Shown: one piece after another, positions 1 to 64,000 of the stretch
How the letters are laid out: each line of letters begins with the position of its first letter
Position numbering within the stretch: position 1 is the first letter of the stretch
Source of the DNA: Alphaproteobacteria bacterium
Lineage (GTDB): Bacteria; Pseudomonadota; Alphaproteobacteria; SHVZ01
Direction of reading: 5' to 3'
NCBI GenBank assembly: GCA_044223515.1
Contig: JBGALV010000001.1
Span: 74,864-138,863 of the forward strand
DNA length: 64,000 bases
Translations under genes and position numbers: made by a program
Notes under the pieces: generated by a model
Seen by the model: only the letters and a program-made list of their open reading frames with translations
What the model was told of the DNA's origin: nothing
Databases searched by the model: none

Positions 1-214
1 CCTGTCGACGTCGGTTTTCACGACCTCAAGAACTCTCAAGGCCTCCCCCGGAGATCCTTCTCGACGCCATAGTAGCTCGGGTGCCGAGCCGAGCGCACTA
101 CGGTTGCGCCGGCGCGGAGGCCTACCTGCGGATCGACGAAGTGTTTTGGCCCATGCTAGACACCCCTGCCTCCCAACCAGACCGAGCAAAGCCGTGAAAC
201 CCGCCAATTCGGTG

Positions 215-1360
215 ATGTCCAGCTACGGGACGACCGTGTTCGAGGTCATGTCCCGCCTCGCCATGGAGCATGGCTCGATCAACCTCGGCCAAGGGTTTCC
301 GGACGGAAACGGGCATCCCGAGGTGGTCAAGGCCGCACAGGCTTTCCTCGACGACCGGCCGAACCAGTACCCGCCGATGATGGGCGTGCCGGAGCTGCGC
401 CAGGCCGTCGCGCGCCACGACAAGCGCTTCCATGGTCTCGACGTCGACTGGCAGTCCGAGGTGATCGTGACCTCTGGCGCCACCGAGGCGCTGGCGGCGT
501 GTCTCTTCGGCCTGATCGAGCCCGGCGACGAGGTCGTGCTGTTCGAGCCGCTCTACGACTCCTACCTGCCGATCGTGCGCCGCGCCGGCGGCATCCCGAA
601 GCTGGTGCGGATCTCTCCGCCCGAATGGAAGCTCGACGAGAAGGCGCTCCGCGCTGCGTTCTCCGACCGCACCAAGCTCGTGCTGCTCAACAACCCGCTG
701 AACCCCGCCGCCAAGGTCTTTACCCGTGCCGAGCTCCAGCTGATCGCCGACCTGGTGCTCAAGCACGACGCGGTCGCGGTCTGCGACGAGGTCTACGAGC
801 ACATCGCCTTCTCCGACGCGCCGCCGTTCATTCCGCTGATCTCGCTGCCGGGCATGCGCGAGCGGTGCCTCCGGATCGGCTCGGCCGGCAAGACCTTCTC
901 GCTGACCGGCTGGAAGGTGGGATACGTCACCGCGGCGCCCGAGCTCCTGCGCGCCGTCACCAAGACGCATCAGTTCCTGGTCTTCACCACGCCGCCGAAT
1001 CTGCAGCGGGCAGTCGCGGCCGGGCTCGACCTCGGCGACGAGTACTATCGCGACCTGGTCGGCGACATGCAGGCCAAGCGCGACCGCTTCGCCAAGGGAC
1101 TCGCGGAGATAGGATTCGGCGTGCTGCCGAGCCAGGGGACGTATTTCATCACCGCCGACTTCCGGCCGCTCGGATTCAACGGTACCGACGAGGATTTCTG
1201 CCGCCACATCACAGTCGAGGCCAAGGTGACGGCGGTTCCGGTCAGCGCTTTCTTTACCCCGGGGGAACCCCCGCGAGACTTCGCCCGTTTTTGCTTTTGC
1301 AAGAAGGACGAAGTCTTAGACGCCGCCCTCGAAAGATTACTGAAACACTTCAAGGGTTAG
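215..1360 (+). CDS. PLP-dependent class I/II aminotransferase (methionine/aromatic aminotransferase YbdL-like)
   Basis: ORF 104..1360 trimmed to the ATG at 215 (MSSYGTTVF...). The N-terminal GQGFPD motif, the central SAGKTFSLTGWKVGY motif (PLP-binding Lys region) and the length of about 381 aa are typical of fold-type I aminotransferases. Confidence 0.85.
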   Translation: MSSYGTTVFEVMSRLAMEHGSINLGQGFPDGNGHPEVVKAAQAFLDDRPNQYPPMMGVPELRQAVARHDKRFHGLDVDWQSEVIVTSGATEALAACLFGLIEPGDEVVLFEPLYDSYLPIVRRAGGIPKLVRISPPEWKLDEKALRAAFSDRTKLVLLNNPLNPAAKVFTRAELQLIADLVLKHDAVAVCDEVYEHIAFSDAPPFIPLISLPGMRERCLRIGSAGKTFSLTGWKVGYVTAAPELLRAVTKTHQFLVFTTPPNLQRAVAAGLDLGDEYYRDLVGDMQAKRDRFAKGLAEIGFGVLPSQGTYFITADFRPLGFNGTDEDFCRHITVEAKVTAVPVSAFFTPGEPPRDFARFCFCKKDEVLDAALERLLKHFKG

Positions 1361-1404
1361 CAATCACAAGTGACGGGTTGCGCCCCCCCACTTGAGACGC
1401 CAAT

Positions 1405-1728
1405 ATGCCGCCCGACATGCAGCTCGATAAGACCACAGTCAAAGCGGTCGAGATCCTCGCGGACTCGACGGCGCGCGTCGTCGGCACCGGATCGATCGTC
1501 TACCTGAAGCTCACCCGGGTGGTCAGCGTCGGCTCGCCCCAGGCGCTGGATTCCGCCCGCACCGAATTCGACAAGCTGCCGCCCGACAGGCGCCAGTCGA
1601 TCCGGGTTGACGCGGTGACCCAGGCGCAGAAGCTGAACGCCAACAAGAACACGGTCGCCGCGATCGAGGCGATGTTCAAGCCGTTGGCCCCGATGGACGG
1701 CAAGGTTCCGCGTCTCGTCGTCCGCTAG
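1405..1728 (+). CDS. hypothetical small protein (107 aa)
   Basis: An intact ORF with high-GC3 codon usage consistent with its neighbours. It sits between the aminotransferase and the phosphotriesterase-like gene. I recognise no domain. Confidence 0.45.
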   Translation: MPPDMQLDKTTVKAVEILADSTARVVGTGSIVYLKLTRVVSVGSPQALDSARTEFDKLPPDRRQSIRVDAVTQAQKLNANKNTVAAIEAMFKPLAPMDGKVPRLVVR

Positions 1729-1767
1729 CCTTCGTCGTTCCGCTACGTCGCCGCAGGGGAGGGAGCG

Positions 1768-2823
1768 ATGGCCCGTACACGGCTTTCGCGCAGCGATCTC
1801 ACGGGCAAGGTCCAGACCGTCCGCGGCCTGATCGACCCAAGCGAGCTCGGCCAGACCCTGATGCATGAGCACGTGCTCTGGGACCTCCGCACCCCCGAGA
1901 TCAGGGCCAAGAACGACCTCGGCCCGGAGCTCACCTTCAAGAACATCTTCGGCATGAACTACGGCGAGACCTATTCGCCGAGGAACATGCTGTTCGACGA
2001 CGTCGCGATCGCCATCGACGAGCTGCAGATGATGCGCGACGTCGGCGGACAGACCGTGGTCGAGCTGACCTGCGGCGGCATCCGCCCGGATCCCAAGGGT
2101 CTGGCGCAGGTGTCGGAAGGCACCAGCGTCAACATCGTCATGGGCTGCGGCTACTACGTCGAGGAATACCAGGACCCGAAGAACCGCGAGCGCAGTCCCG
2201 ACGACTTCGCCGCCGAGATGGCGGGACAGGTGCTGGAAGGCGCCTGGGGCACCAACGTGCGATCCGGGATCATCGGCGAGATCGGAACCACCACGCCGTG
2301 GGGCGAGCTCGAGCGGACGGTGCTCAAGGGCGCGATCCTGGCCCAGCAGGAGACCGGCGCCTGCCTCAACATCCATCCCGGACGTAACGACGACCTGCCG
2401 CAGGAGATCGCCGAGTTCGTCGCCGCGAACGGCGGCGACACCTCGCGCACGGTCATCAGCCATATCGACCGGACGATCTTCGACGAGGACCGGCTGCTCC
2501 GCCTCGCCGACATCGGGGTCACCGTCGAGTTCGACCTGTTCGGGCTGGAGCAGGCCTTCTACAAGCTGAACACCAACATCGACCTGCCGAACGACGCGGT
2601 CCGCCTCGAGCTTCTCAGGACCCTGATCGACGCCGGCCATCTCGAGCGCATCGTGATCAGCCACGACATCTGCTTCCGCACCCGCCTGGTCAATTTCGGC
2701 GGCCACGGCTATGGGCACATCTTTCGCAACGTCGTGCCGATGATGAAGCGGCGCGAGTACAGCGACGCCGAGATCCAGACGATCCTGGTCGAGAACCCGA
2801 AGCGGCTTCTCACCTTCGCCTGA
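1768..2823 (+). CDS. phosphotriesterase-related protein (PTE-family amidohydrolase)
   Basis: An HEH-containing N-terminus (MHEHVLWD) is typical of the binuclear metal site of the PTE/amidohydrolase family. Length 351 aa. Confidence 0.8.
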   Translation: MARTRLSRSDLTGKVQTVRGLIDPSELGQTLMHEHVLWDLRTPEIRAKNDLGPELTFKNIFGMNYGETYSPRNMLFDDVAIAIDELQMMRDVGGQTVVELTCGGIRPDPKGLAQVSEGTSVNIVMGCGYYVEEYQDPKNRERSPDDFAAEMAGQVLEGAWGTNVRSGIIGEIGTTTPWGELERTVLKGAILAQQETGACLNIHPGRNDDLPQEIAEFVAANGGDTSRTVISHIDRTIFDEDRLLRLADIGVTVEFDLFGLEQAFYKLNTNIDLPNDAVRLELLRTLIDAGHLERIVISHDICFRTRLVNFGGHGYGHIFRNVVPMMKRREYSDAEIQTILVENPKRLLTFA

Positions 2824-3160
2824 GGGCGAGTCGCGTCCGGAAAAGGGCGATCAGAGGGAATTCCCTCAAAAGCGACTAAAAGTAGTGTTCGAAAAATTCG
2901 CGCTTTCCGGCCTTTTCGGCTGGAACCCGATGCGACCTTAAGTATTTGGATACCGCGACACCGCTCTTATTGCTGGTTACCGCATGTTCCTCTTAGAATT
3001 AACCTTGTTTGTGGCTGTAACTCACCTGTTTGGCGACGTTCGCTGGCTGGGCGACCTGAAGCGCGCGTCGTGCTCCGATCTTTCCTGGAAATTTCCATGA
3101 GCCTTGCGGCCGCGCGGCGTGCCGCTCTGGCTTGTAACTTCAGCGTGTGCAGGAGGCCGG

Positions 3161-4042
3161 ATGGCTGAGCGATCGAAGAACCTGGATGACGTGATCCGGT
3201 CGAACCGGAACGGCATCCTCGAAGACTGGCTGCGCCAGCAGACGGCTCAGACCAAGGTCTCGGACGTTGTCAGTGCGGCGGATCTTCGCGACGAATCCAG
3301 CCGCTTCCTCGAGGCCTTCACCGCTGGTCTCGCCGCCAATCAGAGCGAACTCGCCGGCGGTGCGTGGAGCGAGGCGCGCGCCCTGATCGGCTATCTGTCG
3401 CGCTCTCGCGCCAAGGTCGGGCTCACGCCGTCGGAAACCGCGACCTTCGTCTTCTCGCTTAAGCAGGCTCTGTTCGACCGCCTGGTCGCCGTATCCAAGG
3501 ACCCGGGCAGGCTCGCCGCCGATCTCTGGGTCGTCAGCCTGCTCCTCGACAAGCTCGGCCTCTACTCGGTCGAAGTGTTCATGGAGAGCCGGGAGGAGAT
3601 GATCCGGCGCCAGCAGCAGGATCTGCTGGAGCTTTCTACGCCGGTGGTCAAGCTCTGGGACCGCGTGCTGGCGCTGCCGGTCATCGGCACGCTCGACAGC
3701 GCCCGTACCCAGTCGGTGATGGAGGCGCTGCTGCAGGCGATCGTCGACGAGGGCGCGGAGATCGCGATCATCGACATCACCGGCGTGCCGACGGTCGACA
3801 CGCTGGTCGCTCAGCATCTTCTGAAGACCGTATCGGCCGCCCGCCTGATGGGCGCGGATTGCATCATCAGCGGCATCCGCCCGCAGATCGCCCAGACCAT
3901 CGTGCATCTCGGCGTTTCGCTCGACGTGGCGACCAAGGCGACGATGCGCGATGCCTTCGCGCTGGCGCTTCGCCGGATCGGCATGTCGGTGACGACGAGA
4001 AAGGCGCAACCGAGGAACGAAGCCGCTGACGCCAATGGATAG
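3161..4042 (+). CDS. rsbR: RsbR-like stressosome sensor (N-terminal RsbR non-heme-globin-type domain plus C-terminal STAS)
   Basis: The ATG at 3161 is preceded by AGGAGG. The C-terminal segment IIDITGVPTVDTLVAQHLL matches the RsbR STAS region, including the conserved phosphorylatable Thr residues. The N-terminal helical domain resembles RsbRD_N. Confidence 0.8.
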   Translation: MAERSKNLDDVIRSNRNGILEDWLRQQTAQTKVSDVVSAADLRDESSRFLEAFTAGLAANQSELAGGAWSEARALIGYLSRSRAKVGLTPSETATFVFSLKQALFDRLVAVSKDPGRLAADLWVVSLLLDKLGLYSVEVFMESREEMIRRQQQDLLELSTPVVKLWDRVLALPVIGTLDSARTQSVMEALLQAIVDEGAEIAIIDITGVPTVDTLVAQHLLKTVSAARLMGADCIISGIRPQIAQTIVHLGVSLDVATKATMRDAFALALRRIGMSVTTRKAQPRNEAADANG

Positions 4043-4430
4043 GATCCCTATCCTCAAGTTCGGCCGTTCGCTGCTGGTCACCATCCAGGTCGACATGCAC
4101 GACCAGCTGGCGATGACGCTGCAGGACGATCTGACCTCGCGCCTGGTGAAGGAAAGGGCGCGCGGCGTCCTGATCGACATCTCGGCGCTCGAGATCGTCG
4201 ACTCGTTCATGGGGCGCGTGCTGAACAACATCGCCGCCATGGCGAAGATCCTGGACGCGGTCACCGTCGTCGTCGGCATGCGTCCGGCGGTCGCGATCAC
4301 GCTGGTCGAGCTTGGGCTCGACCTCCCGGGCGTCAAGACCGCGCTCAACGTCGAGCGCGGCATGGACCTGATCCGGGCCAGCATCGAGGAAGAATACTCG
4401 GCCGCCGATGTCGACATCGACTCCGACTGA
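4035..4430 (+). CDS. rsbS: RsbS-like STAS-domain stressosome scaffold / anti-sigma-factor antagonist
   Basis: A 131-aa single STAS domain with the conserved ...LEIVDSFMGRVL... Ser motif. It overlaps rsbR by 8 bp. Confidence 0.8.
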   Translation: MDRIPILKFGRSLLVTIQVDMHDQLAMTLQDDLTSRLVKERARGVLIDISALEIVDSFMGRVLNNIAAMAKILDAVTVVVGMRPAVAITLVELGLDLPGVKTALNVERGMDLIRASIEEEYSAADVDIDSD

Positions 4431-4815
4431 GCGCGTCGAGATCCGGACGCCCGAGGACATCGTCCGCGTCCGGCAGCTCGTGCGCACCCGGGCACAGGCC
4501 GCGGGCCTGACGATCGTCGACCAGACCAAGGTCATCACGGCGGCCAGCGAGATCGCGCGCAATACGCTCGACTACGGTGGCGGTGGCGACGTCGAGATCG
4601 AGATGGTGGCCGAGCCGAAGAAGAATGGTGTCCGGCTGACGTTCCGCGATCAGGGGCCGGGAATCCCGGATATCGAGCAGGCGTTGCGCGACAACTTCAC
4701 CACCGGCGGTGGCCTGGGACTGGGGCTCGGCGGCGCCAAGCGGCTGGTCAACGAGTTCAGGATCGAGAGCAAGGTAGGGGCCGGCACGACGATCATGCTG
4801 GCGCGATGGAAATAG
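4408..4815 (+). CDS. rsbT: RsbT-like GHKL serine kinase (anti-sigma regulatory factor)
   Basis: A 135-aa protein with the N-box (ASEIARNTLDYGGGG), G1 (RDQGPGIPD) and G2 (GGGLGLGLGGAKRL) motifs of HATPase_c. It overlaps rsbS. Confidence 0.8.
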   Translation: MSTSTPTERVEIRTPEDIVRVRQLVRTRAQAAGLTIVDQTKVITAASEIARNTLDYGGGGDVEIEMVAEPKKNGVRLTFRDQGPGIPDIEQALRDNFTTGGGLGLGLGGAKRLVNEFRIESKVGAGTTIMLARWK

Positions 4816-5795
4816 TGATCCGCATCGAGCACGACTCCGATGTCGGCGTCGCCAGGCGCTCGGCCCGCGAGGCGGCGGAGTCCGCAGGCCTCGACGAAGA
4901 GGATGCCGGACGCGCCGCCCTGGTGGCGACCGAGGCCGCGACCAACCTGGCGCGGCATGCCAGCTCCGGTGCGTTCTTCGTTCGTCGTCTCGATCCGGCC
5001 GAAGGGCACGGCGTCGAGATGGTGGCGGTCGATCGTGGCCCCGGCATCGCGAACCTCGCGAACTCGATGGTCGACGGCGTCTCGACACGCGGTACGCCGG
5101 GCCAGGGCCTCGGGGCGATGAAGCGCATCGCCGATCTTCTGACCATCGACTCGCGCCCAGGCGAGGGAACCATCGTGGTCGCCCAGGTCCGCAACGGCAG
5201 CGCGGCCGCACCGTTGCCGATGGCGGTCGGCGGGATCGCCGCCGCCATTGCGCCCGACGGATGCGGAGACGCTTTTGCCTTCTCGCCGAGAGTGCGCGGC
5301 GTCGCGGTCATCATGATCGACGGCCTCGGCCATGGCGCCGATGCCGCGGTCGCGGCCGAAGCGGCGGTCGAATGCTTCCATCGGCGCAGCACGGACGACC
5401 TTGTGAATCTCTTTCAGGCGCTCGACCGCGAGCTCAGGCCGACGCGCGGTGCTGCGATCGCCATCGCCCATGTCGACCTGCAGGACAGGGCCGTGCACTT
5501 CATGGGCGTCGGCAACATCTCCGGGATCCTGATCTCGGGCGGCAAGGCGCGGAACATGGTGTCGCACAACGGCATCGTCGGCCACACGATGCGCCGCGTG
5601 CAGCAGTTCGACTATCCGTTCGCCGAAGACCCGACGGTGATCCTGCATTCCGACGGGGTAGGGACCCGCTGGCAGCCGATGGCTCTGATCGAGCGCGGGC
5701 TGACCAACCCCACCGCGATCGCGGCGCAGCTCTGGCGAAGCGACGCGCGCGGCCGCGACGATGCCGGCGTCGTCGTCGTCCGGGGGCGGACATGA
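4806..5795 (+). CDS. fusion protein: N-terminal RsbT/RsbW-like GHKL domain plus C-terminal PP2C (SpoIIE/RsbX-like) phosphatase
   Basis: The N-terminus has E..N..H, DRGPGI and GQGLG motifs, so it is GHKL-like. The C-terminus has IDGLGHGADAA, the PP2C metal-binding motif. It overlaps rsbT by 10 bp and the downstream kinase by ATGA. Confidence 0.75.
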   Translation: MEIVIRIEHDSDVGVARRSAREAAESAGLDEEDAGRAALVATEAATNLARHASSGAFFVRRLDPAEGHGVEMVAVDRGPGIANLANSMVDGVSTRGTPGQGLGAMKRIADLLTIDSRPGEGTIVVAQVRNGSAAAPLPMAVGGIAAAIAPDGCGDAFAFSPRVRGVAVIMIDGLGHGADAAVAAEAAVECFHRRSTDDLVNLFQALDRELRPTRGAAIAIAHVDLQDRAVHFMGVGNISGILISGGKARNMVSHNGIVGHTMRRVQQFDYPFAEDPTVILHSDGVGTRWQPMALIERGLTNPTAIAAQLWRSDARGRDDAGVVVVRGRT

Positions 5796-7874
5796 GCGAG
5801 CTGGTGCTGGCCACTCGCGTCGCCGAAGAGGGCGATGTCGTGCGCGCACGCCAGCAGGCGCGCCGGGTCGCGAGCCTGCTCGGCTTCGAGGGCCAGGATC
5901 AGGTGCGGATCGCGACCGCGGTCTCCGAGACGGCCCGCAGCGCGCTCGAATACGCCCATGGCGGCAGCATCGAGTTCGCGGTGGAGCGGCGAACCAAGCC
6001 GCAGCTTCTGATCGTTTCCGTGACCGATGCCGGGAAGAACGTGCATCCCGACAAGGCCGAGGAGCGGGATCATGGTTTCCTCGGCGCCCGGCGGTTGATG
6101 GACAAGGTCGATGTCGACATGACCGAGGCGGGGACGGTCGTTCGCCTGACCAAGCGCTTCCCCCGGACGGCACCGGCGGTCACCTCCAAGGTGATAGCCA
6201 AGATCTCTGCCGCCGTCGAAGGCGAGGCGAGCAACCCGCTGGAGGAGCTGGCCCGCCAGAACCGCGAGCTGATGCAGTCGCTCTCCGACAACAAGCGTCA
6301 GACCGACGCGGTCCAGCAGCTGAACCAGGAGCTGCAGGAGACCAATCGCGGCGTCGTCGCCCTCTACGCCGAGTTGGACGAGAAGGCGGCGAGCCTGAGG
6401 CGCGCGGACGAGCTCAAGTCGCGCTTCCTTTCCGATATGAGCCATGAGTTCCGGACGCCGCTGAACGCGATCCTGGCGCTTTCCAGCCTGTTGTTGGACG
6501 AGACCGACGGAAGTTTCGACCGAGCAGCGTCGCCAGGTGGTCTATGTCCGCCGGGCCGCCGAGTCGCTGAGCGGACTGGTCAACGACCTTCTCGACCTTG
6601 CCAAGGTCGAGTCGGGGAAGATCGAGATCCACCGCGCGCAGTTCGACGTGGCCGACCTGACCAGTGCGCTTCGCGGCATGTTCCGGCCGCTGGTGATCGG
6701 TGACGTCTCGCTGGTGATCGAGGACCCGGACGGGCTCGCGATCGTCTCGGACGAAGGCAAGCTCTCGCAGATCCTGAGGAACTTTCTCTCGAACGCAGTC
6801 AAGTTCACCGAGCAGGGCGAGATCCGCCTGTGCGTCACGGAGCCCAAGCCCGGCGTCGTCCGGTTCGACGTACGTGATACCGGCATCGGCATCGCGCCTC
6901 AGGATATCGAACGGATCTTCGATGATTTTGTCCAGGTCGACGGGCCGCGCCAGCGCCGTGTCCGCGGCACGGGCCTGGGGCTGCCGCTGTCGAAGAAGCT
7001 TGCCGGGCTCATCGGCGGGCACATCGAGGTGACGAGCGAGCCGGGCAAGGGCTCGACTTTTTCCATGATCCTGCCGGACGGCCTGACCGAGACCCCGGAC
7101 ATCGTGATGGAGCATGCAGCCGAGCTGACGAAGCAGTCGCCGGTTCTGGTGGTCGAGGACGAGCAGGCGGACCTGCTGGTCGCGGTGACCCTGCTGGACG
7201 CGGCGTCGATCCGAAGCCGGCAGGCGCGCACCTTGGCCGAGGCGCGGGCATCGATCGCCGCCGAGCGGCCCGCGGCGATCGTCCTCGACATCCGCTTCGA
7301 CAAGGGCGATGCCTGGACCTTCCTCGAGGAGATCAAGTCGTCGCCGGAGACTGCGGAGATCCCCGTCCTGGTGATGACTGCGACCGACGATGAGGAGCAT
7401 GCGGTCAAGCTGGGTGCTGAAGCATTTGTGAAAAAGCCCGTGGATCGACGCAACCTTGTGCGCTCGCTGCTTCGGCTCTTGAACAGGAAGCCTGCGCTCA
7501 ACGTCCTGCACGTTGACGACGACGAAACCGCCCGCTACGCGGTTCAGCAGATGCTGTTCGGCACCGGCCGGCATCTTCGCCAGGCTGAGAGCGTGGAGCA
7601 GGCGATGGCGTCGATCAGCCGCGATCAGCCGGACGTGGTCCTTCTCGATCTGCACTTTCCGGATAGCGACGGCTATGCGATGCTTTCCCGGCTGCAAAGC
7701 GACCCGGTACTGCGGATTCCAGTCATCATGCTGACGTCGGCCGTCCTCGATGATGCTGACAGACACCGCCTGGCCGGAGCCTTCGCCATTCTTTCCAAGC
7801 GCGATCTCGCCCGCGACACCTTGATCGACTCGATCGACGCCGCCTCGGCCTTCGGACACGGAGGCGCAGCATGA
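5792..7874 (+). CDS. hybrid sensor histidine kinase with an apparent +1 frameshift near 6509 (degenerate GHKL/RsbW-like N-domain, coiled coil, HisKA, HATPase_c, REC, REC)
   Basis: It starts MSELVLATR at 5792, in the frame of ORF 5261..6703. The H-box FLSDMSHEFRTPLNAI lies in frame A. The rest of HisKA plus HATPase_c and two receiver domains lie in ORF 6537..7874, in frame B. The shift occurs between 6506 and 6512. Confidence 0.7.
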
Positions 7875-8905
7875 CCGCGCATCCGGCGATCCTGGTGGTC
7901 GATGACGACGAGGCATCGCGCTACATCAAAACCCGTGTGCTCGAAAGCCAGGGCTTCGACGTCTCCCAGGCGGGAACGGGTGAAAAGGCGCTCGACCGCA
8001 TCGAGGAGAAGACGCCCGACCTGGTCCTGCTGGACGTGAAGCTTCCGGGGATGGATGGGATCGAGGCCTGCCGCATCATCAAGGAGCGGTGGCCGTCCGT
8101 CTTCGTGCTTCATACCTCCGCGGCCTACCGCAAGCCGTCGGACCGCACGCGCGGCCTCGACAGCGGCGCCGACGGCTATCTCGCCGAGCCGGTCGAGCCG
8201 GGCGAGCTCGTCGCCAACGTCAAGTCGCTGCTCCGCATCCGCCAGGTCGAGAACGAGCTGCGGGCGGTGGTTGAGCGCAACCAGGTGCTTCTCCGCGAGG
8301 TCCAGCACCGCACGATGAACAACCTGCAGCTGGTGATCAGCTTCCTCAACCTCGAGTCCCGCGGGCTTTCCGACCAGCATGCGAAGGACCGCATCAAGGC
8401 GGTGATCCAGCGCGTCAGCGCGCTGGCGGCGGTCCACCACCACCTCTACAGCCGGGGCGCGATCGACCGCATCGACTTCGGCTCGTACGTCGCCGACCTG
8501 GTCAAGGACATCGGCAACGCGACGGGAGAGGAGCGCATCGTCTTCCGCACGCAGGCGGATCCGGTATGGATGGAGGCGGATCGCGCCATCCGCCTCGGCC
8601 TCGTGGTCAACGAGCTCGTGACCAACTCGATCAAATACGCCTTTCCCGGCGGGGAAAGCGGCCAGATCAGCCTGAGCCTGCATGCGACGGGCAACGAGGC
8701 GGTACTGACGGTCGAGGACGACGGGCGCGGCTTCGAAGGCAGCAGCTCCACCGGATCCACACGCTCGGGCCTCAGCCTGAGCCAGGCGCTGGCCGAGCAG
8801 TCGGATGCCGAGCTGATCCGGGACGAGACGACGCGCGGCACACGCTGGCGGATCGTTCTCCACAGCCCCGAGGCGCGCCGCGCCGTAGCGCGCGAGGGCC
8901 GCTAG
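7871..8905 (+). CDS. response-regulator receiver fused to a HisKA_2-type histidine kinase (REC-HisKA_2-HATPase)
   Basis: An N-terminal REC domain (ILVVDDDE...DLVLLDVKLPGMDG), then HRTMNNLQLVISFLNL (HisKA_2 H-box), then an ATPase domain with NELVTNSIKYA. There is an ATGA overlap with the upstream kinase. Confidence 0.8.
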   Translation: MTAHPAILVVDDDEASRYIKTRVLESQGFDVSQAGTGEKALDRIEEKTPDLVLLDVKLPGMDGIEACRIIKERWPSVFVLHTSAAYRKPSDRTRGLDSGADGYLAEPVEPGELVANVKSLLRIRQVENELRAVVERNQVLLREVQHRTMNNLQLVISFLNLESRGLSDQHAKDRIKAVIQRVSALAAVHHHLYSRGAIDRIDFGSYVADLVKDIGNATGEERIVFRTQADPVWMEADRAIRLGLVVNELVTNSIKYAFPGGESGQISLSLHATGNEAVLTVEDDGRGFEGSSSTGSTRSGLSLSQALAEQSDAELIRDETTRGTRWRIVLHSPEARRAVAREGR

Positions 8906-8913
8906 GCATCGGC

Positions 8914-8943
8914 CCCCCTCTCCCTGCGCAGCAGGGGGAGGGG
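8914..8943. terminator. GC-rich hairpin between convergent genes (putative bidirectional terminator)
   Basis: The arms cccctctccctgc and gcagggggagggg are a near-perfect inverted repeat. The hairpin lies between the kinase stop at 8905 and the fadD stop at 8962. There is no clear U-tract. Confidence 0.3.
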
Positions 8944-8961
8944 ATCCGAGGAGTGCGCAGC

Positions 8962-10714
8962 CTACGCCTTCTGGACCTTCGCCGCTTCCTCGGCGACGAG
9001 TTCCTTCTTCGACAGTTTCCCGATCAGCGTTTTCGGCAGGGCGGCGCGGAATTCGATCTCGCGCGGCATCTCGATCGGATTGAGCTTGTCCTTGAGGAAC
9101 TGGGTCAGCTCCTCCGAGGTGAGCGTCTTGCCGGCCTGCAGCTTGACGAAGGCCTTCGGGCTCTGGCCGCGATAGCTGTCGTCGACGCCGATCACCGTGC
9201 ATTCCTCGACCGCGGGATGCTGGTAGACCGCTTCCTCGACGACGCGCGGGTAGACGTTGAAGCCGCTGCAGATGATCAGGTCCTTCATCCGGTCGACGAT
9301 GAAGAAGTAGCCGTCGTCGTCCATCATCGCGATGTCGCCGGTCCTGAGCAGGCCGTCGACCATCTGCTGCTGGGTCGCCTCGGGCCGTCCCCAGTATCCG
9401 GCCATCACCTGCGGCCCGCCGATGCAGATCTCGCCACGCTCGCCCTTCGGCACCACCTTGGTCGCATCCGCGATGTCGCGCAGCTCGACCCGGGTCAGCG
9501 GCAGCGGCAGGCCGATCGATCCCGCCTTGTTGACGCCGCCCAGCGGATTGCAGTGGGTCACGGGCGAGCTCTCGGTCAGGCCATAGCCCTCGACCAGATG
9601 GCAGCCGGTCACCTGCTCGAAGCGCTGCTTGACCTCGAGCGGCAGCGGGGCGCCGCCGGAGATGCAGTTCCGGATCGAGGAGAGGTTGCGCGGCTGCTTG
9701 GCGACCGCGCCGTTGAAGGCCGTGTACATGGTGGGCACGCCCGCCATGAAGGTCGGCTTTTTGGTCTCGATCACCTTCAGCGCCGCCTCGACCTCGAAGC
9801 GCGGCAGCATCACGATCTCGGCCCCGACCGACAGCATCTGGTTCTGGATCACCGTCATCGCGAAAACGTGGAAGAACGGCAGCACGCCGAGGACGCGCTC
9901 CTTGCCGAACTCGAAGGTGTGGAACCAGCGCCGGCACTGGATCGCGTTGGCGTAGAGATTGGCGTGGGTCAGCATCGCCCCCTTGGGGATGCCGGTCGTG
10001 CCGCCGGTGTACTGCAGCACCGCCGTGGTCTTGACCGGGTCGATCGCGACCGCTCGGTAACGGCCGTCGTTGGCCGTGAGCTCGGCATAGCGCGGATGCG
10101 CCTGGTCGCGCGGCGGCGTCGCAAGGTCCTTGCGGCGGACGATCGGGAACAGCAGCTTCTTGATGAACGGCAGCGCATCCGCCATCGAGCAGAGGACGAT
10201 CGTCTTCAGCGGCGTCGTCCCCAGCATCGGCTGGAGCTTGGCATAGAGGGCCTGCAGGTCGAGCGTGACCATCACCTCGGTGCCGGAGTCCCGGATCTGC
10301 TGCTCGATCTCCTTGGCGACGTAGAGCGGGTTGAAATTGACGACGATGCCGCCCGCCTTGAGGATCCCGAAATAGGCGATGATGAAGTAGGGGCAGTTCG
10401 GCAGGAACAGGCCCACACGGTCGCCGGGCTTCAAGCCCCGGTCCTGCAGCCCCTTGGCGAAGCGGTCGACCTGGGCTGAGAGCTCGCCATAGGTCGTCTT
10501 CCTGTCGAGGAAGTCGATCGCGCTCTGGCCGGGGATCCGCGAGGAAGTCGATCGCGTTCTGGGCGGGGATCCGCCTGACCGGCTCGTCGAGCAGCTCGTA
10601 GAGCGGCTTCGGATCGATCGGGTCGTGCCAGTCGACCGAGGCCGGATAGAGGGCCGAGTAGTCGCGGCCGCCGCTTGCGATCGACAATGCCCCAGTTGTC
10701 CCGGCGCCAGTCAT
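8962..10714 (-). pseudogene. fadD: long-chain-fatty-acid--CoA ligase (FadD family) disrupted by a 34-bp tandem duplication frameshift
   Basis: ORF 8962..10434 encodes the AMP-binding core (TGGTTGIPKGAML, etc.). The N-terminus (MTGAGTT...YELLDEPVRRIPAQNAIDFL) is in another frame upstream. Removing one copy of the duplicated 34-mer at 10507-10574 restores a continuous FadD of about 572 aa. The ATG at 10714 is preceded by GGGAGG. Confidence 0.75.
10507..10574. repeat. imperfect 34-bp tandem direct repeat (2 copies, 2 mismatches) inside fadD
   Basis: Copy 1 (10507-10540) is gaggaagtcgatcgcgctctggccggggatccgc. Copy 2 (10541-10574) is gaggaagtcgatcgcgttctgggcggggatccgc. Confidence 0.9.
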
Positions 10715-10778
10715 TCTGCCTCCCGTTTTCGTTCTTCCCATCCTGCGGGGGAGGGCGACCGAGGGCAATGGGGAAGCG

Positions 10779-11759
10779 TCAGGCGAAGTGGCAGGCGGCC
10801 CGCTGCCCGGGCTTCACTTCCCTGAGGGCCGGGTCCTCGGTCTGGCAACGCGCCTGCGCCATGGGGCAGCGAGGCGCATAGGAACAGCCTTTCGGCGGCG
10901 GCGGAATCGTCTCGGTCGAGACCGCGGCGAGCTTCACGCCGCGCCGATCGCGCCGGCGCGTGCCGCCGGCGAGGCCCGGGATCGCCGCCATCAGCGCTTT
11001 CGTATAGGGATGGCGGGGATCGGCGAAGAGATCCGCCGACCGCGCCTGCTCGACGATGCGGCCCTGGTACATGACCGCGACCTCGTCGCAGACATGCTCG
11101 ACCACGGCGAGATTGTGGCTGATGAAGAAGTAGGTGACGCCGTGCTTCTGCTGCAGGTCCTGCATCAGGTTCAGCACCTGCGCTTGAACCGAGACGTCGA
11201 GGGCGGAGACCGGCTCGTCGGCGACGATCAGCTTCGGCCGCGTGATCAGCGCGCGCGCGATCGCGATGCGCTGCCGCTGGCCGCCTGAGAACTCGTGCGG
11301 ATAGCGCGTCGCGGCATCGCTGGGAAGACCGACCTCGTCCAGCGCCTCGGCGACCTTCTCGGCGCGCTCCGCGGCGCCCACCTGGATCGCGAGCCCGTCC
11401 AGCGGCTCGGCGACGATGCGGCCGACGGTATGACGCGGATTCAAGGATCCGAACGGATCCTGGAACACCATCTGGAAGTTCCGCCGGTGGCGGCGAAGGT
11501 CGAGATCCGCCAGCGCGAACGGATCCTTGCCGACGGTCTCGATGACTCCCTTGTCCGGCCGGTCGAGCGCCATGACCAGGCGGGCCAGCGTCGACTTGCC
11601 CGAACCGGACTCGCCGACGACGCCGAAGCTCTTGCCGGTCGCGACCGTGAAGCTGATGCCGTCGACCGCCTTGATCCAGCGCCTCGGCGCGAACGGCGAG
11701 GGGCGCGGCAGCGGGAAGTGGCGGAAGAGATCCTGGCCGAAGACGAGCCTGTCGGTCAT
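10779..11759 (-). CDS. dppF: dipeptide/oligopeptide ABC transporter ATP-binding protein (DppF/OppF-like)
   Basis: It carries Walker A (GESGSGKST), the signature LSGGQRQR and a C-terminal oligopeptide-ABC extension. It starts MTDRLVFG at 11759. There is an ATGA overlap with dppD. Confidence 0.85.
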
Positions 11760-12724
11760 GCGGTCACGTCCGTCCGCCGGCAGAGCGCTGTGTGGGTCGG
11801 GCCGACTTCGACGTTTGGCGGCAGGGCCGCGCGGCAGGCGTCCTCGACCAGCTGACAGCGGTCGGCAAAGGCGCAGCCGCCGGGGACGCGCCAAGGATCG
11901 GGAACGGTGCCAGGGATGGCGTAGAGCCGGCTGCCGCGGTCGCGGCCCGGCTCGGGCAGCGCACCGAACAGGCCGCGGGTGTAGGGATGCGCGCGCCGGC
12001 GGAAGAGGTCGACCGTGGGACCGCCCTCGACGACGCGTCCCGCATACATCACCAGCACGCGGTCGGTGATGTCGCCGACGATGCCGAGGTCGTGGCTGAT
12101 CAGCACCAGCGCCATGCCGAGTTCGTCCACGAGGTCGTGGATCAGGTCGAGGATCTGTGCCTGGACGGTTACGTCGAGAGCCGTGGTCGGCTCGTCGGCG
12201 ATCAGGATGTCGGGCTGGCAGGCAAGCGCGATCGCGATCATGACGCGCTGGCGCTGCCCGCCGGAAAGCTGGTGCGGGTATTGGGCAAGACGCGCCTTGG
12301 GTTCCGGCATGCGCACCAGCTCGAGCAGGCGCACAGCCTCTGCCTCGGCGTCGGGCCGGTACATGCCGCGATGCAGGATCAGGCTCTCGGCGATCTGATG
12401 CCCGATCGTGTGCACCGGGTTCAGCGCGCTCATCGGCTCCTGGAAGATCATCGCCAGTCGGTTGCCGCGGAGCTTGCAGAGCTTGTCTTCCGGCAGTGCC
12501 AGAAGGTTCTGGCCCTCGAAGCGGATCGCACCCGACGGGATCGCCCCGTCGGGGAGCAGTCCCATGAGGGCCAACGCGGTCATCGTCTTGCCGCAACCGC
12601 TTTCGCCGACGATGCCGAGCGTCTCGCCGCGCTCGATCGAGAAGCTGACCTCACGCACCAGCGGCACCTGCCCACGCGAGGTCGGCATGTGCACCGCGAG
12701 CTTGTCGACCTCGAGCAGGGGCAT
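11756..12724 (-). CDS. dppD: dipeptide/oligopeptide ABC transporter ATP-binding protein (DppD/OppD-like)
   Basis: It carries Walker A (GESGCGKT) and the signature LSGGQRQR. I chose the start MPLLEVDKL at 12724 to avoid overlapping dppC. Confidence 0.85.
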   Translation of the reverse strand: MPLLEVDKLAVHMPTSRGQVPLVREVSFSIERGETLGIVGESGCGKTMTALALMGLLPDGAIPSGAIRFEGQNLLALPEDKLCKLRGNRLAMIFQEPMSALNPVHTIGHQIAESLILHRGMYRPDAEAEAVRLLELVRMPEPKARLAQYPHQLSGGQRQRVMIAIALACQPDILIADEPTTALDVTVQAQILDLIHDLVDELGMALVLISHDLGIVGDITDRVLVMYAGRVVEGGPTVDLFRRRAHPYTRGLFGALPEPGRDRGSRLYAIPGTVPDPWRVPGGCAFADRCQLVEDACRAALPPNVEVGPTHTALCRRTDVTA

Positions 12725-12740
12725 CAGCGCGACCTCGCCG

Positions 12741-13562
12741 TCATCGTGACCTCGAGAGGCGTGGGTCGAGCGCGTCGCGGAGGCCGTCACCCAGCAGGTT
12801 GAGCCCGAGGACGACGATCATGATCGCCGCACCCGGGTAGATCGCCAGCATCGGCGCGCGGAAGAGGAAGGTCTGGGACTCGTTCAGCATCCGCCCCCAG
12901 CTCGGGTTCGGCGGCTGGGTCCCGAGGCCGAGATAGGAGAGCCCGGCCTCGGCCAGGATCGCCAGCGCGAAGTTGATCGTCGCCTGGACGATCAGCACGT
13001 TCGAGATGTTGGGCAGCACGTGCTCGAGCGTGATCCGGACGCTGCCCTTGCCGGCGGCGCGGGCGGCGAGGATGAAGTCGCGGGCGAGGATGGCGTTGGC
13101 GGCGCCTCGCGTGATCCGGGCGAAGACCGGGATGTTGAAGATGCCGATCGCCAGGATCGAGTTGAAGGTCCCGGGGCCGAGGATCGCGGTGATCAGGATC
13201 GCTGACAGGATCGCCGGGAAGGCGAAGGTGAAGTCGGCCATCCGCATCACCAGGTCCTCGACCCAGCCGCGCTTGGCGGACGCCAGCAATCCTAAGCCCA
13301 CGCCGGTCAGCACGCCGATCGTGACCGCGACGAGGCCGACCGCGATCGAGTTTCGCGACCCCACCAGGATCATCGAGAAGACGTCCCGGCCGAAGTGGTC
13401 GGTACCGAACCAATGCGTGGCAGAGGCGGGCGCGAGCCGGCCGGGCACGTTGATCTTTGCCGGCGGATGCGGCGTCCAGAAATAAGAGAGGAGGGCCGCG
13501 GACAGGACGATGCCGACCAGGGTCAGGCCGATCACGAAGTTCCGCTGGCGGAGGCAGCGCAT
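12741..13562 (-). CDS. dppC: dipeptide ABC transporter permease (DppC-like)
   Basis: A multi-TM permease with the binding-protein-dependent-transport signature. The alternative start is at 13583. Confidence 0.8.
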   Translation of the reverse strand: MRCLRQRNFVIGLTLVGIVLSAALLSYFWTPHPPAKINVPGRLAPASATHWFGTDHFGRDVFSMILVGSRNSIAVGLVAVTIGVLTGVGLGLLASAKRGWVEDLVMRMADFTFAFPAILSAILITAILGPGTFNSILAIGIFNIPVFARITRGAANAILARDFILAARAAGKGSVRITLEHVLPNISNVLIVQATINFALAILAEAGLSYLGLGTQPPNPSWGRMLNESQTFLFRAPMLAIYPGAAIMIVVLGLNLLGDGLRDALDPRLSRSR

Positions 13563-13596
13563 GATGATGCCGTCGCGCTTCATCGGCCCTCGCGCT

Positions 13597-14541
13597 TCAT
13601 CTGGCTGTCCTCAGGCGCGGGTCGATCACGGCGTAGAGCAGGTCGACGACGAAGTTGATCACCACGACCTTGGCGGCCAGCAGCACCACCACGTCCTTCA
13701 CCACGATCAGGTCGCGCTGGTTGATCGACTGGAAGATCAGGCGGCCGAGGCCGGGCAGGTAGAAGACGTTTTCGATGATGATCGTGCCGGCCAGCAGGTT
13801 TGAGAACTGCAGGCCCATGATCGTGATCACGGGGATCAGCGAGTTCCGGAGCACGTGGCGCCACAGCGTCTGCGTGCGCGTGAGCCCCTTGGCGCGGGCG
13901 GTGCGGACGAAGTCCTCGCGCAGCACCTCGAGCACGGCCGAGCGGGTGACGCGGGCGAGGATCGCCGCCTGCACCAATGCCAGGGCAAAGGCCGGCAGGA
14001 TCAGCGACTTGAGCGCGACCGGGCCCTCGCTCCAGCCGGGGAAGCCGCCGGCGGGAAGCCAGCCCAGGAACACCGCGAACAGCAGGACCAGCAGGATCGC
14101 GAACCAGAAGTTCGGGATCGCGATGCCGAGCTGGGTCGCGGTCATCACGCCGTAGTCGCCGATGGTGTTGTGCTTGGAGGCGGCGTAGACGCCCAGGGTC
14201 AGCGCGATCAGCGTCGTCAGGCTCATCGAGATCAGCGCCAGCGGCAGGGTCACCACCAGGCGCTCGCCGATCAGCTCGGCGACCGAGGAGCCGTAGGTGT
14301 GGCTGATGCCGAGGTCGCCACGTACGAGCCCGCCGACCCAGATGAAATAGCGCTCGACCGGCGGCAGGTCGAGGCCGAGCTTGGCCCTGAGGGCCGCCAC
14401 CGCGTCCGGCTGCGCGTCGATGCCGAGCATCAGCAGCGCCGGGTCGCCCGGCAGCACTTCCAGCACCAGGAACACCACCAGCGAGGTGGCGACCAGGGTG
14501 GCGATGAAGGCGGCGAGCCGGCGGAGCGTGAAGGAGAGCAT
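13597..14541 (-). CDS. dppB: dipeptide ABC transporter permease (DppB-like)
   Basis: A 314-aa polytopic permease with the typical DppB N-terminus (MLSFTLRRL...). Confidence 0.85.
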   Translation of the reverse strand: MLSFTLRRLAAFIATLVATSLVVFLVLEVLPGDPALLMLGIDAQPDAVAALRAKLGLDLPPVERYFIWVGGLVRGDLGISHTYGSSVAELIGERLVVTLPLALISMSLTTLIALTLGVYAASKHNTIGDYGVMTATQLGIAIPNFWFAILLVLLFAVFLGWLPAGGFPGWSEGPVALKSLILPAFALALVQAAILARVTRSAVLEVLREDFVRTARAKGLTRTQTLWRHVLRNSLIPVITIMGLQFSNLLAGTIIIENVFYLPGLGRLIFQSINQRDLIVVKDVVVLLAAKVVVINFVVDLLYAVIDPRLRTAR

Positions 14542-14620
14542 GCTTGGAAAGGCGTTTATAGCGAAAGCCCCCTCCGGGAGGGAGGGGGCTCTCTTCTAGG
14601 TCAAGCCTGCGGCCAGAGGG

Positions 14621-16147
14621 TCAGTCGACCCAGCGGAGCGAGGCGAGGTCGGTGACCGACACCGGCGAGCTCTTCCAGAAGCCGCGGAGCTTGGCGGCGT
14701 AGACGCCGGTGCGCGGCAGCTGGAACATGAAGGCATGGACCGCCTCTTCGGAGATCTTTCGCTGGATCTGCTGGTAGAGGTCCTTCTGCTTGTCGGTGTT
14801 GCTCTCGACCAGGACCGCCTTCATCAGCTTGTCCATCTCGTCGTTCTGGTAGCCGTAGTAGTAGTCCTTGCCGCGCGTGTAGTTGTCCTGATCCCAGGGC
14901 GACACGTGCGCGACCACGGTCATGTCGTAGTTCTTCTGCTTGTAGACGATGTCGAGCCACTGGGCCCATTCCATCGGCTCGATCTTCACGCGGATGCCGG
15001 CTTCCATGAGCTGGGCCGCGACGATTTCCGCGGAACGGCGTGCGTAGGCGAAGGGCGGCGGCTTGATGTTGATGTCGATGCCGTTCGGGTAGCCGGCCTC
15101 CTTCAGCAGCTCCTTCGCCTTGGCGATGTCGTGCGGGTAGCGGTTGGTGAGGTCGACGTACCACGGGTGATGCGGCGGGAAGTGGCTGCCGATCGGGATG
15201 CCGTAGCCCGAGGTCGCACCGTCGATGATCGCCTTCCGCTCGATCGCGTGGTTGACCGCGCGGCGCACGCGGATGTCGTCGAAAGGCTTCTTGTTGTTGT
15301 TCAGGATCAGGGGAACTTCGCCCTCGGTCGAGCCGATGATCACCTGGAAGCGGCTGTCGGACTTGAAGCGGTCGAGGGTCTCGGTCGCGCCGATGGTCGG
15401 GAAGGCATCGATGTCCCCGGCCAGGAGCGCCGGCACCTGGGCCGCCGCGTCGGGCACGAACTTGAAGGTCGCCTGCCTGATCTGGGCCTTCGCCTGATCG
15501 CGATAGGTCGGCGACTTCTCAAGGACGACGCGGTCGCCCTTGACCCACTGCTTGAACTTGTAAGGACCTGACCCGACCGGGTTGGTCTTGTTGTTGTCGG
15601 CGGACTTCGGATCGAAGATCGCCGCACCGCCCGAGGCCATGAAGGAGAGGAACAGGCTGTTCGGCTCCTTCAGCTTCAGGACGACCGTCGTCGCGTCCGG
15701 CGTCTCGACGCCGGCGATGTTGGCGTAGTGGCGCTTGATCGGGTTGGTCGAGGTGGGCAGCGCGTTGCGGTCGAAGTTCCACTTGACCGTCTCCGACGTC
15801 AGCTTCTCGCCGTTGTCGAAGACAATGCCCGGTGCCAGCTTGAAGGTGTAGGTCTTGCCGTCCTCGGCGACGGTCCACGAGGTCGCGAGCGAGGGCTGGA
15901 CGGTCCCGTCCTCGCCGATGCGCGTCAGGCTCTCGTAGACGTTGACGCTGAAGATCACGTCGATCGCGGCAGCGGCGTTTTGCGTCGGATCGAGCACAGG
16001 CGGCTCGTCCTGCATTCCGATGACGATCGTGTCCTTGGCGGCGAGCGCGGCGGAGGCGCTCATCAGCAGTGCGACGGCGAGGGACGTCGAAAGAATACGC
16101 ATCGTCGTGCTCCCAGAAATCGAGGGGGCGAAACCGTGCCGAAGCAA
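14621..16147 (-). CDS. ABC transporter substrate-binding protein, family 5 (peptide/nickel)
   Basis: A signal peptide, then an SBP_bac_5-like sequence of 508 aa. Confidence 0.85.
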   Translation of the reverse strand: MLRHGFAPSISGSTTMRILSTSLAVALLMSASAALAAKDTIVIGMQDEPPVLDPTQNAAAAIDVIFSVNVYESLTRIGEDGTVQPSLATSWTVAEDGKTYTFKLAPGIVFDNGEKLTSETVKWNFDRNALPTSTNPIKRHYANIAGVETPDATTVVLKLKEPNSLFLSFMASGGAAIFDPKSADNNKTNPVGSGPYKFKQWVKGDRVVLEKSPTYRDQAKAQIRQATFKFVPDAAAQVPALLAGDIDAFPTIGATETLDRFKSDSRFQVIIGSTEGEVPLILNNNKKPFDDIRVRRAVNHAIERKAIIDGATSGYGIPIGSHFPPHHPWYVDLTNRYPHDIAKAKELLKEAGYPNGIDINIKPPPFAYARRSAEIVAAQLMEAGIRVKIEPMEWAQWLDIVYKQKNYDMTVVAHVSPWDQDNYTRGKDYYYGYQNDEMDKLMKAVLVESNTDKQKDLYQQIQRKISEEAVHAFMFQLPRTGVYAAKLRGFWKSSPVSVTDLASLRWVD

Positions 16148-16174
16148 GGTTGCGCCGCGGTGACGGTTATATGA

Positions 16175-17659
16175 CTAGTTCAGCCAGCGCACCTCGGTCA
16201 GGTCGTTGGCCTGGACCGGGCTGTTCTCCCAGAGGCCCTCGATCTTCGCGTTCCACACGCCCGTCTTCGGGAGCATGAAGAGGAAGCCGTTGACCGCGTC
16301 GGTCGCCAGCATGCGCTGCGCGTCGCCGAAGGCCTTGTTGCGGATCTCGTCCGTGCCGGCCGAGACCGTGAGGTCGATCAGCGCCTTGAACTCGGGCTTG
16401 CCGTACTGGAAGTAGTAGTTCGGGTCGGCGTAGATGTTGATGTCGAGCGGCTCGGTGTGGCTGATGATCGTCAGGTCGAACTGCTTGTTCTTGAACACCT
16501 GCTCGAGCCACTGCGGAAACTGCAGCTGCTCGATCTGCGCCTTGATGCCGACCTGCTCCAGCATCGCCGCGATCAGCTCGCCGCCGCGCTGCGCATAGGC
16601 CGGCGGGGGCAGGCGGAGCGACAGCGTCAGGTTGGTCTTTCCCGCTTCGGCCAGCAGAGCCTTCGCCTTCGCCGGGTCGTACGGATAGACGCCGGTCAGG
16701 TCGACATAGGCCGGATGGTTCGGCGAGAAGTGCGAGCCGATGGCGGTCGCGGTGCCGCCGGCGGCGCCGATGATGATCGCCTTGCGGTCGATCGCATGGC
16801 TGATCGCGCGGCGAACGCGGACGTCGTCGAGCGGCGCCTTCTTGTTGTTCATGGCGAGGATGGTCTCGCCCTCGGTGTTGCCGACCACGACCTTGAGCTT
16901 GGGATCGGCCTTGAGGCGGTCGAGGGCATCGCCGGCGCCGGTGTTGGGCGAGGCGTCGACGTCACCGGCGAGCAGGGCTGCGACAGTCGCCGCCGGATCC
17001 GGGATGAAGCGGAAGGTCGCCTTGTTGAGCTTGATGTTGGCGGCGTTCCAGTGATCGGGATTCTTCTCGATCTCGAGACGGTCGCCCTTGTTCCAGCGCA
17101 CGAACTTGAACGGCCCGGTGCCGACCGGCTTCGCCTTCGCGTCCGCGATCGCGCCCGGCGCCACGACGACGGCCTCGCCCATGCCGACGAGGTAGGGCAC
17201 GAGTCCGACCGGCTTCTTCAGCTTGATGACGACGGTGCCCGGGTCCGGTGTCTCCACCTCCATGCCGTTGTCGGTCAGCATCGACTTCTTCGGGTTGGCG
17301 CTGTCGGCCGAGGTGGTACGCGCCAGCGACTGCGCGACCGCGGCCGAGGTCAGCTCGGTGCCGTCGTGAAACTTGACGCCGCGGCGAAGCTTGAACGTGT
17401 AGGTGAGGCCGTCCTGCGAGAGGGTCCACTCGGTCGCCAGCGCCGGCTGCACCAGGCTCTTGCGGTCGAGGCGGGTCAGGCCTTCGTAGACGTTGGTGTA
17501 GAGGATTTCCTTGATCGCGGCGGCCGGGCTCAGGACCGGATCGAGATGCGGCGGCTCGAGCGCCATGCTAAGCGTGATCGAGTCCTTCTGGGCGTGCGCG
17601 CCGGCGGCGGCGAGCATGGCGGACGCGAACGCGGCCGCGAACAGCGAGGGCTTGCGCAT
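16175..17659 (-). CDS. ABC transporter substrate-binding protein, family 5 (second paralog)
   Basis: It starts MRKPSLFAAAF at 17659 with a signal peptide. It is paralogous to the neighbouring SBP. Confidence 0.85.
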   Translation of the reverse strand: MRKPSLFAAAFASAMLAAAGAHAQKDSITLSMALEPPHLDPVLSPAAAIKEILYTNVYEGLTRLDRKSLVQPALATEWTLSQDGLTYTFKLRRGVKFHDGTELTSAAVAQSLARTTSADSANPKKSMLTDNGMEVETPDPGTVVIKLKKPVGLVPYLVGMGEAVVVAPGAIADAKAKPVGTGPFKFVRWNKGDRLEIEKNPDHWNAANIKLNKATFRFIPDPAATVAALLAGDVDASPNTGAGDALDRLKADPKLKVVVGNTEGETILAMNNKKAPLDDVRVRRAISHAIDRKAIIIGAAGGTATAIGSHFSPNHPAYVDLTGVYPYDPAKAKALLAEAGKTNLTLSLRLPPPAYAQRGGELIAAMLEQVGIKAQIEQLQFPQWLEQVFKNKQFDLTIISHTEPLDINIYADPNYYFQYGKPEFKALIDLTVSAGTDEIRNKAFGDAQRMLATDAVNGFLFMLPKTGVWNAKIEGLWENSPVQANDLTEVRWLN

Positions 17660-17823
17660 CTGAATCTTTGTCCTTCCCGAGAGGCGCCGAGGATACGAGT
17701 CAAATGCTCGCCCATCGGCCGCCGTGAGGCAAGGGGGAGGGGCCGGAAAACAACGGTTTTCCGTCGAAGTCACGAGATAGGGAACGTCATCCGGCCGAGG
17801 CCGTGCGGGACGCGCGTGACGTC

Positions 17824-18822
17824 CTAGAGCGTCTTCCAGCCGGGGAAGCGGCCCAGCGTCTCGGCGTGGTAGACGGCGCGGGCGACGGCGCGGGAAAGGC
17901 AGTCGGCCGCCATGTGGCCGACCAGGGTCAGCATCGAGAGGTCGGCGAGCGGCAGCCTGCCGGTCGAAAGCGCGAAGACCGTGTCGCCGTCGGCCGGCGT
18001 ATGAACCGGCCGGATCGCGCGCGCCAGGCCGTCATCGGCCATCAGCGCCATGCGCCGGGCCTCGCCCTTGTCGAGCCTCACATTGGTCGCGACGATCGCG
18101 ATCGTCGTGTTGGCGGCGGGGGACGGCGGCAGCGGCGGCCGCGGCATCTCCAGATCCAGCGATCCGGTCAGCTTGGGCGGGCCGAGGCCGCCGAACTCTC
18201 CGTCCTGCTCGAAGGGCCAGGCCCAGAAGTGGCGGGAGCCCGGCATGACCGTCTCGCCCCAGGAATTGACCGCGACCAGCGCGCCGACCTGGATGCCGTC
18301 CGACGAGACCAGCGAGGCCGAGCCCAGGCCGCCCTTGAGCCTGCCGGCCTTGGCGCCAAGCCCGGCGCCGACATTGCCGAGCGGGAAGTCGAGCCCGATC
18401 GCACGCGTCGCCTCGGCGCCAAGCCGGCGATAGGGCGGATCCTCGCCCCAGGACTTGTCGCCGCCGTTGATGAGGTCGAACAGGATCGCGGCCGGCACGA
18501 TCGGGACGACAGCCGTGTTGATCTTGTAGCCCCGGCCAGTCGCCGCCAGCACGTTGGTGGCACCGGCCGCCGCATCGATGCCGAACATCGAGCCGCCCGA
18601 GAGCACGATAGCGTCGATCGCATCGACCCGGCAGGAGGGGTCGAGCGCGTTGATGTCGCGGGTGCCGGGCGCGCCGCCGCGGACCTCGGCGGCGGCGACC
18701 GCGCGCTCGTCGGGAACGACGACGGTCGAGCCGCTCCAGGCCTTGGCGTCGACCGCGTTGCCGACGCGGATGCCGTCGACGTCGGTGATCAGGTTGCGCG
18801 GCCCGGGCTTCAGGCGGCTCAT
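17824..18822 (-). CDS. DmpA/OAT-family peptidase (S58; L-aminopeptidase/D-Ala-esterase-amidase type)
   Basis: A 332-aa protein with a Gly-rich autoproteolytic region (...LSGGSMFGIDAAAG...) typical of the DmpA/ArgJ fold. Confidence 0.8.
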   Translation of the reverse strand: MSRLKPGPRNLITDVDGIRVGNAVDAKAWSGSTVVVPDERAVAAAEVRGGAPGTRDINALDPSCRVDAIDAIVLSGGSMFGIDAAAGATNVLAATGRGYKINTAVVPIVPAAILFDLINGGDKSWGEDPPYRRLGAEATRAIGLDFPLGNVGAGLGAKAGRLKGGLGSASLVSSDGIQVGALVAVNSWGETVMPGSRHFWAWPFEQDGEFGGLGPPKLTGSLDLEMPRPPLPPSPAANTTIAIVATNVRLDKGEARRMALMADDGLARAIRPVHTPADGDTVFALSTGRLPLADLSMLTLVGHMAADCLSRAVARAVYHAETLGRFPGWKTL

Positions 18823-19232
18823 GCGTCCTGGTCCTTGAGCGTGACGCCGAGCACGATGAAGGTGACGGCGAGGCCGGCGGCCGAAAGGGCCGCCAGTGTG
18901 CCCCAGGTCCAGCCGTATTGCGCGCCGACGAAAACGACGCCGCCCCAGAACGACAGGAAGGCGAAGGTCGAGGAGAGGATCATGAAGCCCGCCCGCACCA
19001 TCTGCTTGGCGATGCGGGACGCCTTCATCGACTCCTTGATCGAGGTGGTCATCTGGGTATGGCGGATGGCCGAGGCAATCTCTTCGCGCGCCATCTTCTG
19101 CCAGTCGCTCAGATACATGCCGGTCTGGCCGATCTCGAGCTTTTCCTTGTCGGGGTTCTCGATCGCCTCGCGCAGGCGGTCGACGATCTCCTTCGCCTGC
19201 TCTTCGGGCGATTTCTTCTTTCTGCCTAGCAT
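18819..19232 (-). CDS. hypothetical membrane protein (137 aa, two C-terminal TM helices)
   Basis: It has an ATGA overlap with the DmpA gene. It has a charged N-terminus and a hydrophobic C-terminus. Confidence 0.5.
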   Translation of the reverse strand: MLGRKKKSPEEQAKEIVDRLREAIENPDKEKLEIGQTGMYLSDWQKMAREEIASAIRHTQMTTSIKESMKASRIAKQMVRAGFMILSSTFAFLSFWGGVVFVGAQYGWTWGTLAALSAAGLAVTFIVLGVTLKDQDA

Positions 19233-19244
19233 TCGGCGCGCACC

Positions 19245-19616
19245 TTAACGGGAGTCGCTTCCTTGAGCCAGCCAGCGCCGCATGGCCTGGGCGGCGAGGT
19301 CGGGGTGGCGCTGCAGCAGCTCCGCCAGCCGCCTGGTCGAGGCCGCGTTGATCCTGCCCTCGATACGCCGGACGTTGATCACCGCATCCAGCATGTCCTC
19401 CGGCTGCTCCTTGCGGACGGACACCGGCGCTCTGGGATCGATGCGCGGCGCCGCGAGAGGCCCGCTGGCGGGCGGCAGTGCAGGGCGGGGCGTACCCGGA
19501 GCCGGCGGCGTGCCATGGGCGGCATTCAGTTGCAGCGCACGGACGAGCATCGACTTCGCCAGCATGGCGACGGCGAGGACCACGATCCCGGCGAAGAACG
19601 ATTTGAGAAAGGCCAC
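19245..19616 (-). CDS. hypothetical protein with N-terminal TM helix and Pro-rich linker (123 aa)
   Basis: It fits tightly in the operon (11 bp after the kinase gene). Codon usage is consistent. Confidence 0.45.
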   Translation of the reverse strand: MAFLKSFFAGIVVLAVAMLAKSMLVRALQLNAAHGTPPAPGTPRPALPPASGPLAAPRIDPRAPVSVRKEQPEDMLDAVINVRRIEGRINAASTRRLAELLQRHPDLAAQAMRRWLAQGSDSR

Positions 19617-19626
19617 GCCGGCAGCC

Positions 19627-20526
19627 TTAAGCCGCCTGACCCCTGGCCGCCAGGCGGGCAGCGGCCTCGACCGGCGGCTGGGTCACATGGCGGAGCGTGG
19701 CGTCGCGCGGTAGCGACGCGCGGAAATGCGAGAAGATCAGCGGGCTCGCCCGGGACGCACCACCGGCCAGCGTGACCGGCTGCTCACGCCCGAGCCGCTG
19801 TATCAGCACGCGGGCGAGCCTGGCGAGTTCCTCGCCGGCCGAGCTCAGGATCGCGGTCGCGATCGAGTCGTCGCGGGCGGCGGCCTTGGCGACGGCCGGA
19901 GTCAGGGCGGCAACGGCCGCCCGTCCCCCGCCATAGACGTGGCGGCGGACATGTTCCCAGTCGAGGGCGCCGAGGGCATGTCCGAGCTCCTGGCCGAGCG
20001 CGCCGGGATCGCGGCCTTCGTCCTGGGCGCGCACCAGAGCGGTCAGCGCCCGCCGGCCGATCCAGTAGCCTCCGCCGGCGTCGTCGATCAAATAGCCGTG
20101 TCCGCCGGCGCGCTCGGTCCTGCCGTCGGGGGCCAGGTGGAAGGCGACCGAGCCGGTACCGGCATAGACCAGGATCCCTTCGCCCGGCTCGAAGGCCGAG
20201 CGGTAGGCGATCCGCATGTCGTCGACGACCTGGACCGCGCCCGGGGCGAGCCGGAAGGCGCTGGCGAGCCAACCGGCCATCAGCTCGGCGGTCTCGGACC
20301 CGGTCGAGAGCCCGGTGATTCCGGCGCAGATGCGGTCAGGCTTGCCGGCGGCCTCGACCTGGATCAGCAGCTCGGTGATCGCCGCTTGGGCCGCGGCGCG
20401 CGCGGCGGAATCGAAGACGTGCCCGGTCAGCGGGCCCAGCGTGCCTTCGCCGAGGATCCGCCCGCTTTCGTGCTCCAGCCGCCAGCGGGCGCCGGTGCCG
20501 CCGCCATCGAGACCGAGTCCGATCAT
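19627..20526 (-). CDS. BadF/BadG/BcrA/BcrD-type ATPase (N-acetylglucosamine/N-acetylmannosamine kinase-like)
   Basis: The MIGLGLDGGGTGAR N-terminal phosphate-1 motif and the length of 299 aa are typical of eukaryotic-type GlcNAc kinases. Confidence 0.7.
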   Translation of the reverse strand: MIGLGLDGGGTGARWRLEHESGRILGEGTLGPLTGHVFDSAARAAAQAAITELLIQVEAAGKPDRICAGITGLSTGSETAELMAGWLASAFRLAPGAVQVVDDMRIAYRSAFEPGEGILVYAGTGSVAFHLAPDGRTERAGGHGYLIDDAGGGYWIGRRALTALVRAQDEGRDPGALGQELGHALGALDWEHVRRHVYGGGRAAVAALTPAVAKAAARDDSIATAILSSAGEELARLARVLIQRLGREQPVTLAGGASRASPLIFSHFRASLPRDATLRHVTQPPVEAAARLAARGQAA

Positions 20527-20539
20527 AAAGCCCAGATTA

Positions 20540-21217
20540 TCAGCGCCCGTTGCCGGGTACAGCCGCGGTGAATCGACGCGTGATCTCGCGCGGATTGGTG
20601 ATGGCGGTGCCGATCACCACGGCCGCGGCGCCGAGCTCGAAGGCGTGGGCGACTTCCTCCGGCGTCCAGAACCGGCCCTCGGCGATCACCGGCAGCCGGA
20701 CATGCTCGAGGACCTGGCGCAGAAGATCGAGGTCCGGGCCGGGCGAGCGGGCTCTGGCGTCGGTATAGCCGGCGAGCGTCGTCGCGATCGCGTCGGCGCC
20801 GTGGCCGAGCGCGCTCATCGCCGTCTCCAGCGTGTCGACGTCGGCCAGCACCGGCTTCTTCAGGTCCGTATGGATGCAGCGGATCAGGTCGGCGACCGGC
20901 TCGCCGGCGCGCGGCCTGGACGTCGCGTCGATCGCGATCATGTCGGCGCCGGCCTCGGCGACGGCGCGGGCGGCTTCCACGCTCGGCGTGATCGCGACAG
21001 GATGGTCGTCGTAGATCTTGTTGATGCCGATGATCGGCAGCCGCGTCACGGCGCGGATGGCGCGGACGTTCTCGGGGCCGTTGGCGCGGATCGCCCCGGC
21101 GCCGCCGGCCTCGGCCGCCTGTGCCATCGCCGCCATGAAAACGTCGCCGTGCAGCGGATTGTCGACGCGGGCCTGGCAGGAGACCACGAGCGTGGGAGTC
21201 GGGAAGGGAAGCGTCAT
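20540..21217 (-). CDS. nanE: N-acetylmannosamine-6-phosphate 2-epimerase
   Basis: A 225-aa protein with the NanE-like TIM barrel (...LIVSCQA..., ...IAIDAT...). Confidence 0.8.
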   Translation of the reverse strand: MTLPFPTPTLVVSCQARVDNPLHGDVFMAAMAQAAEAGGAGAIRANGPENVRAIRAVTRLPIIGINKIYDDHPVAITPSVEAARAVAEAGADMIAIDATSRPRAGEPVADLIRCIHTDLKKPVLADVDTLETAMSALGHGADAIATTLAGYTDARARSPGPDLDLLRQVLEHVRLPVIAEGRFWTPEEVAHAFELGAAAVVIGTAITNPREITRRFTAAVPGNGR

Positions 21218-22038
21218 CCCTTCACCGCGCCCGAGGTCAAGCCGGCGATGAACTGCCGCGAGAGGGCGATGTAGACCAGGGTCAGGGGTAGGGCCGACAG
21301 GGTCAGGCCGGCGAACAGCACGCCCCAGTCGGTGGAGTATTCACCCATGAACACGGTCAGCCCCTGCGGCAGCGTCTTGGCATGATCCGACTGGATCAGA
21401 ACAAGCGGGAAGAAGAAGTCGTTCCAGATGGGCACCGCGTTGTGAATGCCGGCGATGACCAGGGCGGGGCGCGAGAGGGGGATCATGATCCGCCCGAGGA
21501 TCAAGGCCTCGCTGGCGCCATCGATCCGGGCGGCCTCCTCGAGCTCGGCCGGGATGGTCTTGAGGAACCCGGTCATGATGAAAACGGTCGAGGGCAGCCC
21601 CATCGCCGCATAGACCAGGATCAGGCCGAGCCGGCTGTCGATCAGGTCGAGGGTCTTGAGCTCGATGAACAAAGGGATGATCGCGAGCTTGAGCGGCACC
21701 ATCAGCCCGGCGAGGAAGAAAAGGTAGATCGCCTCGTTGCCGCGGAAGGCGTATCGCGCGAGCGCGTAGGCGGCGAGCGTGCCTGAGGCCAGCATCAGCG
21801 CGATCGAGGCGACGGTCACCAGGACCGAGTTCCCGAGATAGGCGATGAAGCGCGTCTCGCGCCAGATGGTCTCGATGTTGGCGAGGTTCCAGGCCGACGG
21901 CAGCGCGAAGGGCGAGGCGTAGATCTCCGCCGTCGGCTTGAACGCTGAGAGCACCATCACCAGCACCGGATAGAGCATCAGCAGCGTCGTCATCGCGAGC
22001 ACCGCTTGATACATCGCCGCTTGCCAGGATTTGAGCAT
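21214..22038 (-). CDS. carbohydrate ABC transporter permease (MalG/UgpE-like)
   Basis: It starts MLKSWQAAMY at 22038, with an ATGA overlap with the upstream permease. It has the EAA-loop (...AARIDGAS...). Confidence 0.85.
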   Translation of the reverse strand: MLKSWQAAMYQAVLAMTTLLMLYPVLVMVLSAFKPTAEIYASPFALPSAWNLANIETIWRETRFIAYLGNSVLVTVASIALMLASGTLAAYALARYAFRGNEAIYLFFLAGLMVPLKLAIIPLFIELKTLDLIDSRLGLILVYAAMGLPSTVFIMTGFLKTIPAELEEAARIDGASEALILGRIMIPLSRPALVIAGIHNAVPIWNDFFFPLVLIQSDHAKTLPQGLTVFMGEYSTDWGVLFAGLTLSALPLTLVYIALSRQFIAGLTSGAVKG

Positions 22039-22952
22039 CAGACGTCGATCTCGCGGCGGCGGAGCACCCGGATCCACCAGGCCGAGATCGCGAGGATGAA
22101 GAGGAAGATCAGCACCGCGAGCGCGCTGCCGCGGCCGAAGTCCTGCAGCGCCGAGGACACGGTACCGAAGGCGGTCCGGTAGAAGTAGAGGCCGAGCACG
22201 TCGGTCGTGTGGAACGGCGGGCCTTCGAGCCCGGACATGATGTAGGGCAGCTCGAACCAGTTGAACGAGCCGATGAAGGTCAGGATCACGACGATCGTCG
22301 TCGCCGGCGCCACCAGCGGCCAGACGACCTTGGTCAGCCGCTTCCATTCGCCGGCGCCGTCGATCTCGGCCGCTTCGAGGATCTCGCGCGGGATTCGCTG
22401 GATGCCGGCGAGGTAGACCAGCGTCGGGAAGCCGACCCAGTGCCAGGCATTCACCAGGATCAGCGATGCCAGGGCCGTCGACGGCTGGCCGAGCCATGGC
22501 TGCGCCCATGACGCGAGCCCGACCGCGATCAGCGTTTGGTTCACGAGGCCGAACAGCGGATTGAGGAACAGCTTCCACAGGAAACCGATGATCACGGTCG
22601 AGAGGATCACCGGCAGGAACAGCGACACCTGGTGGAAGCGGTGCAGCCGAAGGCCCTTCGACAGCATCCAGGCGAGGAAGAAGGCCGTGCCGTTCTGCAC
22701 CGCCATCAGCGCCAAGAAGACGATGATGTTATGGAAGAACGCATTCCAGGTGAGCGTGCTGAACGGTTCCTGGAACAGGATCAGGCGGAAGTTATCGAGT
22801 CCGGCGAAGCTGATCCGTGCCAGCCCCTGCCATTTATAGAACGCGTAGACGAACGCCGAGAGGATCGGCAGCGTGACGAAGCCGACGAGCAGCAGCAGCG
22901 CCGGCGCGAGAAGCGCTGCGATCCAAAGCGCGCGGCGAAGGCGAGGGGACAT
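22038..22952 (-). CDS. carbohydrate ABC transporter permease (MalF/UgpA-like)
   Basis: A 304-aa polytopic protein with the EAA motif (EAAEIDGAGEW). Confidence 0.85.
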   Translation of the reverse strand: MSPRLRRALWIAALLAPALLLLVGFVTLPILSAFVYAFYKWQGLARISFAGLDNFRLILFQEPFSTLTWNAFFHNIIVFLALMAVQNGTAFFLAWMLSKGLRLHRFHQVSLFLPVILSTVIIGFLWKLFLNPLFGLVNQTLIAVGLASWAQPWLGQPSTALASLILVNAWHWVGFPTLVYLAGIQRIPREILEAAEIDGAGEWKRLTKVVWPLVAPATTIVVILTFIGSFNWFELPYIMSGLEGPPFHTTDVLGLYFYRTAFGTVSSALQDFGRGSALAVLIFLFILAISAWWIRVLRRREIDV

Positions 22953-23015
22953 CCGGGCGTAGACGAAGCCCGGCCCGCCCCTTGGGAAAGGGGCGAGGCG
23001 GGCTTGCTCAGTCGT

Positions 23016-24239
23016 CTACTTCTTTGTAGTAGGTGGCGCCTTCGTGACCTCGGCGCCCGCCGGTGTCGCCTGGCCGGCCATCATCTTCTGGACGGCGGTC
23101 TGGATCAGCGCCGAGCCGGTCGGCTCCTGGTAGCGGAAGTTGACCAGCATCACGTACGGGGTCGACGAGGCGTTGGCCTTGGCGACCTCGGCGAGCAACC
23201 CGTCCTCGATCTTGACGCCCTTGATCGGCGAGATGTTGCCGAGCTTGTTGGCAAAGAGATCGCCGAAGCGCGGCGACGCGGTGTAGCGGATGAACTTGAT
23301 CGCATCCGCCTTGTGCTCGCTCTTGGCGTTGATGCCGTAGCCGCCGTCGACGAACAGCGAGACCAGCCTGGGCGCGCCCTTGGTCGCGGGCGGCGTTGCC
23401 ATCACGCCGATGTCGAGCTTCGGGTTCTGGCGGCGGAAGTTGGCGATCTCGAACGATCCGGCAGCGATCATCGCGGCGCGGCCCGAGATGAAGAGCTGCT
23501 GCATCGTCGGATAGTCGACGCCGGTGAAGCCTTGCGGGAAGTAGTCCTTGAGCTCGGCGATCTTCGTCATCGCGTCGACGAAGCGCTTGTCCTCGAAGGT
23601 CGCCTTGCCGGCGACCAGGTCGCCGTTGAACTGCGGTCCGTAGATGCTGGGCGCGATCGCGCCCATCAGGATCTCGTTCTGCCAGGCGGTCGCGGTGCCG
23701 TTGGCGAAGGGCTGCACGCCCTTGGCCTTGAGCGCCTTCGACGCGGCGATCAGGTCGTCCCAGGTCTCGGGCACCTGGATGCCGTGCGTCTTGAAGAGAT
23801 CCTTGTTGTAGAGGATCAGCACCGTCTGCGTTGCGAACGGCACGGCGTAGATCTTGCCGTCCTCGCGCATGGTCTCGGCGGCGAGCGTGTCGGCGGGGAT
23901 GTTCTCTAGCTCCGGCACCGTCGCCTTGTCGAGCGCCAGCAGGTATCCGGGCTTAGCGATCGCCTCGATGCCGCCATAGGCGCGGGTCTGCATGATGTCC
24001 GGGCCCTTGCCTCCGGCCAGCGCGGTCGAGAGGATCGTGTTGTAGCTCGTCGGCTCGAAAGCCTCGAACTTGATCTTCACGTCGGGGTGCAGCTTGGTGA
24101 AGTCGGCGATGATCTCCTGATAGGCGGCGCGGTCTTCCTGGCGCCAGCTCCAGAAGGTCAGCTCGGCCGCGACCGCCTGCTGGCCGAGGCCCGCGGCGAG
24201 AAGCACTGCGGCTCCGATCCGCGAGAGTAGGTTCTTCAT
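23016..24239 (-). CDS. carbohydrate ABC transporter substrate-binding protein (family 1)
   Basis: It starts MKNLLSRIGAAVLL at 24239 with a signal peptide. It is about 407 aa and of the SBP_bac_1 type. Confidence 0.85.
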   Translation of the reverse strand: MKNLLSRIGAAVLLAAGLGQQAVAAELTFWSWRQEDRAAYQEIIADFTKLHPDVKIKFEAFEPTSYNTILSTALAGGKGPDIMQTRAYGGIEAIAKPGYLLALDKATVPELENIPADTLAAETMREDGKIYAVPFATQTVLILYNKDLFKTHGIQVPETWDDLIAASKALKAKGVQPFANGTATAWQNEILMGAIAPSIYGPQFNGDLVAGKATFEDKRFVDAMTKIAELKDYFPQGFTGVDYPTMQQLFISGRAAMIAAGSFEIANFRRQNPKLDIGVMATPPATKGAPRLVSLFVDGGYGINAKSEHKADAIKFIRYTASPRFGDLFANKLGNISPIKGVKIEDGLLAEVAKANASSTPYVMLVNFRYQEPTGSALIQTAVQKMMAGQATPAGAEVTKAPPTTKK

Positions 24240-24265
24240 GACGATCCCTCCTTGTTCGTTTCGCT

Positions 24266-25507
24266 TCAGGATGCGGCCCTGAGCCGGGGCGACGCCGCGG
24301 CGGACTGGTCGCGTTCGGACTCGGCGATGTAGTCGCGGGTCAGCGGCACGGTGGCGACGTCGTGGGCGAGCTGCATCTGGAAGACGATGTTGAATCCGTG
24401 GCGGAAACTCAGCTCGCTGCCGACCAGGTAGAATTCCCACATGCGCAGGAACCTGTCGTCGTACAGCTGGCGGATCTCCTCCCGGTTTGCGTACACGTTC
24501 TGACGCCAGGCTTTCAAGGTCTCTGCGTAGTGGAGCCTGAGGATCTCGATGTCGGTGACGATCAGTCCGGTGCGCTCGACGACGGGCAGGACTTCCGACA
24601 GCGCCGGGCTGTAGCCGCCCGGGAAGATGTATTTCCGGATCCAGGGATTGGTGAAGCCCGGCCCGTCGGTGCGGCCGATCGAATGCAGGAGGGCGACGCC
24701 GTCCTTCTCGAGGAGGCTGTCGACCTTGCCGAAGAACTCGGGATAGTGGCGGACGCCGACATGCTCGAACATGCCGACCGAGACGATGCGGTCGAAGCGC
24801 TGGTCGAGCAGCCGGTAGTCCATCAGCTCGAAGCGCACGCGGCCGGCAAGCCCGGCTGTCTCCGCGCGCTCGCGGGCGAGGGCCAGCTGCTCGGTGGACA
24901 GCGTCACGCCGGTGACCTCGACGTCGGCGATCGAGGCGAGGTGGATGGCGAGACCACCCCAGCCCGAGCCGATGTCGAGCACGCGCTGTCCGGGGGCGAG
25001 CCGCAGCTTCGCCGCGACGTGGCGGAGCTTGGCGCGCTGCGCCTCGGCGAGCGATTGGCCGGGATGCTCGAAGTAGGCGCAGGAGTACTGCAGGCTTGGG
25101 TCGAGGAAGAGCTCGAACAGGCGCCGGCTCAGGTCGTAGTGGTGATGGACGTTCGCCTGGGCGCGGCCGACCGGATTGAACTGGGTTAGGCGGCGGATCG
25201 CTCGGTTCAGCCCGTTCACGACCTTGAGCCAGGCGAAGCCATCGAGCCCGGCCTGGTTCGCGGTGCCGAGATCGACCAGGTCGTAGATCGTGGTGCCGTC
25301 CTCGCAGGTCAGCGTGCCGTCCATATAGGATTCGCCGACCTTGAGCCACGGGTTCAGGAAAAGCTGCGTGTGCAGCTTCGCGTCATGGAGGCGGATCACG
25401 GACCTGGGCCCGGTGCCGTCGCCGAAGCGATGCGTCCTGCCGTCGGCGTCGATCATGGTGAGGTCGCCGCGGCGGACGCTGTGGCGCAAGAGCAAGGCGA
25501 AGAGCAT
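24266..25507 (-). CDS. cfa: cyclopropane-fatty-acyl-phospholipid synthase
   Basis: It has the SAM-binding VLDIGSGWGG motif and is 413 aa. Confidence 0.85.
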   Translation of the reverse strand: MLFALLLRHSVRRGDLTMIDADGRTHRFGDGTGPRSVIRLHDAKLHTQLFLNPWLKVGESYMDGTLTCEDGTTIYDLVDLGTANQAGLDGFAWLKVVNGLNRAIRRLTQFNPVGRAQANVHHHYDLSRRLFELFLDPSLQYSCAYFEHPGQSLAEAQRAKLRHVAAKLRLAPGQRVLDIGSGWGGLAIHLASIADVEVTGVTLSTEQLALARERAETAGLAGRVRFELMDYRLLDQRFDRIVSVGMFEHVGVRHYPEFFGKVDSLLEKDGVALLHSIGRTDGPGFTNPWIRKYIFPGGYSPALSEVLPVVERTGLIVTDIEILRLHYAETLKAWRQNVYANREEIRQLYDDRFLRMWEFYLVGSELSFRHGFNIVFQMQLAHDVATVPLTRDYIAESERDQSAAASPRLRAAS

Positions 25508-25555
25508 GGCCTACCTCCTCGGTGGGAGACACAGGCGCGGATCCGAGGGCGTTGC

Positions 25556-26329
25556 CTACGGCGTGAACTGCTCTTTCAGGATCCGGGCTTCGAGGTTGTG
25601 CTCGGGATCAAACAACATGTGGCAGGCGCGGTTCCTGTCCTCAGCGATGGATACGGAGACCACGTCGCGGACTTCGGTCGAGTCGGCGGTCGCGCTGACC
25701 GGCCGCTTGTCAGGATCCAGGATCGTGAACTCGATCTTGGCTTCGTGCGGGACCAGGGCGCCGCGCCAGCGCCGGGGGCGGAAGGCGCAGATCGGCGTCA
25801 TCGCCAGGACGCCCGCACCCAGGGGCACGATCGGCCCGTGGGCCGAGAGATTGTAGGCAGTCGAGCCGGCCGGCGTCGCGACCAGGATGCCGTCGCAGGC
25901 GAGGTCGTTCATCCGCTCGATGCCGTCGACATGGATGCGGACATGGGCGGTCTGCCGGGTCTGGCGAAGCAGCGAGACCTCGTTGATCGCGAGCGCGGTC
26001 CGCGTCCGGCCGCTGCGGGTCTTCGCCTTCATGACCAAGGGTCGGACCTTGACCGTGGAGGCATGCTTCAGCCTGAGGATCAGGTCGTCGTCGTCCTCCC
26101 GGTACTCGTTCATCAGGAAGCCGACCGAGCCGCGGTTGATGCCGAAGATCGGCTTCTTGCGGTCAAGGTGGGTGTGGAGCGTCTCCAGCATCAGCCCGTC
26201 GCCGCCGAGCGCGACGATGATGTCGGCCCTGGCGGCCGGGACCGAGCCGTAACGACGGGCGAGCGCCGCCTTGGCTGAGCGGGCTTCGGGCGTCGGGGCG
26301 GCGGCGAAGTGGAGCCTGGGGCGGTTCAC
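25556..26329 (-). CDS. nadK: NAD kinase
   Basis: It carries the GGDG motif ([11 protein letters not shown]) and the NadK C-terminal domain. A proposed GTG start at 26329 gives a GTGA overlap with the moaA stop. The start is uncertain. Confidence 0.75.
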
Positions 26330-27318
26330 CCGCCGGTCACGCTCATGTGCCGGGCGACGGCGGGCCCGGTGTGCTGGCGATCGATGACGAAGTCGTGCCC
26401 CTTGGGCTTGCGCGAGATCGCCTCGCGGATCGCGGTCTTGAGCGCTTCGTCGGATTCGCTGGCGCGAAGCGGCGCGCGCAGGTCGGCTGCGTCGTCCTGG
26501 CCCAGGCACATGAAAAGCGTGCCGGTGCAGGTGAGGCGCACGCGATTACAGCTCTCGCAGAAATTATGGGTGAGCGGCGTGATGAAGCCGAGCCTCTGCC
26601 CGGTCTCCTTCACGTGTACGTAGCGGGCGGGCCCGCCGGTCCGGTAGTCGATGTCCTCGAGCGTCCAGTCGCGCTTGAGGCGCGAGCGCACCATGCTGAG
26701 CGGCAGGTACTGGTCGAGGCGTTGCTCGCCGCCGATGTCGCCCATCGGCATGACCTCGATGATGGTCATGTCGTGGCCGTGCTTGCCGCACCAGCCGACC
26801 ATCTCCGAAAGCTCCTCGTCGTTGACGCCGCGAAGCGCCACCGCGTTGATCTTGACCTTGAGCCCGGCCGCCTTCGCCGCCTCGATGCCCTCAAGCACCT
26901 GAGGCAGGCGGCCCCAGCGCGTGATCTCGGCGAACTTCGTCGGGTCGAGCGTGTCGATGGAGACGTTCACGCGCTTCACGCCGCAGGCCGCGAGCTCCTC
27001 GGCATGCTTGGCGAGCTGGCTGCCGTTCGTGGTGACGGTCAGCTCGTCGAGATCGCCGGTCTTCAGATGGCGCGAGAGCGAGCGGAACAGCTGCATGATG
27101 CCGCGGCGGACCAGCGGCTCGCCACCGGTCAGGCGCAGCTTCCTGACGCCGAGGCCGACGAAGGCCGAGCAGAGCCGGTCGAGTTCCTCGAGCGACAGGA
27201 TCTCCGCCTTCGGCAGGAAGGTCATGTCCTCGGCCATGCAGTAGACGCAGCGGAAATCGCAGCGGTCCGTGACCGAGACGCGCAAGTAGCTGATGTGGCG
27301 GCCGAACGGGTCGATCAT
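26326..27318 (-). CDS. moaA: GTP 3',8-cyclase (molybdenum cofactor biosynthesis MoaA)
   Basis: It starts [28 protein letters not shown] at 27318, with the radical-SAM CxxxCxxC motif, and is about 330 aa. Confidence 0.9.
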
Positions 27319-27409
27319 CAACCTTAATTTAGGCTCGCCGGGGCGGAAAATCAGCCACGTTCTTGTCGTGGTCTTGCGCTGGCCGGGAGAGGCCCCCAAT
27401 GTCCGCCTC

Positions 27410-28288
27410 ATGAAGGAATTCGCGATCCGGCCGGATCCGGCTGATCCAAGGCTGACCCAGAAGGTTGCCGCGACCGACGAGGAAGGCCGCCCGGCCGAGC
27501 TCTCGGTGCCGACCGAGCGCCCGCTGACGCTCTATCTGAACAAGCGCGAGATCGTCACCATGATGACGATCGGCGACTATCCCGAATATCTCGCGCTGGG
27601 ATACCTGCTGAACCAGAACATGCTGAAGGCGGGCGATCCGATCGACGGCATCGACTACGACGACGAGATCGAGACCGTGGTCGTGCGCACGCCGGTCGCC
27701 ACCGACTTCGAGACCAAGCTCAGGAAGAAGACGCTGACGTCGGGCTGCGCCCAGGGCACCGCTTTCGGCGACGTGATGGAGACCTTCGATGCCTCGCGCC
27801 TGCCCAGGGACGCGATCCTGAAGACCTCCTGGCTCTATACGCTCAGCCGCAAGATCAACGCGACGCCGAGCCTCTACCTCGAGGCCGGCGCGATCCATGG
27901 CTGCGTGCTCTGCGAGCAGGACCGGCCGCTGGTCTACATGGAGGACGTCGGCCGCCACAACGCGATCGACAAGATCGCCGGCTGGATGGCGATGAACCGC
28001 GTCGCCGGCGGCGACAAGATCTTCTACACGACCGGGCGCCTCACCTCCGAGATGGTGATCAAGTGCGTGCAGATGGGGATCCCGATCCTGATCTCGCGCT
28101 CGGGCTGCACGGCCTGGGGCGTCGACCTGGCGAAGCGCGCCGGGCTCACGATGATCGGCCGTGCCAAGGGAAGGCGCTTCCTGACGCTCTCGGGCGCCGA
28201 AAGGATCGTCTACGACGCCGATGCGCGGGCGGTCGCCGAGGAGGCGAAGCACCTCCGTCGCAAAGGCGCGGAGGAGGACGCGGCTTAA
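27410..28288 (+). CDS. fdhD: formate dehydrogenase accessory sulfurtransferase FdhD
   Basis: It starts MKEFAIRP at 27410 and is divergent from moaA. It has the FdhD-family motif ...GRHNAIDK.... Confidence 0.85.
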
Positions 28289-28986
28289 GCCCGATAGGCG
28301 CCGTCGATCAGGCGTGGCGCCCGGTCGGAGCCGTCGAGCTCGGCGGCGATGTCGACATCGCGGATGTAGCCCTCCTGGGCGAGCTCCTGGCCGGACTGGC
28401 TGCCATGCAGCAGGCGCATCAGGTCGGCCTGCGCCGCGCGCCAGGACGTGCGCGCGAACTCGGCCTCGGGCGAGAGCGTCCCCTGGATTTCCTCGACGAT
28501 CGCGCCGACGCCGAGCCAGTCCTCGATCGCGGGCCGGAGGCTGCGGTCGGGCCAGCGCTCGCCGGCGGCGAGCACGCCGATGCGCGGGAAGGCCGAGAGC
28601 GCCTTCGCGACCGCGCGGCGGTTGCGAGGGCAGCCGGCGAAGGTCGCGACCCTGGGCGCGCGCGCGGCGATGGCCGAGAGCGCCGAGCCGTTCGGCGAGG
28701 GCAGCACGATCGTGCCTCCCTCCGGCACGTTCATCAGGCTGAGCGGCGACAGGCTGAGGTCGGTGGGGCCCGCCTCGACGCGCCGTTTGGCGAGCCGGGC
28801 GCCGAGCTGGTTTGCGAGCTTCTCGCCGGTCTCTCCGGTCGGCACCGGGTAGAGGGTGATCTCGCGGTCGGCCGCGACCGTGACGCAGGTCGAGAACGAC
28901 AGCACGTCGACGATGGCGACGGCGTCGCACCAGGTGAGAAGACGGGCGAGACCGAGCTCGCCCCAGTCGACGTCGATGCTGGTCAT
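28285..28986 (-). CDS. 2-phosphosulfolactate phosphatase family protein (ComB-like)
   Basis: A 233-aa protein with ComB family-like conservation. It overlaps the fdhD 3' end by 4 bp in convergent orientation. Confidence 0.7.
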   Translation of the reverse strand: MTSIDVDWGELGLARLLTWCDAVAIVDVLSFSTCVTVAADREITLYPVPTGETGEKLANQLGARLAKRRVEAGPTDLSLSPLSLMNVPEGGTIVLPSPNGSALSAIAARAPRVATFAGCPRNRRAVAKALSAFPRIGVLAAGERWPDRSLRPAIEDWLGVGAIVEEIQGTLSPEAEFARTSWRAAQADLMRLLHGSQSGQELAQEGYIRDVDIAAELDGSDRAPRLIDGAYRA

Positions 28987-28991
28987 CCGGT

Positions 28992-29669
28992 TCAGTAGCC
29001 GAACGTGATGCCGTCTTCGGAGACCCGCAGCAGGAACCGCTGCATGTCGCGGTCGGCGCTGTTGTGCCGGCTCGGGATGTAGCCCGTCAACGCGCCGACA
29101 TCCGGCATAGCCCGCGGCGGATTGCCGGGCTTGCCGCTGCGGTCGAAGCGGGCGAGCTCGAGCGGGAAGTTGAATGGCGTCGAGCCGTCGGGCGGGTAGT
29201 TGAACGCGGCGACGACGAAGCGTCCGTCATGGCAGCCGGCGGAGGTCCAGAAGAAGCGATCGGCGCGAAGATGGCCGACGGGCTTCACCGCCTTGGGCAG
29301 GTCGCCTTCCCAGACGGAGACCAGACGTCTCAGGTCCTCGGGCGCGATCGGCACGGCGCTGGCCGCGCCGTGAAGGAATTCCCCCAGGCTGAAGGTCGTC
29401 ATGTAGCCGATGCCGAGCCGCTCGAAGACGCGTGTCTCAACGGTACCGCCGGCGATGTCGTAGCTGCGCACCTGCTCGGAATAGATCGCGTTGTAGACGA
29501 AGCGCCAGCGTTCCGGCGCGCCGGGGCCGCAGGCGGCGCGGATGTCGGTGCCGGCCATGATGTCGGGCCACTGCAGGGTCCGGCTGATCGGGTTGCCGGA
29601 GATTCCTTGCGCGGCGGCGGCGCCGGCGCAGGCGAGGAGGGCGGTGAGGCCGAGAAGGATGCGTTTCAT
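28992..29669 (-). CDS. secreted hypothetical protein (signal peptide, 225 aa)
   Basis: An N-terminal signal sequence (MKRILLGLTALLACAGAAAAQG). I recognise no domain. Confidence 0.55.
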   Translation of the reverse strand: MKRILLGLTALLACAGAAAAQGISGNPISRTLQWPDIMAGTDIRAACGPGAPERWRFVYNAIYSEQVRSYDIAGGTVETRVFERLGIGYMTTFSLGEFLHGAASAVPIAPEDLRRLVSVWEGDLPKAVKPVGHLRADRFFWTSAGCHDGRFVVAAFNYPPDGSTPFNFPLELARFDRSGKPGNPPRAMPDVGALTGYIPSRHNSADRDMQRFLLRVSEDGITFGY

Positions 29670-29732
29670 CTCGTGAATCCGACGCCCGAAATGTGGCGGC
29701 TTGTTGGTGGCCTTGCCTGAACGGAAACGGGC

Positions 29733-29760
29733 CGCCGGAGAACCGGCGGCCCGTTCCTTG
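29733..29760 (-). terminator. rho-independent-type hairpin after the OmpA-family gene
   Basis: A perfect 10-bp inverted repeat (gggccgccgg agaa ccggcggccc) lies about 20 bp downstream of the stop at 29781. It is followed, on the transcribed strand, by tttccgttc. Confidence 0.5.
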
Positions 29761-29780
29761 GCCGCTATGCCCGGGAAAGG

Positions 29781-30665
29781 TTAGCGGAAGGCGATCTCGA
29801 CCCGGCGGTTCCGCGGCTCGCGGGCGCCGTCCGGCGTGGCGACGAGGTTGTCGTTCTCGCCGCGACCCGACATCTGGATCGTTGAGGCCGCGACGCCTTC
29901 GCGGACAAGCGCGGCCCGGACGGAGGCGGCGCGACGCTCGGACAGACGCTGGTTGTAGTCGGTCGCGCCGGAGCGGTCGGCATGGCCGGTCACCACCACG
30001 CGGACGTTGCCGCGCTTCGCATCGCCGGCGGCCTGCCGGATGATGTTCGCGGCTTCCGGCGTGATGTCCGACCGGTCGAAGTCGAAGAAGACGAGATAGG
30101 TCTTCGGCACCGACGGGGCCGGGGCGGGGGCCGGCGCGGGAGCGGGAGGCGGGGCTGCCGCCGCGATCACCCAGGAGGCAGGGTTGAGGCCGCAGGCCGC
30201 GACGTCCTCGACGTGATCCTCCGACATCTCTTCCAGCCAGCATTCGAAGGCGACCTGCTGGGTGGCGGCAGCGGCGGGATCGCGCGCCTTGGTCGCGTCG
30301 ATCCAGGCCGCGAGGCGCGTGCGGTAGTCGAGCGCGGTCGCGAGCGTCTGCTTGTTGTCGAAGCCGACGACCCAGCGTCCCCACATCGGCGGATGGCCGC
30401 GGCGGGCGTCCCATTCCTTCGGGTCGCCGACGGGCACCGCCTGGCCGCGTGCGGCCATGCCCGCCTTCTCGTACATCATGTTCGCGCCGATCGGGTCGTA
30501 CTCGGCCGACTCGATGTCGCCGCGGGCCTTGTAGCCGTCGGCGAGCGCCAGGAGGAAGCGGTCGGTGGTGGTGCGGGGACCGGCGGCGAGGTTCGGATCG
30601 GCGATGGTGCAGGCCGAGACCAGCGCCGCGGCGATGGCTGGGAGGATCAGGGCGCGGAAGTTCAT
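29781..30665 (-). CDS. OmpA-family lipoprotein (N-terminal domain of unknown function, Pro/Ala linker, OmpA_C peptidoglycan-binding domain)
   Basis: A lipobox-like signal (LVSAC), an (AP)n linker and C-terminal OmpA_C motifs (TGHADRSG..YNQRLSERRA..V). Confidence 0.8.
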   Translation of the reverse strand: MNFRALILPAIAAALVSACTIADPNLAAGPRTTTDRFLLALADGYKARGDIESAEYDPIGANMMYEKAGMAARGQAVPVGDPKEWDARRGHPPMWGRWVVGFDNKQTLATALDYRTRLAAWIDATKARDPAAAATQQVAFECWLEEMSEDHVEDVAACGLNPASWVIAAAAPPPAPAPAPAPAPSVPKTYLVFFDFDRSDITPEAANIIRQAAGDAKRGNVRVVVTGHADRSGATDYNQRLSERRAASVRAALVREGVAASTIQMSGRGENDNLVATPDGAREPRNRRVEIAFR

Positions 30666-30771
30666 GGGTTTCCTTTCTGGAACGGAAGGGGCGAAGCCCC
30701 ATCATCGTTACTCAGATACCGCGCACCTGTCTTCGGGAAATGAAGGGTTTCGAGTAGAACGCGTCTGAAAG

Positions 30772-31689
30772 TCATTCGCGCCCCTGATGTTCCCAAAAAC
30801 CTGAAGCCCCAAAAGAAACGGGCCGCCGGAGAACCGGCCCGTCCGGCGTGGCGACGAGGTTGTCGTTCTCGCCGCGACCCGAGGTCTGGATCGTGCTGGC
30901 CGCGATGCCTTCGCGGACCAGGGCGGCCCGGACGGAGGCGGCGCGGCGCTCGGACAGACGCTGGTTGTAGTCGGTCGGGCCGGAGCGGTCGGCATGGCCG
31001 GTCGCCACGATCAGACGGACGTTGCCGCGCTTCGCGTCGTCGGCAGCCTGCCGGATGATGGCAGCGGCCTCAGGCGTGATGTCCGACCGGTCGAAGTCGA
31101 AGAACACCAGGTAGGTGCGCGGAGCCGGTGCCGGCGCGGCAACCGGGGGCGGCGTGACCACCGTGGTCTGCTGGGTGACCCAGAGCGACGGGTTGAGGCC
31201 GCAGAGCTCGACCTCCTCGTAGTCGTCCTCGGCCATCTGCTCGAGCCAGCACTCGAAGGCGACCTGCTGGCCGGCGGTGGTGATCGGATCCCGCGCGCGA
31301 TTGGCGGCGATCCACGCGCTCAGGCGAGCGCGATAGTCGAGGGCGGTGTCGAGGGTGCGCTTCGACTGGAAGCCGACGACCCAGTGGCCGAACATCGGCG
31401 GATGGCCGCGGCGGCGGTCCCATTCCATCGGATCGCCGACCGGGACCGGCTGGCCGGTGCCGGCCATGACCGACTTCTCATAGAAGATGCCGGCCGGGAC
31501 GTAGTCCCAGTGCCAGGTGCTGTCCTCGAACTGGCCCAGCTTGCGATAGCCGTCGGCGAGCGCCTGCTGGAACGGGTCCGAGTTGGGACGGAGGTTGTGG
31601 GAGTCGGTGCGGGCGGGCTCGGCGATCCACGTGCATCCCGCGGTCAGCAGGACGGCCGCGAGAGCCGGGATAAGGCGATGGAGTTTCAT
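30772..31689 (-). CDS. OmpA-family lipoprotein paralog with replaced C-terminus (possible pseudogene)
   Basis: It starts MKLHRLIPALAAVLLTAGC at 31689. The OmpA_C region is about 90% identical at DNA level to the neighbouring copy. The last roughly 13 codons, the stop and the hairpin are deleted, so the ORF reads on through the remnant hairpin into former intergenic sequence (...PVLRRPVSFGASGFWEHQGRE). Confidence 0.65.
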   Translation of the reverse strand: MKLHRLIPALAAVLLTAGCTWIAEPARTDSHNLRPNSDPFQQALADGYRKLGQFEDSTWHWDYVPAGIFYEKSVMAGTGQPVPVGDPMEWDRRRGHPPMFGHWVVGFQSKRTLDTALDYRARLSAWIAANRARDPITTAGQQVAFECWLEQMAEDDYEEVELCGLNPSLWVTQQTTVVTPPPVAAPAPAPRTYLVFFDFDRSDITPEAAAIIRQAADDAKRGNVRLIVATGHADRSGPTDYNQRLSERRAASVRAALVREGIAASTIQTSGRGENDNLVATPDGPVLRRPVSFGASGFWEHQGRE

Positions 31690-31951
31690 GCAACTGTCCC
31701 CATACGTAAGGTTAAGGCGGCAACACGGCCGTCGTGATGCGGGCCGAGCGGACCCGCGCGCATCGCTGTCAGTGCCCGTAAATACCCAGGTACCGCCGGA
31801 TGGTTCCCCGCTCCGGACGCATTTTTTGAGAAAGAGGGACGTGCACATGATTTGGCGGGCGGTATCGAGGCGGCTGTGACCCGGATGCAACGGCCTTGAC
31901 CGCCGGGAGCGCTGTCGCCATGGTCGCCGCCTCCCGACGGAACGACCTGCC

Positions 31952-33118
31952 TTGAGCGCCCGCAAGACCATCCTCGTCCACCACTTCGTCGGCCAGATGC
32001 CGCTCGCCGGCATCGCCTGGCAGGCGACCCAGTACCTGTCGGCGCTGCGCCGGCTCGGCCACGACGTCTGGTACATCGAGGACAACGGGGTGAACCCGTA
32101 CTCGCCGAAGGAGAACCAGCTCGTCTGGGACTCGACCTACAACATCGGCTACGTGCGCTCGATGATGGAGCGCCTCGGGCTCGGCGACCGCTGGGCCTAC
32201 TGGGACCCGGTCAAGGACGGAGCCTGGGAGGGGATCGGCCGCGACCGCCTGATGCAGCTCTACGGCGAAGCCGACGCCCTGATCAATCTGTGCGGCTCGA
32301 CCAAGCTCCGCGAAGAGCACATGAAGTGCCCGGTCCGGATCCTGATCGACACCGATCCCGGCTACGAGCAGATCAAGATCGCGCAGGACGACGCGTACTC
32401 GACCGAGTTCGTCGACGCGCACACGCATCTCTTCACCTACGGCCAGAACATCGGCGACGCCGATTGCCTGATCCCCGCCGGCACGCGGCCGTGGAAGCCG
32501 ACGCGCCCGCCGGTCGACCTCGAGCTCTGGCCCTACGACGACCGCCCGGCGCCGTCCGCCTATACCTCGGTCGCGACCTGGCAGAACAAGGGCAAGAACG
32601 TCCGCTGGCAGGGTCAGTCCTACCAGTGGTCGAAGCACACCAACTTCCTCAAGTTCCTCGACCTGCCGAAGCGGAGCGGGCGGGAATTCGAGCTGGCGCT
32701 GATCACGCCCGATCCGTCGGTCAACAAGCAGGTCGAGGAAGCCGGCTGGCGCGTGCTCGACGGTGCCGTGCAGTCCGAGACGATGGACTCCTACGGCGAC
32801 TTCGTCCGCCGCTCGCGCGGCGAGTTCACGGTGGCGAAGGACATCTACGTCCGCACCAACTCCGGCTGGTTCTCCGACCGCAGCGTCTGCTACCTCGCCT
32901 CGGGCCGGCCGGTGATCATGCAGTCGGCCGGGTTCGAGAAGACGATCCCGGTCGGCAAGGGCCTCTTCTCCTACACCGACCACGATCAGGCGATCGCCGC
33001 GCTCGATGCGATCGACAAGGACTACGAAGGCAACCGCAAGGCCGCCCGCAAGATCGCCGAGGACCACTTCGAAGGCACGTCCGTGGTCAAGGACATCCTC
33101 GACAAGGTCGGCCTCTAA
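31952..33118 (+). CDS. hypothetical protein (388 aa; possibly glycosyltransferase-like C-terminus)
   Basis: An intact ORF with good codon bias. I cannot recognise a confident domain from the sequence alone. Confidence 0.55.
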   Translation: MSARKTILVHHFVGQMPLAGIAWQATQYLSALRRLGHDVWYIEDNGVNPYSPKENQLVWDSTYNIGYVRSMMERLGLGDRWAYWDPVKDGAWEGIGRDRLMQLYGEADALINLCGSTKLREEHMKCPVRILIDTDPGYEQIKIAQDDAYSTEFVDAHTHLFTYGQNIGDADCLIPAGTRPWKPTRPPVDLELWPYDDRPAPSAYTSVATWQNKGKNVRWQGQSYQWSKHTNFLKFLDLPKRSGREFELALITPDPSVNKQVEEAGWRVLDGAVQSETMDSYGDFVRRSRGEFTVAKDIYVRTNSGWFSDRSVCYLASGRPVIMQSAGFEKTIPVGKGLFSYTDHDQAIAALDAIDKDYEGNRKAARKIAEDHFEGTSVVKDILDKVGL

Positions 33119-33263
33119 CGGCGTTCCATCAACGTCCCTCACGCTTCGACAAGCTCAGCATGAGGGACTAATGCGTTATCTCAGCAGCCTCATCCTGAGC
33201 AAAGGCGGCGTCTTCGCCGCCGGCGTCGAAGGGTGAGGCGTCACTCCGTTCTGGGGATCTCTC

Positions 33264-34730
33264 ATGCGTGTCTTCGCTGCGGCGCTGGCGACCGAAACCA
33301 ACACCTTCGCGCCGATCCCGACCGACCTCGCCATGTTCAGGGAGGGCATGTACGCGAAGCCCGGCGAGCATCCGCCGGAGCCGACGCTGTGCACGGCCCC
33401 CCTCGCCATCGCCAAGCGCCGCGCGCGCCAGGACGGGTTCACGTTGATCGAAGGGACCTGCGCCTGGGCCGATCCCGCCGGGCACGTGAATCGCGGCGTC
33501 TACGAAGGGCTCCGCGACGAGATCCTGGACCAGCTCAAGGCGGCGATGCCGGTCGACATCGTGCTGCTCGGCCTGCACGGCGCGATGGTGGCGCATGGCT
33601 ATGACGACTGCGAGGGCGACCTGATCCAGCGCGCCCGCGCCATCGTCGGCCCGAAGGCGATCATCGGCGCCGAGCTCGACATGCACTGCCACATCACGCG
33701 CGAGATGACGACGGGCGCCAACGTGCTCATCGCCTTCAAGGAGTTTCCGCATATCGACTTCGCCGAGCGCGCCGAGGAGCTGCTGTCGATCTGCCTGCGC
33801 GCCGCCAAGGGCGAGGTGAAGCCGGTGATGTCGGTCTATGACTGCCGCTCGATCTCGGGGTTCATGACCAGCCGCGAGCCCGGCCGCAGCTTCGTCGACC
33901 GGATCAAGGCGATGGAAGGCCGCGACGGCATCCTCTCGATCACCATCGCGCATGGATTCAACGCCGGCGACGTCGCCGAGATGGGCACCAAGGTCATCGT
34001 CGTGACCGACGGCAGGCCGGAGTCCGGCCGCGCGCTCGCCAAGCAGCTCGGCGACGAGATCATCGGCTTCCGCGTCTCCGGCGCCACGCCGCACATGAAG
34101 ACCGACGAGGCGCTCGACCACGCCATCGCGGCCGCGAAGGGCCCGGTGGTGCTCGCCGACCGCTGGGACAATCCGGGCGGCGGCGTCGCCGGCGACGGCA
34201 CCTTCCTTCTGCGCGGCCTGATCGAGCGCAAGTTCACCGACGCCTGCCTCGGCGCCCTCTGGGACCCGATCGCGGTCCGCTTCTGCATGGCGGCCGGTCC
34301 GGGGGCGAAGCTGCAGCTCCGCTTCGGAGGCAAGTGCACGCCCGATGGCGGCGAGCCGATCGACGCCGAGGTCGAGGTGCTGAAGTGCGTGGCCGAGGCG
34401 ACCCAGACCTTCCGGGGATCGGTGGTGCCTATGGGCGACGCGGTCGCGATCCGCGTCCACGGCATCGAGGTGGTGCTGAAGACCAGCCGCTCGCAGACCT
34501 TCGATCCGTCGCTGTTCACCGTCGTCGGCATCGATCCGACGAAGAAGAAAGTCGTGATCGTGAAGTCGAGCAACCACTTCTACGACGCCTTCGCCAAGTT
34601 CGCGGCCGAGATCATCTACGTCGACTGCGGCGGCCCCTATCCGGGCGACCCGCGCAAATCGACCTTCACCAAGCTCCGCCGCCCGATCTGGCCGCTGGAC
34701 GAGGACGCGAAGGCGGAGATGTTTCAGTAG
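33264..34730 (+). CDS. M81-family metallopeptidase (MlrC-like; DUF1485/DUF1355)
   Basis: A 488-aa protein with the characteristic MlrC N-terminus (MRVFAAALATETNTFAP) and C-terminal domain. Confidence 0.8.
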   Translation: MRVFAAALATETNTFAPIPTDLAMFREGMYAKPGEHPPEPTLCTAPLAIAKRRARQDGFTLIEGTCAWADPAGHVNRGVYEGLRDEILDQLKAAMPVDIVLLGLHGAMVAHGYDDCEGDLIQRARAIVGPKAIIGAELDMHCHITREMTTGANVLIAFKEFPHIDFAERAEELLSICLRAAKGEVKPVMSVYDCRSISGFMTSREPGRSFVDRIKAMEGRDGILSITIAHGFNAGDVAEMGTKVIVVTDGRPESGRALAKQLGDEIIGFRVSGATPHMKTDEALDHAIAAAKGPVVLADRWDNPGGGVAGDGTFLLRGLIERKFTDACLGALWDPIAVRFCMAAGPGAKLQLRFGGKCTPDGGEPIDAEVEVLKCVAEATQTFRGSVVPMGDAVAIRVHGIEVVLKTSRSQTFDPSLFTVVGIDPTKKKVVIVKSSNHFYDAFAKFAAEIIYVDCGGPYPGDPRKSTFTKLRRPIWPLDEDAKAEMFQ

Positions 34731-34797
34731 AGCCGAACCTCTGAACGGCGGCGTGATGGACCCTGAATTCTCGACGATGTAGTATTTAAACGGTCAA

Positions 34798-34874
34798 CGG
34801 GCGCCGTCCTTGTGGAAGGGACGGCGCCCGCTCTAGGCAGCTCCGGTGGAAGGGAGCACCAAGGGCGGCGTCTC
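34798..34874. terminator. two stem-loops between convergent genes (likely terminators for each strand)
   Basis: The first is gggcgccgtcc..ggacggcgccc, a perfect 11-bp stem. The second is gggcggcgtctc..gaggcgccgccc, with 1 mismatch, followed by aatttgttt on the plus strand. Confidence 0.45.
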
Positions 34875-34899
34875 GTAGGGGAGGCGCCGCCCAATTTGT

Positions 34900-35616
34900 T
34901 TAAGTCGCTTGCTCTGACTTAGCCTTCGCCTTCTTGGTCAAGTACTGGATCAAGGTCCAGATCGCGTTGCGTTCGTTGTCGCCGATCTCGTTGTCCTTCA
35001 TCAGATCGACGAGCTTGTACTCCATCGCCTTGTCCGAGATCGGCTCGTTTCGAGCCGGCGGGATCGACTGCTCGACGGTCGACGAGTCGTCGTTGGTCTT
35101 CCTCACCTTCCGCTTGCCGCTGCCGCTATTGGGAACGCGCGGCACAGAACCCGTCAGGATACGGTTCCCCATGGGGACACCGGCGCGCTTCGCCGCGTGC
35201 AGGAAGAAGGTGCGACACTTCCGCGAAACATCTTCCTTCGCGCCGGTCACCTTGAAGGCGTCGGCCAACATCTGCGGCGTGGCCGTCAGGAGGTCGAGCT
35301 GGAACACGTAGGGGTAGGTGGCTTTCAGCCGCTCCAACAGCAGCGGCTCGAACGCGGGTGTCTCGAAGGCATTGACCAACTTCTTCAAGACTTCGGTGGG
35401 CTTGTCGCCATCCATGAGGCCTAACGACCTCAGGGCCATCTTCATCTGGCCCTGGATGCCGCCGGAAAGTTTGCTCAGCACCGATCGGTCGATCTGGGGA
35501 GGTACCCCGTCGGTCTTCAGCGCCTTGAAGAACGTGAGCAAGGTAGCGAAGGAAATGTACGGCGGGGTGCGGGCCGAAACTTCACTGCCTTCCCGTTCCA
35601 TCGTGTCGTCTGCCAT
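34900..35616 (-). CDS. hypothetical protein, ORFan-like, in a lower-GC islet (238 aa)
   Basis: It starts MADDTMEREG at 35616, with AGGAAGG 6 nt upstream. The local GC is clearly lower than the flanks. An AT-rich region of about 180 bp lies upstream. Confidence 0.6.
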   Translation of the reverse strand: MADDTMEREGSEVSARTPPYISFATLLTFFKALKTDGVPPQIDRSVLSKLSGGIQGQMKMALRSLGLMDGDKPTEVLKKLVNAFETPAFEPLLLERLKATYPYVFQLDLLTATPQMLADAFKVTGAKEDVSRKCRTFFLHAAKRAGVPMGNRILTGSVPRVPNSGSGKRKVRKTNDDSSTVEQSIPPARNEPISDKAMEYKLVDLMKDNEIGDNERNAIWTLIQYLTKKAKAKSEQAT

Positions 35617-35898
35617 GAGCCACCTTCCTGCAGCTTGAGCCGTAAGATTAGGGCGTGTGCCATCGTCTGTCCAGCGGAAATAGAATGGCACATGACGTGG
35701 ACAAATGGCACATATCAACAGGCGCCGAATGCGAGTGCGCGCATGTTTTTAATTATATGATTTTATTGATTGTTATCAGGTTTTTGGAATCTGATATGCG
35801 CTGGCGGTCGAGTTGGAATATTTAACAAAAGGCTAATGTTGAAAGAAAATTTAGGATGGAACGCGCTAGGATTCGGATGGACAAGTGTCCCTTGAGGG

Positions 35899-36303
35899 CT
35901 ATGGCATCCGCTTGAACCGCTCATCCACCTCGACCTGGTACGCCGTCACCAGCGCGTTGGTCTCGTTGGCCATGCCGACGACGCCGATCAGCTCGCCGAG
36001 CATCGGCTCGGTCAGTCCCTTGGCGCGGGCGGCGGCGGTGTGGGAGGCGATGCAGTACTCGCAGCCGTTGGTGATGCTGACCGCGAGGTAGATCATCTCC
36101 TTGGTCAGCGGGTCGAGCGCGCCGCCGGGGCCCATCACCTGCTTCAAGCTCTCCCAGGTGCGCTTCAAGGTCGGCGGGTGATGCGCCAGCACCTTCCAGA
36201 AGTCGTTGATCCAGTCGGTCTTGCGGGTGGCCATGATGTCGTCGAAGACGGCCTTGACCTCGGGGCTCGCGTCTTCCGGCTGGATCGGGCGGGCAATCGG
36301 CAT
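35899..36303 (-). CDS. carboxymuconolactone decarboxylase (AhpD-like) family protein
   Basis: A 134-aa protein with the CxxxH-type AhpD-like motif region (NGCEYCIASH). Confidence 0.8.
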   Translation of the reverse strand: MPIARPIQPEDASPEVKAVFDDIMATRKTDWINDFWKVLAHHPPTLKRTWESLKQVMGPGGALDPLTKEMIYLAVSITNGCEYCIASHTAAARAKGLTEPMLGELIGVVGMANETNALVTAYQVEVDERFKRMP

Positions 36304-36362
36304 CGGCTGAAGCTCCTGCTAGGGTGGGGCCACTCTAGACCGGCCTTGAGAGACCCACACCG

Positions 36363-36989
36363 ATGACCTTCGCCGACGCCATGACAGCCTTGCCGCTGGT
36401 CGCGATCCTCCGTGGCGTGAAGCCGGAGGAGGCCGTCGGGATCGGCGAGGCGCTGGTCACCGAGGGCTTCCGGCTGATCGAGGTGCCGCTGAACTCGCCG
36501 CAGCCCTTCGCCTCCATCCAGCGCCTGGCGACGGCGCTCGGCCGCAAGGCGGTTGTCGGCGCAGGCACGGTGCTGAAGCCCGGCGACGTCGATGCCGTGG
36601 CCGATGCCGGCGGCAGCCTGATCGTCATGCCGCACACCGACGTCGAGGTGATCAGGCGGGCGAAGGAGCTGAAGCTGACCGCGGTGCCGGGCTTCGCCAC
36701 GCCGAGCGAGGCCTTCGCCGCGCTGAACGCAGGCGCCGATGCGCTGAAGCTGTTCCCGGCCGAGGCCAATCCGCCGCATGTGCTGAAGGCGATGAAGGCG
36801 GTGCTGCCGAAGTCGGTCGCGGTGCTGCCGGTCGGCGGCATCGCGCCGGAGAGCATGAAGGCCTATGTCGAGGCCGGCGCCGGCGGCTTCGGCTTAGGCT
36901 CCGCGCTCTACAAGCCGGGCGCGAGCGCGGCCGAGGTCGCCGCCAAGGCGAAGGCCTTCGTCGCCGCCTGGAAGACGATCAGGGGATGA
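36363..36989 (+). CDS. dgoA: 2-dehydro-3-deoxy-6-phosphogalactonate / KDPG-type aldolase
   Basis: A 208-aa protein. Its LPLVAILRG N-terminus and the Lys-containing VLPVGGI region are typical of KDPG/KDPGal aldolases. Confidence 0.75.
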   Translation: MTFADAMTALPLVAILRGVKPEEAVGIGEALVTEGFRLIEVPLNSPQPFASIQRLATALGRKAVVGAGTVLKPGDVDAVADAGGSLIVMPHTDVEVIRRAKELKLTAVPGFATPSEAFAALNAGADALKLFPAEANPPHVLKAMKAVLPKSVAVLPVGGIAPESMKAYVEAGAGGFGLGSALYKPGASAAEVAAKAKAFVAAWKTIRG

Positions 36990-39876
36990 CCGGCGCGACC
37001 ACGCGGTTCCGCGGGAAGCGCACGGTGACTTTCGTGCCGCAGTCGATGCGGCTTGCGATCTCGATCGTGCCGCCATGCATCTCGGCGAGCCGCTTGCAGA
37101 TCGAGAGGCCGAGGCCGGTGCCTTCCTTGACGCGGCTGACCAGCGCGTTGGAGCGGTAGCGGAACGGCTCGAAGATGTGGGCCAGCTCCGACTCCGGGAT
37201 GCCGGTTCCGGTGTCGGCGACGACCAAGGCCAGCCTGCCGTCGTCTTCCTCGACCGTCTCGAAGGCGACGGTGCCGCCGGACGGCGTGAACTTGACCGCG
37301 TTGGTCAGAAGGTTGAGCAGGATCTGGCGGAGGCCGCGAGCATCGGCCTTGAGCGCCGGCAGGTCATCCGGAATCGCCTCGCGCCAGCGGACGCCGGCCT
37401 CTCGCGCGCGCTCGTCGAGAAGGCGGATGCAGTCGCGCGCCAGGCTCGGCACGTCGAGCACCTCCTCGACCAGCTCGGCCCGTCCGGCCTCGATCTTCGA
37501 GAGGTCGAGCACGTCGTTGATGAGCTGCAGCAGGTGGTTCCCCGACCACCTGATGTCGGAGGCATAGGCCACGTAGCGGCTGCTGCCGAGCGGCCCCAGA
37601 AGCTGCTGCTCCATCACCTCGGCAAAGCCCAGGATCGCGTTCAGCGGCGTCCTGAGCTCGTGGCTCATGTTGGCGAGGAAGGCCGACTTCGCGCGGTTCG
37701 AGGACTCGGCGCGGTCGCGCGCGTCCTGGAGCTGGATCATCGTCCGCCGCTCCTTGGTCACGTCGCGGACGACGATCACATGGCCGATGCCGGCGACCGG
37801 CAGGCCCATCAGCTCGATATGCGTGCCGTCGGCGCGCTGGCGCTCGACATGGACCGGCTCCCGGGTCGCGATCGCGCGCCGCCACCCCTCGATCACGTCG
37901 GCGACGCTGCCGGGATCGATCTCGCCCGAGCGCGCCTGCTCGGCGATGGCGTCGGCAAGCGTGCCGCCGGTGAAGTCGACCGGCAGCCCGCCGAGCTGCG
38001 CGTAGGGCCGGTTCCACGCGAGGAAGCGCCCGGAGAAGTCGACGACCGCGACGCCTTCGCCGAGGCTGTCGAGGGTGGCGCGCAGCAGGCTCGACTGCGC
38101 GGCGAGCTCGGCCCCGCGCTGCTTCAGCTGCGTGATGTCGGTCATCAGGGTGACGTAGCCGCCGTCCTCGGTCCGGTGGTTGCTGGCGCGGATCCAGGAG
38201 TTCTCGATCTTGAGCTCGATCGGGTTGCCGGGCGACTCGTGCGCGACGATGCGTCCTTCGATCCAGGCTTCCTTGTCGGTCATGCCGGAGGCGCGGTGTG
38301 CGCCCGAGTCGGCGAGGCCGCGCACCAGCTCCTCGAACGGGATGCCGCGGCGGAGCAGGCGCTGGATGCGCGCGCGCCCGTCGGGGATCGCCGCATCGGC
38401 CGAGGCCGACCAGAGATCGGCATATCGGCTGTTCCAGGCGACCAGCCGGTCGTTGGCGTCGAACATCGCGAAGCCGGCGTTGATCGCCTCGATCGCGTCT
38501 TTGAGGCGGGCTTCGGCCTGGCGCTGCTCGGTCACGTCGATCGCGACCGAGAGGATCGAGATCGTGCCGCCCTCGTCGAGCTTCAGCGGCAGCCGGGTGG
38601 TGAGATAGGCGTGGTCGGCGCCGTCATGGTCGGCGAGGTGGATCTCGTGGAACGGCACCGCCTTGCCGCCGTCGAGCACGCGGCGGTCGATCGCCTCGTC
38701 GCGCTGGCCGAACTCCTCGCCGAACACCTGGGTCGCGCGCCGCCCGAGGATCTGGCCCCCCTGCTCATACGAGGCGGCATCGCGCGAGAGAAACTGCACG
38801 CGCGCCTTCAGCGCCTCGTTGACCAGGAGGTAGCGGAGCTCCTTGTCCTTGACGCTGATCGCCGCCGGCACCGTGTCGATGATCGCCTGGAGGAGGTGGC
38901 GCTGCTGGTCGAGCTTCGACTGCGCCTTGGCGGCGATGTCCCAGGCCTCGATCTCGGCGGTGATGTCGCGCCCGGTGCCGCGATAGCCCAGGAACGCGCC
39001 GTCCTCGTCGAAGAAGGGACGGCCGCTGACCGAGATGTGCCGGCGCTTGCCGGCGGAGTCGACGCGGGCGAAGGTGAAGTTGCGGAACGGCCGGCGCTGC
39101 TGGAGGTCGGCCTCGTGTGCGGCGAGCACGCCTTCCGAGACCAGCGGCTGCGTCTCGCGCCGCGTCTTGCCGACCTCGTCGGGCCCGCCATGGGCCGCGG
39201 CATGGGCCGAGACGTAGCTGAAGCGGAGATCGGTGCCTTTCTCCCAGAACCAGTCCGAGGTCGACTCCGCGAAGTCGCGGAAGCGCCCTTCGCTCGCGTG
39301 GCGATGCTTCACCTCGCGGATCAGCATCTCGTTGAGGCCGATGATGCCGGCGACGACCAGGAGCGCGAACACGGCGCTGCCGGCGAAGACCGGAAGCCAT
39401 CCGCGCGTCACCTCGCTGCGCGAGACGGCGACGGCGGCGACCAGCGGCCAGCCGGCGACCGGCCGGTAGTGGACGACATGGGAGGTTCCGTCGCTGCGCT
39501 CGGCCGCGAGCAGGCTCGTCGGCATCTGCACGGACTTGCCGGCGATCGCACGCGCGATCCAGGCGGCGTCGGTCTGCGGCGGCTGGATCGAGACGATCTC
39601 GCCGTCTTCGTTCAGCAGGGCTGCGGCACCCGTGGCGCCGGCGAGCTCGGCGAGGAGGGGATCGATGCGGGCGAGGTCGAGGCTGCCGCCCGCGTCGAGC
39701 ACGCGCTGGACGCGCTCCTCGATCACGCAGGCGCCGACGGCCGCATGCTCGGCCGCGGTAGCGAGGCGCTGCTGGTAGCCCGCCGCCATCCCCCAGGCAT
39801 AAAGCCCGAGCACGCAGGCGATGATGGTGAGGCCGGCGACCCGAAGCCACCGGCGTCGGCTGCGTCTGAACTCCAT
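36979..39876 (-). CDS. multi-PAS sensor histidine kinase (TM-periplasmic sensor-TM, several PAS domains, HisKA, HATPase_c)
   Basis: It starts MEFRRSRRRW at 39876. It has the H-box MSHELRTPLNAILGF and C-terminal G-boxes (GTGLGLSICKRL). It is not hybrid. Confidence 0.85.
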   Translation of the reverse strand: MEFRRSRRRWLRVAGLTIIACVLGLYAWGMAAGYQQRLATAAEHAAVGACVIEERVQRVLDAGGSLDLARIDPLLAELAGATGAAALLNEDGEIVSIQPPQTDAAWIARAIAGKSVQMPTSLLAAERSDGTSHVVHYRPVAGWPLVAAVAVSRSEVTRGWLPVFAGSAVFALLVVAGIIGLNEMLIREVKHRHASEGRFRDFAESTSDWFWEKGTDLRFSYVSAHAAAHGGPDEVGKTRRETQPLVSEGVLAAHEADLQQRRPFRNFTFARVDSAGKRRHISVSGRPFFDEDGAFLGYRGTGRDITAEIEAWDIAAKAQSKLDQQRHLLQAIIDTVPAAISVKDKELRYLLVNEALKARVQFLSRDAASYEQGGQILGRRATQVFGEEFGQRDEAIDRRVLDGGKAVPFHEIHLADHDGADHAYLTTRLPLKLDEGGTISILSVAIDVTEQRQAEARLKDAIEAINAGFAMFDANDRLVAWNSRYADLWSASADAAIPDGRARIQRLLRRGIPFEELVRGLADSGAHRASGMTDKEAWIEGRIVAHESPGNPIELKIENSWIRASNHRTEDGGYVTLMTDITQLKQRGAELAAQSSLLRATLDSLGEGVAVVDFSGRFLAWNRPYAQLGGLPVDFTGGTLADAIAEQARSGEIDPGSVADVIEGWRRAIATREPVHVERQRADGTHIELMGLPVAGIGHVIVVRDVTKERRTMIQLQDARDRAESSNRAKSAFLANMSHELRTPLNAILGFAEVMEQQLLGPLGSSRYVAYASDIRWSGNHLLQLINDVLDLSKIEAGRAELVEEVLDVPSLARDCIRLLDERAREAGVRWREAIPDDLPALKADARGLRQILLNLLTNAVKFTPSGGTVAFETVEEDDGRLALVVADTGTGIPESELAHIFEPFRYRSNALVSRVKEGTGLGLSICKRLAEMHGGTIEIASRIDCGTKVTVRFPRNRVVAPVIP

Positions 39877-39996
39877 CCCCTCGCTTACGACCGCGGATTG
39901 TTGATCGTTCTCGCCTGCGGTCGCGTTCTCCCCGATAAACGGAGCGTATAGCAATTCCGGCGGCATCAACAAGCAGGGCAAAAGGCGAAAAGATCA

Positions 39997-40878
39997 ATGT
40001 TTCACGGCATTTATCCGATCCTTTACGCATTCTTCGACGCCCAGGGACGGCCTGATCGCGAGCTGATGCGCCGCCAGGTCGAAGGGTGCCTTCGCCATGG
40101 GGCGCATGGGCTCGCGGTGATGGGCCTCGCGACCGAGGTGGCGAAGCTGCAGAACAGCGAAAGGCGCCAGATCCTCGAATGGGTCGGCGCCGATGTCGGC
40201 GGGAAGGTGCCGCTCGCGGTCACGATCGGCGAGCCCAGCGTTCACGGCCAGATCGAGATGGTGCGGGCGGCGAAGGAGGCGGGCGCCTCGTGGGTGATCC
40301 TGCAGCCGCCGCCGGTCGCGGGCCTGGCCGAGATCGAATATCTCCGTTTCTTCGGTGCCGTCGCCGAGAAGTCGGAGCTGCCGGTCGCGATCCAGAACGC
40401 GGCGATGTACATCGGCATCGGGCTTTCCAATGTCGGCCTCAAGACGCTCAACAAGAACCACCCGAACGTCTCGATCCTGAAGGGCGAGGCGCCGGCGAAC
40501 GCGATCCGCTCGCTCGTCGAGGAGAGCGCCGGCGTGTTCAGGATCTTCAACGGCCGCGGCGGGCTCGAGCTCACCGACAATTTCCGCGCCGGCTGCGTCG
40601 GCATGATCCCGGCGCCCGAGGCCCATGACGTGCAGGTGAAGGTCTACGAGGCCTGGAAGCGCGGCGACGACGAGGAGGCGGAGCGTCTCTACCGCTCGAT
40701 CCTGCCGCTGATCACCTTCCTGATGTCCTCGATCGAGAACTTCCTCTGCTACGGCAAGCGCCTGACCGCGCGGCGCCTCGGCATCGCGGAAGTCCACGCG
40801 CGCGTGCCGAGTCAGCAGCCGACGCCGTTCGGCATGGAGATGCTGGCACGGCTGTCGAAGGATCTGGGGCCGCTCTGA
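39997..40878 (+). CDS. dihydrodipicolinate synthase / N-acetylneuraminate lyase family protein
   Basis: A 293-aa protein with DapA-family TIM-barrel conservation (...GLAVMGLATE...). Confidence 0.8.
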   Translation: MFHGIYPILYAFFDAQGRPDRELMRRQVEGCLRHGAHGLAVMGLATEVAKLQNSERRQILEWVGADVGGKVPLAVTIGEPSVHGQIEMVRAAKEAGASWVILQPPPVAGLAEIEYLRFFGAVAEKSELPVAIQNAAMYIGIGLSNVGLKTLNKNHPNVSILKGEAPANAIRSLVEESAGVFRIFNGRGGLELTDNFRAGCVGMIPAPEAHDVQVKVYEAWKRGDDEEAERLYRSILPLITFLMSSIENFLCYGKRLTARRLGIAEVHARVPSQQPTPFGMEMLARLSKDLGPL

Positions 40879-40918
40879 CTTCGTCCCCCTCCTCCGCGAA
40901 GCGGGGGGGATACGATTT

Positions 40919-42076
40919 CTAGATCGGCCCGGTGTAGTGCGCGCGCGGGCGGATCAGCCGCCCGGTCGCCTGCTGCTCGAGCGCGTGGGCGAGCCAGCCG
41001 ACGGTGCGGCCCAGCGTGAAGATCAGCATCGGTGCCGCCTCTGGCAGCTTCAGCACGCGGGAGAGCGCGGCCAGGCCGAAGTCGATGTTGGGCGGCGTGC
41101 CGGTCTGGGTCGCGACCGCGTCCGCGATCTCGCGCATCCGCCGTTGCGTCGCATCGCGCGGGAAGGCCTTGGCGAGGGCGTCGAGCAGGAAGCGTCCGCG
41201 CGGGTCGCCGTCTGGATAGAGCGGATGTCCGAAGGCGGGGAAACGGTCGCCGCGCCGGGCTCGCGCGCTGACGGCGCGCGGGATGTCCCTGATCTCGTCG
41301 AACTCCCGGAGCCAGGCGGCGGCGCGCCGGGAGGCACCGCCATGACGCGGCCCCTGCAGCGCCGCCAGGCCGGCGGCGACCGCGTCATACAACGACGCGC
41401 CGGTCGAGGCGACGCAGCGCGCGACGAAGGAGGACGGATTGAGCTCGTGGTCGGCGCACAGCACCAGCGCCGAGCGGACGAGACCGGCCCGCTTAGCGTC
41501 GAGCTTCCATCCCTCGGCGAGTACCGTGTGGGCCGAGCGGGCGCGCGGCGGCTTGCCGACCAGCGATGCCGCGACCAGGCGCAGCACGCGGCCGGCGGCG
41601 GCAGCGCGCGCCGCGGGTTCCTGGGCGATCGCTTCGACGTCGGCGGCGCCGGCGATCGGCAGTATCGCCTGCAGCCGTATGGAGGCGTCGCCTGACGTCT
41701 TCGGCGGGGCGATGGTCGAGGGGAGGTTGCGGGGGGCGAAGGCGACCTCGTCACGCGTCTGCCAGAGCAGGCAGGCGACCTCCTCCAGCGTCGCCGTCGC
41801 GGCGAGATCGAGCGCGTCCTTGCCGCGATAGGCGTAGCGGCCGTCGGCGATCCGGGTGAGCGCGGAGTCGAGGACCGGAGCGCCGAAATCGAGCGCGCCT
41901 TCGGCACCCTCGCGGCGCGAGATCAGTCGGTCGATGTCCTCGGTCCGATAGCGTCGGCTGCGGCCCGGGCCGGGCTCCGATTTCAGCATTCCGCGGCTGA
42001 CATAGACATAGAGCGAGGCCGGCTTGATGCCGAGGCGGGATGCCGCTTCGGCGGCGGTGAGGTGGCGAGACGGCAT
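40919..42076 (-). CDS. citrate synthase-family protein with N-terminal helix-turn-helix domain
   Basis: The N-terminus (LTAAEAASRLGIKPASLYVYVSRGML) is an excisionase/MerR-type HTH. The rest resembles the citrate synthase small/large domain (HGGA...). Confidence 0.7.
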   Translation of the reverse strand: MPSRHLTAAEAASRLGIKPASLYVYVSRGMLKSEPGPGRSRRYRTEDIDRLISRREGAEGALDFGAPVLDSALTRIADGRYAYRGKDALDLAATATLEEVACLLWQTRDEVAFAPRNLPSTIAPPKTSGDASIRLQAILPIAGAADVEAIAQEPAARAAAAGRVLRLVAASLVGKPPRARSAHTVLAEGWKLDAKRAGLVRSALVLCADHELNPSSFVARCVASTGASLYDAVAAGLAALQGPRHGGASRRAAAWLREFDEIRDIPRAVSARARRGDRFPAFGHPLYPDGDPRGRFLLDALAKAFPRDATQRRMREIADAVATQTGTPPNIDFGLAALSRVLKLPEAAPMLIFTLGRTVGWLAHALEQQATGRLIRPRAHYTGPI

Positions 42077-42163
42077 CCCATGAACTTAACAACTTAATCA
42101 ACATTGACAATGATCGTTAGGGCAGGGACGCTGACTTGGTTCATTCTTCATGAGGAGGCTGTC

Positions 42164-43249
42164 ATGGCAGGCGCATCCGGGCTCGACGGCATCGTCGCGG
42201 CGGACACGGTCTTGAGCGACGTCGACGGGGAGGCGGGGCGCCTGGTGATCCGCGGCGTGCCGGTCGAGGTGCTGGCGGCGCGCGAGGGCTTCGAGGGTGC
42301 GGCCGCGCGCCTGTGGGACGGCTTCGTCGCCGATAGGCTCGATCGGGCGAAGGTGCTCGACGTGCTCGGCCGAGCCCGTGTCGCCGCCTTCGCCCATGTC
42401 GGCAAGGCGGTCGCTGCCGGTACCGGGCTGGAGCCGGTTCCTGCGCTCCGCGCGGGGCTCGCGACCCTGCCCGCCCTGAAGGACTTTCATCCGGCCTATG
42501 CCTTCACGTCGGCGGCGCCGGTGATCCTCGCGGCGCTGCTGCGCCAGCGCGACGGTCTCGCGGCGATCGCGCCGGATCCGTCGCTGACCACGGCGCAGGA
42601 CCTGCTTCGCATGCTGCGCGGCAAGCCGGCGGCACTGGCCGAGGCGGCGGCGCTCGACGCCTACCTCACCACCGTCAGCGATCACGGCTTCAATGCCTCG
42701 ACCTTCACCGCGCGCGTCGTGGCATCGACCCAGGTCGGCGTCGGTCCCTCGGCGGTCGCGGCGCTGGCCGCGCTCGAAGGGCCGCTGCATGGCGGCGCGC
42801 CGGGACCCGTGCTCGACATGCTGGACGGCATCGGCGGCCGGGAGAACATCAAGCCGTGGCTGGAGTCGCGGCTGACATCGGGCGAGCGCCTTATGGGCTT
42901 CGGCCACCGGGTCTACAAGGTCCGCGATCCGCGTGCCGACGTGCTGAAGGGCGCGGTCCGCACGCTCTCGCGCGACGCGGGCCGGCTCGCCTTCGCCGAG
43001 CAGGTGGAGGCAGATGCGATCGCGATCCTGGCGCGGGTGAAGCCCGGCCGCCGGCTCGACACCAATGTCGAGTTCTATACGGCGCTGCTGCTGGAGGCGC
43101 TCGAGATCCCGCGCGCCGCCTTCACCGCGATCTTCGCGGTCGGCCGCATGGCCGGATGGACCGCGCATGCGCTCGAGCAGGCCCGCGACGGCCGGCTGAT
43201 CCGGCCCTTGTCCCGCTACGTCGGACCTTTGCCCAAGGAAGCCGCCTGA
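42164..43249 (+). CDS. citrate synthase-like / citryl-CoA lyase family protein
   Basis: It starts MAGASGLDG at 42164, preceded by GAGGAGG. It has citrate-synthase family motifs (GPLHGGA, GFGHRVYK). Confidence 0.75.
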   Translation: MAGASGLDGIVAADTVLSDVDGEAGRLVIRGVPVEVLAAREGFEGAAARLWDGFVADRLDRAKVLDVLGRARVAAFAHVGKAVAAGTGLEPVPALRAGLATLPALKDFHPAYAFTSAAPVILAALLRQRDGLAAIAPDPSLTTAQDLLRMLRGKPAALAEAAALDAYLTTVSDHGFNASTFTARVVASTQVGVGPSAVAALAALEGPLHGGAPGPVLDMLDGIGGRENIKPWLESRLTSGERLMGFGHRVYKVRDPRADVLKGAVRTLSRDAGRLAFAEQVEADAIAILARVKPGRRLDTNVEFYTALLLEALEIPRAAFTAIFAVGRMAGWTAHALEQARDGRLIRPLSRYVGPLPKEAA

Positions 43250-43289
43250 GATGTGCTAGGAAGGCCTCCCGATTTTCGAGGAGGTCTAG

Positions 43290-43709
43290 ATGAAGGCGCG
43301 GGCGAAGTGGATCGAGGGCCGGGCATTTCTCGGCGAGTCCGGCAGCGGTCATGGCGTTGTGATGGACGGTGCACCCGAGGCCGGCGGCCGCAACCTCGGC
43401 ATAAGGCCGATGGAGATGCTGCTGGTCGGCATGGCCGGCTGCACCGCCTTCGACGTCGTCCACATCCTCGAGAAGGGCCGCGAGACCGTCACCGGCTGCG
43501 AGGTCGAGGCCGAGGCGTCGCGCGCGACCGAGGAGCCCAAGGTCTTCACCGGCGTGCACGTGAAGTACAAGGTGAGCGGCAAGGGCCTCTCGCGCGACAA
43601 GGTCGAGCGTGCGGTCGCGCTCTCCCACGAGAAGTACTGCTCGGCGTCCGTGATGTTCGTCCGCAGCGGCGCCACGATGACCAAGGAGATCGAGGTCGTC
43701 GACGCGTAA
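43290..43709 (+). CDS. osmC: OsmC-family peroxiredoxin
   Basis: A 139-aa protein with the two conserved Cys (GCTAFD, EKYCSAS). Confidence 0.85.
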   Translation: MKARAKWIEGRAFLGESGSGHGVVMDGAPEAGGRNLGIRPMEMLLVGMAGCTAFDVVHILEKGRETVTGCEVEAEASRATEEPKVFTGVHVKYKVSGKGLSRDKVERAVALSHEKYCSASVMFVRSGATMTKEIEVVDA

Positions 43710-43712
43710 GGC

Positions 43713-44378
43713 CTAGACTCGGTCCAGCACTTCCGGTGCAAACAGGCTGACCACGTCGACGGTGACATGGGCGACGACGACCGGCACCAGGTCGCGCGTC
43801 CAGAGATAGACGACAGTGAGTACCGAGGCGGCGATCAGGATCGCGATCGCCGCCTCCATCCCCCAGAACGGCACATGACCGACGGTGAAGACCGCGAGCG
43901 AGATCGCGGCCGCGGCGGTCCTGTTACCGGTCACCCATGAGAGCCGCGTGATCGCGTATCCGCGGTAGAGCCACTCCTCGGCGACGCCGGCGGTGAGCGC
44001 GGTGAAGAGCTTGAGCCAGGTCGGGAGCACCGTGAAGGTCTCCTTGTCTCGGGCCATGCCGCTCATCACGTCGGAGTCGAGCGGGGCCAGAGCGACCTGC
44101 ATCGAGAGAAGGATCGCGGCGGCGGTGGCCAGGCCGAGCCCGACCGCGCGCAGCCGGATCCGTCCGAGTCCGATCGACAGCAGGGAGCGGTCTTCGGCGC
44201 CGATGACGATCGCGGCCGTGGCGATCACCAGCAGCCACATGCCGCAGAGGAAGGCGAAGATGCCGGTCGGCGAGGTCGGATCGCCGGCGAGGAAGGCCAG
44301 GGGGCCGGCGACGAACAAGGGCCCGAGAAGCGCCAGGAAGATGCCGAGCCAGGTCCATCTTCCCGGGCGCGGCGTCAC
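43713..44378 (-). CDS. CPBP-family (CAAX) intramembrane metalloprotease
   Basis: It has the EEWLYRG and FTVGHVPFW motifs of the Abi/CPBP family. Confidence 0.8.
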   Translation of the reverse strand: MTPRPGRWTWLGIFLALLGPLFVAGPLAFLAGDPTSPTGIFAFLCGMWLLVIATAAIVIGAEDRSLLSIGLGRIRLRAVGLGLATAAAILLSMQVALAPLDSDVMSGMARDKETFTVLPTWLKLFTALTAGVAEEWLYRGYAITRLSWVTGNRTAAAAISLAVFTVGHVPFWGMEAAIAILIAASVLTVVYLWTRDLVPVVVAHVTVDVVSLFAPEVLDRV

Positions 44379-44384
44379 GGCACG

Positions 44385-45014
44385 TCAGATCCCGCAGAGA
44401 CGGTCGGGGCCGGTGTCGAGATGGAAGTGGTCGTGATGGGCCTTGTCGTAGGCCGGCGTCAGCACGACGCGGAAGACCTGGCAGGCGCCGCGCGCGACGT
44501 CATGGAGGAAGTTGGCGCGCGCGCCCTTCGCGCGCCAGTCGCGGCTGACCAGGATGCGCGTGCCGTCGGTGAGGTCGAAGCCGATCACGTCGATCGCGTT
44601 GCCGAAGGCGTGCTGGCTCCACTTGCGCGAGCCGGCGATGCCACGGCAGGTGTAGCCGCCGACGTGATGGATCTTGGCGACGCGCTTGCCGAAGTGCTGC
44701 ATCGCCGCCGGCTGCAGAACGTCGAGGTCGAAGCGGGTGAGGGCCAAAGCGGTGGGGCAGGCGATGACCACCGGCTGGTTCAGCGCCGACGGAACCGCGG
44801 TGACCTTGACGCCTTCGGTGAAGCCGCAGCCGTTAGGCGTCGTCATCGGGCGCAGCGCCTCGAACATCACGCCCGATCCGTTTAGGCCCTCCTGACAGGC
44901 GAGAAAGCCGGGGTCATGAGGAGCGGTGGCGGCCGGTGGCGGAGGTGCGGGAGCGCGCGCGGCGCAGGCGGACAAGACCGCCACCGCCAGAAGCGCGAGG
45001 AACGCGCGCACCAT
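44385..45014 (-). CDS. extensin-like domain-containing secreted protein
   Basis: A signal peptide, a Pro-rich segment and a conserved C-terminal Cys/His-rich domain typical of alphaproteobacterial 'extensin family' proteins. Confidence 0.65.
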   Translation of the reverse strand: MVRAFLALLAVAVLSACAARAPAPPPPAATAPHDPGFLACQEGLNGSGVMFEALRPMTTPNGCGFTEGVKVTAVPSALNQPVVIACPTALALTRFDLDVLQPAAMQHFGKRVAKIHHVGGYTCRGIAGSRKWSQHAFGNAIDVIGFDLTDGTRILVSRDWRAKGARANFLHDVARGACQVFRVVLTPAYDKAHHDHFHLDTGPDRLCGI

Positions 45015-45079
45015 ATCGACTCCCCAGGGCTAGTCGCACCCGGGCGCAACATATCAACAGCTTGGGGGAGGTCAACGGC

Positions 45080-46399
45080 TCAGTCGAGCCAGCGATCAAT
45101 TCTGTCGCGCAGGCGGTACCAGGCTCCGACGGCCGGCAGGAACCAGGGGCGGCCGCTGTAGAGCGGGCGTGTAGGGAATCCCAATCCGTCGAACGCGGAC
45201 ACGCGGTTGGTGCCGCCGGCGATCTTCAGCGCAACCTGATGGCCGAGCCAGGTCTGCATGATGACGCCGGAGCCGTTGCAAGCGACGGCGTAGTGCATGC
45301 CGTCGTTCATGCCGAGATGCGGCATGAAGTCGAAGGAAAACGCCACGTTGCCGGTCCAGGCATGGGTCAGCTTTGTGTCGCTCAACTGCGGGAAGACCGT
45401 CGTCATGAAGCGGTGCAGGATCGGCGCGCTGGTCTTGGCGCCGACCTGGGTGAACCGCGCGCGCCCGCCGAACAGTAGGCGCCGGCCGTCCGGCGAGAGG
45501 CGGAAATAGTAGAGGATGCGCTTGGTATCGGCGATCACGCGCTTCTTCGGAATCAGCTCGGCGATCACCTTCTCCGGCAGCTCCTCGGTCGCGATGATGA
45601 AGCTCGCGACGGGAATCAGCCGGCGCCGGATCCACGGCGTCACGTGGCCGGTGTAGCCATTGGTCGCGATCATGACTTCGCGTGCCTCGACATTGCCCCG
45701 CGGCGTCGCCAGCAGGAATCGCCCCTGCGCGCCGGAGATGGCCTCGACGCGCGTGTGGCCGATGAGATTGGCCCCGGCACGCGCCGCCGCCTCCGCGAGG
45801 CCGCGAACATAGAGCGCCGGATGCAGGCCACCGGCGCGGTTGACGACGATGCCGCCGCGATAGAAGTCGGTGCCGATCTCCTCGCGCTGGCGCGGTTCCG
45901 GGATGACCTCGACCGAGTGCCCGGACGTTTCGGCGACCCAGGCGGCGCGGCGCTCGAGCATGCCGAACTGCTGGCGGCTGTGGGCGCCGACGAAGCGGCC
46001 GAAGCGCTGGTAACGGGCATCGATGCCCTCGCGCTCGAGGATCTGCTCCATATGGCCATAAGCCTGGCCGGCTTCATCGATCATCCCTTTGGCGCGGTCG
46101 GCGCCGTAGGTTGCGGTCAGGTCGATGCCCTTGCCGACATTGATGCCGCCCGAGACCATGCCGGCGTTGCGCGATGACGCCCCGTAGCCGATCGCCTCGG
46201 CGTCGAAGACAGTGCAGGAGATGTTGCGCCGCGCGAGCTCGAGCGCGCAGGAGAGCCCGGCATAGCCGCCGCCGACGATCGCCACGTCGGTCTTCTCGGG
46301 AACCGCCGGCGTCTCCGGCGGCGAGGCCTGGCCCGGGTCGGCCGCCTCCCACCAGTAGGGCGTCTCCTTGAAGTCGGACGCGAAGATCCGGGCGCTCAT
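45080..46399 (-). CDS. FAD-dependent oxidoreductase (DadA / gamma-glutamylputrescine oxidase-like)
   Basis: It starts MSARIFASDF at 46399. It has the Rossmann motif VAIVGGGYAGLSCA. Confidence 0.85.
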   Translation of the reverse strand: MSARIFASDFKETPYWWEAADPGQASPPETPAVPEKTDVAIVGGGYAGLSCALELARRNISCTVFDAEAIGYGASSRNAGMVSGGINVGKGIDLTATYGADRAKGMIDEAGQAYGHMEQILEREGIDARYQRFGRFVGAHSRQQFGMLERRAAWVAETSGHSVEVIPEPRQREEIGTDFYRGGIVVNRAGGLHPALYVRGLAEAAARAGANLIGHTRVEAISGAQGRFLLATPRGNVEAREVMIATNGYTGHVTPWIRRRLIPVASFIIATEELPEKVIAELIPKKRVIADTKRILYYFRLSPDGRRLLFGGRARFTQVGAKTSAPILHRFMTTVFPQLSDTKLTHAWTGNVAFSFDFMPHLGMNDGMHYAVACNGSGVIMQTWLGHQVALKIAGGTNRVSAFDGLGFPTRPLYSGRPWFLPAVGAWYRLRDRIDRWLD

Positions 46400-46442
46400 C
46401 GGGGACGGAGTGTAGAGTAAGCGGCAAGGGGGTAGAAGCCGC

Positions 46443-46661
46443 ATGGCGGAACCGAGGAAGGGTGATGACCCGGTACTTGCCGCGCAGGCGGCGAAGGCGC
46501 GCGAGGCGTTGAACCGTCGACTCCAGACCAATCTGGATCTCGGCCGGCTGATCCGCTTCCAGCCGAGCTATCGCGCTTCGACGGGCACCTGGAACCTTCT
46601 GATGGCGATCCTGGGCGGTGCGATCCTGGCCGCGATCGTCGTCATCAACGTCTTCTTCTAG
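46443..46661 (+). CDS. hypothetical small membrane protein (72 aa)
   Basis: Good GC3 codon bias and a C-terminal TM helix. It lies in the divergent region just upstream of the riboswitch. Confidence 0.35.
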   Translation: MAEPRKGDDPVLAAQAAKAREALNRRLQTNLDLGRLIRFQPSYRASTGTWNLLMAILGGAILAAIVVINVFF

Positions 46662-46679
46662 GCAGCGGCGTCGCGTTCG

Positions 46680-46960
46680 GCTAGCTTCCCCGCCGATGGT
46701 TCCCTTCGGGGATTCAATGGGAACGCGGTGAGGCTTCGGCCGACTCCGCGGCTGCCCCCGCAACTGTAAGCGGCGAGCCTTGCGCCCTCGTGCCACTGGG
46801 AAACCCGGGAAGGCGGCGCAAGGCTAGGACCCGCGAGCCAGGAGACCTGCCATCGCCGTGGTCATGCGCGAGAACATCGGGCGGGGTGCCCTGATGGAGA
46901 CCGGAGCCCTCTGAAGTTGGGCGCCAGCCTCGGTTCGCGGTGACGGATCACGTTCGCCGC
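46680..46960 (+). ncRNA. cobalamin (B12) riboswitch with expression platform, upstream of the TonB-dependent receptor
   Basis: It has the conserved core GGTGAG...CCGCGGCTGCCCCCGCAACTGTAAGCGG...GTGCCACTGGGAA...GGGAAGGCG, which includes the B12 box GCCACTG. Confidence 0.8.
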
Positions 46961-46973
46961 GAGGTCTCGTTCC

Positions 46974-48872
46974 GTGCATTCCCTCATCAAGCAGTCGGCC
47001 CTCGGGGCCGCGTTCGCTCTCGGCGTCGCCGTGCCGGCGTTCGCCGATCCTCTCGTCATCACCGTCACGCCGAACCGGCGCGAGGTGCCGATCGATCAGG
47101 TCGGCAGCACCGTCACGGTCGTGACGTCCGAGGACATCGAACTCAGGCAGCAGCGCACCGTGCCCGACGTGCTGCGCACGATCCCCGGCATCAGCGTGAT
47201 CCAGAACGGCGGCCCCGGCGGCTCGACCACGGTCTCGCTCCGCGGCACCAACACCAACCACGCGAAGGTCCTGATCGACGGCATCGACGTCGGCGATCCC
47301 TCGACCGCCAACGGTGCCTTCGACTTCGGCAACCTGCTGACGTCGGACGTCGAGCGGATCGAGGTCGTGCGGGGACCGCAATCCGGCCTCTACGGCTCGG
47401 ACGCGATCGGCGGTGTCATCAACATCGTGACGAAGAGAGGAAAGGGACCCGCACGGGCGACCGCGGCGATCGAGGGCGGGTCCTTCGAGACCCTGAACAT
47501 GGCGGCCGGGTTGAGCGGCGCCACCGGCCGCTTCACCTATGCGTTCGACGCGGCTCATCTCCATGCGGGCGACACCCCGGTGACGCCGCTCTCGCTGCTG
47601 CCGGCGGGACGCGCGCGGATCGGCGACAAGGCCGACAACCTGACGCTCTCGACCCGGCTCGGTGCGAAGCTCAGCGACGATTTCGATCTCGGCTTCGTCG
47701 CGCGCTACGTCGATGCGTCGCTCCGCTTCACCGGCGACGACTTCTCCACCTTCCCGGCGACGCCCGCGGCCGCGCAGAGCCGGTCGCTGAACACGATGTC
47801 GCTGACGCGGCTGGAAGCCACGCATCGCAGCTTCGAAGGCTTCGAGCAGCGTTTAGGAATCTCCTATACGGAGCACGACCGCGAGATCCGCGGCATCGAT
47901 GCCTTCACGCCGGACACGGCGTACACGGGCGATCGGACCAAGGTCGACTGGCTGGGAACGTACCAGCTCGTGCCTGGGCACAGCCTGATCGGTGGTCTGG
48001 AAGCCGCGACCGACAAGCTCGACGATCGCTCGACCCGGGCCGAGAACGACACGAGCGCCGGCTTCGTCCAGCTGGACTCGGTCTTCGGCGGCGCGCTCTA
48101 CAACAGCGTCAGCCTGCGTCACGACGACAACGACCGCTTCGGTGGCGTCACCACCTGGCGGATCGCACCCAGCTATCGCATCGAGGCGACCGACACGCGG
48201 CTCAAGGCGAGCTACGGCACCGGCTTCAAGGCGCCGAGCCTGTCGCAGTTGTTCGTCAGCTACCCGGCCTTCAACTTCTTCGCCAACCCCAACCTGAAGC
48301 CCGAGCGCAGCACCGGCTACGACGCCGGCTTCGAGCAGGCGGTGATGAAGGGGCGGCTCCGCTTCGGGGCCACCTACTTCCACAACGACATCGACGACCT
48401 GATCACCACCAACCCCGGCTTCACCTCGCTGGAGAACCGGCCGTCGGCGACCACCTTCGGCATCGAGTCCTTCGTCTCGTTCGCGGTGACGCCACACCTG
48501 ACGCTCCGAGGCGACCACACCTATACCGAGGCACGCGACAACGAGACCGGGAACGCGTTGCTTCGCCGCCCGAAGCACAAGGCGACTCTCTCGGCGACCT
48601 GGCAGGTGACCGAGGACTCGACGCTGAGCCTGAGCACCCTCTATGTCGGCGCGCGCGTGGACGGCAACCGGGACTTCTCGGTCCAGCGGCTGACCGCGCC
48701 GTCCTACACCGTGATCAATCTCGCCGGCACGCACGAGCTGAACCAGCGGACGACGCTGTTCGGTCGCGTCGAGAACCTGACGGACAAGCAATACCAGGAC
48801 CCGACCGGCTTCGAGCGGCCGGGCCTCGGCGTGTTCGTCGGCGTGAAGGTGAGGTACGACGCCGCGCCCTGA
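46974..48872 (+). CDS. btuB: TonB-dependent outer-membrane receptor (BtuB-like)
   Basis: A GTG start, a signal peptide, a TonB box (DPLVITVT), a plug and a 22-strand barrel ending in the aromatic C-terminus. It is preceded by a B12 riboswitch. Confidence 0.85.
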   Translation: MHSLIKQSALGAAFALGVAVPAFADPLVITVTPNRREVPIDQVGSTVTVVTSEDIELRQQRTVPDVLRTIPGISVIQNGGPGGSTTVSLRGTNTNHAKVLIDGIDVGDPSTANGAFDFGNLLTSDVERIEVVRGPQSGLYGSDAIGGVINIVTKRGKGPARATAAIEGGSFETLNMAAGLSGATGRFTYAFDAAHLHAGDTPVTPLSLLPAGRARIGDKADNLTLSTRLGAKLSDDFDLGFVARYVDASLRFTGDDFSTFPATPAAAQSRSLNTMSLTRLEATHRSFEGFEQRLGISYTEHDREIRGIDAFTPDTAYTGDRTKVDWLGTYQLVPGHSLIGGLEAATDKLDDRSTRAENDTSAGFVQLDSVFGGALYNSVSLRHDDNDRFGGVTTWRIAPSYRIEATDTRLKASYGTGFKAPSLSQLFVSYPAFNFFANPNLKPERSTGYDAGFEQAVMKGRLRFGATYFHNDIDDLITTNPGFTSLENRPSATTFGIESFVSFAVTPHLTLRGDHTYTEARDNETGNALLRRPKHKATLSATWQVTEDSTLSLSTLYVGARVDGNRDFSVQRLTAPSYTVINLAGTHELNQRTTLFGRVENLTDKQYQDPTGFERPGLGVFVGVKVRYDAAP

Positions 48873-48891
48873 GGGCGCGTCGCCCTAACGT

Positions 48892-49515
48892 CTACTCGCG
48901 CGAGGTGTGCTGGACCGACCCGATCAGCGAGAGGAACTCGCGGCGGGTCGAGGGATCGTCGCGGAAGGCGCCGGTCATCTTGCTGGTGACCATCGAGGTG
49001 CCCGGCTTGTGGACGCCGCGGGTGGTCATGCAGTGGTGGATCGCCTCGATCACGACGGCGACACCGCGCGGCTTCAGGGCACTCTCGATCGCGCCGGCGA
49101 TCTGCGCGGTCAGCTTCTCCTGGATCTGCAGGCGCTTCGCATACGCGTCGACGACGCGGGCGAGCTTGGAGATGCCGACGACGCGGTTGCGCGGCAGGTA
49201 GGCCACGTGCACCTTGCCGATGATCGGTGCCAAGTGGTGCTCGCAATGGCTCTCGAGACGAATGTCGCGGAGCACGACCATCTCGTCGTAGCCCTCGGTC
49301 TCGGAGAAGGTGCGCGACAGGATCTCTTCCGGGTCGGCGCCATAGCCCGAGCCATAGGCTTCGTAGGCACGACAGACGCGGGCCGGGGTGTCGTGAAGGC
49401 CTTCGCGCGACGGGTCGTCGCCGGTCCAGCGCAGGAGGACGCGGATCGCTTCCTCGGCTTCGGCCCGAGAGGGCTTGAGGCTCTTCTTGGGCGCAGTCTT
49501 CTTGGGTGCAGGCAT
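48892..49515 (-). CDS. folE: GTP cyclohydrolase I (FolE, type IA)
   Basis: It has the CEHH zinc-site motif and the C-terminal HHCMTTRGV motif. The ATG at 49515 has GGGAGGA 9 nt upstream. Confidence 0.85.
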
Positions 49516-49843
49516 CCGACACATTCCTCCCGGGCCGATCCGTTGAGACGGGACCGGCCTGTTTTGTAGCGATCCTGATCGAGAAGGCCGGGACCCGCAT
49601 TCCGGTGCGGTCCGCAGCCTGTAGGTCGCGGCTAAGCCCGAGCCTAGCCGATCGGATACCTACGAGGCGATGGCGAAGGTTGCAACCCGAAAACCCGGCC
49701 CTGCGTGGGTTGAAAGGTAAAAATCCCGTACATTCAATACGGTTAACGTGGTTGTGAGAAGCCGCCGCCGGCCAGGAATGCCCGGTGCGATCACTTCGGA
49801 ACCGGAACGTCGTTACTTTGGCCGAGCCCGGACACTTGATCCC

Positions 49844-50974
49844 TTACTTCTTCGAGACGGCAAAGGGATCGGCGAAGCGTGGATCCTTGATGAAATCCTC
49901 ATCGGTGAGCGTGCGGAGAAAGGCGATCAGGTCGGTGCGCTCGTCCGAGGTGACCTTGAAGCCCGCGACGAACAGGTCCTTGTTCGGGTGCTGCGAGCCC
50001 GCGCCGGCATAGGGGCCGGAGGCGATCGTCCGGCCGCCGGCGGCGTAGTGGTCGATGACCTCCTCCAGCGTCGCGATGCTGCCGTCGTGCATGTAGGGGG
50101 CGGTGAGGGCCACGTTGCGGAGCGTCGGCGCCCGGAACAGGCCGACATGCTCGGGCCGGCCGGTGACCTCGGCGACTCCGGCGTTGAACGGCGGATAGTT
50201 GCCCGTGCCGCCGATATTGTAGAGGCCGGTGTTGTGGAAGGCGATCTCGAGGAACTGCGTCCGCTCGTGGACCACGTTGTCGTTGAGGTTGAGGCTGCCA
50301 TGGCAGTGGTGGCACTCGAACCGCTCGGAGAAGAAGAGCGCTTCGCCGCGCTTTGCCGAGTCCGAGATCGCGTTCTGCTCGCGGCCGAAGCGATAGCGGT
50401 CGTATGGAGAGTTCGCCGAGATCAGCGTGCGCTCGAAGGTGGCGATCGCCATCGCGATCTTCGGAATCGTGACGTCGCCGCTTGCGTCCTCGGGGAAGGC
50501 GGCCCGCGTCAGCTCGCGGTAGGGCGGATCGGCATTGAGCAGGCCGAGCACGGCCTGCTCGCGGCCAGTGAGCCCCATCTCGACCGGCTGCTCGTTGAAC
50601 ATCGGCACCAACGCCTGGTTCTCCAGCATCTTCAGCAGCGGGTTTGCCCAGGTCAGCACCGGGTTGTAGGCGACGTTGGCCAGCGACATCGCGCTCCGCG
50701 GATGAACCTCGCCGGTGACACCGACCGAGCGTGCCTTGCCGTCGGTGAAGGCGAGGTCCTGTCGATGGCAAGAGGCGCAGGAAAAGGTGCCATCGAGCGA
50801 GAGCCGCTTCTCGTAGAAGAGATGGCGGCCGAGCTCGACCTTGGCCGTCGACATCGCGTTGCCCTCGGGCACCGCCGGCTTCGGCAGCCAGTCGGGAATG
50901 CGCCAGACATACTCCTCGGCACGGGTGCCGCCGATGCCCAGCAGCAGTATCGCGATGACGACGAGCCGGATCAT
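49844..50974 (-). CDS. mbnH: di-haem cytochrome c peroxidase family protein (MbnH/MauG-like)
   Basis: It starts MIRLVVIAILLLG at 50974. It has two haem motifs, CASCH and CHHCH. There is an ATGA overlap with the upstream partner gene. Confidence 0.8.
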   Translation of the reverse strand: MIRLVVIAILLLGIGGTRAEEYVWRIPDWLPKPAVPEGNAMSTAKVELGRHLFYEKRLSLDGTFSCASCHRQDLAFTDGKARSVGVTGEVHPRSAMSLANVAYNPVLTWANPLLKMLENQALVPMFNEQPVEMGLTGREQAVLGLLNADPPYRELTRAAFPEDASGDVTIPKIAMAIATFERTLISANSPYDRYRFGREQNAISDSAKRGEALFFSERFECHHCHGSLNLNDNVVHERTQFLEIAFHNTGLYNIGGTGNYPPFNAGVAEVTGRPEHVGLFRAPTLRNVALTAPYMHDGSIATLEEVIDHYAAGGRTIASGPYAGAGSQHPNKDLFVAGFKVTSDERTDLIAFLRTLTDEDFIKDPRFADPFAVSKK

Positions 50975-51840
50975 CGGTCGAGGCGGAAGAGGCTCTGCGT
51001 GCCGGACGGCAGTCCGAAGGCCGCCATCACCCCGGTGCAGTCCTTGTCGTCGGGTGCGGAGAGGCAGCCGAGCGCGGTGTCCGGCTGGTTGACCGTAACG
51101 TCGGTCTGCGCCAGCAGCGCGGCGATGTCGGCGACGATCACGTCCTTGCCCGGATCGAAGGCGGCGAAGGTCACGGTGGGACGGTTCGGGTTGTCGCATT
51201 TGGCCGGGCGCTGCGTCGCCGCGCCGACCGCACGGCCGTGGCCGGCATGTCCGCCCATCGCCATGCCGCCGGCCGGCTGACAGGCGGTCGATCCGAGATG
51301 CACGACGAAGCCGGGTCCCTTGGCGACGGCCATGTCGAGGCGGAGGAACTTGTAGCCGCCGAGCCAGCTCCAGAAGAGGCCGCTCAGGTTCAGCGGCGAG
51401 TAGGCCAGCAGCGCGTCCTCGTGGTTGAGGCCGAACGGCACGCCGAGCGTGAAGCGGAGGCCGACGTAGTCTCCGGCCGGCACGGTTCCGCCCACCGCCA
51501 GGTTGGTCTCGGTCGTGCCGTTGAGGCAGGGGCCCGACTTGTCCTCGAAGTCGAGCAGGGCCACGTCGCGGTGCTGCCACTTCCGGTCCTGGGTGAGATC
51601 GACCGGAACCGCCTTGCCGGCCCGGTCGACCAGCTGGACCTCGGAGACGTAGAAGCGGAAATCCTGGGGCGTAATCCGCGCCTTGGCGGTGCCGATGCCG
51701 TCGTAGCTCCTGCCGCAGGCGAAGGGCTCGTTTCCGACCATCGCCTTGAAGCGCAGCGTCACCGGCCTGGTCTGCGCCGCCGCCGCCGAAACCATCGTGG
51801 CCAGGACCAGCCCGGCCAGCACTGTCACCTTGCCCTGCAT
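50971..51840 (-). CDS. mbnP: MbnP-family periplasmic protein (metallo-mystery pair partner of MbnH)
   Basis: A signal peptide and a Cys- and Trp-containing periplasmic protein of 289 aa. It lies immediately upstream of a MauG-like di-haem enzyme and is translationally coupled to it, which is the hallmark arrangement of MbnP/MbnH. Confidence 0.6.
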   Translation of the reverse strand: MQGKVTVLAGLVLATMVSAAAAQTRPVTLRFKAMVGNEPFACGRSYDGIGTAKARITPQDFRFYVSEVQLVDRAGKAVPVDLTQDRKWQHRDVALLDFEDKSGPCLNGTTETNLAVGGTVPAGDYVGLRFTLGVPFGLNHEDALLAYSPLNLSGLFWSWLGGYKFLRLDMAVAKGPGFVVHLGSTACQPAGGMAMGGHAGHGRAVGAATQRPAKCDNPNRPTVTFAAFDPGKDVIVADIAALLAQTDVTVNQPDTALGCLSAPDDKDCTGVMAAFGLPSGTQSLFRLDR

Positions 51841-51973
51841 GACCCCTCCTGCGAGCGGGAAGATAACGTCGCCGGGGCTCCGGATCGACGGTCTTTCGGC
51901 TGCAGCGCGAACGGCTTGATCGGGCTCCCCTATTCGGAAATCCTACGGCCTTCCTTTTCATCCAGGATCCTCC

Positions 51974-52726
51974 ATGAACCAGATCGATCTGAAAGGCCGC
52001 GTCGCGGCGATCACCGGCGGCGCTCGCGGCATCGGCTATGCCATTGCCGAGCGCTTCCTGGCCTCCGGTGCCTCGGTGGCGCTTTGGGACGTCGATCCGA
52101 AGGCGATGGAAGAGGCGAAGGCCCAGCTGTCGAAGAAGGGCAAGGTCGACACCCAGAAGGTCGACGTGGTCGACCTCGCCTCGATCGAGGCGGCGGTGAA
52201 GGGCACCGAGGCCGCCCTGGGGCCGCTCGCGATCCTGGTCAACAACGCCGGCATCACCGGCGGCAACGGCAAGACCTGGGAGCTCGACCCCAAGGTCTGG
52301 AAGCAGGTCGTCGACGTGAACCTGATCGGTCCCTTTCTCTGCGCCCGCGGCGTCGTGCCGGGCATGCTGGCCCGCAAGTACGGCCGCATCGTCAACATCG
52401 CCTCGGTCGCCGGCAAGGAGGGCAATCCGAACGCCTCACACTATTCGGCCTCCAAGGCCGGCCTGATCGCGCTGACCAAGTCGCTCGGCAAGGAGCTGGC
52501 GCAGAACGGCGTGCTGGTGAACTGCGTGACGCCGGCCGCCGCCAAGACCGACATCTTCAAGCAGATGAAGCAGGAGCACATCGACTACATGCTCTCGCGC
52601 ATCCCGATGGGCCGCTTTGTCGAGGTCGACGAGATCGCGGCGATGGTCGCCTGGCTGGCCTCCGAGGACTGCTCGTTCACCACCGGCGCGGTCTTCGACA
52701 TCACCGGCGGCCGTTCGACCTACTGA
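51974..52726 (+). CDS. SDR-family oxidoreductase
   Basis: The TGGARGIG cofactor motif and the YSASK catalytic motif. Length 250 aa. Confidence 0.85.
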   Translation: MNQIDLKGRVAAITGGARGIGYAIAERFLASGASVALWDVDPKAMEEAKAQLSKKGKVDTQKVDVVDLASIEAAVKGTEAALGPLAILVNNAGITGGNGKTWELDPKVWKQVVDVNLIGPFLCARGVVPGMLARKYGRIVNIASVAGKEGNPNASHYSASKAGLIALTKSLGKELAQNGVLVNCVTPAAAKTDIFKQMKQEHIDYMLSRIPMGRFVEVDEIAAMVAWLASEDCSFTTGAVFDITGGRSTY

Positions 52727-53790
52727 TGACTCAACGGTACCGCGCGGACGATCTGGTTCGCTTCGCCGAAAGCCTGCTGGTCAAAGCCGGCGTCGCGGCC
52801 GATCACGCGCGGATCACCGCCGAGGTCCTGATCGAGGGCGATCTCATGGGCCACACGACCCATGGGCTCGCGCTCATGAACCAGAACCTCGGCGAGCTCG
52901 AGGCCGGCCGCTACGCCAAGGCGGGCGAGCCCGGCGTCATCTCCGACCGGCCGGCGGCCGTGGTCTGGGAAGGGGCGCCGGACGGCAAGCGTCTGCTGGG
53001 TCCGGTGATCGTGCGGAAAGGCTTCGCGCTTGCGGCCGAACGGGCAAAGACCTACGGCACCGGCACGGTGGTGGTACGGCGCTCGGGCCACATCGCCTGC
53101 CTCGCCGCGTACTTCCCCGAGGTGACGGCGCAAGGCCTCGTCGGGCTGCTCTACTCCAGCGACCCGACCGTCGCCGCCGTAGCGCCACATGGCGGCACTG
53201 CCGGCCGCTTCACGCCGAACCCGATGTCCGCCGGCTGGCCGACCGCTTCCGGCCCGGTGATCATGGACGTCAGCACGTCGATCACCACCAACGGCTTGAT
53301 CGCGCGCCGCAACGCCGAAGGCGCGAAGATGCCCGGCGCCTGGCTCAAGTCGCCGGAGGGCGAGGCGACCGACGATCCGGGCGTGATGTTCCGGAAGCCG
53401 GCGGGTTCGTTGCTGCCGCTCGGCGGCATGGATGCCGGCCACAAGGGCTACGCGCTGGCGCTGATGGTCGAGGCGCTGACCTCCGGCCTCGGCGGTTATG
53501 GTCGGGCCGATGGGGCCACCGGCTGGGGCGCCTCGCTCTTCATCCAGGTGATCGATCCAGCGGCCTTCGGCGGCGGCGATGCCTTCGCCCGCGAGACCGG
53601 CTGGCTCGCCGACTCCTGCCGGACGGCGCCGGTGAAGGCGGGCGACGCGGCGGTCAAGGTCCCTGGCGACGGCGCGCTCGCGCGCAAGGCCGAGCAGCAG
53701 GCGAAGGGCGTCGCCCTTCATCCATCGATCCTGCCTGGCTTGAAGACATGGTGCGAGAAGCTCGGCGTCGAGGCACCGAAGCCAGTTTAA
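52726..53790 (+). CDS. Ldh_2-family (malate/L-lactate/ureidoglycolate dehydrogenase type 2) oxidoreductase
   Basis: It starts MTQRYRADD at 52726, with a TGATG overlap with the SDR stop. It has the Ldh_2 conserved HGL and GHKGYALA motifs. Confidence 0.75.
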   Translation: MTQRYRADDLVRFAESLLVKAGVAADHARITAEVLIEGDLMGHTTHGLALMNQNLGELEAGRYAKAGEPGVISDRPAAVVWEGAPDGKRLLGPVIVRKGFALAAERAKTYGTGTVVVRRSGHIACLAAYFPEVTAQGLVGLLYSSDPTVAAVAPHGGTAGRFTPNPMSAGWPTASGPVIMDVSTSITTNGLIARRNAEGAKMPGAWLKSPEGEATDDPGVMFRKPAGSLLPLGGMDAGHKGYALALMVEALTSGLGGYGRADGATGWGASLFIQVIDPAAFGGGDAFARETGWLADSCRTAPVKAGDAAVKVPGDGALARKAEQQAKGVALHPSILPGLKTWCEKLGVEAPKPV

Positions 53791-53797
53791 GAGCGGC

Positions 53798-54568
53798 CTA
53801 GCGCTTGGCGCCGCGGACCTGGATCCAGGGATATCCCGCTTCGTCGACGCCGACCCGTGACTCGACGCCGTAGACGCGGCTGAGCAGTTCCTCGTCCAGC
53901 ACAGAGCGCGCGGTGCCGTCGACCCAGGTCATGCCCGGGCACAGCATGACCAGCCGGTCGGCGAAGCGCGCGGCCAGGTTGAGGTCGTGCAGCACGACCA
54001 CGGTGATCATCTTCCGTTCGCGGCAGAGGCGTTGGACGTCCTCCATCAGCAGGTGCTGGTGGCGAAGGTCGAGGGCGCTGACCGGCTCGTCGAGCAGCAT
54101 CACGCGCGGATCGCGCAAGAGTGCCTGGGCGAAGAACACGAGCTGCTTCTGGCCGCCGCTGAGCTCGTCGAGCGAGCGGTGCGAGACTTCGGCGAGGCCG
54201 AACTGGTCGAGCGCGATCGCCGCGCGGCGGAGCTCGTCCTCCGGCACATGCAGGGTGAGACGCTCGAGCGAGCCCAGCAGCACCGTCTCCATCGCCGAGA
54301 GGCCCATGCGGCTGCGGTTGTCCTGCGGCATATAGCCGATCGCCGATTGCCAGGTGCGGAGCGTGCGCGAGGCGAGGCTGGCGCCGTCGAGCAGGATGTC
54401 TCCTGATTTCGGCCGATGCTCGCCGAAGAGCGCGCGCAGCAGCGTCGACTTTCCGGCGCCGTTGGGACCGACCAAAGCGGTCAGCTCGCCCTCGCGGAAG
54501 GCGAGATCGAGGCCGCCGACCACCTCGAGGTCGCCATGCGCCAGCGTGAGGTCGCGGACCTGCAGCAT
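53798..54568 (-). CDS. iron-siderophore/cobalamin-type ABC transporter ATP-binding protein (FecE/BtuD-like)
   Basis: It starts MLQVRDLTLAHGD at 54568. It has Walker A (GPNGAGKST) and the signature LSGGQKQ. There is an ATGA overlap with the permease. Confidence 0.85.
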   Translation of the reverse strand: MLQVRDLTLAHGDLEVVGGLDLAFREGELTALVGPNGAGKSTLLRALFGEHRPKSGDILLDGASLASRTLRTWQSAIGYMPQDNRSRMGLSAMETVLLGSLERLTLHVPEDELRRAAIALDQFGLAEVSHRSLDELSGGQKQLVFFAQALLRDPRVMLLDEPVSALDLRHQHLLMEDVQRLCRERKMITVVVLHDLNLAARFADRLVMLCPGMTWVDGTARSVLDEELLSRVYGVESRVGVDEAGYPWIQVRGAKR

Positions 54569-55614
54569 CAGATGCCGATCCGCCGGCGCGACAGGATCAG
54601 GTGCAGGAAGAACGGCACGCCGACCACGGCCGTCACGATGCCGACCGGCACCAGCACGCCCGGCATCAGGATCTTGGAGATGACCGAGGCCGCGGAGAGG
54701 AGGAGGGCGCCGACCAGGCCGGACATCGGCAGCAGGAAGCGCTGGTCCTCGCCGACGAAGAAGCGCGAGAGATGAGGGGCGACGAGCCCGATGAAGCCGA
54801 TGGTGCCGACGAAGCTGATCGCGGTCGCGGTCATGAAAGAGATCAGCGCGATCGTCACGAACCGCAACCACATCACGTTGACGCCGAGCGCGCGGGCGCG
54901 CTGCTCGCCGAGGCGAAGGGCCGTCATCTTCCAGGATTCCCGCATCAGCAGCGGAATCCCGATCAGGCAGGCGACGGCGGTGATCTGGACGCTGGTCCAG
55001 GTCGCCTTGGCGAGGCTGCCGAACAGCCAGAAGACGATCTGCTGGCCGACCTCGGGCGTGGCGCGGAACTGCAGAAGCGACTGCAGCGAATGGAACATGA
55101 AGAGGAGCGCGATCCCGGCCAGCACCATGGTGTCGGTGCCCATGCCGCGGATGTTGCCGACGCCGTAGATCGTCGCCGAGGCGAGGCAGGCGAAGACGAA
55201 GGCGCAGACCGGCACGATGAAGCTGGGATTGAGCCCCCAGCCGCCGTTCTGGATGCAGAGCGACGCGCCGAAGCCGGCGGCGGCGGCGAGGCCGAGCGTG
55301 TAGGGACTCGCGAGCGGGTTGTCGAGCAGCGTCTGCATGGTGGCGCCGCTGGTGCCGAGCGCCACGCCGACGGTCAACGCCATCAGCGCCATCGGCAGGC
55401 GCAGGTCCCAGACGATCGCGCGGAGCATGGTGTCGGCCTCGGCCGGGCCGAGCAGCGTCGCGATCACGTCCTCGACGCGGATCAGCGCCGGGCCGGTCGC
55501 GATGTCGAGCACCAGCAGGCCGCCCAGGACGACGGCCAGGCTGAAGAACGCGACCATGCGCCGGCGCTCGACGCGCCGGTGCATGGCGATCGCATGTTGG
55601 ACGGCGTGGTTCAA
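54568..55614 (-). CDS. FecCD-family ABC transporter permease (BtuC-like)
   Basis: A 348-aa polytopic protein of the FecCD/BtuC family. There is an ATGA overlap with the SBP gene. Confidence 0.85.
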   Translation of the reverse strand: MNHAVQHAIAMHRRVERRRMVAFFSLAVVLGGLLVLDIATGPALIRVEDVIATLLGPAEADTMLRAIVWDLRLPMALMALTVGVALGTSGATMQTLLDNPLASPYTLGLAAAAGFGASLCIQNGGWGLNPSFIVPVCAFVFACLASATIYGVGNIRGMGTDTMVLAGIALLFMFHSLQSLLQFRATPEVGQQIVFWLFGSLAKATWTSVQITAVACLIGIPLLMRESWKMTALRLGEQRARALGVNVMWLRFVTIALISFMTATAISFVGTIGFIGLVAPHLSRFFVGEDQRFLLPMSGLVGALLLSAASVISKILMPGVLVPVGIVTAVVGVPFFLHLILSRRRIGI

Positions 55615-56732
55615 ACTTTGCCGCCGGACAGGTTGATCATGAAGGTGCCCTTGGGCTCGATCGGCAGGTACTTCCTGTAGAAGTTCTGATAGGTGGCCTC
55701 GGGATCGAGGTCGGCGAACAGCTCCGGATAGAGGACCTTGGCGACATATTGCAGCGAAGCGTGGTCCGGGATCGTGCGCGAGGCGCCGTGATAGACGGCG
55801 TGCACGCGGTTGGTCTTGACCGCCGGCAGGTCGGCCCAGCCCGGGCGCTTGGTGAAGCCGGCGAGGCGAGAGCGGGCCTCGTCAGGGGTTACGCCTTCGC
55901 CCATGAGCTGCGCGGTCGCGTGCTTCCGCCACTCGGATCCGGCGATCAGGATCACCTCGGGCTTGGCGGCGAGAACCTGCTCGGGCGAGACCGGCGCCCA
56001 GGTCTTCACCACCTCGCGGGTGATGTTGGCGCCGCCGGCGGTCAGCGCGATTGCGCCCCACATGTGATCGCCGTAGCTGACGCCCTGCTCGGCCGGGCCC
56101 TTGTTGCCGAGCTCGATGTAGATGCGCGGCTGCGGCTTGCCGGACCTGGCGACGCGTTCGCGGATCAGGGTGACCGTGTCCTGGTATTCCTTGTTGATCG
56201 CAGCGGCGCGGTCCTCGGTTCCGAGCACCTGCCCCAGTACCTTCGTGCTGGCGAGGTGCTTCTCCAGCGTCTGGGCGTGGTAGTCGACGACGATCACGGG
56301 AATGCCGAGCGAGACGAGGCGGTTGAAGTCGGCGCCGATGCCCTTCACCTGCCAGTCGCCGAGGATCACGAGGTCGGGCTTGAGCGCGATCACCTTCTCG
56401 ACCGAGAAGGTGTTGACCTCGACCTCGCCGACGTCGACCAGCTGGTCGAGCGACGGACGCTTCGCCAGATGCACTTCCCAGTTCTGCGGGCGCCAGTCCT
56501 TCCAGGCGGCTTTGGAGATGCCGACGACGCGATCCATCGCTTGGCTCCCGCCGACGGCGAGGAAATCCTCGAAGTAGAAGCCGAGCATGATGCGCTTGAC
56601 CGGCATCTCGACGGTGACCTCGCGGCCAAGTACGTCGGTGACCTTGAGCGGTGCGGCGGCGGCGGGGAGGGCGAGTGCGGCGAAGGCCGCGAATGCGGCC
56701 AGGAAGGTTCGGCGATGAAGGGAACGAAACAT
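55611..56732 (-). CDS. periplasmic substrate-binding protein, FecB/BtuF class (Tat signal)
   Basis: It starts MFRSLHRRTFLAAFAAFAALA at 56732 with a twin-Arg signal and a GAGGA RBS. It has the Peripla_BP_2-like fold. It is preceded by a B12 riboswitch. Confidence 0.85.
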   Translation of the reverse strand: MFRSLHRRTFLAAFAAFAALALPAAAAPLKVTDVLGREVTVEMPVKRIMLGFYFEDFLAVGGSQAMDRVVGISKAAWKDWRPQNWEVHLAKRPSLDQLVDVGEVEVNTFSVEKVIALKPDLVILGDWQVKGIGADFNRLVSLGIPVIVVDYHAQTLEKHLASTKVLGQVLGTEDRAAAINKEYQDTVTLIRERVARSGKPQPRIYIELGNKGPAEQGVSYGDHMWGAIALTAGGANITREVVKTWAPVSPEQVLAAKPEVILIAGSEWRKHATAQLMGEGVTPDEARSRLAGFTKRPGWADLPAVKTNRVHAVYHGASRTIPDHASLQYVAKVLYPELFADLDPEATYQNFYRKYLPIEPKGTFMINLSGGKV

Positions 56733-56769
56733 GGAATCCTCGCGGTGCGTTGTGGTCGTCACCGCGAAC

Positions 56770-57030
56770 GAGCTTGCCGGGTCGTCGTGACAACCGGCTC
56801 GCTACCGTCAGGGCACCCCGCCCGTCGGCTTCGCTAAGTGACCACGTCGGACGGCAGGTTTCCTGGCTCGCGGCTCTCTGCCTTGCCGTCGCCTTCCCGG
56901 GCCGAGGAAGCCCAGTGGCACGATGACGGAAGACTCGCCGCTCACAGTTGCGGGGGCAGCCGCGGATCGAAGCGATGGCTCCTACCGCGTTCCCTTTTGA
57001 TCCCCTTTCAGGGAACCGTCCGGACCGGAT
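56770..57030 (-). ncRNA. cobalamin (B12) riboswitch (second copy, minus strand) upstream of the BtuF-like SBP gene
   Basis: The reverse complement contains ...GGGAACGCGGTAGG...CCGCGGCTGCCCCCGCAACTGTGAGCGG...GTGCCACTGGG...GGGAAGGCG. The platform shares long identical stretches with the riboswitch at 46.7 kb (GGGCGGGGTGCCCTGA, CGGTTCGCGGTGACG). Confidence 0.75.
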
Positions 57031-57054
57031 GCTACGCGCCCGCGCCGGGCCGGG

Positions 57055-57462
57055 TCAATTTGCCTTCTTGGCGGCCTTGAGTGCGATACGGATCCGTTCG
57101 ACCACCATCTGGGTCGAGGCCGGCTTGACGATGTATCCGGCAATCCCGAGACCCTTGAGCTTGTGCACGCTCTCGGGATCGTTGGAGGCGGTCAGCATCA
57201 CGACCGGAATCTGCGCGCTTCCGGTCGGCAGCTCCCTGAGCTTGGCCAGGAACTCGAAGCCGTCCATGTTCGGCATCTTGAGGTCGCAGAGGATGACGTC
57301 GACGAACTCGCGATCGGCGGAAATCAGGTCGATCGCCTCCTTGCCGTCGCGGGCTTGCAGGATCTCCTTGAAGCCGATGCCGTTCAGCATCCGCGCCATC
57401 ATCGAGCGGATGAAAAGCTGATCCTCGATCAGCAGGATCCTGATGCTGGCGAACTCGCTCAT
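57055..57462 (-). CDS. single-domain response regulator (CheY-like receiver)
   Basis: It starts MSEFASIRILLIEDQ at 57462. It has the phospho-acceptor Asp in VILCDLKMPNMDG and the conserved Lys in YIVKP. Confidence 0.8.
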   Translation of the reverse strand: MSEFASIRILLIEDQLFIRSMMARMLNGIGFKEILQARDGKEAIDLISADREFVDVILCDLKMPNMDGFEFLAKLRELPTGSAQIPVVMLTASNDPESVHKLKGLGIAGYIVKPASTQMVVERIRIALKAAKKAN

Positions 57463-57554
57463 CGGTCCGTGCCATAGCACATGACCGCGGCGCAGCGAGG
57501 CCGGAATGCGGGGCTGCGGAAGAAGAACGATCCCGTTGGTTAATGACCGAACGG

Positions 57555-58457
57555 TTATTCTTTGACGGCGCCGGTCAGGCTCGAGACGTAGTACTCGACG
57601 AAGAACGAGTAGAGGATCGCCACCGGCAGCGAGCCGAACAGCGCGCCGGCCATCAAGGCGCCCCAGTGATAGACGTCGCCTTCGACGAGCTGGGTCAGCA
57701 CGCCGACCGGAACCGTCTTCTCCTCGGACGAGGAGATGAAGGCGAGGGCGTAGATGAACTCGTTCCACGACAGCGTGAAGGCGAAGATGCCGGCCGAGAT
57801 GAGGCCGGGCACCGCCAGCGGCAGCGTGATCCGCCACAGGATCTGAATGCGCGTGGCGCCGTCGATCAGCGCGCACTCCTCGAGCTCGTAGGGGATGGAC
57901 TTGAAGTAGCCGATCAGGAGCCAGGTGCAGAACGGGATCAGGAAGGTCGGGTAGGTCAGGATCAGCGCCCAGCTCGTGTCGTAGATGCCGAGCCCGTAGA
58001 CCATGGTGGCGAGCGGGATGAACAGGATCGACGGCGGCACCAGGTACGCGAGGAAGATCAGCAGGCCGACGGTCTGTGCGCCCTTGAAGCGGAGCCGCGT
58101 GATCGCATAGGCCGCGAGCACGCTGGCGAAGATCGAGAGTGCGGTCGCCGCGACCGCGACGACCATGGTGTTGAAAAGCCACTCCGGATAGTTGGTCTGA
58201 AAGAGCAGCTTGTTGATGTTGGCGAAGGTCGGGTTCTTGATCAGGAAGGGATTGTGTTCGCGGAGGCTGTAGAGTTCCTCGTTCGGTTTGAAGGTCGTGA
58301 CCCCCATCCAGTAGAACGGGAACAGCAGCACCACGATGAACACGATGAGCGGCACGTAGACCGTCACCAGCCGCCGGGGCAGCGTGTTCAGGTAGTCCAT
58401 GCCGGTCGAGTCGGCGGTCTTCACCTCGCGGACGGCGGTGTCAGTCATCGCGTTCAC
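57555..58457 (-). CDS. carbohydrate ABC transporter permease (MalG-like)
   Basis: A 300-aa protein with the EAA motif (ECALIDGATR). Confidence 0.85.
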   Translation of the reverse strand: MNAMTDTAVREVKTADSTGMDYLNTLPRRLVTVYVPLIVFIVVLLFPFYWMGVTTFKPNEELYSLREHNPFLIKNPTFANINKLLFQTNYPEWLFNTMVVAVAATALSIFASVLAAYAITRLRFKGAQTVGLLIFLAYLVPPSILFIPLATMVYGLGIYDTSWALILTYPTFLIPFCTWLLIGYFKSIPYELEECALIDGATRIQILWRITLPLAVPGLISAGIFAFTLSWNEFIYALAFISSSEEKTVPVGVLTQLVEGDVYHWGALMAGALFGSLPVAILYSFFVEYYVSSLTGAVKE

Positions 58458-59391
58458 CCTGCTGCCACTTGCGCCGCTGAAGGCCGAAGTAGCTGGACAG
58501 CGTTGCCGCCACCAGGAACGGGATCATGGCGGTCGCGATCGCCGCACCTTCGCCGAGCTGGCCGCCGGGGATGGCGCGCTGGAAGGCCAAGGTTGCCATC
58601 AGGTGCGTGGAGTTCACCGGGCCGCCGCGGGTGATCGCGTAGATCAGCTGGAAGTCGGTGAAGGTGAACAGCACCGAGAAGGTCAGCACGATCGAGAGGA
58701 TCGGCATCAGCATCGGCACGGTGACGTGCCGGAAGCGCTGCCAGGGCGTCGCGCCGTCGAGCGCCGCCGCCTCGTAGAGCGAGGGCGAGATCGTCTGCAG
58801 GCCGGCCAGGAGGCAGATCGCGACGAAGGGGATGCCGCGCCAGACGTTGGCGGCGATCAGCGAGGCGCGGGCGTTGGCGGGCCTGCCGAGGAAGTCGATG
58901 TACTGATCTATCAGCCCGAGGTTCTGGAGGATGTAGCTGAGGATCGAGAACTGGGCGTCGTAGATCCACCAGAAGGCGATCGCCGAGAGCACCGTCGGGA
59001 TGATGTAGGGAAGCAGGATGATCGCGCGGATGATCGCCTTGAACGGCATGTGGTTGTTCAGGAGCAGCGCGAGATAGAGGCCGAGGCCGAACTTCAGGAC
59101 GGTCGCGACCGCGGTGTAGAGGACCGTGTTGAAGACGACGAGCCAGAAGACGCTGTCGTCGAACAGCGAGATGTAGTTCTCGAGCCCGATGAAGATGCCC
59201 GGCCGGCCGATCTTGGTGTCGGTGAATCCCAGCCAGACGCCGAGGCCGAGCGGATATGTGAGGAACGTCAGCAGCAGGATCGCCGCCGGCGCCATGCAGA
59301 TGATGGAGAGGACGTTCCGGTTGTCGAGGAGTTCGACAAGCGGCCTGCGGGCGATGCTGCCCGTCCGGTTGAGCGCGGCGGTTGCCATCAA
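58441..59391 (-). CDS. carbohydrate ABC transporter permease (MalF-like)
   Basis: A 316-aa protein with the EAA motif (EAAALDGATPWQ). Confidence 0.85.
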   Translation of the reverse strand: MMATAALNRTGSIARRPLVELLDNRNVLSIICMAPAAILLLTFLTYPLGLGVWLGFTDTKIGRPGIFIGLENYISLFDDSVFWLVVFNTVLYTAVATVLKFGLGLYLALLLNNHMPFKAIIRAIILLPYIIPTVLSAIAFWWIYDAQFSILSYILQNLGLIDQYIDFLGRPANARASLIAANVWRGIPFVAICLLAGLQTISPSLYEAAALDGATPWQRFRHVTVPMLMPILSIVLTFSVLFTFTDFQLIYAITRGGPVNSTHLMATLAFQRAIPGGQLGEGAAIATAMIPFLVAATLSSYFGLQRRKWQQGERDD

Positions 59392-59458
59392 GAATCCCTG
59401 GATCGAGACGGGAAGGGGCGCGAGGCCGAAGCCCCGCGCCCGTCAGTTGCCCGGTCGA

Positions 59459-60775
59459 TCAGATCTTGTAGTAGCGCTCGACCCGCTTGTGCGCTTCGGC
59501 TGCGGCTTCCGCCGGTGTCTTGGCGCCGGAGGCGACCGAGGCGAACATCGTGACGATGATGTAGTCGGCGAGCGCGCCGGCCGACGCGTAGCCGAGAGAG
59601 CCGGCATAGCCCAGCCACAGCGCGTTCTTGATCACCGAGTTGTACGGCGTGTGCTTGGGGTCGACGGTCCAGATCTTGTTGTTCTCGTAGAACTTGAGCG
59701 GATGGCCCCAGTAGCCGATCGAAGCCTCGAGCCAGGGCTCGTACTGCTCCTTCTCCATCATGAAGCGGATGTAGTCCTTCGCCGCGTTCGGGTACTTCGA
59801 GTACTTGAACACGTAGGCCGGGACCATGCTGCAGGATTCCGACGGCTTGCCGACCGGGCCGATCGGGAACGACGCGTGCTCGATGTCGGCGGCCATCTCC
59901 TTCAGCTTCGGATCCGTCGCGGTCTTGGCGGCGTAGTAGACCGAGATGCCGTTCGCGGTCAGCGCGATCTGGCCGTCGAGGAACGCCTTGTTGTTCGACG
60001 GGTCGAGCCAGCTGAGCGTGCCCGGGATGAAGGTCGCGTAGAGCTTCTTGACGTACTCGAGCGCGGCGATCGTCTCGGGGCTGTTGAGCGTCACCTGGTC
60101 CTTCTCGTTGACCATGCGGGCGCCATGGCCCCACAGCACCCAGTGGCACCAGCCGTTGGTGTCGCCGATGGCGTTGCCGAGGGCGAAGCCGATGGGCGTG
60201 TTCTTGGCCTTGAGATCCTCGGCCATCTTGAGGAAGCCGGGGAAGTCTTTGGGCACGGCATCGTAGCCGGCGGCCTTCAGCATCGACTTGCGATACACCA
60301 TCTTCGAGCCCGAGGCGCCGAGCGGGATCGAGATCCAGTTGTTGCCCTTCTTGCCGTACTTCTGCGCGAGGTCGTACCAGCCGCCGTACTTGGCGCCGAG
60401 ATAGTTGGCGACGTCGTTCAGCACGACGACCTTGTCGGGGTACTGGTGCACGTTGTCGTGCCACCCGTAGACGACGTCCGGACCCTTGCCGACGTTGGCG
60501 GCGACCGCGGACTTCGGAACCAGGTCTTCCCAGCCTTCAGAGTCGACCCGGACCTTCACGCCGGTCATCTTCTCGTACTTGGCGGTGTTCTCGAGGAACA
60601 GAGTCTCGTCGCCCTGGACGAACTTGGCCGGCCGCATGATGCGGAGGCTGGCGCCCTTCTCAGGCTGGATCTTCCATTCGGGAGCCGACTGGGCCAGCGC
60701 CGGACCGCCGAGGGCGGTTCCCGCGGCCAAGCCGACGCCGATCTTCATTACGTCTCGCCTGTTGAAGTCAGACAT
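59459..60775 (-). CDS. carbohydrate ABC transporter substrate-binding protein (Tat signal)
   Basis: The N-terminus RRDVMKIGVGLAAGTALG is a twin-Arg signal. It is a 438-aa SBP_bac_1-like protein. Confidence 0.85.
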   Translation of the reverse strand: MSDFNRRDVMKIGVGLAAGTALGGPALAQSAPEWKIQPEKGASLRIMRPAKFVQGDETLFLENTAKYEKMTGVKVRVDSEGWEDLVPKSAVAANVGKGPDVVYGWHDNVHQYPDKVVVLNDVANYLGAKYGGWYDLAQKYGKKGNNWISIPLGASGSKMVYRKSMLKAAGYDAVPKDFPGFLKMAEDLKAKNTPIGFALGNAIGDTNGWCHWVLWGHGARMVNEKDQVTLNSPETIAALEYVKKLYATFIPGTLSWLDPSNNKAFLDGQIALTANGISVYYAAKTATDPKLKEMAADIEHASFPIGPVGKPSESCSMVPAYVFKYSKYPNAAKDYIRFMMEKEQYEPWLEASIGYWGHPLKFYENNKIWTVDPKHTPYNSVIKNALWLGYAGSLGYASAGALADYIIVTMFASVASGAKTPAEAAAEAHKRVERYYKI

Positions 60776-60844
60776 CGTGTTTCCTCCTGTTTTTAAACGT
60801 CTATGCGGGCCCTCTGCGCTTCTTCTTTTTGGACGCGCTTGCTC

Positions 60845-61912
<1,068 letters not shown>

Positions 61913-61952
61913 GACGTTCCCTTGTCCCTGAAGCTTCTAGTTGTCGTACATC

Positions 61953-63005
61953 TTAGCCGCGCTTCCGGCCCTTCGCCAAGGCGCGGCGCCGGCTGCCCAA
62001 AAATTCGGCATTCACGCAGTTGCGCAGCTTGCCGCCGTTCAGATAGTCGAGGGCGGTCTCGACCCCCTTGATGCGGGCATCGGCCTGGCTGGCCTCGCTC
62101 GACCAGGCCGAGTGCGGCGTCAGGATGAGCCGGTTGCGGACCCAGGGGACGTTCTTGCGGTAGGCGTCCACGAGGCGGCCGCCGGAGCGCGGCGGCTCCT
62201 CGGGGATCACGTCGATGCCGGCGGCGTCGATCCACTCGTTCTTGAGCGCGTCGGCCAGCGCGTCCTGGTCGATCACCGGCCCGCGCGAGGTGTTGATCAG
62301 GATCGAGCCCCGCTTCATCCGCTTGAGCTGGGGCGTGCCGATCATGTCGCGGGTCTCAGGCGTCAGCGGCGTGTGCAGGCTGACGACGTCGGACGTCGCC
62401 AGCAGCTCGTTCAGGCTGGAGAGGCGGCGGACGCCGACCGCGATCTCCTGGCCGTTCGATAGATACGGATCGTAGCACTGCACGTCGTAGCCGAAGGCCT
62501 TGGCGCGGAGCGCCGTCGCCGTGCCGATGCGCCCGAGGCCCACGATGCCGAAGGTCGATCCGCGCATGCGCCGCGTCGTCGGGCTGGAACGGTAGTCCCA
62601 GCCCTTGACCGGGTCGGCCTTCAGCGCGTTGTGCGCGGCGACGATGCCGCGCGTGAACGAGAGCAGGAGGGCGATCGCATGGTCGGCGACTTCCGATGTG
62701 CCGTAGTCGGGCACGTTGCAGACCGGGATGCCGACATTGCCGGCAGCCCTCAGGTCGACGTGGTCGAAGCCGACGCCGCAGCGCACGATCTGCTTGCAGT
62801 TCGCGAGCTTGGCGATCGCCTCGGCGCCCATCGGCATCTCGTGCCAGCAGAGCACGGCGTCCGCCGCGGCCCAGTCGCCCGCCTTGATGGCGGACAACTG
62901 GTGCTCGCGGTGGATCAGCCAACGAACCTGCTTGCCGGCGGTGGCTCGCTCGAGCTTCGCATCGTCCGCGAACTGGAAGTCCGGGACGAGGATCGTATGC
63001 GTCAT
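61953..63005 (-). CDS. D-isomer-specific 2-hydroxyacid dehydrogenase (CtBP-like)
   Basis: The NAD-binding motif GIVGLGRIG and a catalytic-domain His region. Length 350 aa. Confidence 0.85.
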   Translation of the reverse strand: MTHTILVPDFQFADDAKLERATAGKQVRWLIHREHQLSAIKAGDWAAADAVLCWHEMPMGAEAIAKLANCKQIVRCGVGFDHVDLRAAGNVGIPVCNVPDYGTSEVADHAIALLLSFTRGIVAAHNALKADPVKGWDYRSSPTTRRMRGSTFGIVGLGRIGTATALRAKAFGYDVQCYDPYLSNGQEIAVGVRRLSSLNELLATSDVVSLHTPLTPETRDMIGTPQLKRMKRGSILINTSRGPVIDQDALADALKNEWIDAAGIDVIPEEPPRSGGRLVDAYRKNVPWVRNRLILTPHSAWSSEASQADARIKGVETALDYLNGGKLRNCVNAEFLGSRRRALAKGRKRG

Positions 63006-63007
63006 GC

Positions 63008-64000
63008 TCAGTGGGACTCGCGCAGCGTGGGGGTGCCGGACTTGCCGACCAGGAAGTCGAGATCGACGCCCTTGTCCGCCTGCAGCACGGTGTCGACGTA
63101 CATCTTCGCGTAGCCGCGCTTCATCGGCGACTTGAAGCCCTTCCAGGCCTTGCGCCGCTTCTCGAGCTCGGCATCCGAGACGTGCAGGTGGAGCTTACGC
63201 GCCTTCACATCGAGCTCGATGATGTCGCCGTTCTGGACCAGGGCCAGCGGGCCGCCGACCGCGGCTTCCGGTGCCGTGTGCAGCACGACGGTGCCGTAGG
63301 CGGTGCCGCTCATGCGCGCGTCGGAGATGCGCACCATGTCGGTGATGCCCTTCTTCAGCACCTTGGGCGGCAGGCCCATGTTGCCGACCTCGGCCATGCC
63401 CGGGTAGCCCTTGGGCCCGCAGTTCTTGAGAACCATCACGCAGTTCTCGTCGATGTCGAGCTTCGGGTCCTCGATGCGCGCGTGATAGTCCTCGATGTCC
63501 TCGAAGACGACTGCGCGGCCCTTGTGCTTCATCAGGTGCGGAGACGCCGCCGACGGCTTCAGGATCGCGCCGTTCGGGCAGAGGTTGCCCTGCAGCACGG
63601 CGATGCCGCCCAGCTTCTTGAACGGCTTCTCCAGCGGGAAGATGACGTTGCGGTTGTAGTTCGGCGCGTCCTTGTTGTTCTCCCAGATGGTCTTGCCGTT
63701 GACCGTCAGGGCCTTCTTGTTGATGAACTTGCCCATCTCGCGGATCACGGCCGGCAGGCCGCCCGCGTAGTAGAAATCCTCCATCAGGTACTTGCCCGAC
63801 GGCATCAGGTTCACGATGCACGGGATCTCGCGCCCCAGGCGGTCCCAGTCGGCGAGCGTGATGTCGATGCCCATGCGGCCGGCGATGGCGAGCAGATGCA
63901 CGACCGCGTTGGTCGAGCCGCCGATCGCGCCATTGATCATGATCGCGTTCTCGAAGTTCTCCTTCTTGAGAACCTTCGACATGCGCATGTCCTCGCCGAC
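63008..64000 (-). CDS. IlvD/EDD-family dehydratase (dihydroxy-acid / sugar-acid dehydratase), 3' portion; the gene continues beyond the window
   Basis: C-terminal IlvD/EDD motifs (...ALITDGRFSG-like region, GTAYGTVVLH). The ORF is open to the window edge. Confidence 0.75.
   Translation of the reverse strand, partial: VGEDMRMSKVLKKENFENAIMINGAIGGSTNAVVHLLAIAGRMGIDITLADWDRLGREIPCIVNLMPSGKYLMEDFYYAGGLPAVIREMGKFINKKALTVNGKTIWENNKDAPNYNRNVIFPLEKPFKKLGGIAVLQGNLCPNGAILKPSAASPHLMKHKGRAVVFEDIEDYHARIEDPKLDIDENCVMVLKNCGPKGYPGMAEVGNMGLPPKVLKKGITDMVRISDARMSGTAYGTVVLHTAPEAAVGGPLALVQNGDIIELDVKARKLHLHVSDAELEKRRKAWKGFKSPMKRGYAKMYVDTVLQADKGVDLDFLVGKSGTPTLRESH

Follow-up and report, generated by a model that had tools for sequence, protein, structure and literature searches.

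A six-gene operon on the forward strand fills positions 3161-8905 of the window, the whole 64,000-nucleotide stretch of DNA that was analyzed. Its features, including the region upstream and one interruption, are listed below.

2824-3160, forward strand: leader/promoter region of the operon, aligned with related loci L008, L009, L011 and L002
3161-4042, forward strand: rsbR, RsbRD_N sensor plus STAS domain, 293 aa from the ATG at 3161
4035-4430, forward strand: rsbS, one STAS domain, 131 aa
4408-4815, forward strand: rsbT, GHKL serine kinase, 135 aa
4806-5795, forward strand: X, GHKL-PP2C fusion, 329 aa
5792-7874, forward strand: HK1, hybrid histidine kinase, 694 aa once repaired, interrupted as sequenced
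6509-6516, forward strand: HK1 frame break at 6512/6513, where HisKA (DHp) lacks 2 nt
7871-8905, forward strand: HK2, terminal kinase, REC-HisKA_2-HATPase_c, 344 aa

The genes overlap by 8 bp (rsbR/rsbS), 23 bp (rsbS/rsbT) and 10 bp (rsbT/X), and HK1 overlaps its neighbors by 4 bp (ATGA) at each end, as the original prediction had claimed. That prediction counted seven genes; we found six, the seventh ORF being a product of the interrupted hybrid kinase. Its domain reading was borne out by Pfam searches of the ORFs, which returned RsbRD_N, STAS, HATPase_c, SpoIIE, HisKA, HisKA_2 and Response_reg. The stated absence of sigma-B and RsbU/V/W also held within the 64-kb window, where Pfam on some ORFs and by-eye reading of most ORF translations revealed no sigma factor, RsbU_N, RsbV/W, PhyR or NepR. 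Sequence evidence supports the view that the locus is a stressosome (RsbR-RsbS-RsbT) module adjoined by PP2C and two-component proteins, which would replace sigma-B/RsbUVW.

The rsbR ORF opens at TTG 3104, with an ATG at 3161, and RsbR of relatives is likewise 293 aa. Pfam identified RsbRD_N (8e-24) and STAS (9e-15), and RsbR matched Listeria RsbR over its full length (7b0u and others, about 2e-33) and Vibrio RsbR (7o0i) at 1.5e-34. In alignment with the Listeria protein, Thr214 (3800-3802, in VPTVDT) corresponds to T209 and Ser180 (3698-3700) to T175; these phospho-acceptors are kept in 83 and 81 of 85 cassettes, respectively. RsbS resembles B. subtilis RsbS (6jhk, 1.4e-28) and Listeria RsbS (2.6e-28), and its Ser57 (4203-4205, in VDSF) aligns with the known RsbS serine and is invariant (85/85 cassettes). 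The Ser/Thr motifs that had been read in the first two proteins are genuine, falling on phospho-acceptor positions of proteins that Pfam assigns to STAS. RsbT matched HATPase_c (1.7e-14), HATPase_c_2 (4.6e-11) and SpoIIAB (1.3e-9), with intact ATP-binding boxes (N box Asn52, G1 DQGPG, G2 GGGLGLGLGG) close to the family consensus. By sequence, the module has its full set of defining catalytic and phospho-acceptor residues, namely the STAS Ser/Thr and the RsbT N/G1/G2 boxes.

In X, the fourth gene product, residues 1-135 form a GHKL kinase domain like that of RsbT, RsbW and SpoIIAB and residues 145-329 a minimal PP2C of the RsbX/MtX type, consistent with Pfam matches to HATPase_c_2 (4e-13) and SpoIIE (4.4e-10). 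Its best PDB matches by sequence were Moorella MtX (3zt9, 4.5e-18) and B. subtilis RsbX (3w40). For an AF2 model (pLDDT 89, pTM 0.90), Foldseek gave TM scores of 0.89 for 3zt9, 0.78 for RsbX and 0.81 for SpoIIAB. The phosphatase part keeps every metal-binding Asp residue, and 20 X homologues show no variation in either the N/G1/G2 or the PP2C Asp motifs.

HK1 is ordered as a degenerate RsbT-like GHKL domain, a coiled-coil linker, HisKA, HATPase_c and two REC domains. It keeps the H-box (His218, 6443-6445) and the N, G1 and G2 boxes of its kinase, together with both receiver aspartates (7287-7289 and 7647-7649). The N-terminal GHKL domain called by the original prediction is present (Pfam HATPase_c_2), but in the window's clade its ATP-binding motifs are gone, the N-box Asn being replaced by Ser and G1 and G2 lost. 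Across cassettes, the N-box and G1 are kept in 60 of 83 HK1 N-domains and lost in the other 23, a pattern that fits a putative binding role tolerating lost catalysis. Since the domain cannot bind ATP in the window's clade, models requiring its kinase activity fail here. The window's RsbT was often the best-scoring reference for the HK1 N-domains of other cassettes.

As sequenced, HK1 is split into ORFs 5792-6703 and 6537-7874, a frame break that the original prediction overlooked. The frame from the ATG at 5792 stops at 6703, and the remainder of HK1 sits in another frame from 6513. Pfam found HATPase_c_2 and HisKA in 5792-6511, and the C-terminal half of HisKA, HATPase_c and two Response_reg domains in 6513-7874. 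Similarly, tblastn with an intact 692-aa homologue aligned 5804-6511 in frame 2 and 6513-7871 in frame 3. At the break, the window reads GGAAGTT versus GGAAAGGTT in locus L091 and GGAAAACTT in L009. In relatives, intact HK1 is 692 aa (L002/L003) or 694 aa (L011 and L091/L092). Relative to L091, with 86.5% nucleotide identity over the segment, the 2-nt deletion is the operon's only indel of a length not divisible by three.

It is possible, if somewhat doubtful, that this deletion is real and the operon is decaying, a stressosome without output in a pseudogene-bearing remnant. The break lies inside DHp, with the His that accepts phosphate on one side and the CA domain on the other, all four checkable relatives are intact, which makes the lesion specific to this genome, and loss of two nucleotides is more than a simple single-base homopolymer error. 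Against decay, both HK1 fragments retain coding-type composition, and the sole other operon indel relative to L091 is one in-frame 3-nt insertion. Moreover, within 7 kb the same assembly carries two more unusual lesions: the neighboring AMP-binding gene is thrown out of frame by an imperfect 34-nt tandem duplication, and 17 nt are duplicated at 13587. This pattern is suggestive of artefacts of assembly or consensus calling. An independent contig from Logan, identical over the X gene, ends about 100 nt short of the break site.

HK2 couples an N-terminal receiver to a HisKA_2 kinase (Pfam Response_reg 3e-26, HisKA_2 5e-19, HATPase_c 2.5e-11). The receiver has Asp55 (8033-8035), and alignment with MtrA places Glu106 (8186-8188) at the position of the canonical Lys. 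This lysine is normally needed for phosphorylation-driven switching, and a receiver lacking it may not act as a standard phospho-receiver. Lys-less HK2 receivers occur in 64 of 68 cassettes, regardless of the kinase core behind them. The HisKA_2 histidine is His146 (8306-8308) in HRTMNN, of the HRxxN type, and the kinase core resembles EL346 (4r3a, 1e-16). In most cassettes, many alphaproteobacterial ones included, the HK2 core is HisKA; among the cassettes compared, HisKA_2 or HWE cores were found in only two alphaproteobacterial lineages.

The original prediction held that this combination of genes stands out, a claim refuted by synteny, which revealed a conserved cassette in hundreds of genomes from many phyla. 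Its general form is rsbR, rsbS, rsbT, X, HK1 (REC domains optional) and HK2. Relatives of X are encoded in at least 451 GTDB representative genomes; among the best 80 of these loci, spanning more than ten phyla, the first four genes plus the GHKL-kinase occur in 69 and all six genes in 57. Hosts include Massilia, Paraburkholderia, Methylobacterium, Nostoc, Gemmatimonadota, Acidobacteriota and Planctomycetota, and gene order is identical in alphaproteobacterial MAGs and Noviherbaspirillum. A Methanoregula contig carries the start of the cassette and ends after the fourth gene, and at one locus (L042) HK1 and HK2 lie in one 1258-aa ORF, as called by automated ORF prediction only.

Upstream of rsbR, alignment with the four related loci revealed a tentative clade-conserved GGAAC-N16-TATT element at 2923-2947, with GGAAC and AGTATT retained and a spacer that varies. 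As a canonical EcfG promoter the element was rejected, as it differs from GGAAC-N16-17-CGTT. RNAalifold also predicted a conserved hairpin at about 3033-3072 (GCGACG...CGTCGT), which is likewise tentative: only one pair is altered on both sides, the covariation term does not favor structure, and Rfam gave no match for the region.

Two other accounts of where the signal goes were weighed. In the route suggested by the original prediction, the stressosome feeds PhyR-NepR-EcfG; HK2 would phosphorylate PhyR itself or, above PhyR, a single-domain regulator or a relay of the PhyT kind. HWE/HisKA_2 is the kinase family that controls PhyR (PMC5898713, PMC5964349); HK2 has such a core with an HRxxN histidine motif, PhyK is its top NCBIfam match and EL346 its nearest structural relative. 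Independent acquisition of HisKA_2 or HWE cores by two alphaproteobacterial cassette lineages and the conserved GGAAC-containing element point the same way. However, the PhyK equivalog scored 108.6 bits versus a cutoff of 750, which denotes family-level similarity only, and HWE/HisKA_2 kinases, such as ExsG, also serve pathways outside the general stress response. Alphaproteobacterial cassettes mostly end in HisKA-type kinases. Neither phyR nor nepR nor ecfG turned up in the window, the Pfam-labeled flanks of L002 and L091 or the ten ORFs scanned around the L023 cassette, and the strict EcfG motif was absent upstream of rsbR, at chance-level frequency across the window and not enriched upstream of other cassettes. 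In the literature searched, no paper connected a stressosome with PhyR-NepR-EcfG. Resting on a HisKA_2 family label, the proposed route is unsupported and we consider it unlikely.

Less probable still is that the kinases are bystanders and freed RsbT has its target elsewhere in the genome, as in Bacillus: an RsbU-type phosphatase, an RsbV/RsbW pair or a sigma factor. The 64 kb inspected leave room in the genome for unlinked partners, and Alphaproteobacteria do have partner-switching modules (PMC3999984). This account is at odds with the translational coupling of HK1 and HK2 to rsbT and X, with the finding that, among the 80 best loci, which span over ten phyla, 69 carry the kinases alongside these genes, and with the presence of RsbT-like domains in both X and HK1.

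If stressosome output instead runs through HK1 and HK2, RsbR and RsbS would form a STAS scaffold on which RsbT is sequestered. A signal at RsbRD_N would lead RsbT to phosphorylate RsbS Ser57 and RsbR Ser180/Thr214, after which RsbT would be freed; X would dephosphorylate and thereby reset the scaffold, its RsbT-like domain serving as a STAS-docking or competing module. The output would be HK1 rather than a sigma factor. Its RsbT-like N-domain may dock on the scaffold or pair with free RsbT, with the coiled-coil linker passing control to DHp dimer geometry; RsbT-binding N-domains that control kinases via a coiled coil have precedent (PMC12143880). In the Vibrio system, the closest studied case, interaction between RsbT and the downstream kinase was not detected (PMC9237108), which leaves direct coupling of RsbT to a kinase putative even there. 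Phosphorylated HK1 would then pass phosphate to the cassette-specific HK2 receiver, switching the HK2 core on or off, and HK2 would act on a response regulator encoded outside the cassette. We liken the HK1-to-HK2 step to BphP1 acting on ExsG, a known case in which a REC-HWE kinase is controlled via its receiver by a kinase upstream of it (PMC3899027). The cassette contains no HPt domain, so the term phosphorelay may not apply in the strict sense.

Stressosome modules adjoining two-component genes have precedent (PMC9237108), and the locus falls within this known stressosome-to-two-component class. Given the break in HK1, this organism's pathway is inactive unless the sequence is in error. As judged from gene content and residue conservation, the locus is probably one copy of a conserved six-gene signaling cassette in which stressosome output passes through HK1 and HK2.

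ORF calling resolved a chain of overlapping ORFs on the forward strand at 3104-8905. By Pfam and homology, this chain comprises the six genes listed below rather than the seven originally proposed, the extra ORF being produced by a frame break in the hybrid kinase HK1. The predicted domain content was borne out by Pfam searches of the operon proteins, and predicted start/stop overlaps of 8, 23, 10, 4 and 4 bp were all found, with the HK2 start overlapping the end of HK1 via ATGA.

3161-4042, forward strand: rsbR; Pfam RsbRD_N (8e-24) and STAS (9e-15)
4035-4430, forward strand: rsbS; Pfam STAS
4408-4815, forward strand: rsbT; Pfam HATPase_c and HATPase_c_2
4806-5795, forward strand: X, the GHKL-PP2C fusion; Pfam HATPase_c_2 (4e-13) and SpoIIE (4e-10)
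From 5792, forward strand: hybrid kinase HK1; Pfam HATPase_c_2, HisKA, HATPase_c and two Response_reg
7871-8905, forward strand: terminal kinase HK2; Pfam Response_reg, HisKA_2 (5e-19) and HATPase_c

RsbR, RsbS, RsbT and X are 293, 131, 135 and 329 aa long, respectively; close relatives have proteins of identical length, in support of the start codons as chosen. Upstream, the operon is bordered by a 337-bp gap preceded by a phosphotriesterase-family gene; its downstream neighbor is a convergent gene for an AMP-binding enzyme. The phosphotriesterase-family gene (1768-2823, forward strand), directly 5' of the operon, is present in one relative (L008) and absent from the otherwise syntenic relative L091. 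Thus, the left border of the neighborhood varies among close relatives.

Assignment of the core proteins relied on diagnostic residues. RsbR was defined by an N-terminal sensor and C-terminal STAS domain with acceptors corresponding to T171/T205 of Bacillus subtilis or T175/T209 of Listeria, and RsbS by a single STAS domain with a conserved serine equivalent to B. subtilis S59 and Listeria S56, with acceptor positions fixed using acceptor-site mutants present among PDB entries. The window RsbR combines RsbRD_N and STAS domains and carries Ser180 and Thr214 at the acceptor positions, aligned with Listeria T175 and T209, respectively. RsbS is a single STAS domain in which Ser57, within VDSF, aligns with the known RsbS serine, and RsbT, encoded directly after rsbS, is a small GHKL kinase with intact N, G1 and G2 boxes. 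In sequence searches of the PDB, the full length of RsbR aligned with Listeria RsbR (about 2e-33), whereas the match to Vibrio RsbR, a haem globin-coupled sensor, was limited to the STAS half; the RsbRD_N region of the window protein aligns with the Listeria N-domain. Among solved structures, RsbS was closest to B. subtilis RsbS (6jhk, 1.4e-28), with Listeria RsbS at ~1e-28. The acceptors are kept across cassettes: the RsbS serine in 85/85, the RsbR serine in 81/85 and the RsbR threonine in 83/85. The window locus carries, on these residues and alignments, a predicted RsbR/RsbS/RsbT stressosome core. It shares with the Bacillus/Listeria stressosome the gene order R-S-T, the acceptor positions, a GHKL-type RsbT and an RsbX-type PP2C. 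In contrast to that system, the operon is without RsbU, RsbV, RsbW and sigma-B, the phosphatase gene directly follows rsbT and encodes an additional N-terminal kinase domain, the output genes beside the module encode histidine kinases, and the first RsbR acceptor is Ser rather than Thr. In the related contig L002 (2672-3553), rsbR was called as two same-frame genes (183 and 107 aa), which implies that an in-frame stop codon parts the sensor half from the STAS half; L003, its sister contig, has one 314-aa ORF.

The proposed fusion of a PP2C phosphatase to a GHKL domain in X was confirmed by Pfam and by fold matches. The structure model of X (pLDDT 89, pTM 0.90) superposes in its N-terminal half on SpoIIAB (TM 0.81). 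By both sequence and fold, the PP2C half is nearest to the stressosome feedback phosphatases, namely Moorella MtX (3zt9; 4.5e-18, TM 0.89) and B. subtilis RsbX (3w40; 7e-7, TM 0.78). X has the minimal PP2C fold and metal-binding Asp residues of an RsbX-type phosphatase; it departs from the single-domain form by a 135-residue N-terminal GHKL domain whose ATP-binding motifs are invariant. The N/G1/G2 residues of the kinase and the PP2C Asp motifs, including the metal-binding residues D155, D172, D283 and D318/D319, do not vary among 20 homologues that are 42-72% identical to the window X. Because both sets of motifs are retained, X looks like a protein with two activities, predicted kinase and predicted phosphatase, rather than a decayed fusion. 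Among solved structures, only 3ke6, from Mycobacterium tuberculosis Rv1364c (PAS-RsbU-RsbW-RsbV), joins a PP2C to an RsbW-type GHKL kinase on a single chain. Rv1364c differs from X in that the PP2C precedes the kinase, a STAS domain lies on the same chain, and the target is a sigma factor.

HK1 was described in the original prediction as a histidine kinase bearing a GHKL domain. An RsbT-like N-domain is indeed present, and in many loci the window RsbT is its top-scoring match, but the nucleotide-binding motifs have been lost in the window clade: in the window and close relatives the N-box Asn has become Ser or Gly, and neither G1 nor G2 survives. Across cassettes, N-box and G1 are kept in 60/83 and lost in the other 23, the Massilia group included. 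This repeated loss of ATP motifs suggests that the HK1 N-domain has a binding role. Between the N-domain and H-box, residues at about 140-205 are heptad-rich and coiled-coil-like when the translation is read by eye. No cassette protein matched the RsbU_N domain in Pfam at E<=0.01, the HK1 N-domain being HATPase_c_2. An HPt domain is absent from the window cassette, making "phosphorelay" a loose term for this system.

The frame break in HK1 had been overlooked. The frame opened by the ATG at 5792 is closed by a stop codon at 6703. Similarity to intact kinases departs from this frame at 6511 and continues in another from 6513, and the Pfam HisKA domain is split accordingly, the first fragment matching positions 2-30 and the second 43-66. 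The sequence GGAAAGGTT (Asp-Gly-Lys-Val) in the syntenic relative L091 (GCA_041906305.1; nucleotide identity 86.5% over the operon segment and 92-93% in the flanks) is GGAAGTT in the window, a 2-nt deletion at 6512/6513 that is the sole operon indel relative to L091 not a multiple of three. HK1 is intact in the relatives L002/L003 (692 aa), L011 (694 aa) and L091/L092 (694 aa), and L009/L010 read through the site. The H-box His, CA-domain N/G1/G2 boxes and receiver Asp are all present in the window HK1, but the ORF is interrupted at 6512/6513. Because the break as sequenced leaves the phospho-acceptor His218 (6443-6445) on one fragment and the second DHp helix and CA domain on the other, neither should work as a kinase.

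Two more odd lesions occur in the same assembly. An imperfect 34-nt tandem duplication (10506-10574, two differences between copies) lies in an AMP-binding/acyl-CoA synthetase-like gene (8962-10714, reverse strand), where it repeats RIP(A/G)Q(N/S)AIDFL and frameshifts the gene; it is absent from L091, and the gene is intact in L002 and L091 (569-572 aa). This duplication could be a strain-heterogeneity assembly artefact or a true slippage event. A 17-nt tandem duplication (13569-13601, at 13587), also absent from L091, falls where two ABC-transporter permease genes meet. With the HK1 deletion there are three unusual indels in about 7 kb. The pattern hints at assembly problems, and the HK1 frame break may reflect assembly quality rather than true inactivation. 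The one contig found with an identical X gene, the independent Logan contig L001 (SRR28480390), stops at about window position 6407, about 100 nt short of the site.

HK2 was correctly predicted to be a HisKA_2 kinase, as indicated by the Pfam match (5e-19) and an HRxxN motif (HRTMNN). Its N-terminal receiver retains the acceptor Asp55, a residue conserved in the window and eight aligned relatives, and has lost the canonical lysine: GADGYLAEP in the window versus ADDYIMKP in MtrA, with Glu106 (8186-8188) at the lysine position. In 64/68 cassettes across phyla, whichever core follows, this lysine, near-universal in receivers, has given way to Glu, Ala, Gln or His. The core itself varies. In most cassettes, the terminal kinase is REC-(PAS)-HisKA-HATPase-REC; the window's own clade (L002/3, L011 and L091-93) has a HisKA_2 core, and a Hyphomicrobiaceae MAG (L023) has an HWE core with a preceding PAS domain. 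With the Lys-less receiver constant and the core variable, we consider the receiver the conserved acceptor of the cassette signal and the core its exchangeable output. As judged from these alignments, the HK2 N-terminal receiver is a predicted cassette-specific module whose missing lysine is a hallmark of the family. In an alphaproteobacterial MAG (L042, 9369-13145), the automated ORF call reads HK1 and HK2 as one 1258-aa ORF. This could be a natural fusion, which would support a functional link between HK1 and HK2, or the product of a lost stop.

The architecture of HK2, with a receiver, HisKA_2 and CA domain and a gene directly after that of HK1, is of the type represented by ExsG of Agrobacterium/Rhizobium, which likewise has an N-terminal receiver, an HWE/HisKA_2 core of about 340 aa and a gene beside that of an upstream kinase. 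The bacteriophytochrome BphP1 phosphorylates the receiver Asp of ExsG, which inhibits the HWE core, and ExsG phosphate passes to a single-domain regulator (PMC3899027). The likeness is one of architecture and gene position: unlike ExsG, the window HK2 has a receiver without the canonical lysine and is preceded by a stressosome-linked kinase in place of a photoreceptor, with no single-domain regulator encoded alongside.

The combination of genes was originally regarded as unusual, a view refuted by its distribution. More than 2,282 homologues of X were found in the protein collection, some named "ATP-binding SpoIIE family protein phosphatase" by NCBI, and searching a single genome for each GTDB species confirmed at least 451 X loci. 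Among the best 80 of these (at least 451) loci, 69 have rsbR, rsbS, rsbT, X and the GHKL-kinase gene in order and 57 also have the receiver-first terminal kinase; about half of the incomplete cassettes in this set end at contig edges. Hosts among the matches listed span many phyla and include Alphaproteobacteria (Acetobacteraceae, Rhodospirillales, Hyphomicrobiaceae, Methylobacterium iners, Alsobacter), Betaproteobacteria (Massilia, Paraburkholderia, Noviherbaspirillum, Janthinobacterium), Gammaproteobacteria, Gemmatimonadota, Acidobacteriota, Cyanobacteria (Nostoc, Dulcicalothrix, Microcoleus), Planctomycetota, Nitrospiraceae, Myxococcota and one actinobacterium. A Methanoregula contig carries R-S-T-X and then ends. 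The window locus is an ordinary member of this cassette family with a clade-specific HisKA_2 swap.

Stressosome modules beside two-component genes were reportedly recognized by Pane-Farre et al. in 2005. A later survey of rsbRSTX modules distinguished eleven downstream types (Heinz et al. 2022; PMC9237108). Moorella MtR/S/T/X-MtG and Vibrio vulnificus RsbRSTX-D1-D2 resemble the cassette in having an R-S-T-X core with two-component proteins encoded a few bases on (PMC9237108), and MtX is the closest structure to the window phosphatase (TM 0.89). However, the published descriptions of such minimal modules, whose outputs are two-component or c-di-GMP proteins, concern a globin-type RsbR and a single-domain PP2C as X, and published stressosome-linked kinases have RsbU_N or PAS N-termini whereas HK1 has an RsbT-like GHKL domain. 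Full-text searches, with coverage that did not extend to Pane-Farre et al. 2005, returned no description of a cassette with a GHKL-PP2C and a GHKL-kinase. The architecture, with RsbT-like domains on the phosphatase and first kinase and a Lys-less receiver on the second, is thus apparently undescribed.

Where the cassette signal goes can be read in two ways. HWE/HisKA_2 kinases control PhyR in Alphaproteobacteria, and the HisKA_2 swap, with the Lys-less receiver kept, might plug the stressosome into the network controlling PhyR-NepR-EcfG, the general stress response (GSR) of the class. HK2 shares with PhyK/Pak/LovK kinases a PhyK/Pak-type HisKA_2 DHp domain with HRxxN (HRTMNN), and the nearest relatives of its host are alphaproteobacterial MAGs. 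The likeness stops at the HisKA_2 family level, leaving the proposed route into the GSR unsupported. Unlike those kinases, HK2 fails the NCBIfam PhyK equivalog model (108.6 bits versus a cutoff of 750, with the kinase core alone aligning) and has neither phyR/nepR/ecfG linkage nor a canonical EcfG promoter. No sigma factor, PhyR, NepR or RsbV/W was found in the window by Pfam on ten unassigned ORFs and by eye in the translations of all but ~2 kb; the predicted absence of sigma-B, RsbU, RsbV and RsbW downstream likewise held within that coverage of the 64 kb. The flanking genes of L002 and L091 that carry Pfam labels also included no sigma factor, PhyR or NepR, and the ten ORFs searched on the flanks of the L023 cassette were all metabolic, with none of the three among them. 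The EcfG consensus includes a CGTT -10 element. The strict motif (GGAAC-N15-18-CGTT) is absent 5' of the window rsbR and occurs once in the window, at 1264 within an aminotransferase-like ORF (104-1360), against 1.4 expected by chance; 83 cassette upstream regions gave one forward and two reverse-strand matches. With the motif absent upstream and at chance level in the window, we rejected an EcfG promoter as a sign of GSR control. Literature searches found no paper linking a stressosome to the GSR. We therefore regard a connection to PhyR-NepR-EcfG as unlikely. More probable is that the RsbT-like domains on the phosphatase and kinase are direct STAS-docking modules, with an output logic unlike the RsbU_N route.

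Upstream of rsbR, a GGAAC-N16-TATT element (2923-2947) with a variable spacer is common to four close relatives and looks like a putative promoter of some ECF type without the CGTT -10. These four relatives show strong conservation of the operon leader, and a predicted GC-rich hairpin (GCGACG...CGTCGT, about 3033-3072) survives in part in L002, which is more distant; the RNAalifold model of this hairpin was built on five sequences, four of them closely related. The conserved leader had no relevant Rfam match. The window search also turned up a single-domain receiver (57058-57477, reverse strand, 140 aa) and a multi-PAS HisKA kinase (36979-39981, reverse strand, 1000 aa), both distant from the operon and with no link found. 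Elsewhere, two adjacent paralogous genes (29781-30665 and 30772-32085, both reverse strand) encode apparent lipoproteins with OmpA-like C-termini, as read by eye from translations.

What the sequence shows directly is the domain content, the residues for catalysis and phospho-acceptance, the overlapping genes and their conserved order; the scheme that follows is a proposal. RsbR and RsbS would build a STAS scaffold that holds RsbT. A signal at RsbRD_N would lead RsbT to phosphorylate Ser57, Ser180 and Thr214 and to be released, and X would reset the scaffold, its RsbT-like domain serving for docking or competition. HK1 may be controlled through its RsbT-like N-domain and linker, with the N-domain either docked on the scaffold or paired with free RsbT. 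An N-domain that binds RsbT and acts on the kinase through a coiled coil is the proposed mode of control in RsbU_N-kinases (PMC12143880); in the Vibrio system, RsbT and the downstream kinase gave no detectable interaction (PMC9237108). HK1 phosphate would then pass to the HK2 receiver and switch the HK2 core, for which BphP1 and ExsG offer a precedent, and the final regulator would be encoded outside the cassette.

The window copy itself is of modest value, coming from an uncultured alphaproteobacterium and adding little beyond the HisKA_2 variant. If the unlikely GSR connection were true, the HisKA_2 swap would be the first stressosome input into the alphaproteobacterial general stress response. 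The cassette bears on how stressosomes signal outside Firmicutes, being far more widespread than the Vibrio type and recognizable by an RsbT-like domain on the RsbX phosphatase, an RsbT-like domain on HK1 and a Lys-less HK2 receiver. Because its carriers include culturable, genetically tractable Massilia, Paraburkholderia, Methylobacterium and Nostoc, the output mechanism is directly testable.

Follow-up and report, generated by a model that had tools for sequence, protein, structure and literature searches.

The gene at positions 4806-5795 on the plus strand of the window (the whole stretch of 64,000 nucleotides that was analysed) encodes a 329-amino-acid protein in which a GHKL-type ATP-binding domain lies N-terminal to an RsbX-type PP2C phosphatase, directly after rsbR-rsbS-rsbT, with the kinase and phosphatase motifs of both domains intact. 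This fusion is no one-off, but has a set place in a conserved stress-sensor cassette of six genes. With a little less than even confidence, we read it from its sequence as a stressosome feedback phosphatase joined to a second, ATP-dependent RsbT paralogue, an arrangement that would make it an analogue of SypE.

The preliminary description of this DNA had reported the ORF, the overlap of its stop codon with the next start (ATGA) and a set of GHKL and PP2C motifs, and all of these were found in the window sequence as claimed. The ATG at 4806 overlaps the rsbT stop codon (TAG, 4813-4815), and the TGA at 5793-5795 overlaps the ATG of the following gene (5792-5794). An alternative GTG at 4815, three residues downstream of the ATG, may be the true start, since homologues at 63-72% identity begin with 'MIR...'. 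The motifs, all on the plus strand, are the N-box ATEAATNLARH (residues 41-51, nt 4926-4958), the G1 box DRGPGI (residues 76-81, nt 5031-5048), the G2 box GQGLGAMKR (residues 99-107, nt 5100-5126) and, in the PP2C domain, DGLGHG (residues 172-177, nt 5319-5336). Both domain assignments were borne out by Pfam profile searches, in which HATPase_c_2 (PF13581) matched residues 12-126 (4839..5183, plus strand) with an E-value of 4e-13 and 49.9 bits against a cut-off of 27.4, and SpoIIE (PF07228) matched residues 165-285 with an E-value of 4.4e-10 and 40.3 bits against a cut-off of 25. The same searches gave no Response_reg, PAS or STAS match in the protein. The GHKL domain combines its profile match with a Bergerat-type fold and carries E43 and N47 in the N-box, D76-G78-G80 in G1, a lid motif D90-G91-x-S93-T94, G99-G101-G103-R107 in G2, and G121. 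Structure prediction, which had been proposed as a check, yielded a single compact two-domain unit in AlphaFold2 with a pTM of 0.92.

The C-terminal domain (5256..5783, plus strand; residues 151-326) matched Moorella RsbX (3zt9) with an E-value of 4.5e-18 and Bacillus subtilis RsbX (3w40) with an E-value of 6.8e-7 in PDB sequence searches, and RsbX structures were its best matches in both sequence and fold. Its conserved residues are G154-D155, D172-G-x-G-H-G177, T213-R-G215, G234-x-G236-N237 (the 'GN' signature at PP2C motif 5, as defined in PMC4524716), V252-S-H-x-G256, D283-G284 and R317-D318-D319. The RsbX proteins of B. subtilis and Moorella thermoacetica (MtX) share with the fusion this 'GN' group II signature and also the genomic place, all of them following rsbR-rsbS-rsbT directly, which is the order of the widespread rsbRSTX module (PMC9237108). 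However, published RsbX is a single-domain protein of ~200 amino acids, and Heinz et al. 2022 call the RsbX in their surveyed modules a 'single domain PP2C type phosphatase', whereas the 329-residue fusion has an additional ATP-binding RsbT paralogue of ~130 amino acids at its N-terminus. We also considered an RsbU-like activator phosphatase and rejected it, because the best matches were to RsbX and not to RsbU- or RsbP-type structures, and because the cassette contains no RsbU_N domain and no RsbV, RsbW or sigma factor.

In the Bacillus paradigm RsbX is a stand-alone PP2C, and only against that paradigm does the fusion deserve the word 'unusual', which had been applied to it, as the two-domain family comprises 935 clusters at 50% identity (E<=1e-30) and has relatives in 380 species-representative genomes. 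The GHKL-RsbX fusion is thus common, not rare. Among the scored candidates, 2280 matched the fusion at E<=1e-5; the best 120 of these 2280 were all 314-359 amino acids long with query coverage of 88-100%, and precomputed Pfam annotation assigned both domains to 116 of them and PF13581 only to the other four. The best 150 library matches all aligned end to end. NCBI names this architecture 'ATP-binding SpoIIE family protein phosphatase' (e.g. HTI85009.1 and WP_331941786.1), and three proteins bearing the name (P0011, P0067 and P0084) were 44-45% identical with the fusion over 99% of the query (E-values 1.6e-80 to 7.1e-71). A search for exact copies of the window protein gave a 1.8-kb Logan contig and nothing else. 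Open-access full-text searches retrieved no paper describing the fusion, which Pane-Farre et al. 2005 (doi 10.1159/000088837) and a 2017 stressosome chapter may mention; the phrase 'ATP-binding SpoIIE family' was absent from the open-access papers searched in full text, no functional study of the fusion was found in the open-access literature, and a search of the photoglobin paper and of the stressosome and PhyR literature gave nothing relevant to it.

The cassette runs, all on the plus strand, from RsbR through RsbS, RsbT and the fusion to a histidine kinase with an RsbT-like N-terminus and a receiver-histidine kinase. All 80 loci that were fetched with sufficient flanking sequence, from at least eight phyla including Proteobacteria, Acidobacteriota, Planctomycetota, Actinomycetota and Cyanobacteria, showed the order from RsbR to the first kinase, and a gene of the receiver-histidine kinase type followed the hybrid kinase in nearly all of them. 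Among cultured bacteria, the carriers include Singulisphaera acidiphila DSM 18658, Massilia spp. and Methylobacterium iners. Independent precomputed Pfam labels confirmed the order in locus L082 and did so only partly in locus L083, which has fragmentary gene calls at rsbS and at the kinase. The RsbR-like stressosome sensor or co-antagonist (3161..4042) has RsbRD_N (E 9.6e-24) and STAS (E 1e-14) matches in Pfam; its ORF is listed from a TTG at 3104, and the likely start is the ATG at 3161 (MAERSK...), which gives 293 amino acids, the length of the orthologue in locus L002. Its stop is overlapped by the start of the RsbS-like single-STAS scaffold or antagonist (4035..4430; STAS E 1e-7), in which Ser57 of a V-D-S-F motif, which we take to be the position of B. 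subtilis RsbS S59, is invariant in 78 of 78 orthologues. RsbR Ser180 and Thr214, which like RsbS Ser57 are predicted phospho-acceptors and presumably align with B. subtilis RsbRA T171 and T205, are both retained in all orthologues but one (76 of 77), which has a gap. The RsbT-like GHKL serine kinase (4408..4815; 135 amino acids; HATPase_c E 1.7e-14, HATPase_c_2 E 4.6e-11) has N, G1 and G2 box residues that 79-80 of 80 orthologues retain; the exception is the third G2 position, where Ser and Gly alternate.

The last gene of the cassette (7871..8905), whose start overlaps the preceding stop, encodes a 344-amino-acid receiver and HisKA_2/HWE-type histidine kinase with Pfam matches to Response_reg (E 3.3e-26), HisKA_2 (E 4.9e-19) and HATPase_c (E 2.5e-11), and its match to PhyK (NF051872) is weak and sub-threshold, at 108.6 bits against a cut-off of 750 (E 3e-31). 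The cassette encodes no sigma factor, and no RsbV, RsbW or RsbU_N domain was detected in it with Pfam. A scan of positions 2700-9300 gave no promoter-like site, and terminator-like sites occurred there at the chance rate.

The hybrid histidine kinase that follows the fusion (5792..7874) comprises, by Pfam, an RsbT-like GHKL domain, a linker of ~90 residues without a domain match, HisKA, HATPase_c and two receivers. In the window it is broken by a 2-nt deletion near 6512-6514, as seen from blastn gaps and the raw sequences, and reads as two ORFs (5792-6703 and 6537-7874), whereas the orthologue in locus L002 is intact at 694 amino acids. The ATP motifs of its GHKL domain are degenerate in the window, with Ser in place of the N-box Asn. 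Such decay affects about a quarter of the RsbT-like domains of the downstream kinases, the equivalent of N47 being lost in 21 of 78 orthologues and that of D76 in 15 of 78. These kinase-borne domains served as an internal control for relaxed constraint on ATP binding.

In the fusion, no change occurs among 81 orthologues, which have a mean identity of ~49%, at E43, N47, D76, G80, G99, G101, G103, R107 or G121, and G78, kept in 79 of the 81, is the sole ATP-motif position that varies. The PP2C domain is attached in 81 of 81, so the protein is not a free-standing GHKL kinase of ~135-160 amino acids like RsbT and the RsbW/SpoIIAB kinases, with which it shares the N, G1 and G2 boxes. Mean pairwise identity is 49% and 50% for the two domains, indicating an equal evolutionary rate, and the spacing between G121 and G154 is 30-41 residues in all 81. 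In the PP2C domain, D155, D172, D283, D318, D319 and G236-N237 are invariant in the homologue alignment, and most of them are also invariant in the 81 orthologues; alignment with 3zt9 and 3w40 suggests that the individual Asp residues are metal sites.

Within the window, the N-terminal domain is 29% identical with RsbT (E 6e-12) and shares with it the lid motif D90-G91-x-S/T-T; judged by sequence, it is specifically an RsbT paralogue. It is also the most divergent of the three GHKL domains of the cassette, with group-mean identities of 29% to RsbT and 24% to the kinase-borne domain, and it has no significant BLASTP match to the kinase-borne domain of the window. Neighbour-joining, performed with no outgroups or support values, placed it in a clade of its own, apart from RsbT and the kinase-borne domain. 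R17 is kept in all three paralogues; we take it to align with R20 of SpoIIAB, a residue needed for binding to the STAS protein SpoIIAA. The helix-2 surface residues of the fused domain differ from those of RsbT, so that the two may not have the same STAS surface as partner.

Under the reading that we tentatively favour, the PP2C domain of the fusion would strip the phosphates that RsbT is expected to place on the STAS domains (RsbS Ser57 and RsbR Ser180/Thr214), and the fused GHKL domain would bind the same STAS partners in a nucleotide-dependent manner and would most likely also transfer phosphate. Such an antagonistic kinase/phosphatase pair would set the phosphorylation state of the STAS core, beyond resetting it alone. 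The invariant ATP-binding residues favour a nucleotide-dependent or catalytic role for the domain, although motif conservation is a sign of constraint on ATP binding and not proof of phosphotransfer. These conservation data agree equally with a role in docking or regulation that depends on ATP, because SpoIIAB-type proteins tune STAS binding by nucleotide state without net catalysis. A kinase and a phosphatase acting unregulated on one substrate would, moreover, form a futile cycle, and a second kinase is not obviously needed where RsbT already supplies one.

That one polypeptide might both phosphorylate and dephosphorylate STAS partners had been raised in the preliminary description, and it is not a new concept, as SypE provides a precedent (PMC3610818). 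SypE of Vibrio fischeri carries an HPK-like domain with serine kinase activity at its N-terminus and a PP2C domain at its C-terminus, both acting on the STAS protein SypA (PMC3610818), and the Asn of the N-box is required for it to act as a kinase (PMC3610818; PMC12826045). By architecture as described, not by sequence homology, the fusion is probably a receiver-less analogue of it: both have an N-terminal HPK-like/RsbW-like serine kinase domain of ~140 amino acids, the N-box Asn, a C-terminal PP2C domain and STAS partners in the same locus, RsbS and RsbR being encoded immediately upstream of the fusion as putative substrates. However, the partner of SypE is the lone SypA and that of the fusion would be an RsbR/RsbS pair of stressosome type, which comes with an RsbT of its own. 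In addition, a receiver (REC) domain lies at the centre of SypE and determines which of its activities prevails, whereas the fusion has no receiver and only 30-41 residues between G121 and G154, with no evident switch, so that any activity switch must differ from that of SypE.

It is also possible, although we lean against it, that the fused GHKL domain lacks catalysis and serves in docking or regulation as a sensor of nucleotide, the protein being a targeted phosphatase only, without phosphotransfer; the domain would bind the STAS core, perhaps in competition with RsbT, deliver the RsbX domain and couple its access to ATP/ADP. RsbT-family domains do bind STAS partners, the compact AlphaFold2 model and the short, near-constant linker suggest a rigid two-domain unit, the kinase activity of the cassette already comes from RsbT, and no futile cycle would arise. 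In its ADP-bound form, SpoIIAB is held in a stable complex with the STAS protein that it binds, and conservation of an ATP site can therefore reflect control of binding. The internal control points the other way, as the kinase-borne domain shows that N47, D76 and the G2 box are dispensable for a docking-type role, whereas none is lost in the 81 fusion orthologues, and this retention of ATP motifs beside their decay in the kinase argues against a pure docking role. A kinase-dead RsbT, too, reportedly still binds and activates its target, according to the title of Kang et al. 1998, and docking alone would thus not require an intact ATP site. SypE's N-terminal domain, for its part, is a working kinase (PMC3610818).

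A pairing on the output side, in which the fused domain joins with RsbT or with the N-terminus of the hybrid kinase and not with the STAS proteins, so that RsbT is sequestered or the kinase gated and the PP2C domain controlled by the pairing, appears unlikely to us. The cassette invariably contains three RsbT-family domains and, wherever the fusion is found, a GHKL-headed kinase is found with it, the ATGA translational coupling of the two genes suggests a matched stoichiometry, and SpoIIAB/RsbW-type GHKL proteins are dimers; yet the fused domain is the most divergent of the three and lacks a significant BLASTP match to the window kinase domain, the invariant ATP site would be left unexplained, and the heterodimers are purely hypothetical. 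That separate genes were joined by an error of sequencing, assembly or ORF calling is scarcely credible. The 2-nt frameshift in the adjoining histidine kinase does indicate that the assembly or the locus is not flawless, but each of the 80 related loci, which come from independent assemblies and in part from complete genomes such as Singulisphaera acidiphila NC_019892, has a single ORF of ~330 amino acids, the best 150 library matches run from end to end and the model forms one compact unit. We rejected such an artefact on these comparative data.

Stressosomes are widespread, and their signalling outside the Bacillus sigma-B pathway is largely obscure. With RsbT-like domains on both a feedback phosphatase and an output histidine kinase, this cassette offers testable hypotheses on recruitment and feedback. 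It is conceivable, if doubtful, that the cassette represents a distinct stressosome type built on three RsbT paralogues and on RsbT mimicry, with free RsbT as its switch kinase, an ATP-dependent RsbT-like domain as the carrier of the feedback phosphatase and a further RsbT-like domain, often short of ATP-binding residues, as the carrier of the output histidine kinase. By mimicking RsbT, the enzyme for resetting and the two-component output alike would then be recruited to, or released from, the STAS core. If so, there would be a direct physical route from stressosome to phosphorelay without an RsbU_N domain. Heinz et al. 2022 noted that most downstream proteins lack RsbU_N, the domain that RsbT is known to bind, and could neither detect an RsbT-kinase interaction in Vibrio nor establish such a link from stressosome to phosphorelay there. 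An active kinase/phosphatase pair in the fusion would amount to the SypE design reduced to a minimum, with no receiver, and would be a natural example of an enzyme whose two antagonistic activities work on a megadalton signalling hub, whereas a GHKL domain that only docks would make the protein a modest variation on RsbX.

Two further proteins combine kinase and PP2C domains in other arrangements. OsaC of Streptomyces coelicolor, to which we liken the fusion by description only, contains an RsbW-like kinase and a PP2C domain in one protein and returns sigma-B activity to baseline after stress; it carries PAS and GAF domains between the two and belongs to a sigma-factor pathway. Rv1364c of Mycobacterium tuberculosis (PDB 3ke6) has the order PAS-PP2C-RsbW kinase-STAS, opposite to that of the fusion, in which the kinase domain precedes PP2C and neither PAS nor STAS is present. 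Fold searches aligned ~197-224 positions of 3ke6 against the 329 residues of the fusion, well below the full length, from which we presume that the two domains are placed differently relative to each other in Rv1364c.

The gene for the 329-residue GHKL-PP2C fusion protein (4806–5795, + strand) stands fourth in a row of six + strand genes, which are tightly packed and for the most part overlap. It is preceded by genes encoding an RsbR-like protein with RsbRD_N and STAS domains (3161–4042), an RsbS-like STAS protein (4035–4430) and an RsbT-like GHKL protein (4408–4815), and is followed by a hybrid histidine kinase (5792–7874), consisting of HATPase_c_2, a ~90-residue linker lacking any domain match, HisKA, HATPase_c and two receivers, and by the last gene of the cassette, which encodes a receiver-HisKA_2/HWE kinase (7871–8905). 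Given this gene content, and as no sigma factor, RsbV, RsbW or RsbU is among the six genes, the cassette is an rsbRSTX module whose output is of the two-component type. Heinz et al. 2022 (PMC9237108) described arrangements of this general sort and state that RsbX is a single-domain PP2C in the modules surveyed there.

With ATG 4806 as its start, the fusion gene overlaps the 3′ end of the RsbT gene by 10 nt, and its stop (TGA, 5793–5795) does overlap the start of the downstream kinase (ATG, 5792–5794), as had been noted from the sequence. The N-box, G1, G2 and PP2C metal motifs named in the preliminary description were likewise all found, at residues 41–51, 76–81, 99–107 and 172–177. Pfam assigned residues 12–126 to HATPase_c_2 (E 4e-13) and residues 165–285 to SpoIIE (E 4.4e-10), both over the curated cut-offs, and in a PDB sequence search residues 151–326 matched 3zt9, the RsbX homologue of Moorella (E 4.5e-18), and 3w40, the RsbX of B. 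subtilis (E 6.8e-7). These matches therefore uphold both the GHKL fold proposed for residues 1–130 and the PP2C fold proposed for residues 160–329. NCBIfam gave only sub-threshold likeness to anti-sigma kinases of the RsbA/SpoIIAB type. In every testable respect bar the single-domain state, the C-terminal domain has the properties of an RsbX-type PP2C, with the conserved PP2C motifs intact, and the N-terminal domain, bar the free-standing state, has those of the RsbT/RsbW-type kinases. An alternative start, GTG 4815, would reduce the overlap with rsbT to 1 nt (TAGTG) and may be the true one, because several homologues (63–72% identity) begin at this position, three residues after ATG 4806; the choice is immaterial to the finding. 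The PP2C domain also carries a V-S-H-x-G-x-x-G-H motif (residues 252–260, 5559–5585), of which V252, S253, H254, G256, G259 and H260 are kept across 81 orthologues and which pairwise alignments do not match in the single-domain RsbX structures 3zt9 and 3w40; it might form a family-specific substrate or inter-domain contact.

The fusion had been called unusual, which holds against Bacillus and the published descriptions that we read, but not in the databases. Among the candidates that it scored, a word-indexed search returned 2280 proteins matching at E≤1e-5; the top 120 of these were 314–359 residues long with 88–100% query coverage, and precomputed annotation gave both PF13581 and PF07228 in 116 of them and PF13581 only in the other four. 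In an exhaustive cluster search, 935 clusters (50% identity) matched at E≤1e-30, with end-to-end matches throughout the top 150, and one peptide pattern retrieved relatives from 380 species-representative genomes. Sources that name these proteins call them ‘ATP-binding SpoIIE family protein phosphatase’ or ‘anti-sigma regulatory factor (Ser/Thr protein kinase)’. It follows that this architecture is common and already familiar to annotation pipelines. We found no experimental or descriptive account of the family in the searchable literature, key stressosome reviews lying outside that reach. By itself the fusion gene is ordinary in databases, and it is the conserved cassette with its three paralogues that offers a concrete route into the question of how stressosomes communicate with two-component systems.

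We called ORFs in 80 related loci from Alpha-, Beta- and Gammaproteobacteria, Acidobacteriota, Gemmatimonadota, Planctomycetota, Actinomycetota and Cyanobacteria and labelled them by phmmer with the window proteins as queries. Wherever the contig was long enough, the order RsbR, RsbS, RsbT, fusion, GHKL-headed kinase was constant, with a receiver-kinase gene next in nearly all loci; the fusion is thus a fixed companion of RsbR, RsbS, RsbT and the GHKL-headed kinase. Two extra loci with precomputed Pfam labels served as an independent check: L082 has the full cassette, and in L083 RsbR, RsbT and the fusion agree, the gene calls near rsbS and the kinase being fragmentary. The nearest relatives of the locus are from uncultured Alphaproteobacteria (L002 and L003, 90 and 87% amino acid identity). 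The residues predicted to accept phosphate are conserved, Ser57 of RsbS in 78/78 and RsbR Ser180 and Thr214 in 76/77; we take these to be the equivalents of B. subtilis S59, T171 and T205 respectively.

We aligned three sets of GHKL domains from all loci, those of RsbT (T), of the fusion (X) and of the hybrid kinase's N-terminus (K). In a neighbour-joining tree that has neither outgroups nor support values they form three clean clades, with mean between-group identities of 29% (T–X), 33% (T–K) and 24% (X–K). The fusion is therefore old, and X is a separate paralogue and no recent copy of RsbT. In the fusion proteins the GHKL domain is as well conserved as the PP2C domain (mean pairwise identity 49 and 50%), and the spacer from G121 to G154 is short and nearly constant (30–41 residues). 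X and RsbT have the lid motif D90-G91-x-S/T-T in common; on the helix-2 surface X differs from RsbT, whose residues are found in K. The ATP-binding residues are invariant or nearly so in T and X: in X, E43, N47, D76, G80, G99, G101, G103, R107 and G121 are present in 81/81 and G78 in 79/81. The fusion's N-terminal domain is an RsbT-type GHKL whose ATP site is strictly constrained. In K the ATP-binding residues are eroded, N47 being retained in 57/78 and D76 in 63/78, and the K domain in the window has Ser for the N-box Asn and degenerate G1 and G2 boxes. T, X and K share an invariant R17, which presumably aligns with R20 of SpoIIAB, a residue needed to bind SpoIIAA.

By analogy with RsbX, the PP2C domain would remove phosphate from RsbS~P and RsbR~P, and the GHKL domain, with R17 kept in all three paralogues, would engage STAS domains. 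The preliminary description had proposed that it either phosphorylates these partners or serves for docking. If docking were its sole role, the ATP site should be dispensable: kinase-dead RsbT of B. subtilis still activates its partner, according to the title of Kang et al. 1998, so binding alone should not require it. K can lose the site within the same cassette, whereas X retains it across the phyla sampled, all but G78 in two orthologues, and this contrast is the main argument against a purely docking domain. A docking or regulatory module that depends on ATP would be compatible with such retention, and we regard it as possible, although somewhat less probable than an antagonistic kinase/phosphatase that has the STAS core as its target; that the domain pairs with RsbT or with the N-terminal domain of the kinase seems unlikely.

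A precedent for the antagonistic enzyme is SypE of V. fischeri, in which an N-terminal HPK-like Ser kinase, whose function requires the N-box Asn, and a C-terminal PP2C share the STAS protein SypA as their target (PMC3610818; PMC12826045). Except for the receiver domain of SypE the architecture is that of the fusion, whereas Rv1364c, having the opposite domain order, is unmatched. On the basis of the X–K contrast, kinase-dead RsbT and this precedent, we tentatively favour the SypE-like model, at slightly less than even odds; its main weakness is that the fusion has no receiver domain or other visible activity switch. The fusion can be described as an RsbX that carries its own RsbT paralogue or, just as well, as a SypE lacking the receiver, and is not categorically new.

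The output histidine kinase opens with its own RsbT-like GHKL domain (5792–6166, + strand), as do the kinases of the related loci L002–L081. About a quarter of orthologues show erosion of its ATP-binding motifs, with the RsbT-specific helix-2 residues retained, and it looks like an RsbT mimic for protein binding; its presence on the output kinase suggests a direct link from stressosome to kinase. In the window this gene is frameshifted by a 2-nt deletion near 6512–6514 (6505–6520, GGAAGTTTCGACC against GGAAAGCTTTCGACC in the 86%-identical L002 orthologue, an intact 694-residue ORF), which splits it into ORFs 5792–6703 and 6537–7874 and reflects either a genuine pseudogene or a mistake in the assembly. 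The kinase also lies in two or more ORFs in L082 (7997–10137, a 455-residue kinase and a separate 271-residue receiver protein), L069, L070 and L060, so separation of the kinase core from the receivers may occur naturally in some lineages and not always be an error. The last gene of the cassette (7871–8905) weakly resembles PhyK, the general stress response kinase of Alphaproteobacteria, below threshold (NF051872, E 3e-31, 108.6 bits against a cut-off of 750), and a link from the stressosome to the PhyR pathway through this kinase is conceivable. Elsewhere, no tRNA genes were found in the 64-kb window, which contains two full-length cobalamin riboswitches (RF00174; 124.8 and 128.8 bits) on opposite strands ~10 kb apart, at 46680–46868 (+) and 56836–57035 (−).

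Follow-up and report, generated by a model that had tools for sequence, protein, structure and literature searches.

The window, meaning the entire stretch of 64,000 nucleotides that was analysed, carries on its minus strand a gene for a predicted acyl-CoA ligase that is interrupted in codons 47-58 by a short tandem duplication (Table 1). The upstream neighbours of this gene form a five-gene ABC transporter of the Opp/Dpp type. Downstream and in convergent orientation lie a gene for a response-regulator/HWE-type kinase and one for a hybrid histidine kinase. The linkage of transporter and ligase is conserved across the clade, whereas that of the kinase pair is not. No second ANL ligase that might serve as a compensating paralogue is found within the 64-kb window. 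The expression signals of the ligase gene, as predicted from its sequence, are still intact, the Shine-Dalgarno-like element ahead of the start codon having been kept.

Table 1. Positions, in the window, of the ligase gene, its duplicated unit and the associated features, together with the lesion in the nearby kinase gene.
Feature	Position	Strand	Remarks
Whole ligase gene	ATG at 10714 to stop 8962-8964	-	ORF seamless after removal of either copy
Native N-terminal 58 codons (M1-L58)	10541-10714	-	In frame with ATG 10714; tblastn of residues 1-78
Ligase remainder, residues 48-572 and stop	8962-10540	-	+1 relative to the start codon; AMP-binding and AMP-binding_C; motifs
Shine-Dalgarno-like GGGAGG	10719-10724	-	4 nt upstream of the ATG; conserved in close relatives
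Copy 1 (5' in gene orientation), GCGGATCCCCGCCCAGAACGCGATCGACTTCCTC	10541-10574	-	Start-codon frame R-I-P-A-Q-N-A-I-D-F-L
Copy 2 (3' in gene orientation), GCGGATCCCCGGCCAGAGCGCGATCGACTTCCTC	10507-10540	-	Ligase-body frame I-P-G-Q-S-A-I-D-F-L
Native hairpin/quasi-palindrome, TCGACTTCCT-CGAC-AGGAAGACGA	10494-10517	-	10-nt arms, 9/10 paired, 4-nt loop
Product from the ATG as assembled	7673-10714	-	58 native and 955 out-of-frame residues
Residual 490-aa ORF, gene-caller product P0121	8962-10434	-	TTG start = L83
Private frameshift (net 2-nt deletion), GACGGAAG^TTTCG against GACGGAAAGCTTTCG in relatives	6506-6518	+	HisKA region of the hybrid histidine kinase

When either copy of the duplicated unit is dropped in silico an uninterrupted ORF of 572 aa results, as the sequence-only reading had proposed, and the FadD-like identity given there to the repaired protein is borne out by its domains, motifs and family models. 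Pfam domains are recognized at residues 45-430 (PF00501, E 4.9e-96) and 481-555 (PF13193, E 2e-19), and the core motifs are complete, with the P-loop TGGTTGIPKG at 225, GYGLTE at 365, the hinge motif RTGD at 446 and, with the C-terminal lysine of PKTxxGK, PKTLIGK at 549. Residues 17-564 match positions 15-568 of the 575 in the family model NF004114 (E 6.5e-153), and the solved ANL structures matched are 8weu and 8wev (E 5e-87) as well as 1ult and 3g7s. The product can safely be predicted to be an ANL-family acyl-CoA ligase of the FadD/PimA type. In its end-to-end alignment, its two domains and its motifs it resembles the long-chain-fatty-acid--CoA ligases of that family (E. coli FadD type; NF004114/PRK05605, NF005220), and the solved relatives 8weu, 8wev, 1ult/1v26 and 3g7s are structural counterparts of the repaired 572-aa protein. 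It is unlike them in that the window gene is out of frame as assembled and in that its scores fall under the curated cut-offs. None of the NCBIfam cut-offs for named long-chain-fatty-acid--CoA ligases or PimA is reached by the repaired protein, which scores 510 bits against 766 for NF004114, 437 against 476 for the subfamily NF004837 and 436 against 706 for TIGR03205 (PimA). Because its scores lie under every one of these curated thresholds, no orthologue or substrate is assigned to the ligase. The term FadD-like is therefore used here for a family resemblance and not as an orthology call, and the candidate substrates include long-chain fatty acids, dicarboxylates and others.

The duplication consists of two adjacent 34-mers at 10507-10540 and 10541-10574 that are 94% identical, and a reading of the window confirmed both these coordinates and the two differences that had been described earlier. 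The mismatched letters are C at 10523 against T at 10557 and C at 10529 against G at 10563. On the forward strand the two units read GAGGAAGTCGATCGCGCTCTGGCCGGGGATCCGC (10507-10540) and GAGGAAGTCGATCGCGTTCTGGGCGGGGATCCGC (10541-10574), and at the junction of the copies ...GATCGACTTCCTC is followed directly by GCGGATCCCCGG.... The register of the repeat is ambiguous by 1 nt, the division into 10506-10539 and 10540-10573 being equally good, which corresponds to a junction microhomology of 1 nt. With a score of 124 in Tandem Repeats Finder (TRF) the 34-bp pair is the top tandem repeat of the 64-kb window, the runner-up scoring 72. No further site in the window matches the 34-mer with up to 3 mismatches, and 100 shuffles gave 0 matches.

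Because of the 34-nt duplication, the deposited sequence does not hold one uninterrupted ligase reading frame: the frame shifts by +1 after codon 58, and the body of the ligase lies in the +1 frame. The N-terminal stretch MTGAGTT...AIDFL is indeed shifted against that body, as noted previously, with the correction that it comprises 58 codons (M1-L58) rather than 57. The frame of the start codon stays open for 1013 codons with no stop, a long stop-free run that is typical of G+C-rich sequence. The residual 490-aa ORF has no obvious Shine-Dalgarno sequence and is without the first 82 residues of the enzyme, among them the earliest of the conserved strand-helix elements in the ANL N-domain (residues 49-139 align with 8weu 17-107).

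That an active enzyme is still made from this arrangement, by programmed +1 ribosomal frameshifting or from a functional split gene whose second part is initiated internally at TTG 10434, is so improbable as to be negligible. Both frames are open through the duplication, and a +1 shift anywhere within it would yield a full-length protein with an 11-residue insertion. Against such recoding, the site lacks a slippery heptamer, an RF2-type site and any homopolymer run of at least 6, its zero frame has no stop codon to stall ribosomes, and the best Rfam match (E 0.52) is irrelevant. All relatives have one continuous ORF, so there is no conservation of a split arrangement either. Programmed slippage, which the sequence-only reading had left open, is effectively excluded by the lack of a slippery site, an RNA element and conservation. 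Internal initiation is opposed by the loss of the conserved start of the N-domain from the 490-aa ORF and by the missing Shine-Dalgarno sequence.

Relatives of the ligase locus were gathered by a protein search and by a scan of species-representative genomes, and the loci come from metagenome-assembled genomes (MAGs) of uncultured freshwater Alphaproteobacteria. The homologues found by protein search are full-length (560-581 aa) and 77-97% identical, with both domains present in all. The 34-mer occurs as a single copy in 13 of 13 related loci, which include five independent assemblies encoding P0001, a 97% identical protein known from 15 contigs; the closest genomes compared share about 90% DNA identity over about 10 kb. 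In the DNA alignment, each of the seven close relatives has a clean gap of 34 nt where the window has one of its copies, and in a BLAST comparison with the locus L001 its positions 4142-4175 are aligned twice. All 13 relatives read ...R-R-[IV]-P-x-Q-N-A-I-D-F-L-D-[RK]-K, once each. The truncated 490-aa product is recorded from a single NCBI contig, its 90% cluster otherwise holding only intact 572-aa proteins, and a 21-mer scan of metagenome contigs for the duplication junction gave 15 matches, all of them chance hits in unrelated soil genes (...ALIDFLADPKAAAVY...). The duplication is present in the deposited sequence and is unique to this contig among the sequences compared, in a gene that is otherwise pristine.

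The same alignments reveal how the two copies relate to the native sequence. Codon 51 is hypervariable among the relatives (G, D, S, E, A), and codon 53 is AAC (Asn53) in all 13. Where the nearest relatives (L001, L037, L038-41) show GGC-CAG-AAC, the codons are GCC-CAG-AAC in copy 1 and GGC-CAG-AGC in copy 2, and a synonymous CCC for proline is common to both copies. A single substitution separates each copy from GGC-CAG-AAC; in the native frame each of the two changes the encoded residue, that in copy 2 altering the invariant Asn53. Changes or errors that strike at random and without selection around a single true copy give this pattern.

The state of the remainder of the gene bears directly on the age of the lesion. 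Against L001 the repaired gene has a dS of 0.256 and a dN of 0.019 (omega 0.075); its 1559 aligned nt are free of gaps, and the ligase has no further indel or stop. With L006 as outgroup, 29 nucleotide changes fall on the window lineage, among them 4-7 replacements, and omega on this lineage is 0.05-0.10. Of the replacements, the variable N-terminal tail accounts for two, and conservative exchanges (L163 for V, D455 for E) for two more; the real differences between the window and L001 are non-synonymous in only 21% of cases, against both of the mismatches between the copies. For two differences to be expected in 68 nt, 0.029 neutral substitutions per site are needed, which is about 50% of the synonymous divergence of the lineage. 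Ageing to that extent predicts about 38 extra replacements against the 4-7 observed (P(<=7) about 1e-9). If all observed replacements are conservatively placed after inactivation, the probability of at least two differences is 0.02-0.07, and the best joint probability is 0.028.

The sequence-only reading had taken the mismatches as the mark of a duplication old enough to have started diverging, and hence of a genuine pseudogene. An established pseudogene in neutral decay would account for copies that are 94% and not 100% identical and for the non-synonymous nature of both differences. This explanation is nevertheless improbable, and the earlier interpretation is not sustained in the face of the low omega, the few replacements and the shortfall of those that ageing predicts. 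The motifs, the Shine-Dalgarno sequence and the start codon are intact as well, and each of the signs of an old pseudogene that were looked for (a raised dN/dS, further disabling lesions, a lesion shared with the 13 relatives) is absent. The duplication is, on the evidence of these substitution patterns, evolutionarily instantaneous, full purifying selection having apparently acted on the gene until now, and ageing is no plausible cause of the mismatches. They would then have come from another source, such as errors, mixed alleles or error-prone synthesis at the birth of the duplication. The companion argument, that two mismatches speak against an assembly stutter, holds for an exact stutter, which is excluded; the mismatches are compatible with other technical origins, such as an unmerged overlap of contig ends that carry errors or strain variants, or a polishing artefact.

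A further imperfect tandem duplication, of 17 bp, was found through a 17-nt gap against L001 at 13569-13602, at the junction of two permease genes, where in gene orientation CAGATGAAGCGCGAGGG is followed directly by CCGATGAAGCGCGACGG. The independent assembly L037 has this duplication too, with one mismatch, and it is absent in L001, L006, L003, L004, L005 and L024, in which stop and start overlap as ATGA. L001 and L037 are 98.65% identical, yet they differ in the 17-bp duplication. It is harmless at its permease-gene junction, and its distribution among these genomes shows that short imperfect duplications arise or vanish quickly in this group. At the ligase itself, where the region has a folding z-score of -2.5, the 34-bp unit is bordered at its 3' end by the native hairpin, a plausible site of stalling or template switching.

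A scan of the window for frame breaks, in which a codon model trained on Pfam-confirmed genes was combined with a seven-state Viterbi procedure, returned only two mid-gene breaks in 64 kb: the ligase duplication and a switch at 6508/6509. The latter lies in the hybrid histidine kinase gene (5792-7874), 4 kb from the ligase lesion, and reflects an uncompensated deletion in the window at a site that reads GACGG(A/G/C)AA(G/A)CT(T/C)TC(G/C) in L001, L037, L042 and L006. When two bases are restored, a seamless kinase of 694 aa results that is 90% identical to that of L001. Omega of the kinase is 0.10 on either side of the lesion, and the gene is unbroken in all relatives that have it. As judged from these comparisons, the window holds two private and apparently fresh frameshifts, 4 kb apart in constrained genes, and is otherwise clean.

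A technical origin of the 34-bp duplication during contig building is tentatively preferred, at just short of an even chance and only slightly ahead of a real, very recent mutation. Under the mechanism proposed, the true genome would hold one copy, ...CGG ATC CCC GGC CAG AAC GCG ATC GAC TTC CTC GAC..., as the nearest relatives do, and two pieces covering the site (contig ends, or consensus or polishing windows) would have overlapped by 34 nt. If each piece carried one low-coverage base error or minor-strain variant, the overlap could have been left unmerged, and the pieces, laid end to end, would present two near-identical 34-mers and a +1 frame shift. The organism would then make a normal 572-aa ANL-family acyl-CoA ligase, and the 2-nt deletion in the nearby kinase would be a second local consensus error. 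This origin is favoured because the duplication is seen in no relative and its product is recorded from one contig only, because the rest of the gene is undecayed and ageing is unable to supply the mismatches, because one error or variant in each piece would naturally account for these mismatches, for the single step between either copy and GGC-CAG-AAC and for the altered Asn53, and because a second private frameshift lies nearby in a constrained kinase. It is favoured also because the related genomes are low-coverage MAGs (3.8, 5.5 and 6.0 according to their contig names), low coverage and the choice of assembler being documented causes of spurious frameshift pseudogenes, and many frameshift pseudogenes being assembly errors (PMC11017572). 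Several observations weigh against a technical origin. The assembly is not generally error-prone, with only the two frame breaks, and the duplication site shows neither Ns nor any other join signature. De Bruijn-graph assemblers cannot invent junction k-mers, which must be present in the reads, and the 68-nt structure fits within one short read, so that a plain short-read assembly should have had the junction in its reads. The 17-bp duplication in common with L037 represents a genuine mutation class in the lineage, and the native hairpin at the 3' end of the unit offers a biological mechanism.

Only slightly less favoured is a real and very recent loss of function, in which 34 nt would have been duplicated in the sampled population and the ligase knocked out; the event would be replication slippage or a template switch, for which the hairpin may have been the trigger. 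The mismatches would in this case derive from error-prone synthesis at birth, from recombination with other alleles or from strain variants mixed by the assembler; the allele may segregate or have been recently swept, as in an enrichment or a bottlenecked population, and the deletion in the kinase would likewise be real and recent. The arguments that count against an artefact count in favour of such a mutation: the otherwise clean assembly, the need for junction k-mers in the reads, the hairpin adjoining the end-point, and the 17-bp imperfect duplication, which belongs to the same operon region, is independently confirmed and, by its polymorphism in so similar a genome pair, indicates that such events are frequent. 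The non-synonymous nature of both mismatches is likewise as expected with selection off. On the other hand, new tandem duplications are expected to be perfect, and neutral ageing would yield two differences in 68 nt, in the absence of other decay, with a probability of no more than about 0.03-0.07. The junction microhomology is just 1 nt, and the duplication occurs in no other assembly or metagenome contig scanned. Nor would the consensus of a natural population usually show two strongly constrained genes freshly knocked out within 4 kb of each other.

A special case of the real mutation, premised on high rates of gain and loss of short tandem duplications, is that the 34-bp duplication is a contingency-type on/off allele of fatty-acid activation that reverts by slippage, a reading that is very improbable. 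The polymorphism of the 17-bp duplication between L001 and L037 and the intactness of the rest of the ligase gene, which fits a transient OFF state, would agree with it, as would the fact that the number of copies in tandem repeats is phase-variable in another G+C-rich bacterium, M. tuberculosis, in which such repeats lie in promoters (PMC12817950). Like those phase-variable repeats, the window repeat is short, belongs to a G+C-rich genome and might be reversed by slippage, and the region has a further short duplication that is polymorphic. It is unlike them in being coding and not in a promoter, and its copies are only two and imperfect, by which slippage is lowered. No copy-number polymorphism was seen at the site in the 13 relatives or in the 15 contigs of the nearest relative, and there is no sign of selection for switching. 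It is hardly to be expected that the unit toggles the ligase off and on in natural freshwater populations, possibly together with the neighbouring sensor kinase.

Whichever of these origins applies, the phenomenon is ordinary, a slippage-type knock-out of recent date or else a pseudogene that is spurious, and the enzyme family concerned is a common one. A classic class of spontaneous mutation comprises the frameshifts that arise when replication slippage or template switching duplicates a short stretch in tandem. The ligase lesion resembles these in being head-to-tail, of a length that is not a multiple of three, coding and bordered by a hairpin at one end-point; it differs from them in that 2 of 34 positions differ within a gene that shows no age and in its single nucleotide of microhomology. 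With the spurious pseudogenes described by Cooley & Wright 2024 (PMC11017572) it shares a frameshift confined to one assembly, a conserved gene, a second case nearby and a lineage of low-coverage MAGs. Single-base indels and internal stops make up most of those cases; an imperfect duplication of 34 bp is a less typical form of error, and just two breaks in 64 kb set the window apart from them as well.

The main relevance of the locus is for annotation quality, in that neither this ligase, with its role in fatty-acid activation, nor the neighbouring kinase ought to be counted among the organism's ancient losses. In metabolic reconstructions based on this genome, both the ligase and the nearby hybrid histidine kinase are best entered as probably present or as very recent losses. 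An imperfect short duplication is by itself no indication of age, and setting the mismatch count against the state of the remaining gene provides a simple age test, of which the present case is a compact worked example. If the duplication is true, it would be one more ordinary slippage-type gene inactivation.

Several further candidates were considered and set aside. A chimeric join of two strains was sought as a step in identity at the junction; identity to relatives is 92% upstream, 94% in fadD and 87% in the kinases, and since this pattern is the same for L001, L037 and L042 the regional differences, alike in all relatives, reflect gene-specific constraint and speak neither for nor against a chimera. 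Functional coupling of the broken ligase and the broken kinase was rejected for want of conserved linkage, since L003, L004 and L024 do not have the kinase pair next to fadD. Mismatches templated by a quasi-palindrome were also considered; in the imperfect palindrome around CGATCG, which spans 10537-10566 and is 72% complementary, the G at 10563 adds a single pair, too weak an effect to serve as evidence. The 56-nt spacer at 8906-8961, examined as a possible further duplication, proved instead to be a lineage-specific G+C-rich palindrome.

The junction between the two permease genes carries an imperfect tandem duplication of 17 bp, through which the overlapping ATGA stop/start of the permeases has become a 13-nt spacer. 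This duplication is common to the window and to the independent assembly L037 (at about position 117-150), but the related locus L001, whose identity to L037 is 98.65%, lacks it, as do five other relatives. The duplication is therefore a natural one that is quickly gained or lost.

A 2-nt deletion frameshifts a 694-aa hybrid histidine kinase within its HisKA region. More specifically, comparison with the relatives shows GACGGAAG^TTTCG in the window versus GACGGAAAGCTTTCG in the relatives, and the site of the deletion lies inside an AAGCTT palindrome as found in L001 and L006. Once repaired, the gene is seamless, with an omega (dN/dS) of 0.10.

In L001, L037 and L042 the ligase gene shares a 4-nt overlap with that of the response-regulator kinase; short inserts of differing kind are present in L005 and L006. 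The spacer found here, with its G+C-rich palindrome, may be a lineage-specific insert that is bidirectional and terminator-like.

Features of the window, with coordinates and strand
Feature	Position	Strand	Context
Early loss of codon-model signal	230-1360	+	coordinates of the gene
Early loss of codon-model signal	45080-46387	-	coordinates of the gene
Early loss of codon-model signal	30772-31689	-	coordinates of the gene
2-nt deletion, private to the window, uncompensated	6506-6518	+	within gene 5792-7874
Spurious ORF, non-coding frame	7673-10768	-	overlaps ligase gene
Spurious ORF, non-coding frame	8566-10479	+	overlaps ligase gene
56-nt spacer	8906-8961		between convergent stops of ligase and response-regulator kinase
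Palindrome CCCCTCCCCCTGC-TGC-GCAGGGAGAGGGG	8913-8942		within the spacer
17-bp imperfect tandem duplication	13569-13602		between minus-strand genes 13597-14541 and 12741-13583

The two spurious ORFs that overlap the ligase gene reach 1031 aa and 637 aa, and many others occur across the window; such very long spurious ORFs are typical at high G+C content. ORF length is of no use here as evidence of coding, since the shifted start frame of the ligase itself runs for 1013 codons without a stop. The codon-model signal ends 70-130 nt ahead of the stop codon in three genes; frame problems at their C-termini are possible, and low-scoring C-terminal tails are the probable explanation.

Independent Logan contigs that carry the ligase gene of the nearest relative, numbering at least four and reportedly fourteen, share the same end point. 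It falls within the second ABC ATPase gene, with the start of the ligase lying about 490 nt downstream of it. This is a recurrent assembly break, probably due to repeated ATPase motifs or strain variation. Position 1 of the Logan contigs L038-L041 corresponds approximately to window position 11200.

Follow-up and report, generated by a model that had tools for sequence, protein, structure and literature searches.

Pal, YiaD, YfiB and PA1041 are PF00691 lipoproteins that combine a lipobox cysteine with a C-terminal βαβαββ OmpA_C domain, in which an aspartate (motif TDYN) and the arginine of an NRR motif are found. The OmpA protein of A. baumannii binds diaminopimelate through Asp271 and Arg286 (PMC12108004). 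Bacterial paralogs that evolve in concert through gene conversion have been described (PMC3960876 and PMC6053082, the latter with prokaryote-wide cases). In the cases of PMC6053082, as in the bab/hop outer-membrane protein genes of Helicobacter pylori, one segment of the paralogs is far more alike than the rest, synonymous and non-coding sites included, and in a lineage-specific manner. Young single-lesion pseudogenes in redundant bacterial paralogs are a further precedent, in which one lesion marks a private allele, the ORF and promoter are otherwise intact, and an undamaged paralog lies alongside. The pair of genes described here, located in a window of 64,000 nucleotides (the whole stretch of DNA analysed), shares these features with each of the three. 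We read the locus as a conversion-homogenised pair in which a recent, private 79-nt deletion has probably turned the upstream gene into a young pseudogene or loss-of-function allele (probability about 0.78).

The initial annotation had described tandem OmpA-family lipoprotein paralogs, and the two minus-strand genes both match Pfam OmpA (PF00691, gathering cut-off 27.2 bits), the downstream gene with 73.9 bits over profile positions 1–98 of 98 and the upstream gene with 67.9 bits over positions 1–88 of 98. Feature coordinates are reported in Table 1. The upstream protein comprises a lipoprotein signal (LLTAG/C19), a helical N-domain, a Pro/Ala linker and an OmpA_C domain that is cut short after ...NLVATPDG and followed by a 21-residue out-of-frame tail. 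The downstream protein has a lipobox (LVSA/C19), a helical N-domain, a disordered PA-rich linker (residues 169–184) and a complete OmpA_C domain ending in REPRNRRVEIAFR. By pattern inspection only, the lipoboxes are MKLHRLIPALAAVLLTAG/C in the upstream gene and MNFRALILPAIAAALVSA/C in the downstream gene; this cysteine (Cys19, at position +1) is invariant in alignments of 15 and 52 sequences.

An AF2 model of the intact downstream paralog (pLDDT 86) was matched by Foldseek to the peptidoglycan-binding domains of OprF, OmpA, Pal and YfiB at E ~1e-8; the match to OprF (5u1h, E 1.9e-8, target TM-score 0.77) indicates a complete βαβαββ fold. Sequence searches matched Pal and YiaD at E 1e-11 to 1e-12. 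The window genes nevertheless differ from Pal and PA1041 in falling under the equivalog cut-offs, scoring 69.1 and 54.7 bits for Pal (TIGR02802 / NF008067, cut-off 125.35) and 75 bits for PA1041 (cut-off 250), with every NCBIfam equivalog cut-off missed, and no tol genes flank the locus. Unlike the four named lipoproteins, the subfamily with a helical N-domain fused to OmpA_C was found only in uncultured Alphaproteobacteria, a freshwater group. A search for exact-protein matches returned none for either window protein; the upstream gene has an orthologue (P0001) that is 96% identical, 298 residues long and canonical at its end, and the downstream gene has one (P0008) that is 98% identical. Rfam gave no match at 29000–32500. 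Pilus_CpaD Pfam matches in distant homologs were considered as a lead on the N-domain and rejected, since they overlap the OmpA_C region and not the N-domain. In our reading, the locus is an old tandem pair of outer-membrane lipoprotein genes whose N-domains have diverged freely.

Table 1. Features of the tandem lipoprotein genes, in window coordinates.
Feature	Position	Strand	Description
Upstream paralog (second copy of the initial annotation)	30772-31689	-	305 codons/305 aa; ORF list
Downstream paralog (first copy of the initial annotation)	29781-30665	-	294 aa, intact; ORF list
Homogenised tract, upstream gene	30839-31104	-	OmpA_C coding; 91% identical to paralog; chi-square breakpoint, dS
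Homogenised tract, downstream gene	29727-30092	-	OmpA_C coding, 3'UTR and terminator; alignments
Intact hairpin 3' of downstream paralog	29727-29754	-	ACGGGCCGCCGG-UUCU-CCGGCGGCCCGU, then UUCCGUUC; presumed intrinsic terminator
Terminator remnant, now inside the extended ORF	30802-30842	-	5' arm cut from ACGGGCCGCCGG to ACGGGCCGG; sequence and RNA fold
Deletion junction	between 30838 and 30839	-	pairwise and multiple alignments; BLAST HSP boundaries against L001, L002 and L011
Private 19-nt insertion TTTTTGGGAACATCAGGGG	30781-30799	-	within the tail of the extended ORF, next to the terminator remnant on its downstream side; alignment

Pairwise alignment of the two loci gave one 79-nt gap in the upstream locus, equivalent to positions 29748–29826 of the downstream locus, in good agreement with the deletion of about 80 bp proposed initially. 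On the plus strand, the junction reads ...agaaccggc/ccgtccggcgtgg..., and the sequence spanning it is ...CCGGACGG/GCCGGTTCTCC. The upstream gene has lost exactly 14 codons (AREPRNRRVEIAFR in the paralog and VREPRNRRVEIAFR in orthologs), the stop codon, ~34 nt of 3'UTR and 3 nt of the terminator 5' arm, which places the join where the initial annotation had put it (at about codon −14, with loss of the last OmpA_C β-strand and the stop). The 21 unrelated residues that it had noted are likewise present: the new tail, PVLRRPVSFGASGFWEHQGRE, is out of frame and ends at a TGA at 30772–30774. Either the loss was a single event lacking microhomology at its junction, or it combined a 76-nt slippage between GGACGG direct repeats with a 3-nt slip in GCCGCC; the deletion joined codon 284 to the inside of the terminator 5' arm. 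The nearby 19-nt insertion is not in any relative and occurs once in the window, where no template for it was found elsewhere.

The hairpin that follows the stop of the downstream gene is perfect, as initially described, with a stem of 12–13 bp and a predicted RNA fold of −33.9 to −37.5 kcal/mol (z = −4.06); across all relatives the stem is nearly invariant and the loop variable. A promoter and terminator consensus scan of 29500–32000 called no site. The hairpin tail (UUUCCGUUC or UUUCUUUU) fails the U-tract rule of the scanner, and this weak U-tract explains why the intact hairpin went uncalled. We presume that the hairpin is a rho-independent terminator, and the step to non-stop mRNA considered below is therefore conditional to the same degree. 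The second copy had been proposed to lack both its stop and its terminator; the stop is indeed gone, but the terminator is weakened and not removed. The remnant still has its UUCU loop, the whole of the 3' arm (CCGGCGGCCCGU) and the tail UUCUUUUGGGG, with the U-rich tail GUUUCUUUU, and can form a 9-pair stem with a 9-nt loop (centroid −16.8 kcal/mol, z = 0.11).

Strands 282–284 and 288–293 of the intact paralog, as modelled by AF2, fall within the deleted segment, and the NRR motif of this protein aligns to those of Pal and YiaD. The upstream gene retains the aspartate of TDYN and has lost the arginine of NRRVE, both of which are present in the downstream gene. Modelled in this way, the deleted segment is the last core β-strand together with the putative meso-diaminopimelate-binding arginine of the NRR motif. 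Across the 52 aligned family sequences, the surrounding REPRNRRVE is invariant or nearly so, which points to strong selection for its retention. The upstream ORF is thus disrupted relative to its orthologs, with residues judged essential lost, and profile coverage and the AF2 model predict that the C-terminal core strand of its βαβαββ fold is missing. Such a truncated OmpA_C domain would be unable to fold correctly or to anchor to the wall. The weakened hairpin and U-tract would now lie ~30 nt upstream of the new stop codon, so placed that transcripts terminating at the remnant would lack a stop codon and become targets for removal by trans-translation, and transcripts reading through it would continue into the downstream paralog. 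Because fold and anchoring would be lost and transcripts would be non-stop or read-through, the upstream gene is best regarded as a loss-of-function allele or young pseudogene, for which the intact downstream paralog probably compensates.

The canonical end (...DG[VA]REPRNRRVEI..R) and an own terminator are present in all 11 distinct related loci (L001, L002, L003, L005, L006, L008, L010, L011, L012, L014 and L015, from uncultured Alphaproteobacteria), and on this comparison the deletion is private to the window genome and recent. The 79 nt themselves occur in every relative. In the metagenome collection, neither the junction sequence nor a window-specific 35-mer has a match. The odd C-terminus, whose conservation in related genomes would have counted against the initial annotation, is therefore not conserved in relatives. 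Apart from the deletion, the upstream ORF is without frameshifts or extra stops, and its dN/dS against L001 is ~0.1. Private changes in the upstream gene number seven nonsynonymous to nine synonymous, and in the pooled controls 15 to 42, a difference that is not significant. Relaxed selection on the upstream gene is not yet seen, so the deletion allele could be very young or still useful.

The homogenisation of the pair is evident from a step in identity between the paralogs. The N-domains share 58% amino acid identity (about 60% by the initial estimate) and 69.7% nucleotide identity, against 90.6% nucleotide identity in OmpA_C (initially about 90%). The maximum chi-square breakpoint lies at nt ~586 of the upstream gene (window ~31104), with 68.1% identity to the left and 91.3% to the right, and its statistic was reached in 0/1000 permutations; the excess of 3' over 5' similarity, set beforehand as the test of conversion, extends to synonymous and non-coding sites. 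In the downstream tract, likeness to the upstream type stops right after the terminator stem. The N-domain of the downstream gene is nearer to L007 (80.5%) than to the upstream gene of the window, whereas its OmpA_C domain is nearer to that upstream gene than to L007 (79.3%). All five private substitutions in the upstream OmpA_C of the window match the state of the downstream paralog. Since OmpA_C orthologs are ~96% identical and paralogs ~90%, the main conversion is older than the divergence of the window genome from L001 and L002, which still group with the window as orthologs in the OmpA_C tree; in that tree, L014, L015 and L007 group by lineage at 60%. Two candidate tracts were set aside. 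Three 'upstream-type' synonymous sites at nt 798–810 of the downstream gene suggested a fresh upstream-to-downstream conversion, which was rejected after polarising with L011 and L012: these states are ancestral, being common to the downstream genes of L011 and L012, and it is L001 and L002 that carry the derived changes. A downstream-like cluster at nt 105–114 of the upstream gene is interleaved with upstream-type sites and poorly alignable, and was not counted.

Purifying selection acting alone on the OmpA_C domain of anciently diverged paralogs, without any conversion, would also raise 3' similarity, and part of the identity difference does stem from strong purifying selection on OmpA_C throughout the family: the domain is very conserved as a protein in all family members, its dN is low everywhere, and it is ~80% identical even to the C-domains of β-barrel OmpA proteins in related bacteria. 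As a full account this is highly improbable and already largely refuted. The paralogs differ 2.7 times less at synonymous sites in OmpA_C (dS 0.23) than in the N-domain (0.62), and orthologs show no such contrast (window against L001: for the upstream gene, 0.18 in the N-domain and 0.12 in OmpA_C; for the downstream gene, 0.11 and 0.13). Third codon positions are 85% identical on the OmpA_C side of the breakpoint, compared with 57% on the N-side. The non-coding 3'UTR and terminator loop are common to the paralogs and change together by lineage and not by paralog (loops TTCT/TTCT in the window, ATCT/ATCT in both L011 and L012, and AGCAAT/AGCAAT in L005), and the bootstrap for the upstream and downstream split collapses from 100% in the N-domain to 35% in the poorly resolved OmpA_C tree. 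The identity step, the dS contrast between paralogs and orthologs and the lineage-wise grouping of 3'UTR and loops together indicate that the 3' part was homogenised by gene conversion ending just past the terminator, as the initial annotation had suggested. Conversion has probably been repeated, over a stretch that opens where OmpA_C begins, takes in the stop codon and 3'UTR, and closes with the terminator stem.

The allele itself might be an assembly or sequencing artefact, the real upstream gene being intact as in relatives. The window genome is represented by one sequence, the deletion is unique against the 11 related loci and absent from metagenome contigs, and one endpoint falls in the 12-bp GC-only stem of a very GC-rich hairpin, where coverage is easily lost and polymerases tend to slip; only ~40 nt away lies another private indel, the 19-nt insertion, as might be expected from a locally poor consensus. 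We nevertheless consider an artefact unlikely. Had the paralogs collapsed in the assembly graph, chimeras would be expected or one copy would be missing altogether, not 79 nt cleanly from within, and each flank of the junction is specific to the upstream type. Over the surrounding 13 kb, the window aligns collinearly with L001 and L002 (94% identity, very few gaps) and all neighbouring ORFs are intact, which argues that the assembly is not generally indel-ridden. A genuine allele could alternatively encode a functional variant, the 305-residue product being an outer-membrane lipoprotein that is free of the wall and keeps the function of its helical N-domain, perhaps with raised read-through into the downstream paralog. 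Its signal peptide, N-domain and linker, together with the upstream region, are undamaged and 94–96% identical to orthologs, no secondary lesions have accumulated, and translating ribosomes would be expected to unwind the remaining hairpin, which is much weaker than the original. Against this, an α/β domain that lacks its last core β-strand normally misfolds, REPRNRRVE is all but fixed in the family, and the allele has been seen once. The new tail is without homologs; alignments to close homologs span ≤93% of the query and all stop short of it. This variant is accordingly a doubtful prospect, and still less probable is its stronger form, in which the allele would be maintained as a regulatory and functional rewiring: ribosomes on the extended ORF would melt the weakened terminator and create de novo translation-coupled read-through into the downstream paralog, with a wall-detached lipoprotein retaining only N-domain activity as the product. 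Were it true, transcription of the upstream gene would run on into the downstream paralog. The initial annotation had left the choice between a decaying pseudogene and a variant with altered anchoring; the former is the better supported, and the latter less so given the deletion of the β-strand and the diaminopimelate-binding arginine.

Read as a conversion-homogenised pair with one disrupted member, the locus departs from its precedents in several respects. Set against the known cases of concerted evolution, the bab/hop genes included, the converted tract of this tandem pair is made up of the 3' domain and the terminator, the main conversion happened long ago, and evidence of antigenic or phase variation is absent. 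Compared with other young single-lesion pseudogenes, the lesion of the upstream gene also takes the stop codon and puts a weakened terminator in frame, from which non-stop transcripts or read-through are predicted. The event is otherwise ordinary gene decay in one of two redundant paralogs, of low novelty and with little significance beyond annotation. The 305-residue ORF should be annotated as a disrupted OmpA-family gene and not as a new C-terminal variant, and the pair offers a clean, small example of homogenisation of a 3' domain and terminator between tandem bacterial paralogs.

Region 29730-31690 of the window holds a tandem pair of minus-strand genes, each with an N-terminal lipoprotein signal (ending LLTAG-C in the upstream gene and LVSA-C in the downstream gene), and Cys19 is invariant in alignments of the family. 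Both match Pfam OmpA (PF00691), with the downstream gene spanning profile positions 1-98 of 98 and the upstream gene ending at 88, and these paralogs carry the only two copies of OmpA_C (the C-terminal peptidoglycan-binding domain) in the window. Neither gene attains any NCBIfam equivalog cut-off (for Pal, 69 bits versus 125), and from their sequences both are classed as generic 'OmpA family' lipoproteins. A 437-aa ORF call (30772-32085, minus strand) fuses the upstream gene with non-coding sequence 5' of it, whereas the start conserved in the family lies at 31689 (MKLHRL). Many other long ORFs overlap in different frames or on the opposite strand (29437-30705, 30772-32085 and 27329-28930, all minus strand, among others; one is a 422-aa Arg/Pro-rich ORF); these are not genes but by-products of the very high G+C content.

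Features of the OmpA lipoprotein locus (window coordinates)
Feature	Position	Strand	Remarks
225-aa signal-peptide protein	28992-29669	-	directly 3' of the OmpA pair; no Pfam family
Downstream gene	29781-30665	-	294 aa; copy 1 of the initial annotation
Intergenic blocks	30707-30725 and ~30755-30780	-	L001 counterpart ~6990-7060
Upstream gene	30772-31689	-	305 aa; copy 2 of the initial annotation
19-nt insertion TTTTTGGGAACATCAGGGG	30781-30799	-	private to the window; within the new ORF tail
Deletion junction	between 30838 and 30839	-	from alignment
388-aa protein	31952-33118	+	divergent, 5' of the pair; no Pfam match in the window

Pairwise alignment of the two loci reveals a single 79-nt gap in the upstream locus, corresponding to 29748-29826 of the downstream locus. 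Missing are the final 14 codons with their stop, the 3'UTR and the first 3 nt of the hairpin 5' arm, confirming the initial annotation, which had described an ~80-bp deletion removing the stop and the C-terminal strand. Past the junction the frame stays open, also as described there, adding 21 unrelated residues (PVLRRPVSFGASGFWEHQGRE) as it crosses the hairpin remnant and its U-rich tail, and closes with a TGA at 30772-30774. The putative terminator had been reported as lost; it is predicted to be weakened, but is not removed. It retains its loop, the entire 3' arm and the tail GUUUCUUUU, and the flanking coding bases by chance allow a stem of ~9 pairs with a 9-nt loop to re-form. Predicted stability changes from -33.9 kcal/mol (z = -4.1) for the intact hairpin to -16.8 kcal/mol (z = 0.1) for the remnant, a terminator that folding predicts to be crippled. 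Two origins of the deletion fit the aligned sequence: a single 79-nt loss with zero microhomology, or slippage of 76 nt between GGACGG repeats combined with a 3-nt slip in GCCGCC. The private 19-nt insertion lies ~40 nt from the junction and fixes the position of the new stop; it has no further copy elsewhere in the window, and one complex repair event may have produced both it and the deletion.

We compared 11 distinct related loci, all from MAGs or metagenomes of uncultured Alphaproteobacteria (L001, L002, L003, L005, L006, L008, L010, L011, L012, L014 and L015). All 11 upstream genes keep the canonical end, with a hairpin copy of their own behind it, so the odd C-terminus is not conserved; the closest homolog (P0001, 298 aa, 96% identical) ends VREPRNRRVEIAFR. 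Searches of the metagenome collection returned neither an exact copy of the junction nor a near-identical strain. Across the surrounding 13 kb, L001 and L002 align collinearly with the window (94% identity, very few gaps), and the adjacent ORFs are intact. Given the uniformly canonical relatives, a junction without a match in the metagenome collection and the collinear surroundings, the deletion appears to be recent and private to the window, in a region that is otherwise well conserved. No other stop or frameshift interrupts the remainder of the upstream ORF, and its dN/dS against L001 is ~0.1. Its private changes (7 nonsynonymous and 9 synonymous, versus 15 and 42 in controls) hint at relaxed selection, although the difference is not significant.

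For the downstream paralog, which is intact, the AlphaFold model (mean pLDDT 86) places an N-domain made up entirely of helices at residues ~36-158 and a disordered Pro/Ala linker at 169-184, followed by an OmpA_C domain of βαβαββ fold with final strands at residues 282-284 and 288-293. This C-domain resembles the peptidoglycan-binding domains of OprF, A. baumannii OmpA, Pal and YfiB (Foldseek, E ~1e-8 to 1e-6). The segment lost from the upstream gene includes the final core β-strand and an NRR motif that aligns with the NRR of Pal and YiaD, and REPRNRRVE is invariant or nearly so among 52 family members. The corresponding arginine of A. baumannii OmpA, Arg286, binds peptidoglycan diaminopimelate jointly with Asp271 (PMC12108004). 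With both strand and motif gone, the truncated product would be expected to lose wall binding, and its OmpA_C domain would probably misfold. The weakened hairpin and U-tract lie ~30 nt 5' of the new stop; a transcript still ending there would be a non-stop mRNA and a tmRNA substrate, while one passing the hairpin would extend into the downstream paralog.

Gene conversion of the 3' half, proposed in the initial annotation, agrees with several comparisons. Paralog identity steps sharply from 68.1% to 91.3% at upstream-gene nt ~586 (window ~31104; maximum chi-square test), a statistic attained by 0 of 1000 permutations, and identical third codon positions rise from 57% to 85%. Between the window paralogs, dS is 0.62 in the N-domain and 0.23 in OmpA_C, unlike the orthologs (window versus L001), for which the corresponding values are 0.18 and 0.12 (upstream gene) and 0.11 and 0.13 (downstream gene); the step reflects more than protein-level constraint. 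Relationships also conflict between the gene halves. The window downstream N-domain is 80.5% identical to the single gene of L007 versus 69.7% to the window upstream gene, whereas its OmpA_C is 90.6% identical to the window upstream gene versus 79.3% to L007. In neighbour-joining trees, the upstream/downstream split has 100% bootstrap support for the N-domain and 35% for OmpA_C, where the L014 and L015 upstream copies group with the L014, L015 and L007 downstream copies in 60% of replicates. Most telling are the non-coding 3'UTR and terminator loop, since within a lineage both change jointly in the two paralogs: the loop is TTCT in both window copies, ATCT in both copies of L011 and of L012, and AGCAAT in both of L005, with ACTT (upstream) and ACCT (downstream) in L015. 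Paralog-specific sequence immediately beyond the stem marks the 3' boundary of the homogenised tract.

As OmpA_C is ~96% identical between orthologs and ~90% between paralogs, the main homogenisation is older than the split of the window from L001 and L002. The window upstream OmpA_C has five private substitutions; each is synonymous and has the downstream-paralog state, a modest sign of continuing micro-conversion. An apparent recent upstream-to-downstream tract was discarded after polarising with outgroups. In related bacteria, β-barrel OmpA proteins (P0026-P0047, ~355 aa, PF13505 + PF00691) share 71-84% amino acid identity with the lipoproteins' OmpA_C and have unrelated N-terminal parts; the C-domain may have been exchanged or homogenised across differing architectures, beyond the tandem pair alone.

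The tandem is kept in L001, L002, L010, L011, L012, L014 and L015, and the pair is old. An extra 140-aa short OmpA lipoprotein lies between the two genes in L005 (5035-5457) and L006 (2662-3084), while L008 retains only the upstream and short (5036-5458) genes, having lost the downstream one, and L007 has a downstream-type gene only (4001-4870); this variation suggests a recombinationally active locus. Two intergenic blocks 5' of the downstream gene, CGCGAATGACTTTCAGAC(A/G)CGTT and GACAGGTGCGCGGTATCTGAGTAACGATG, are kept in all related loci, and the truncated gene's new stop falls within the first. A similar motif, GCGGTA(T/C)C(T/C)(G/A)GGTA, occurs 5' of the upstream gene (~31785-31800) and of some neighbouring genes in relatives. 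The blocks gave no sigma-70 consensus match in a scan and no Rfam family match; they are probably a promoter or operator. The 225-aa and 388-aa proteins (the latter with a weak Glyco_trans_1_2 match in L007) are present on either side of the pair in every related locus, so a functional link to it is possible. At 34730-35909 (L001 2390-3067), synteny with L001 and L002 is interrupted, and relatives have a 211-aa GST gene versus ~1.2 kb of non-matching sequence in the window, suggesting local gene replacement.

That the deletion is an assembly or sequencing artefact seems improbable, as the 79-nt loss is clean, internal and bordered on each side by paralog-specific sequence, unlike the products of repeat collapse, and its neighbourhood is not indel-ridden. 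We consider it less probable still that the upstream product is a functional wall-detached variant, or that the change is a regulatory rewiring, given a unique allele, a 21-residue tail without a homolog and the loss of a nearly invariant motif. Selection without conversion is the least credible account of the identity step, as the evidence from synonymous and from non-coding sites contradicts it.

The evidence supports the upstream gene being a recently truncated paralog and early pseudogene, and the sequence comparisons support concerted evolution of the OmpA_C, 3'UTR and terminator segments of the pair. Concerted evolution is known in prokaryotes (PMC6053082), with H. pylori outer-membrane protein paralogs a known case (PMC3960876). 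Young truncation and concerted evolution are both well-known phenomena and add little new; the practical value of the finding lies in correct annotation.
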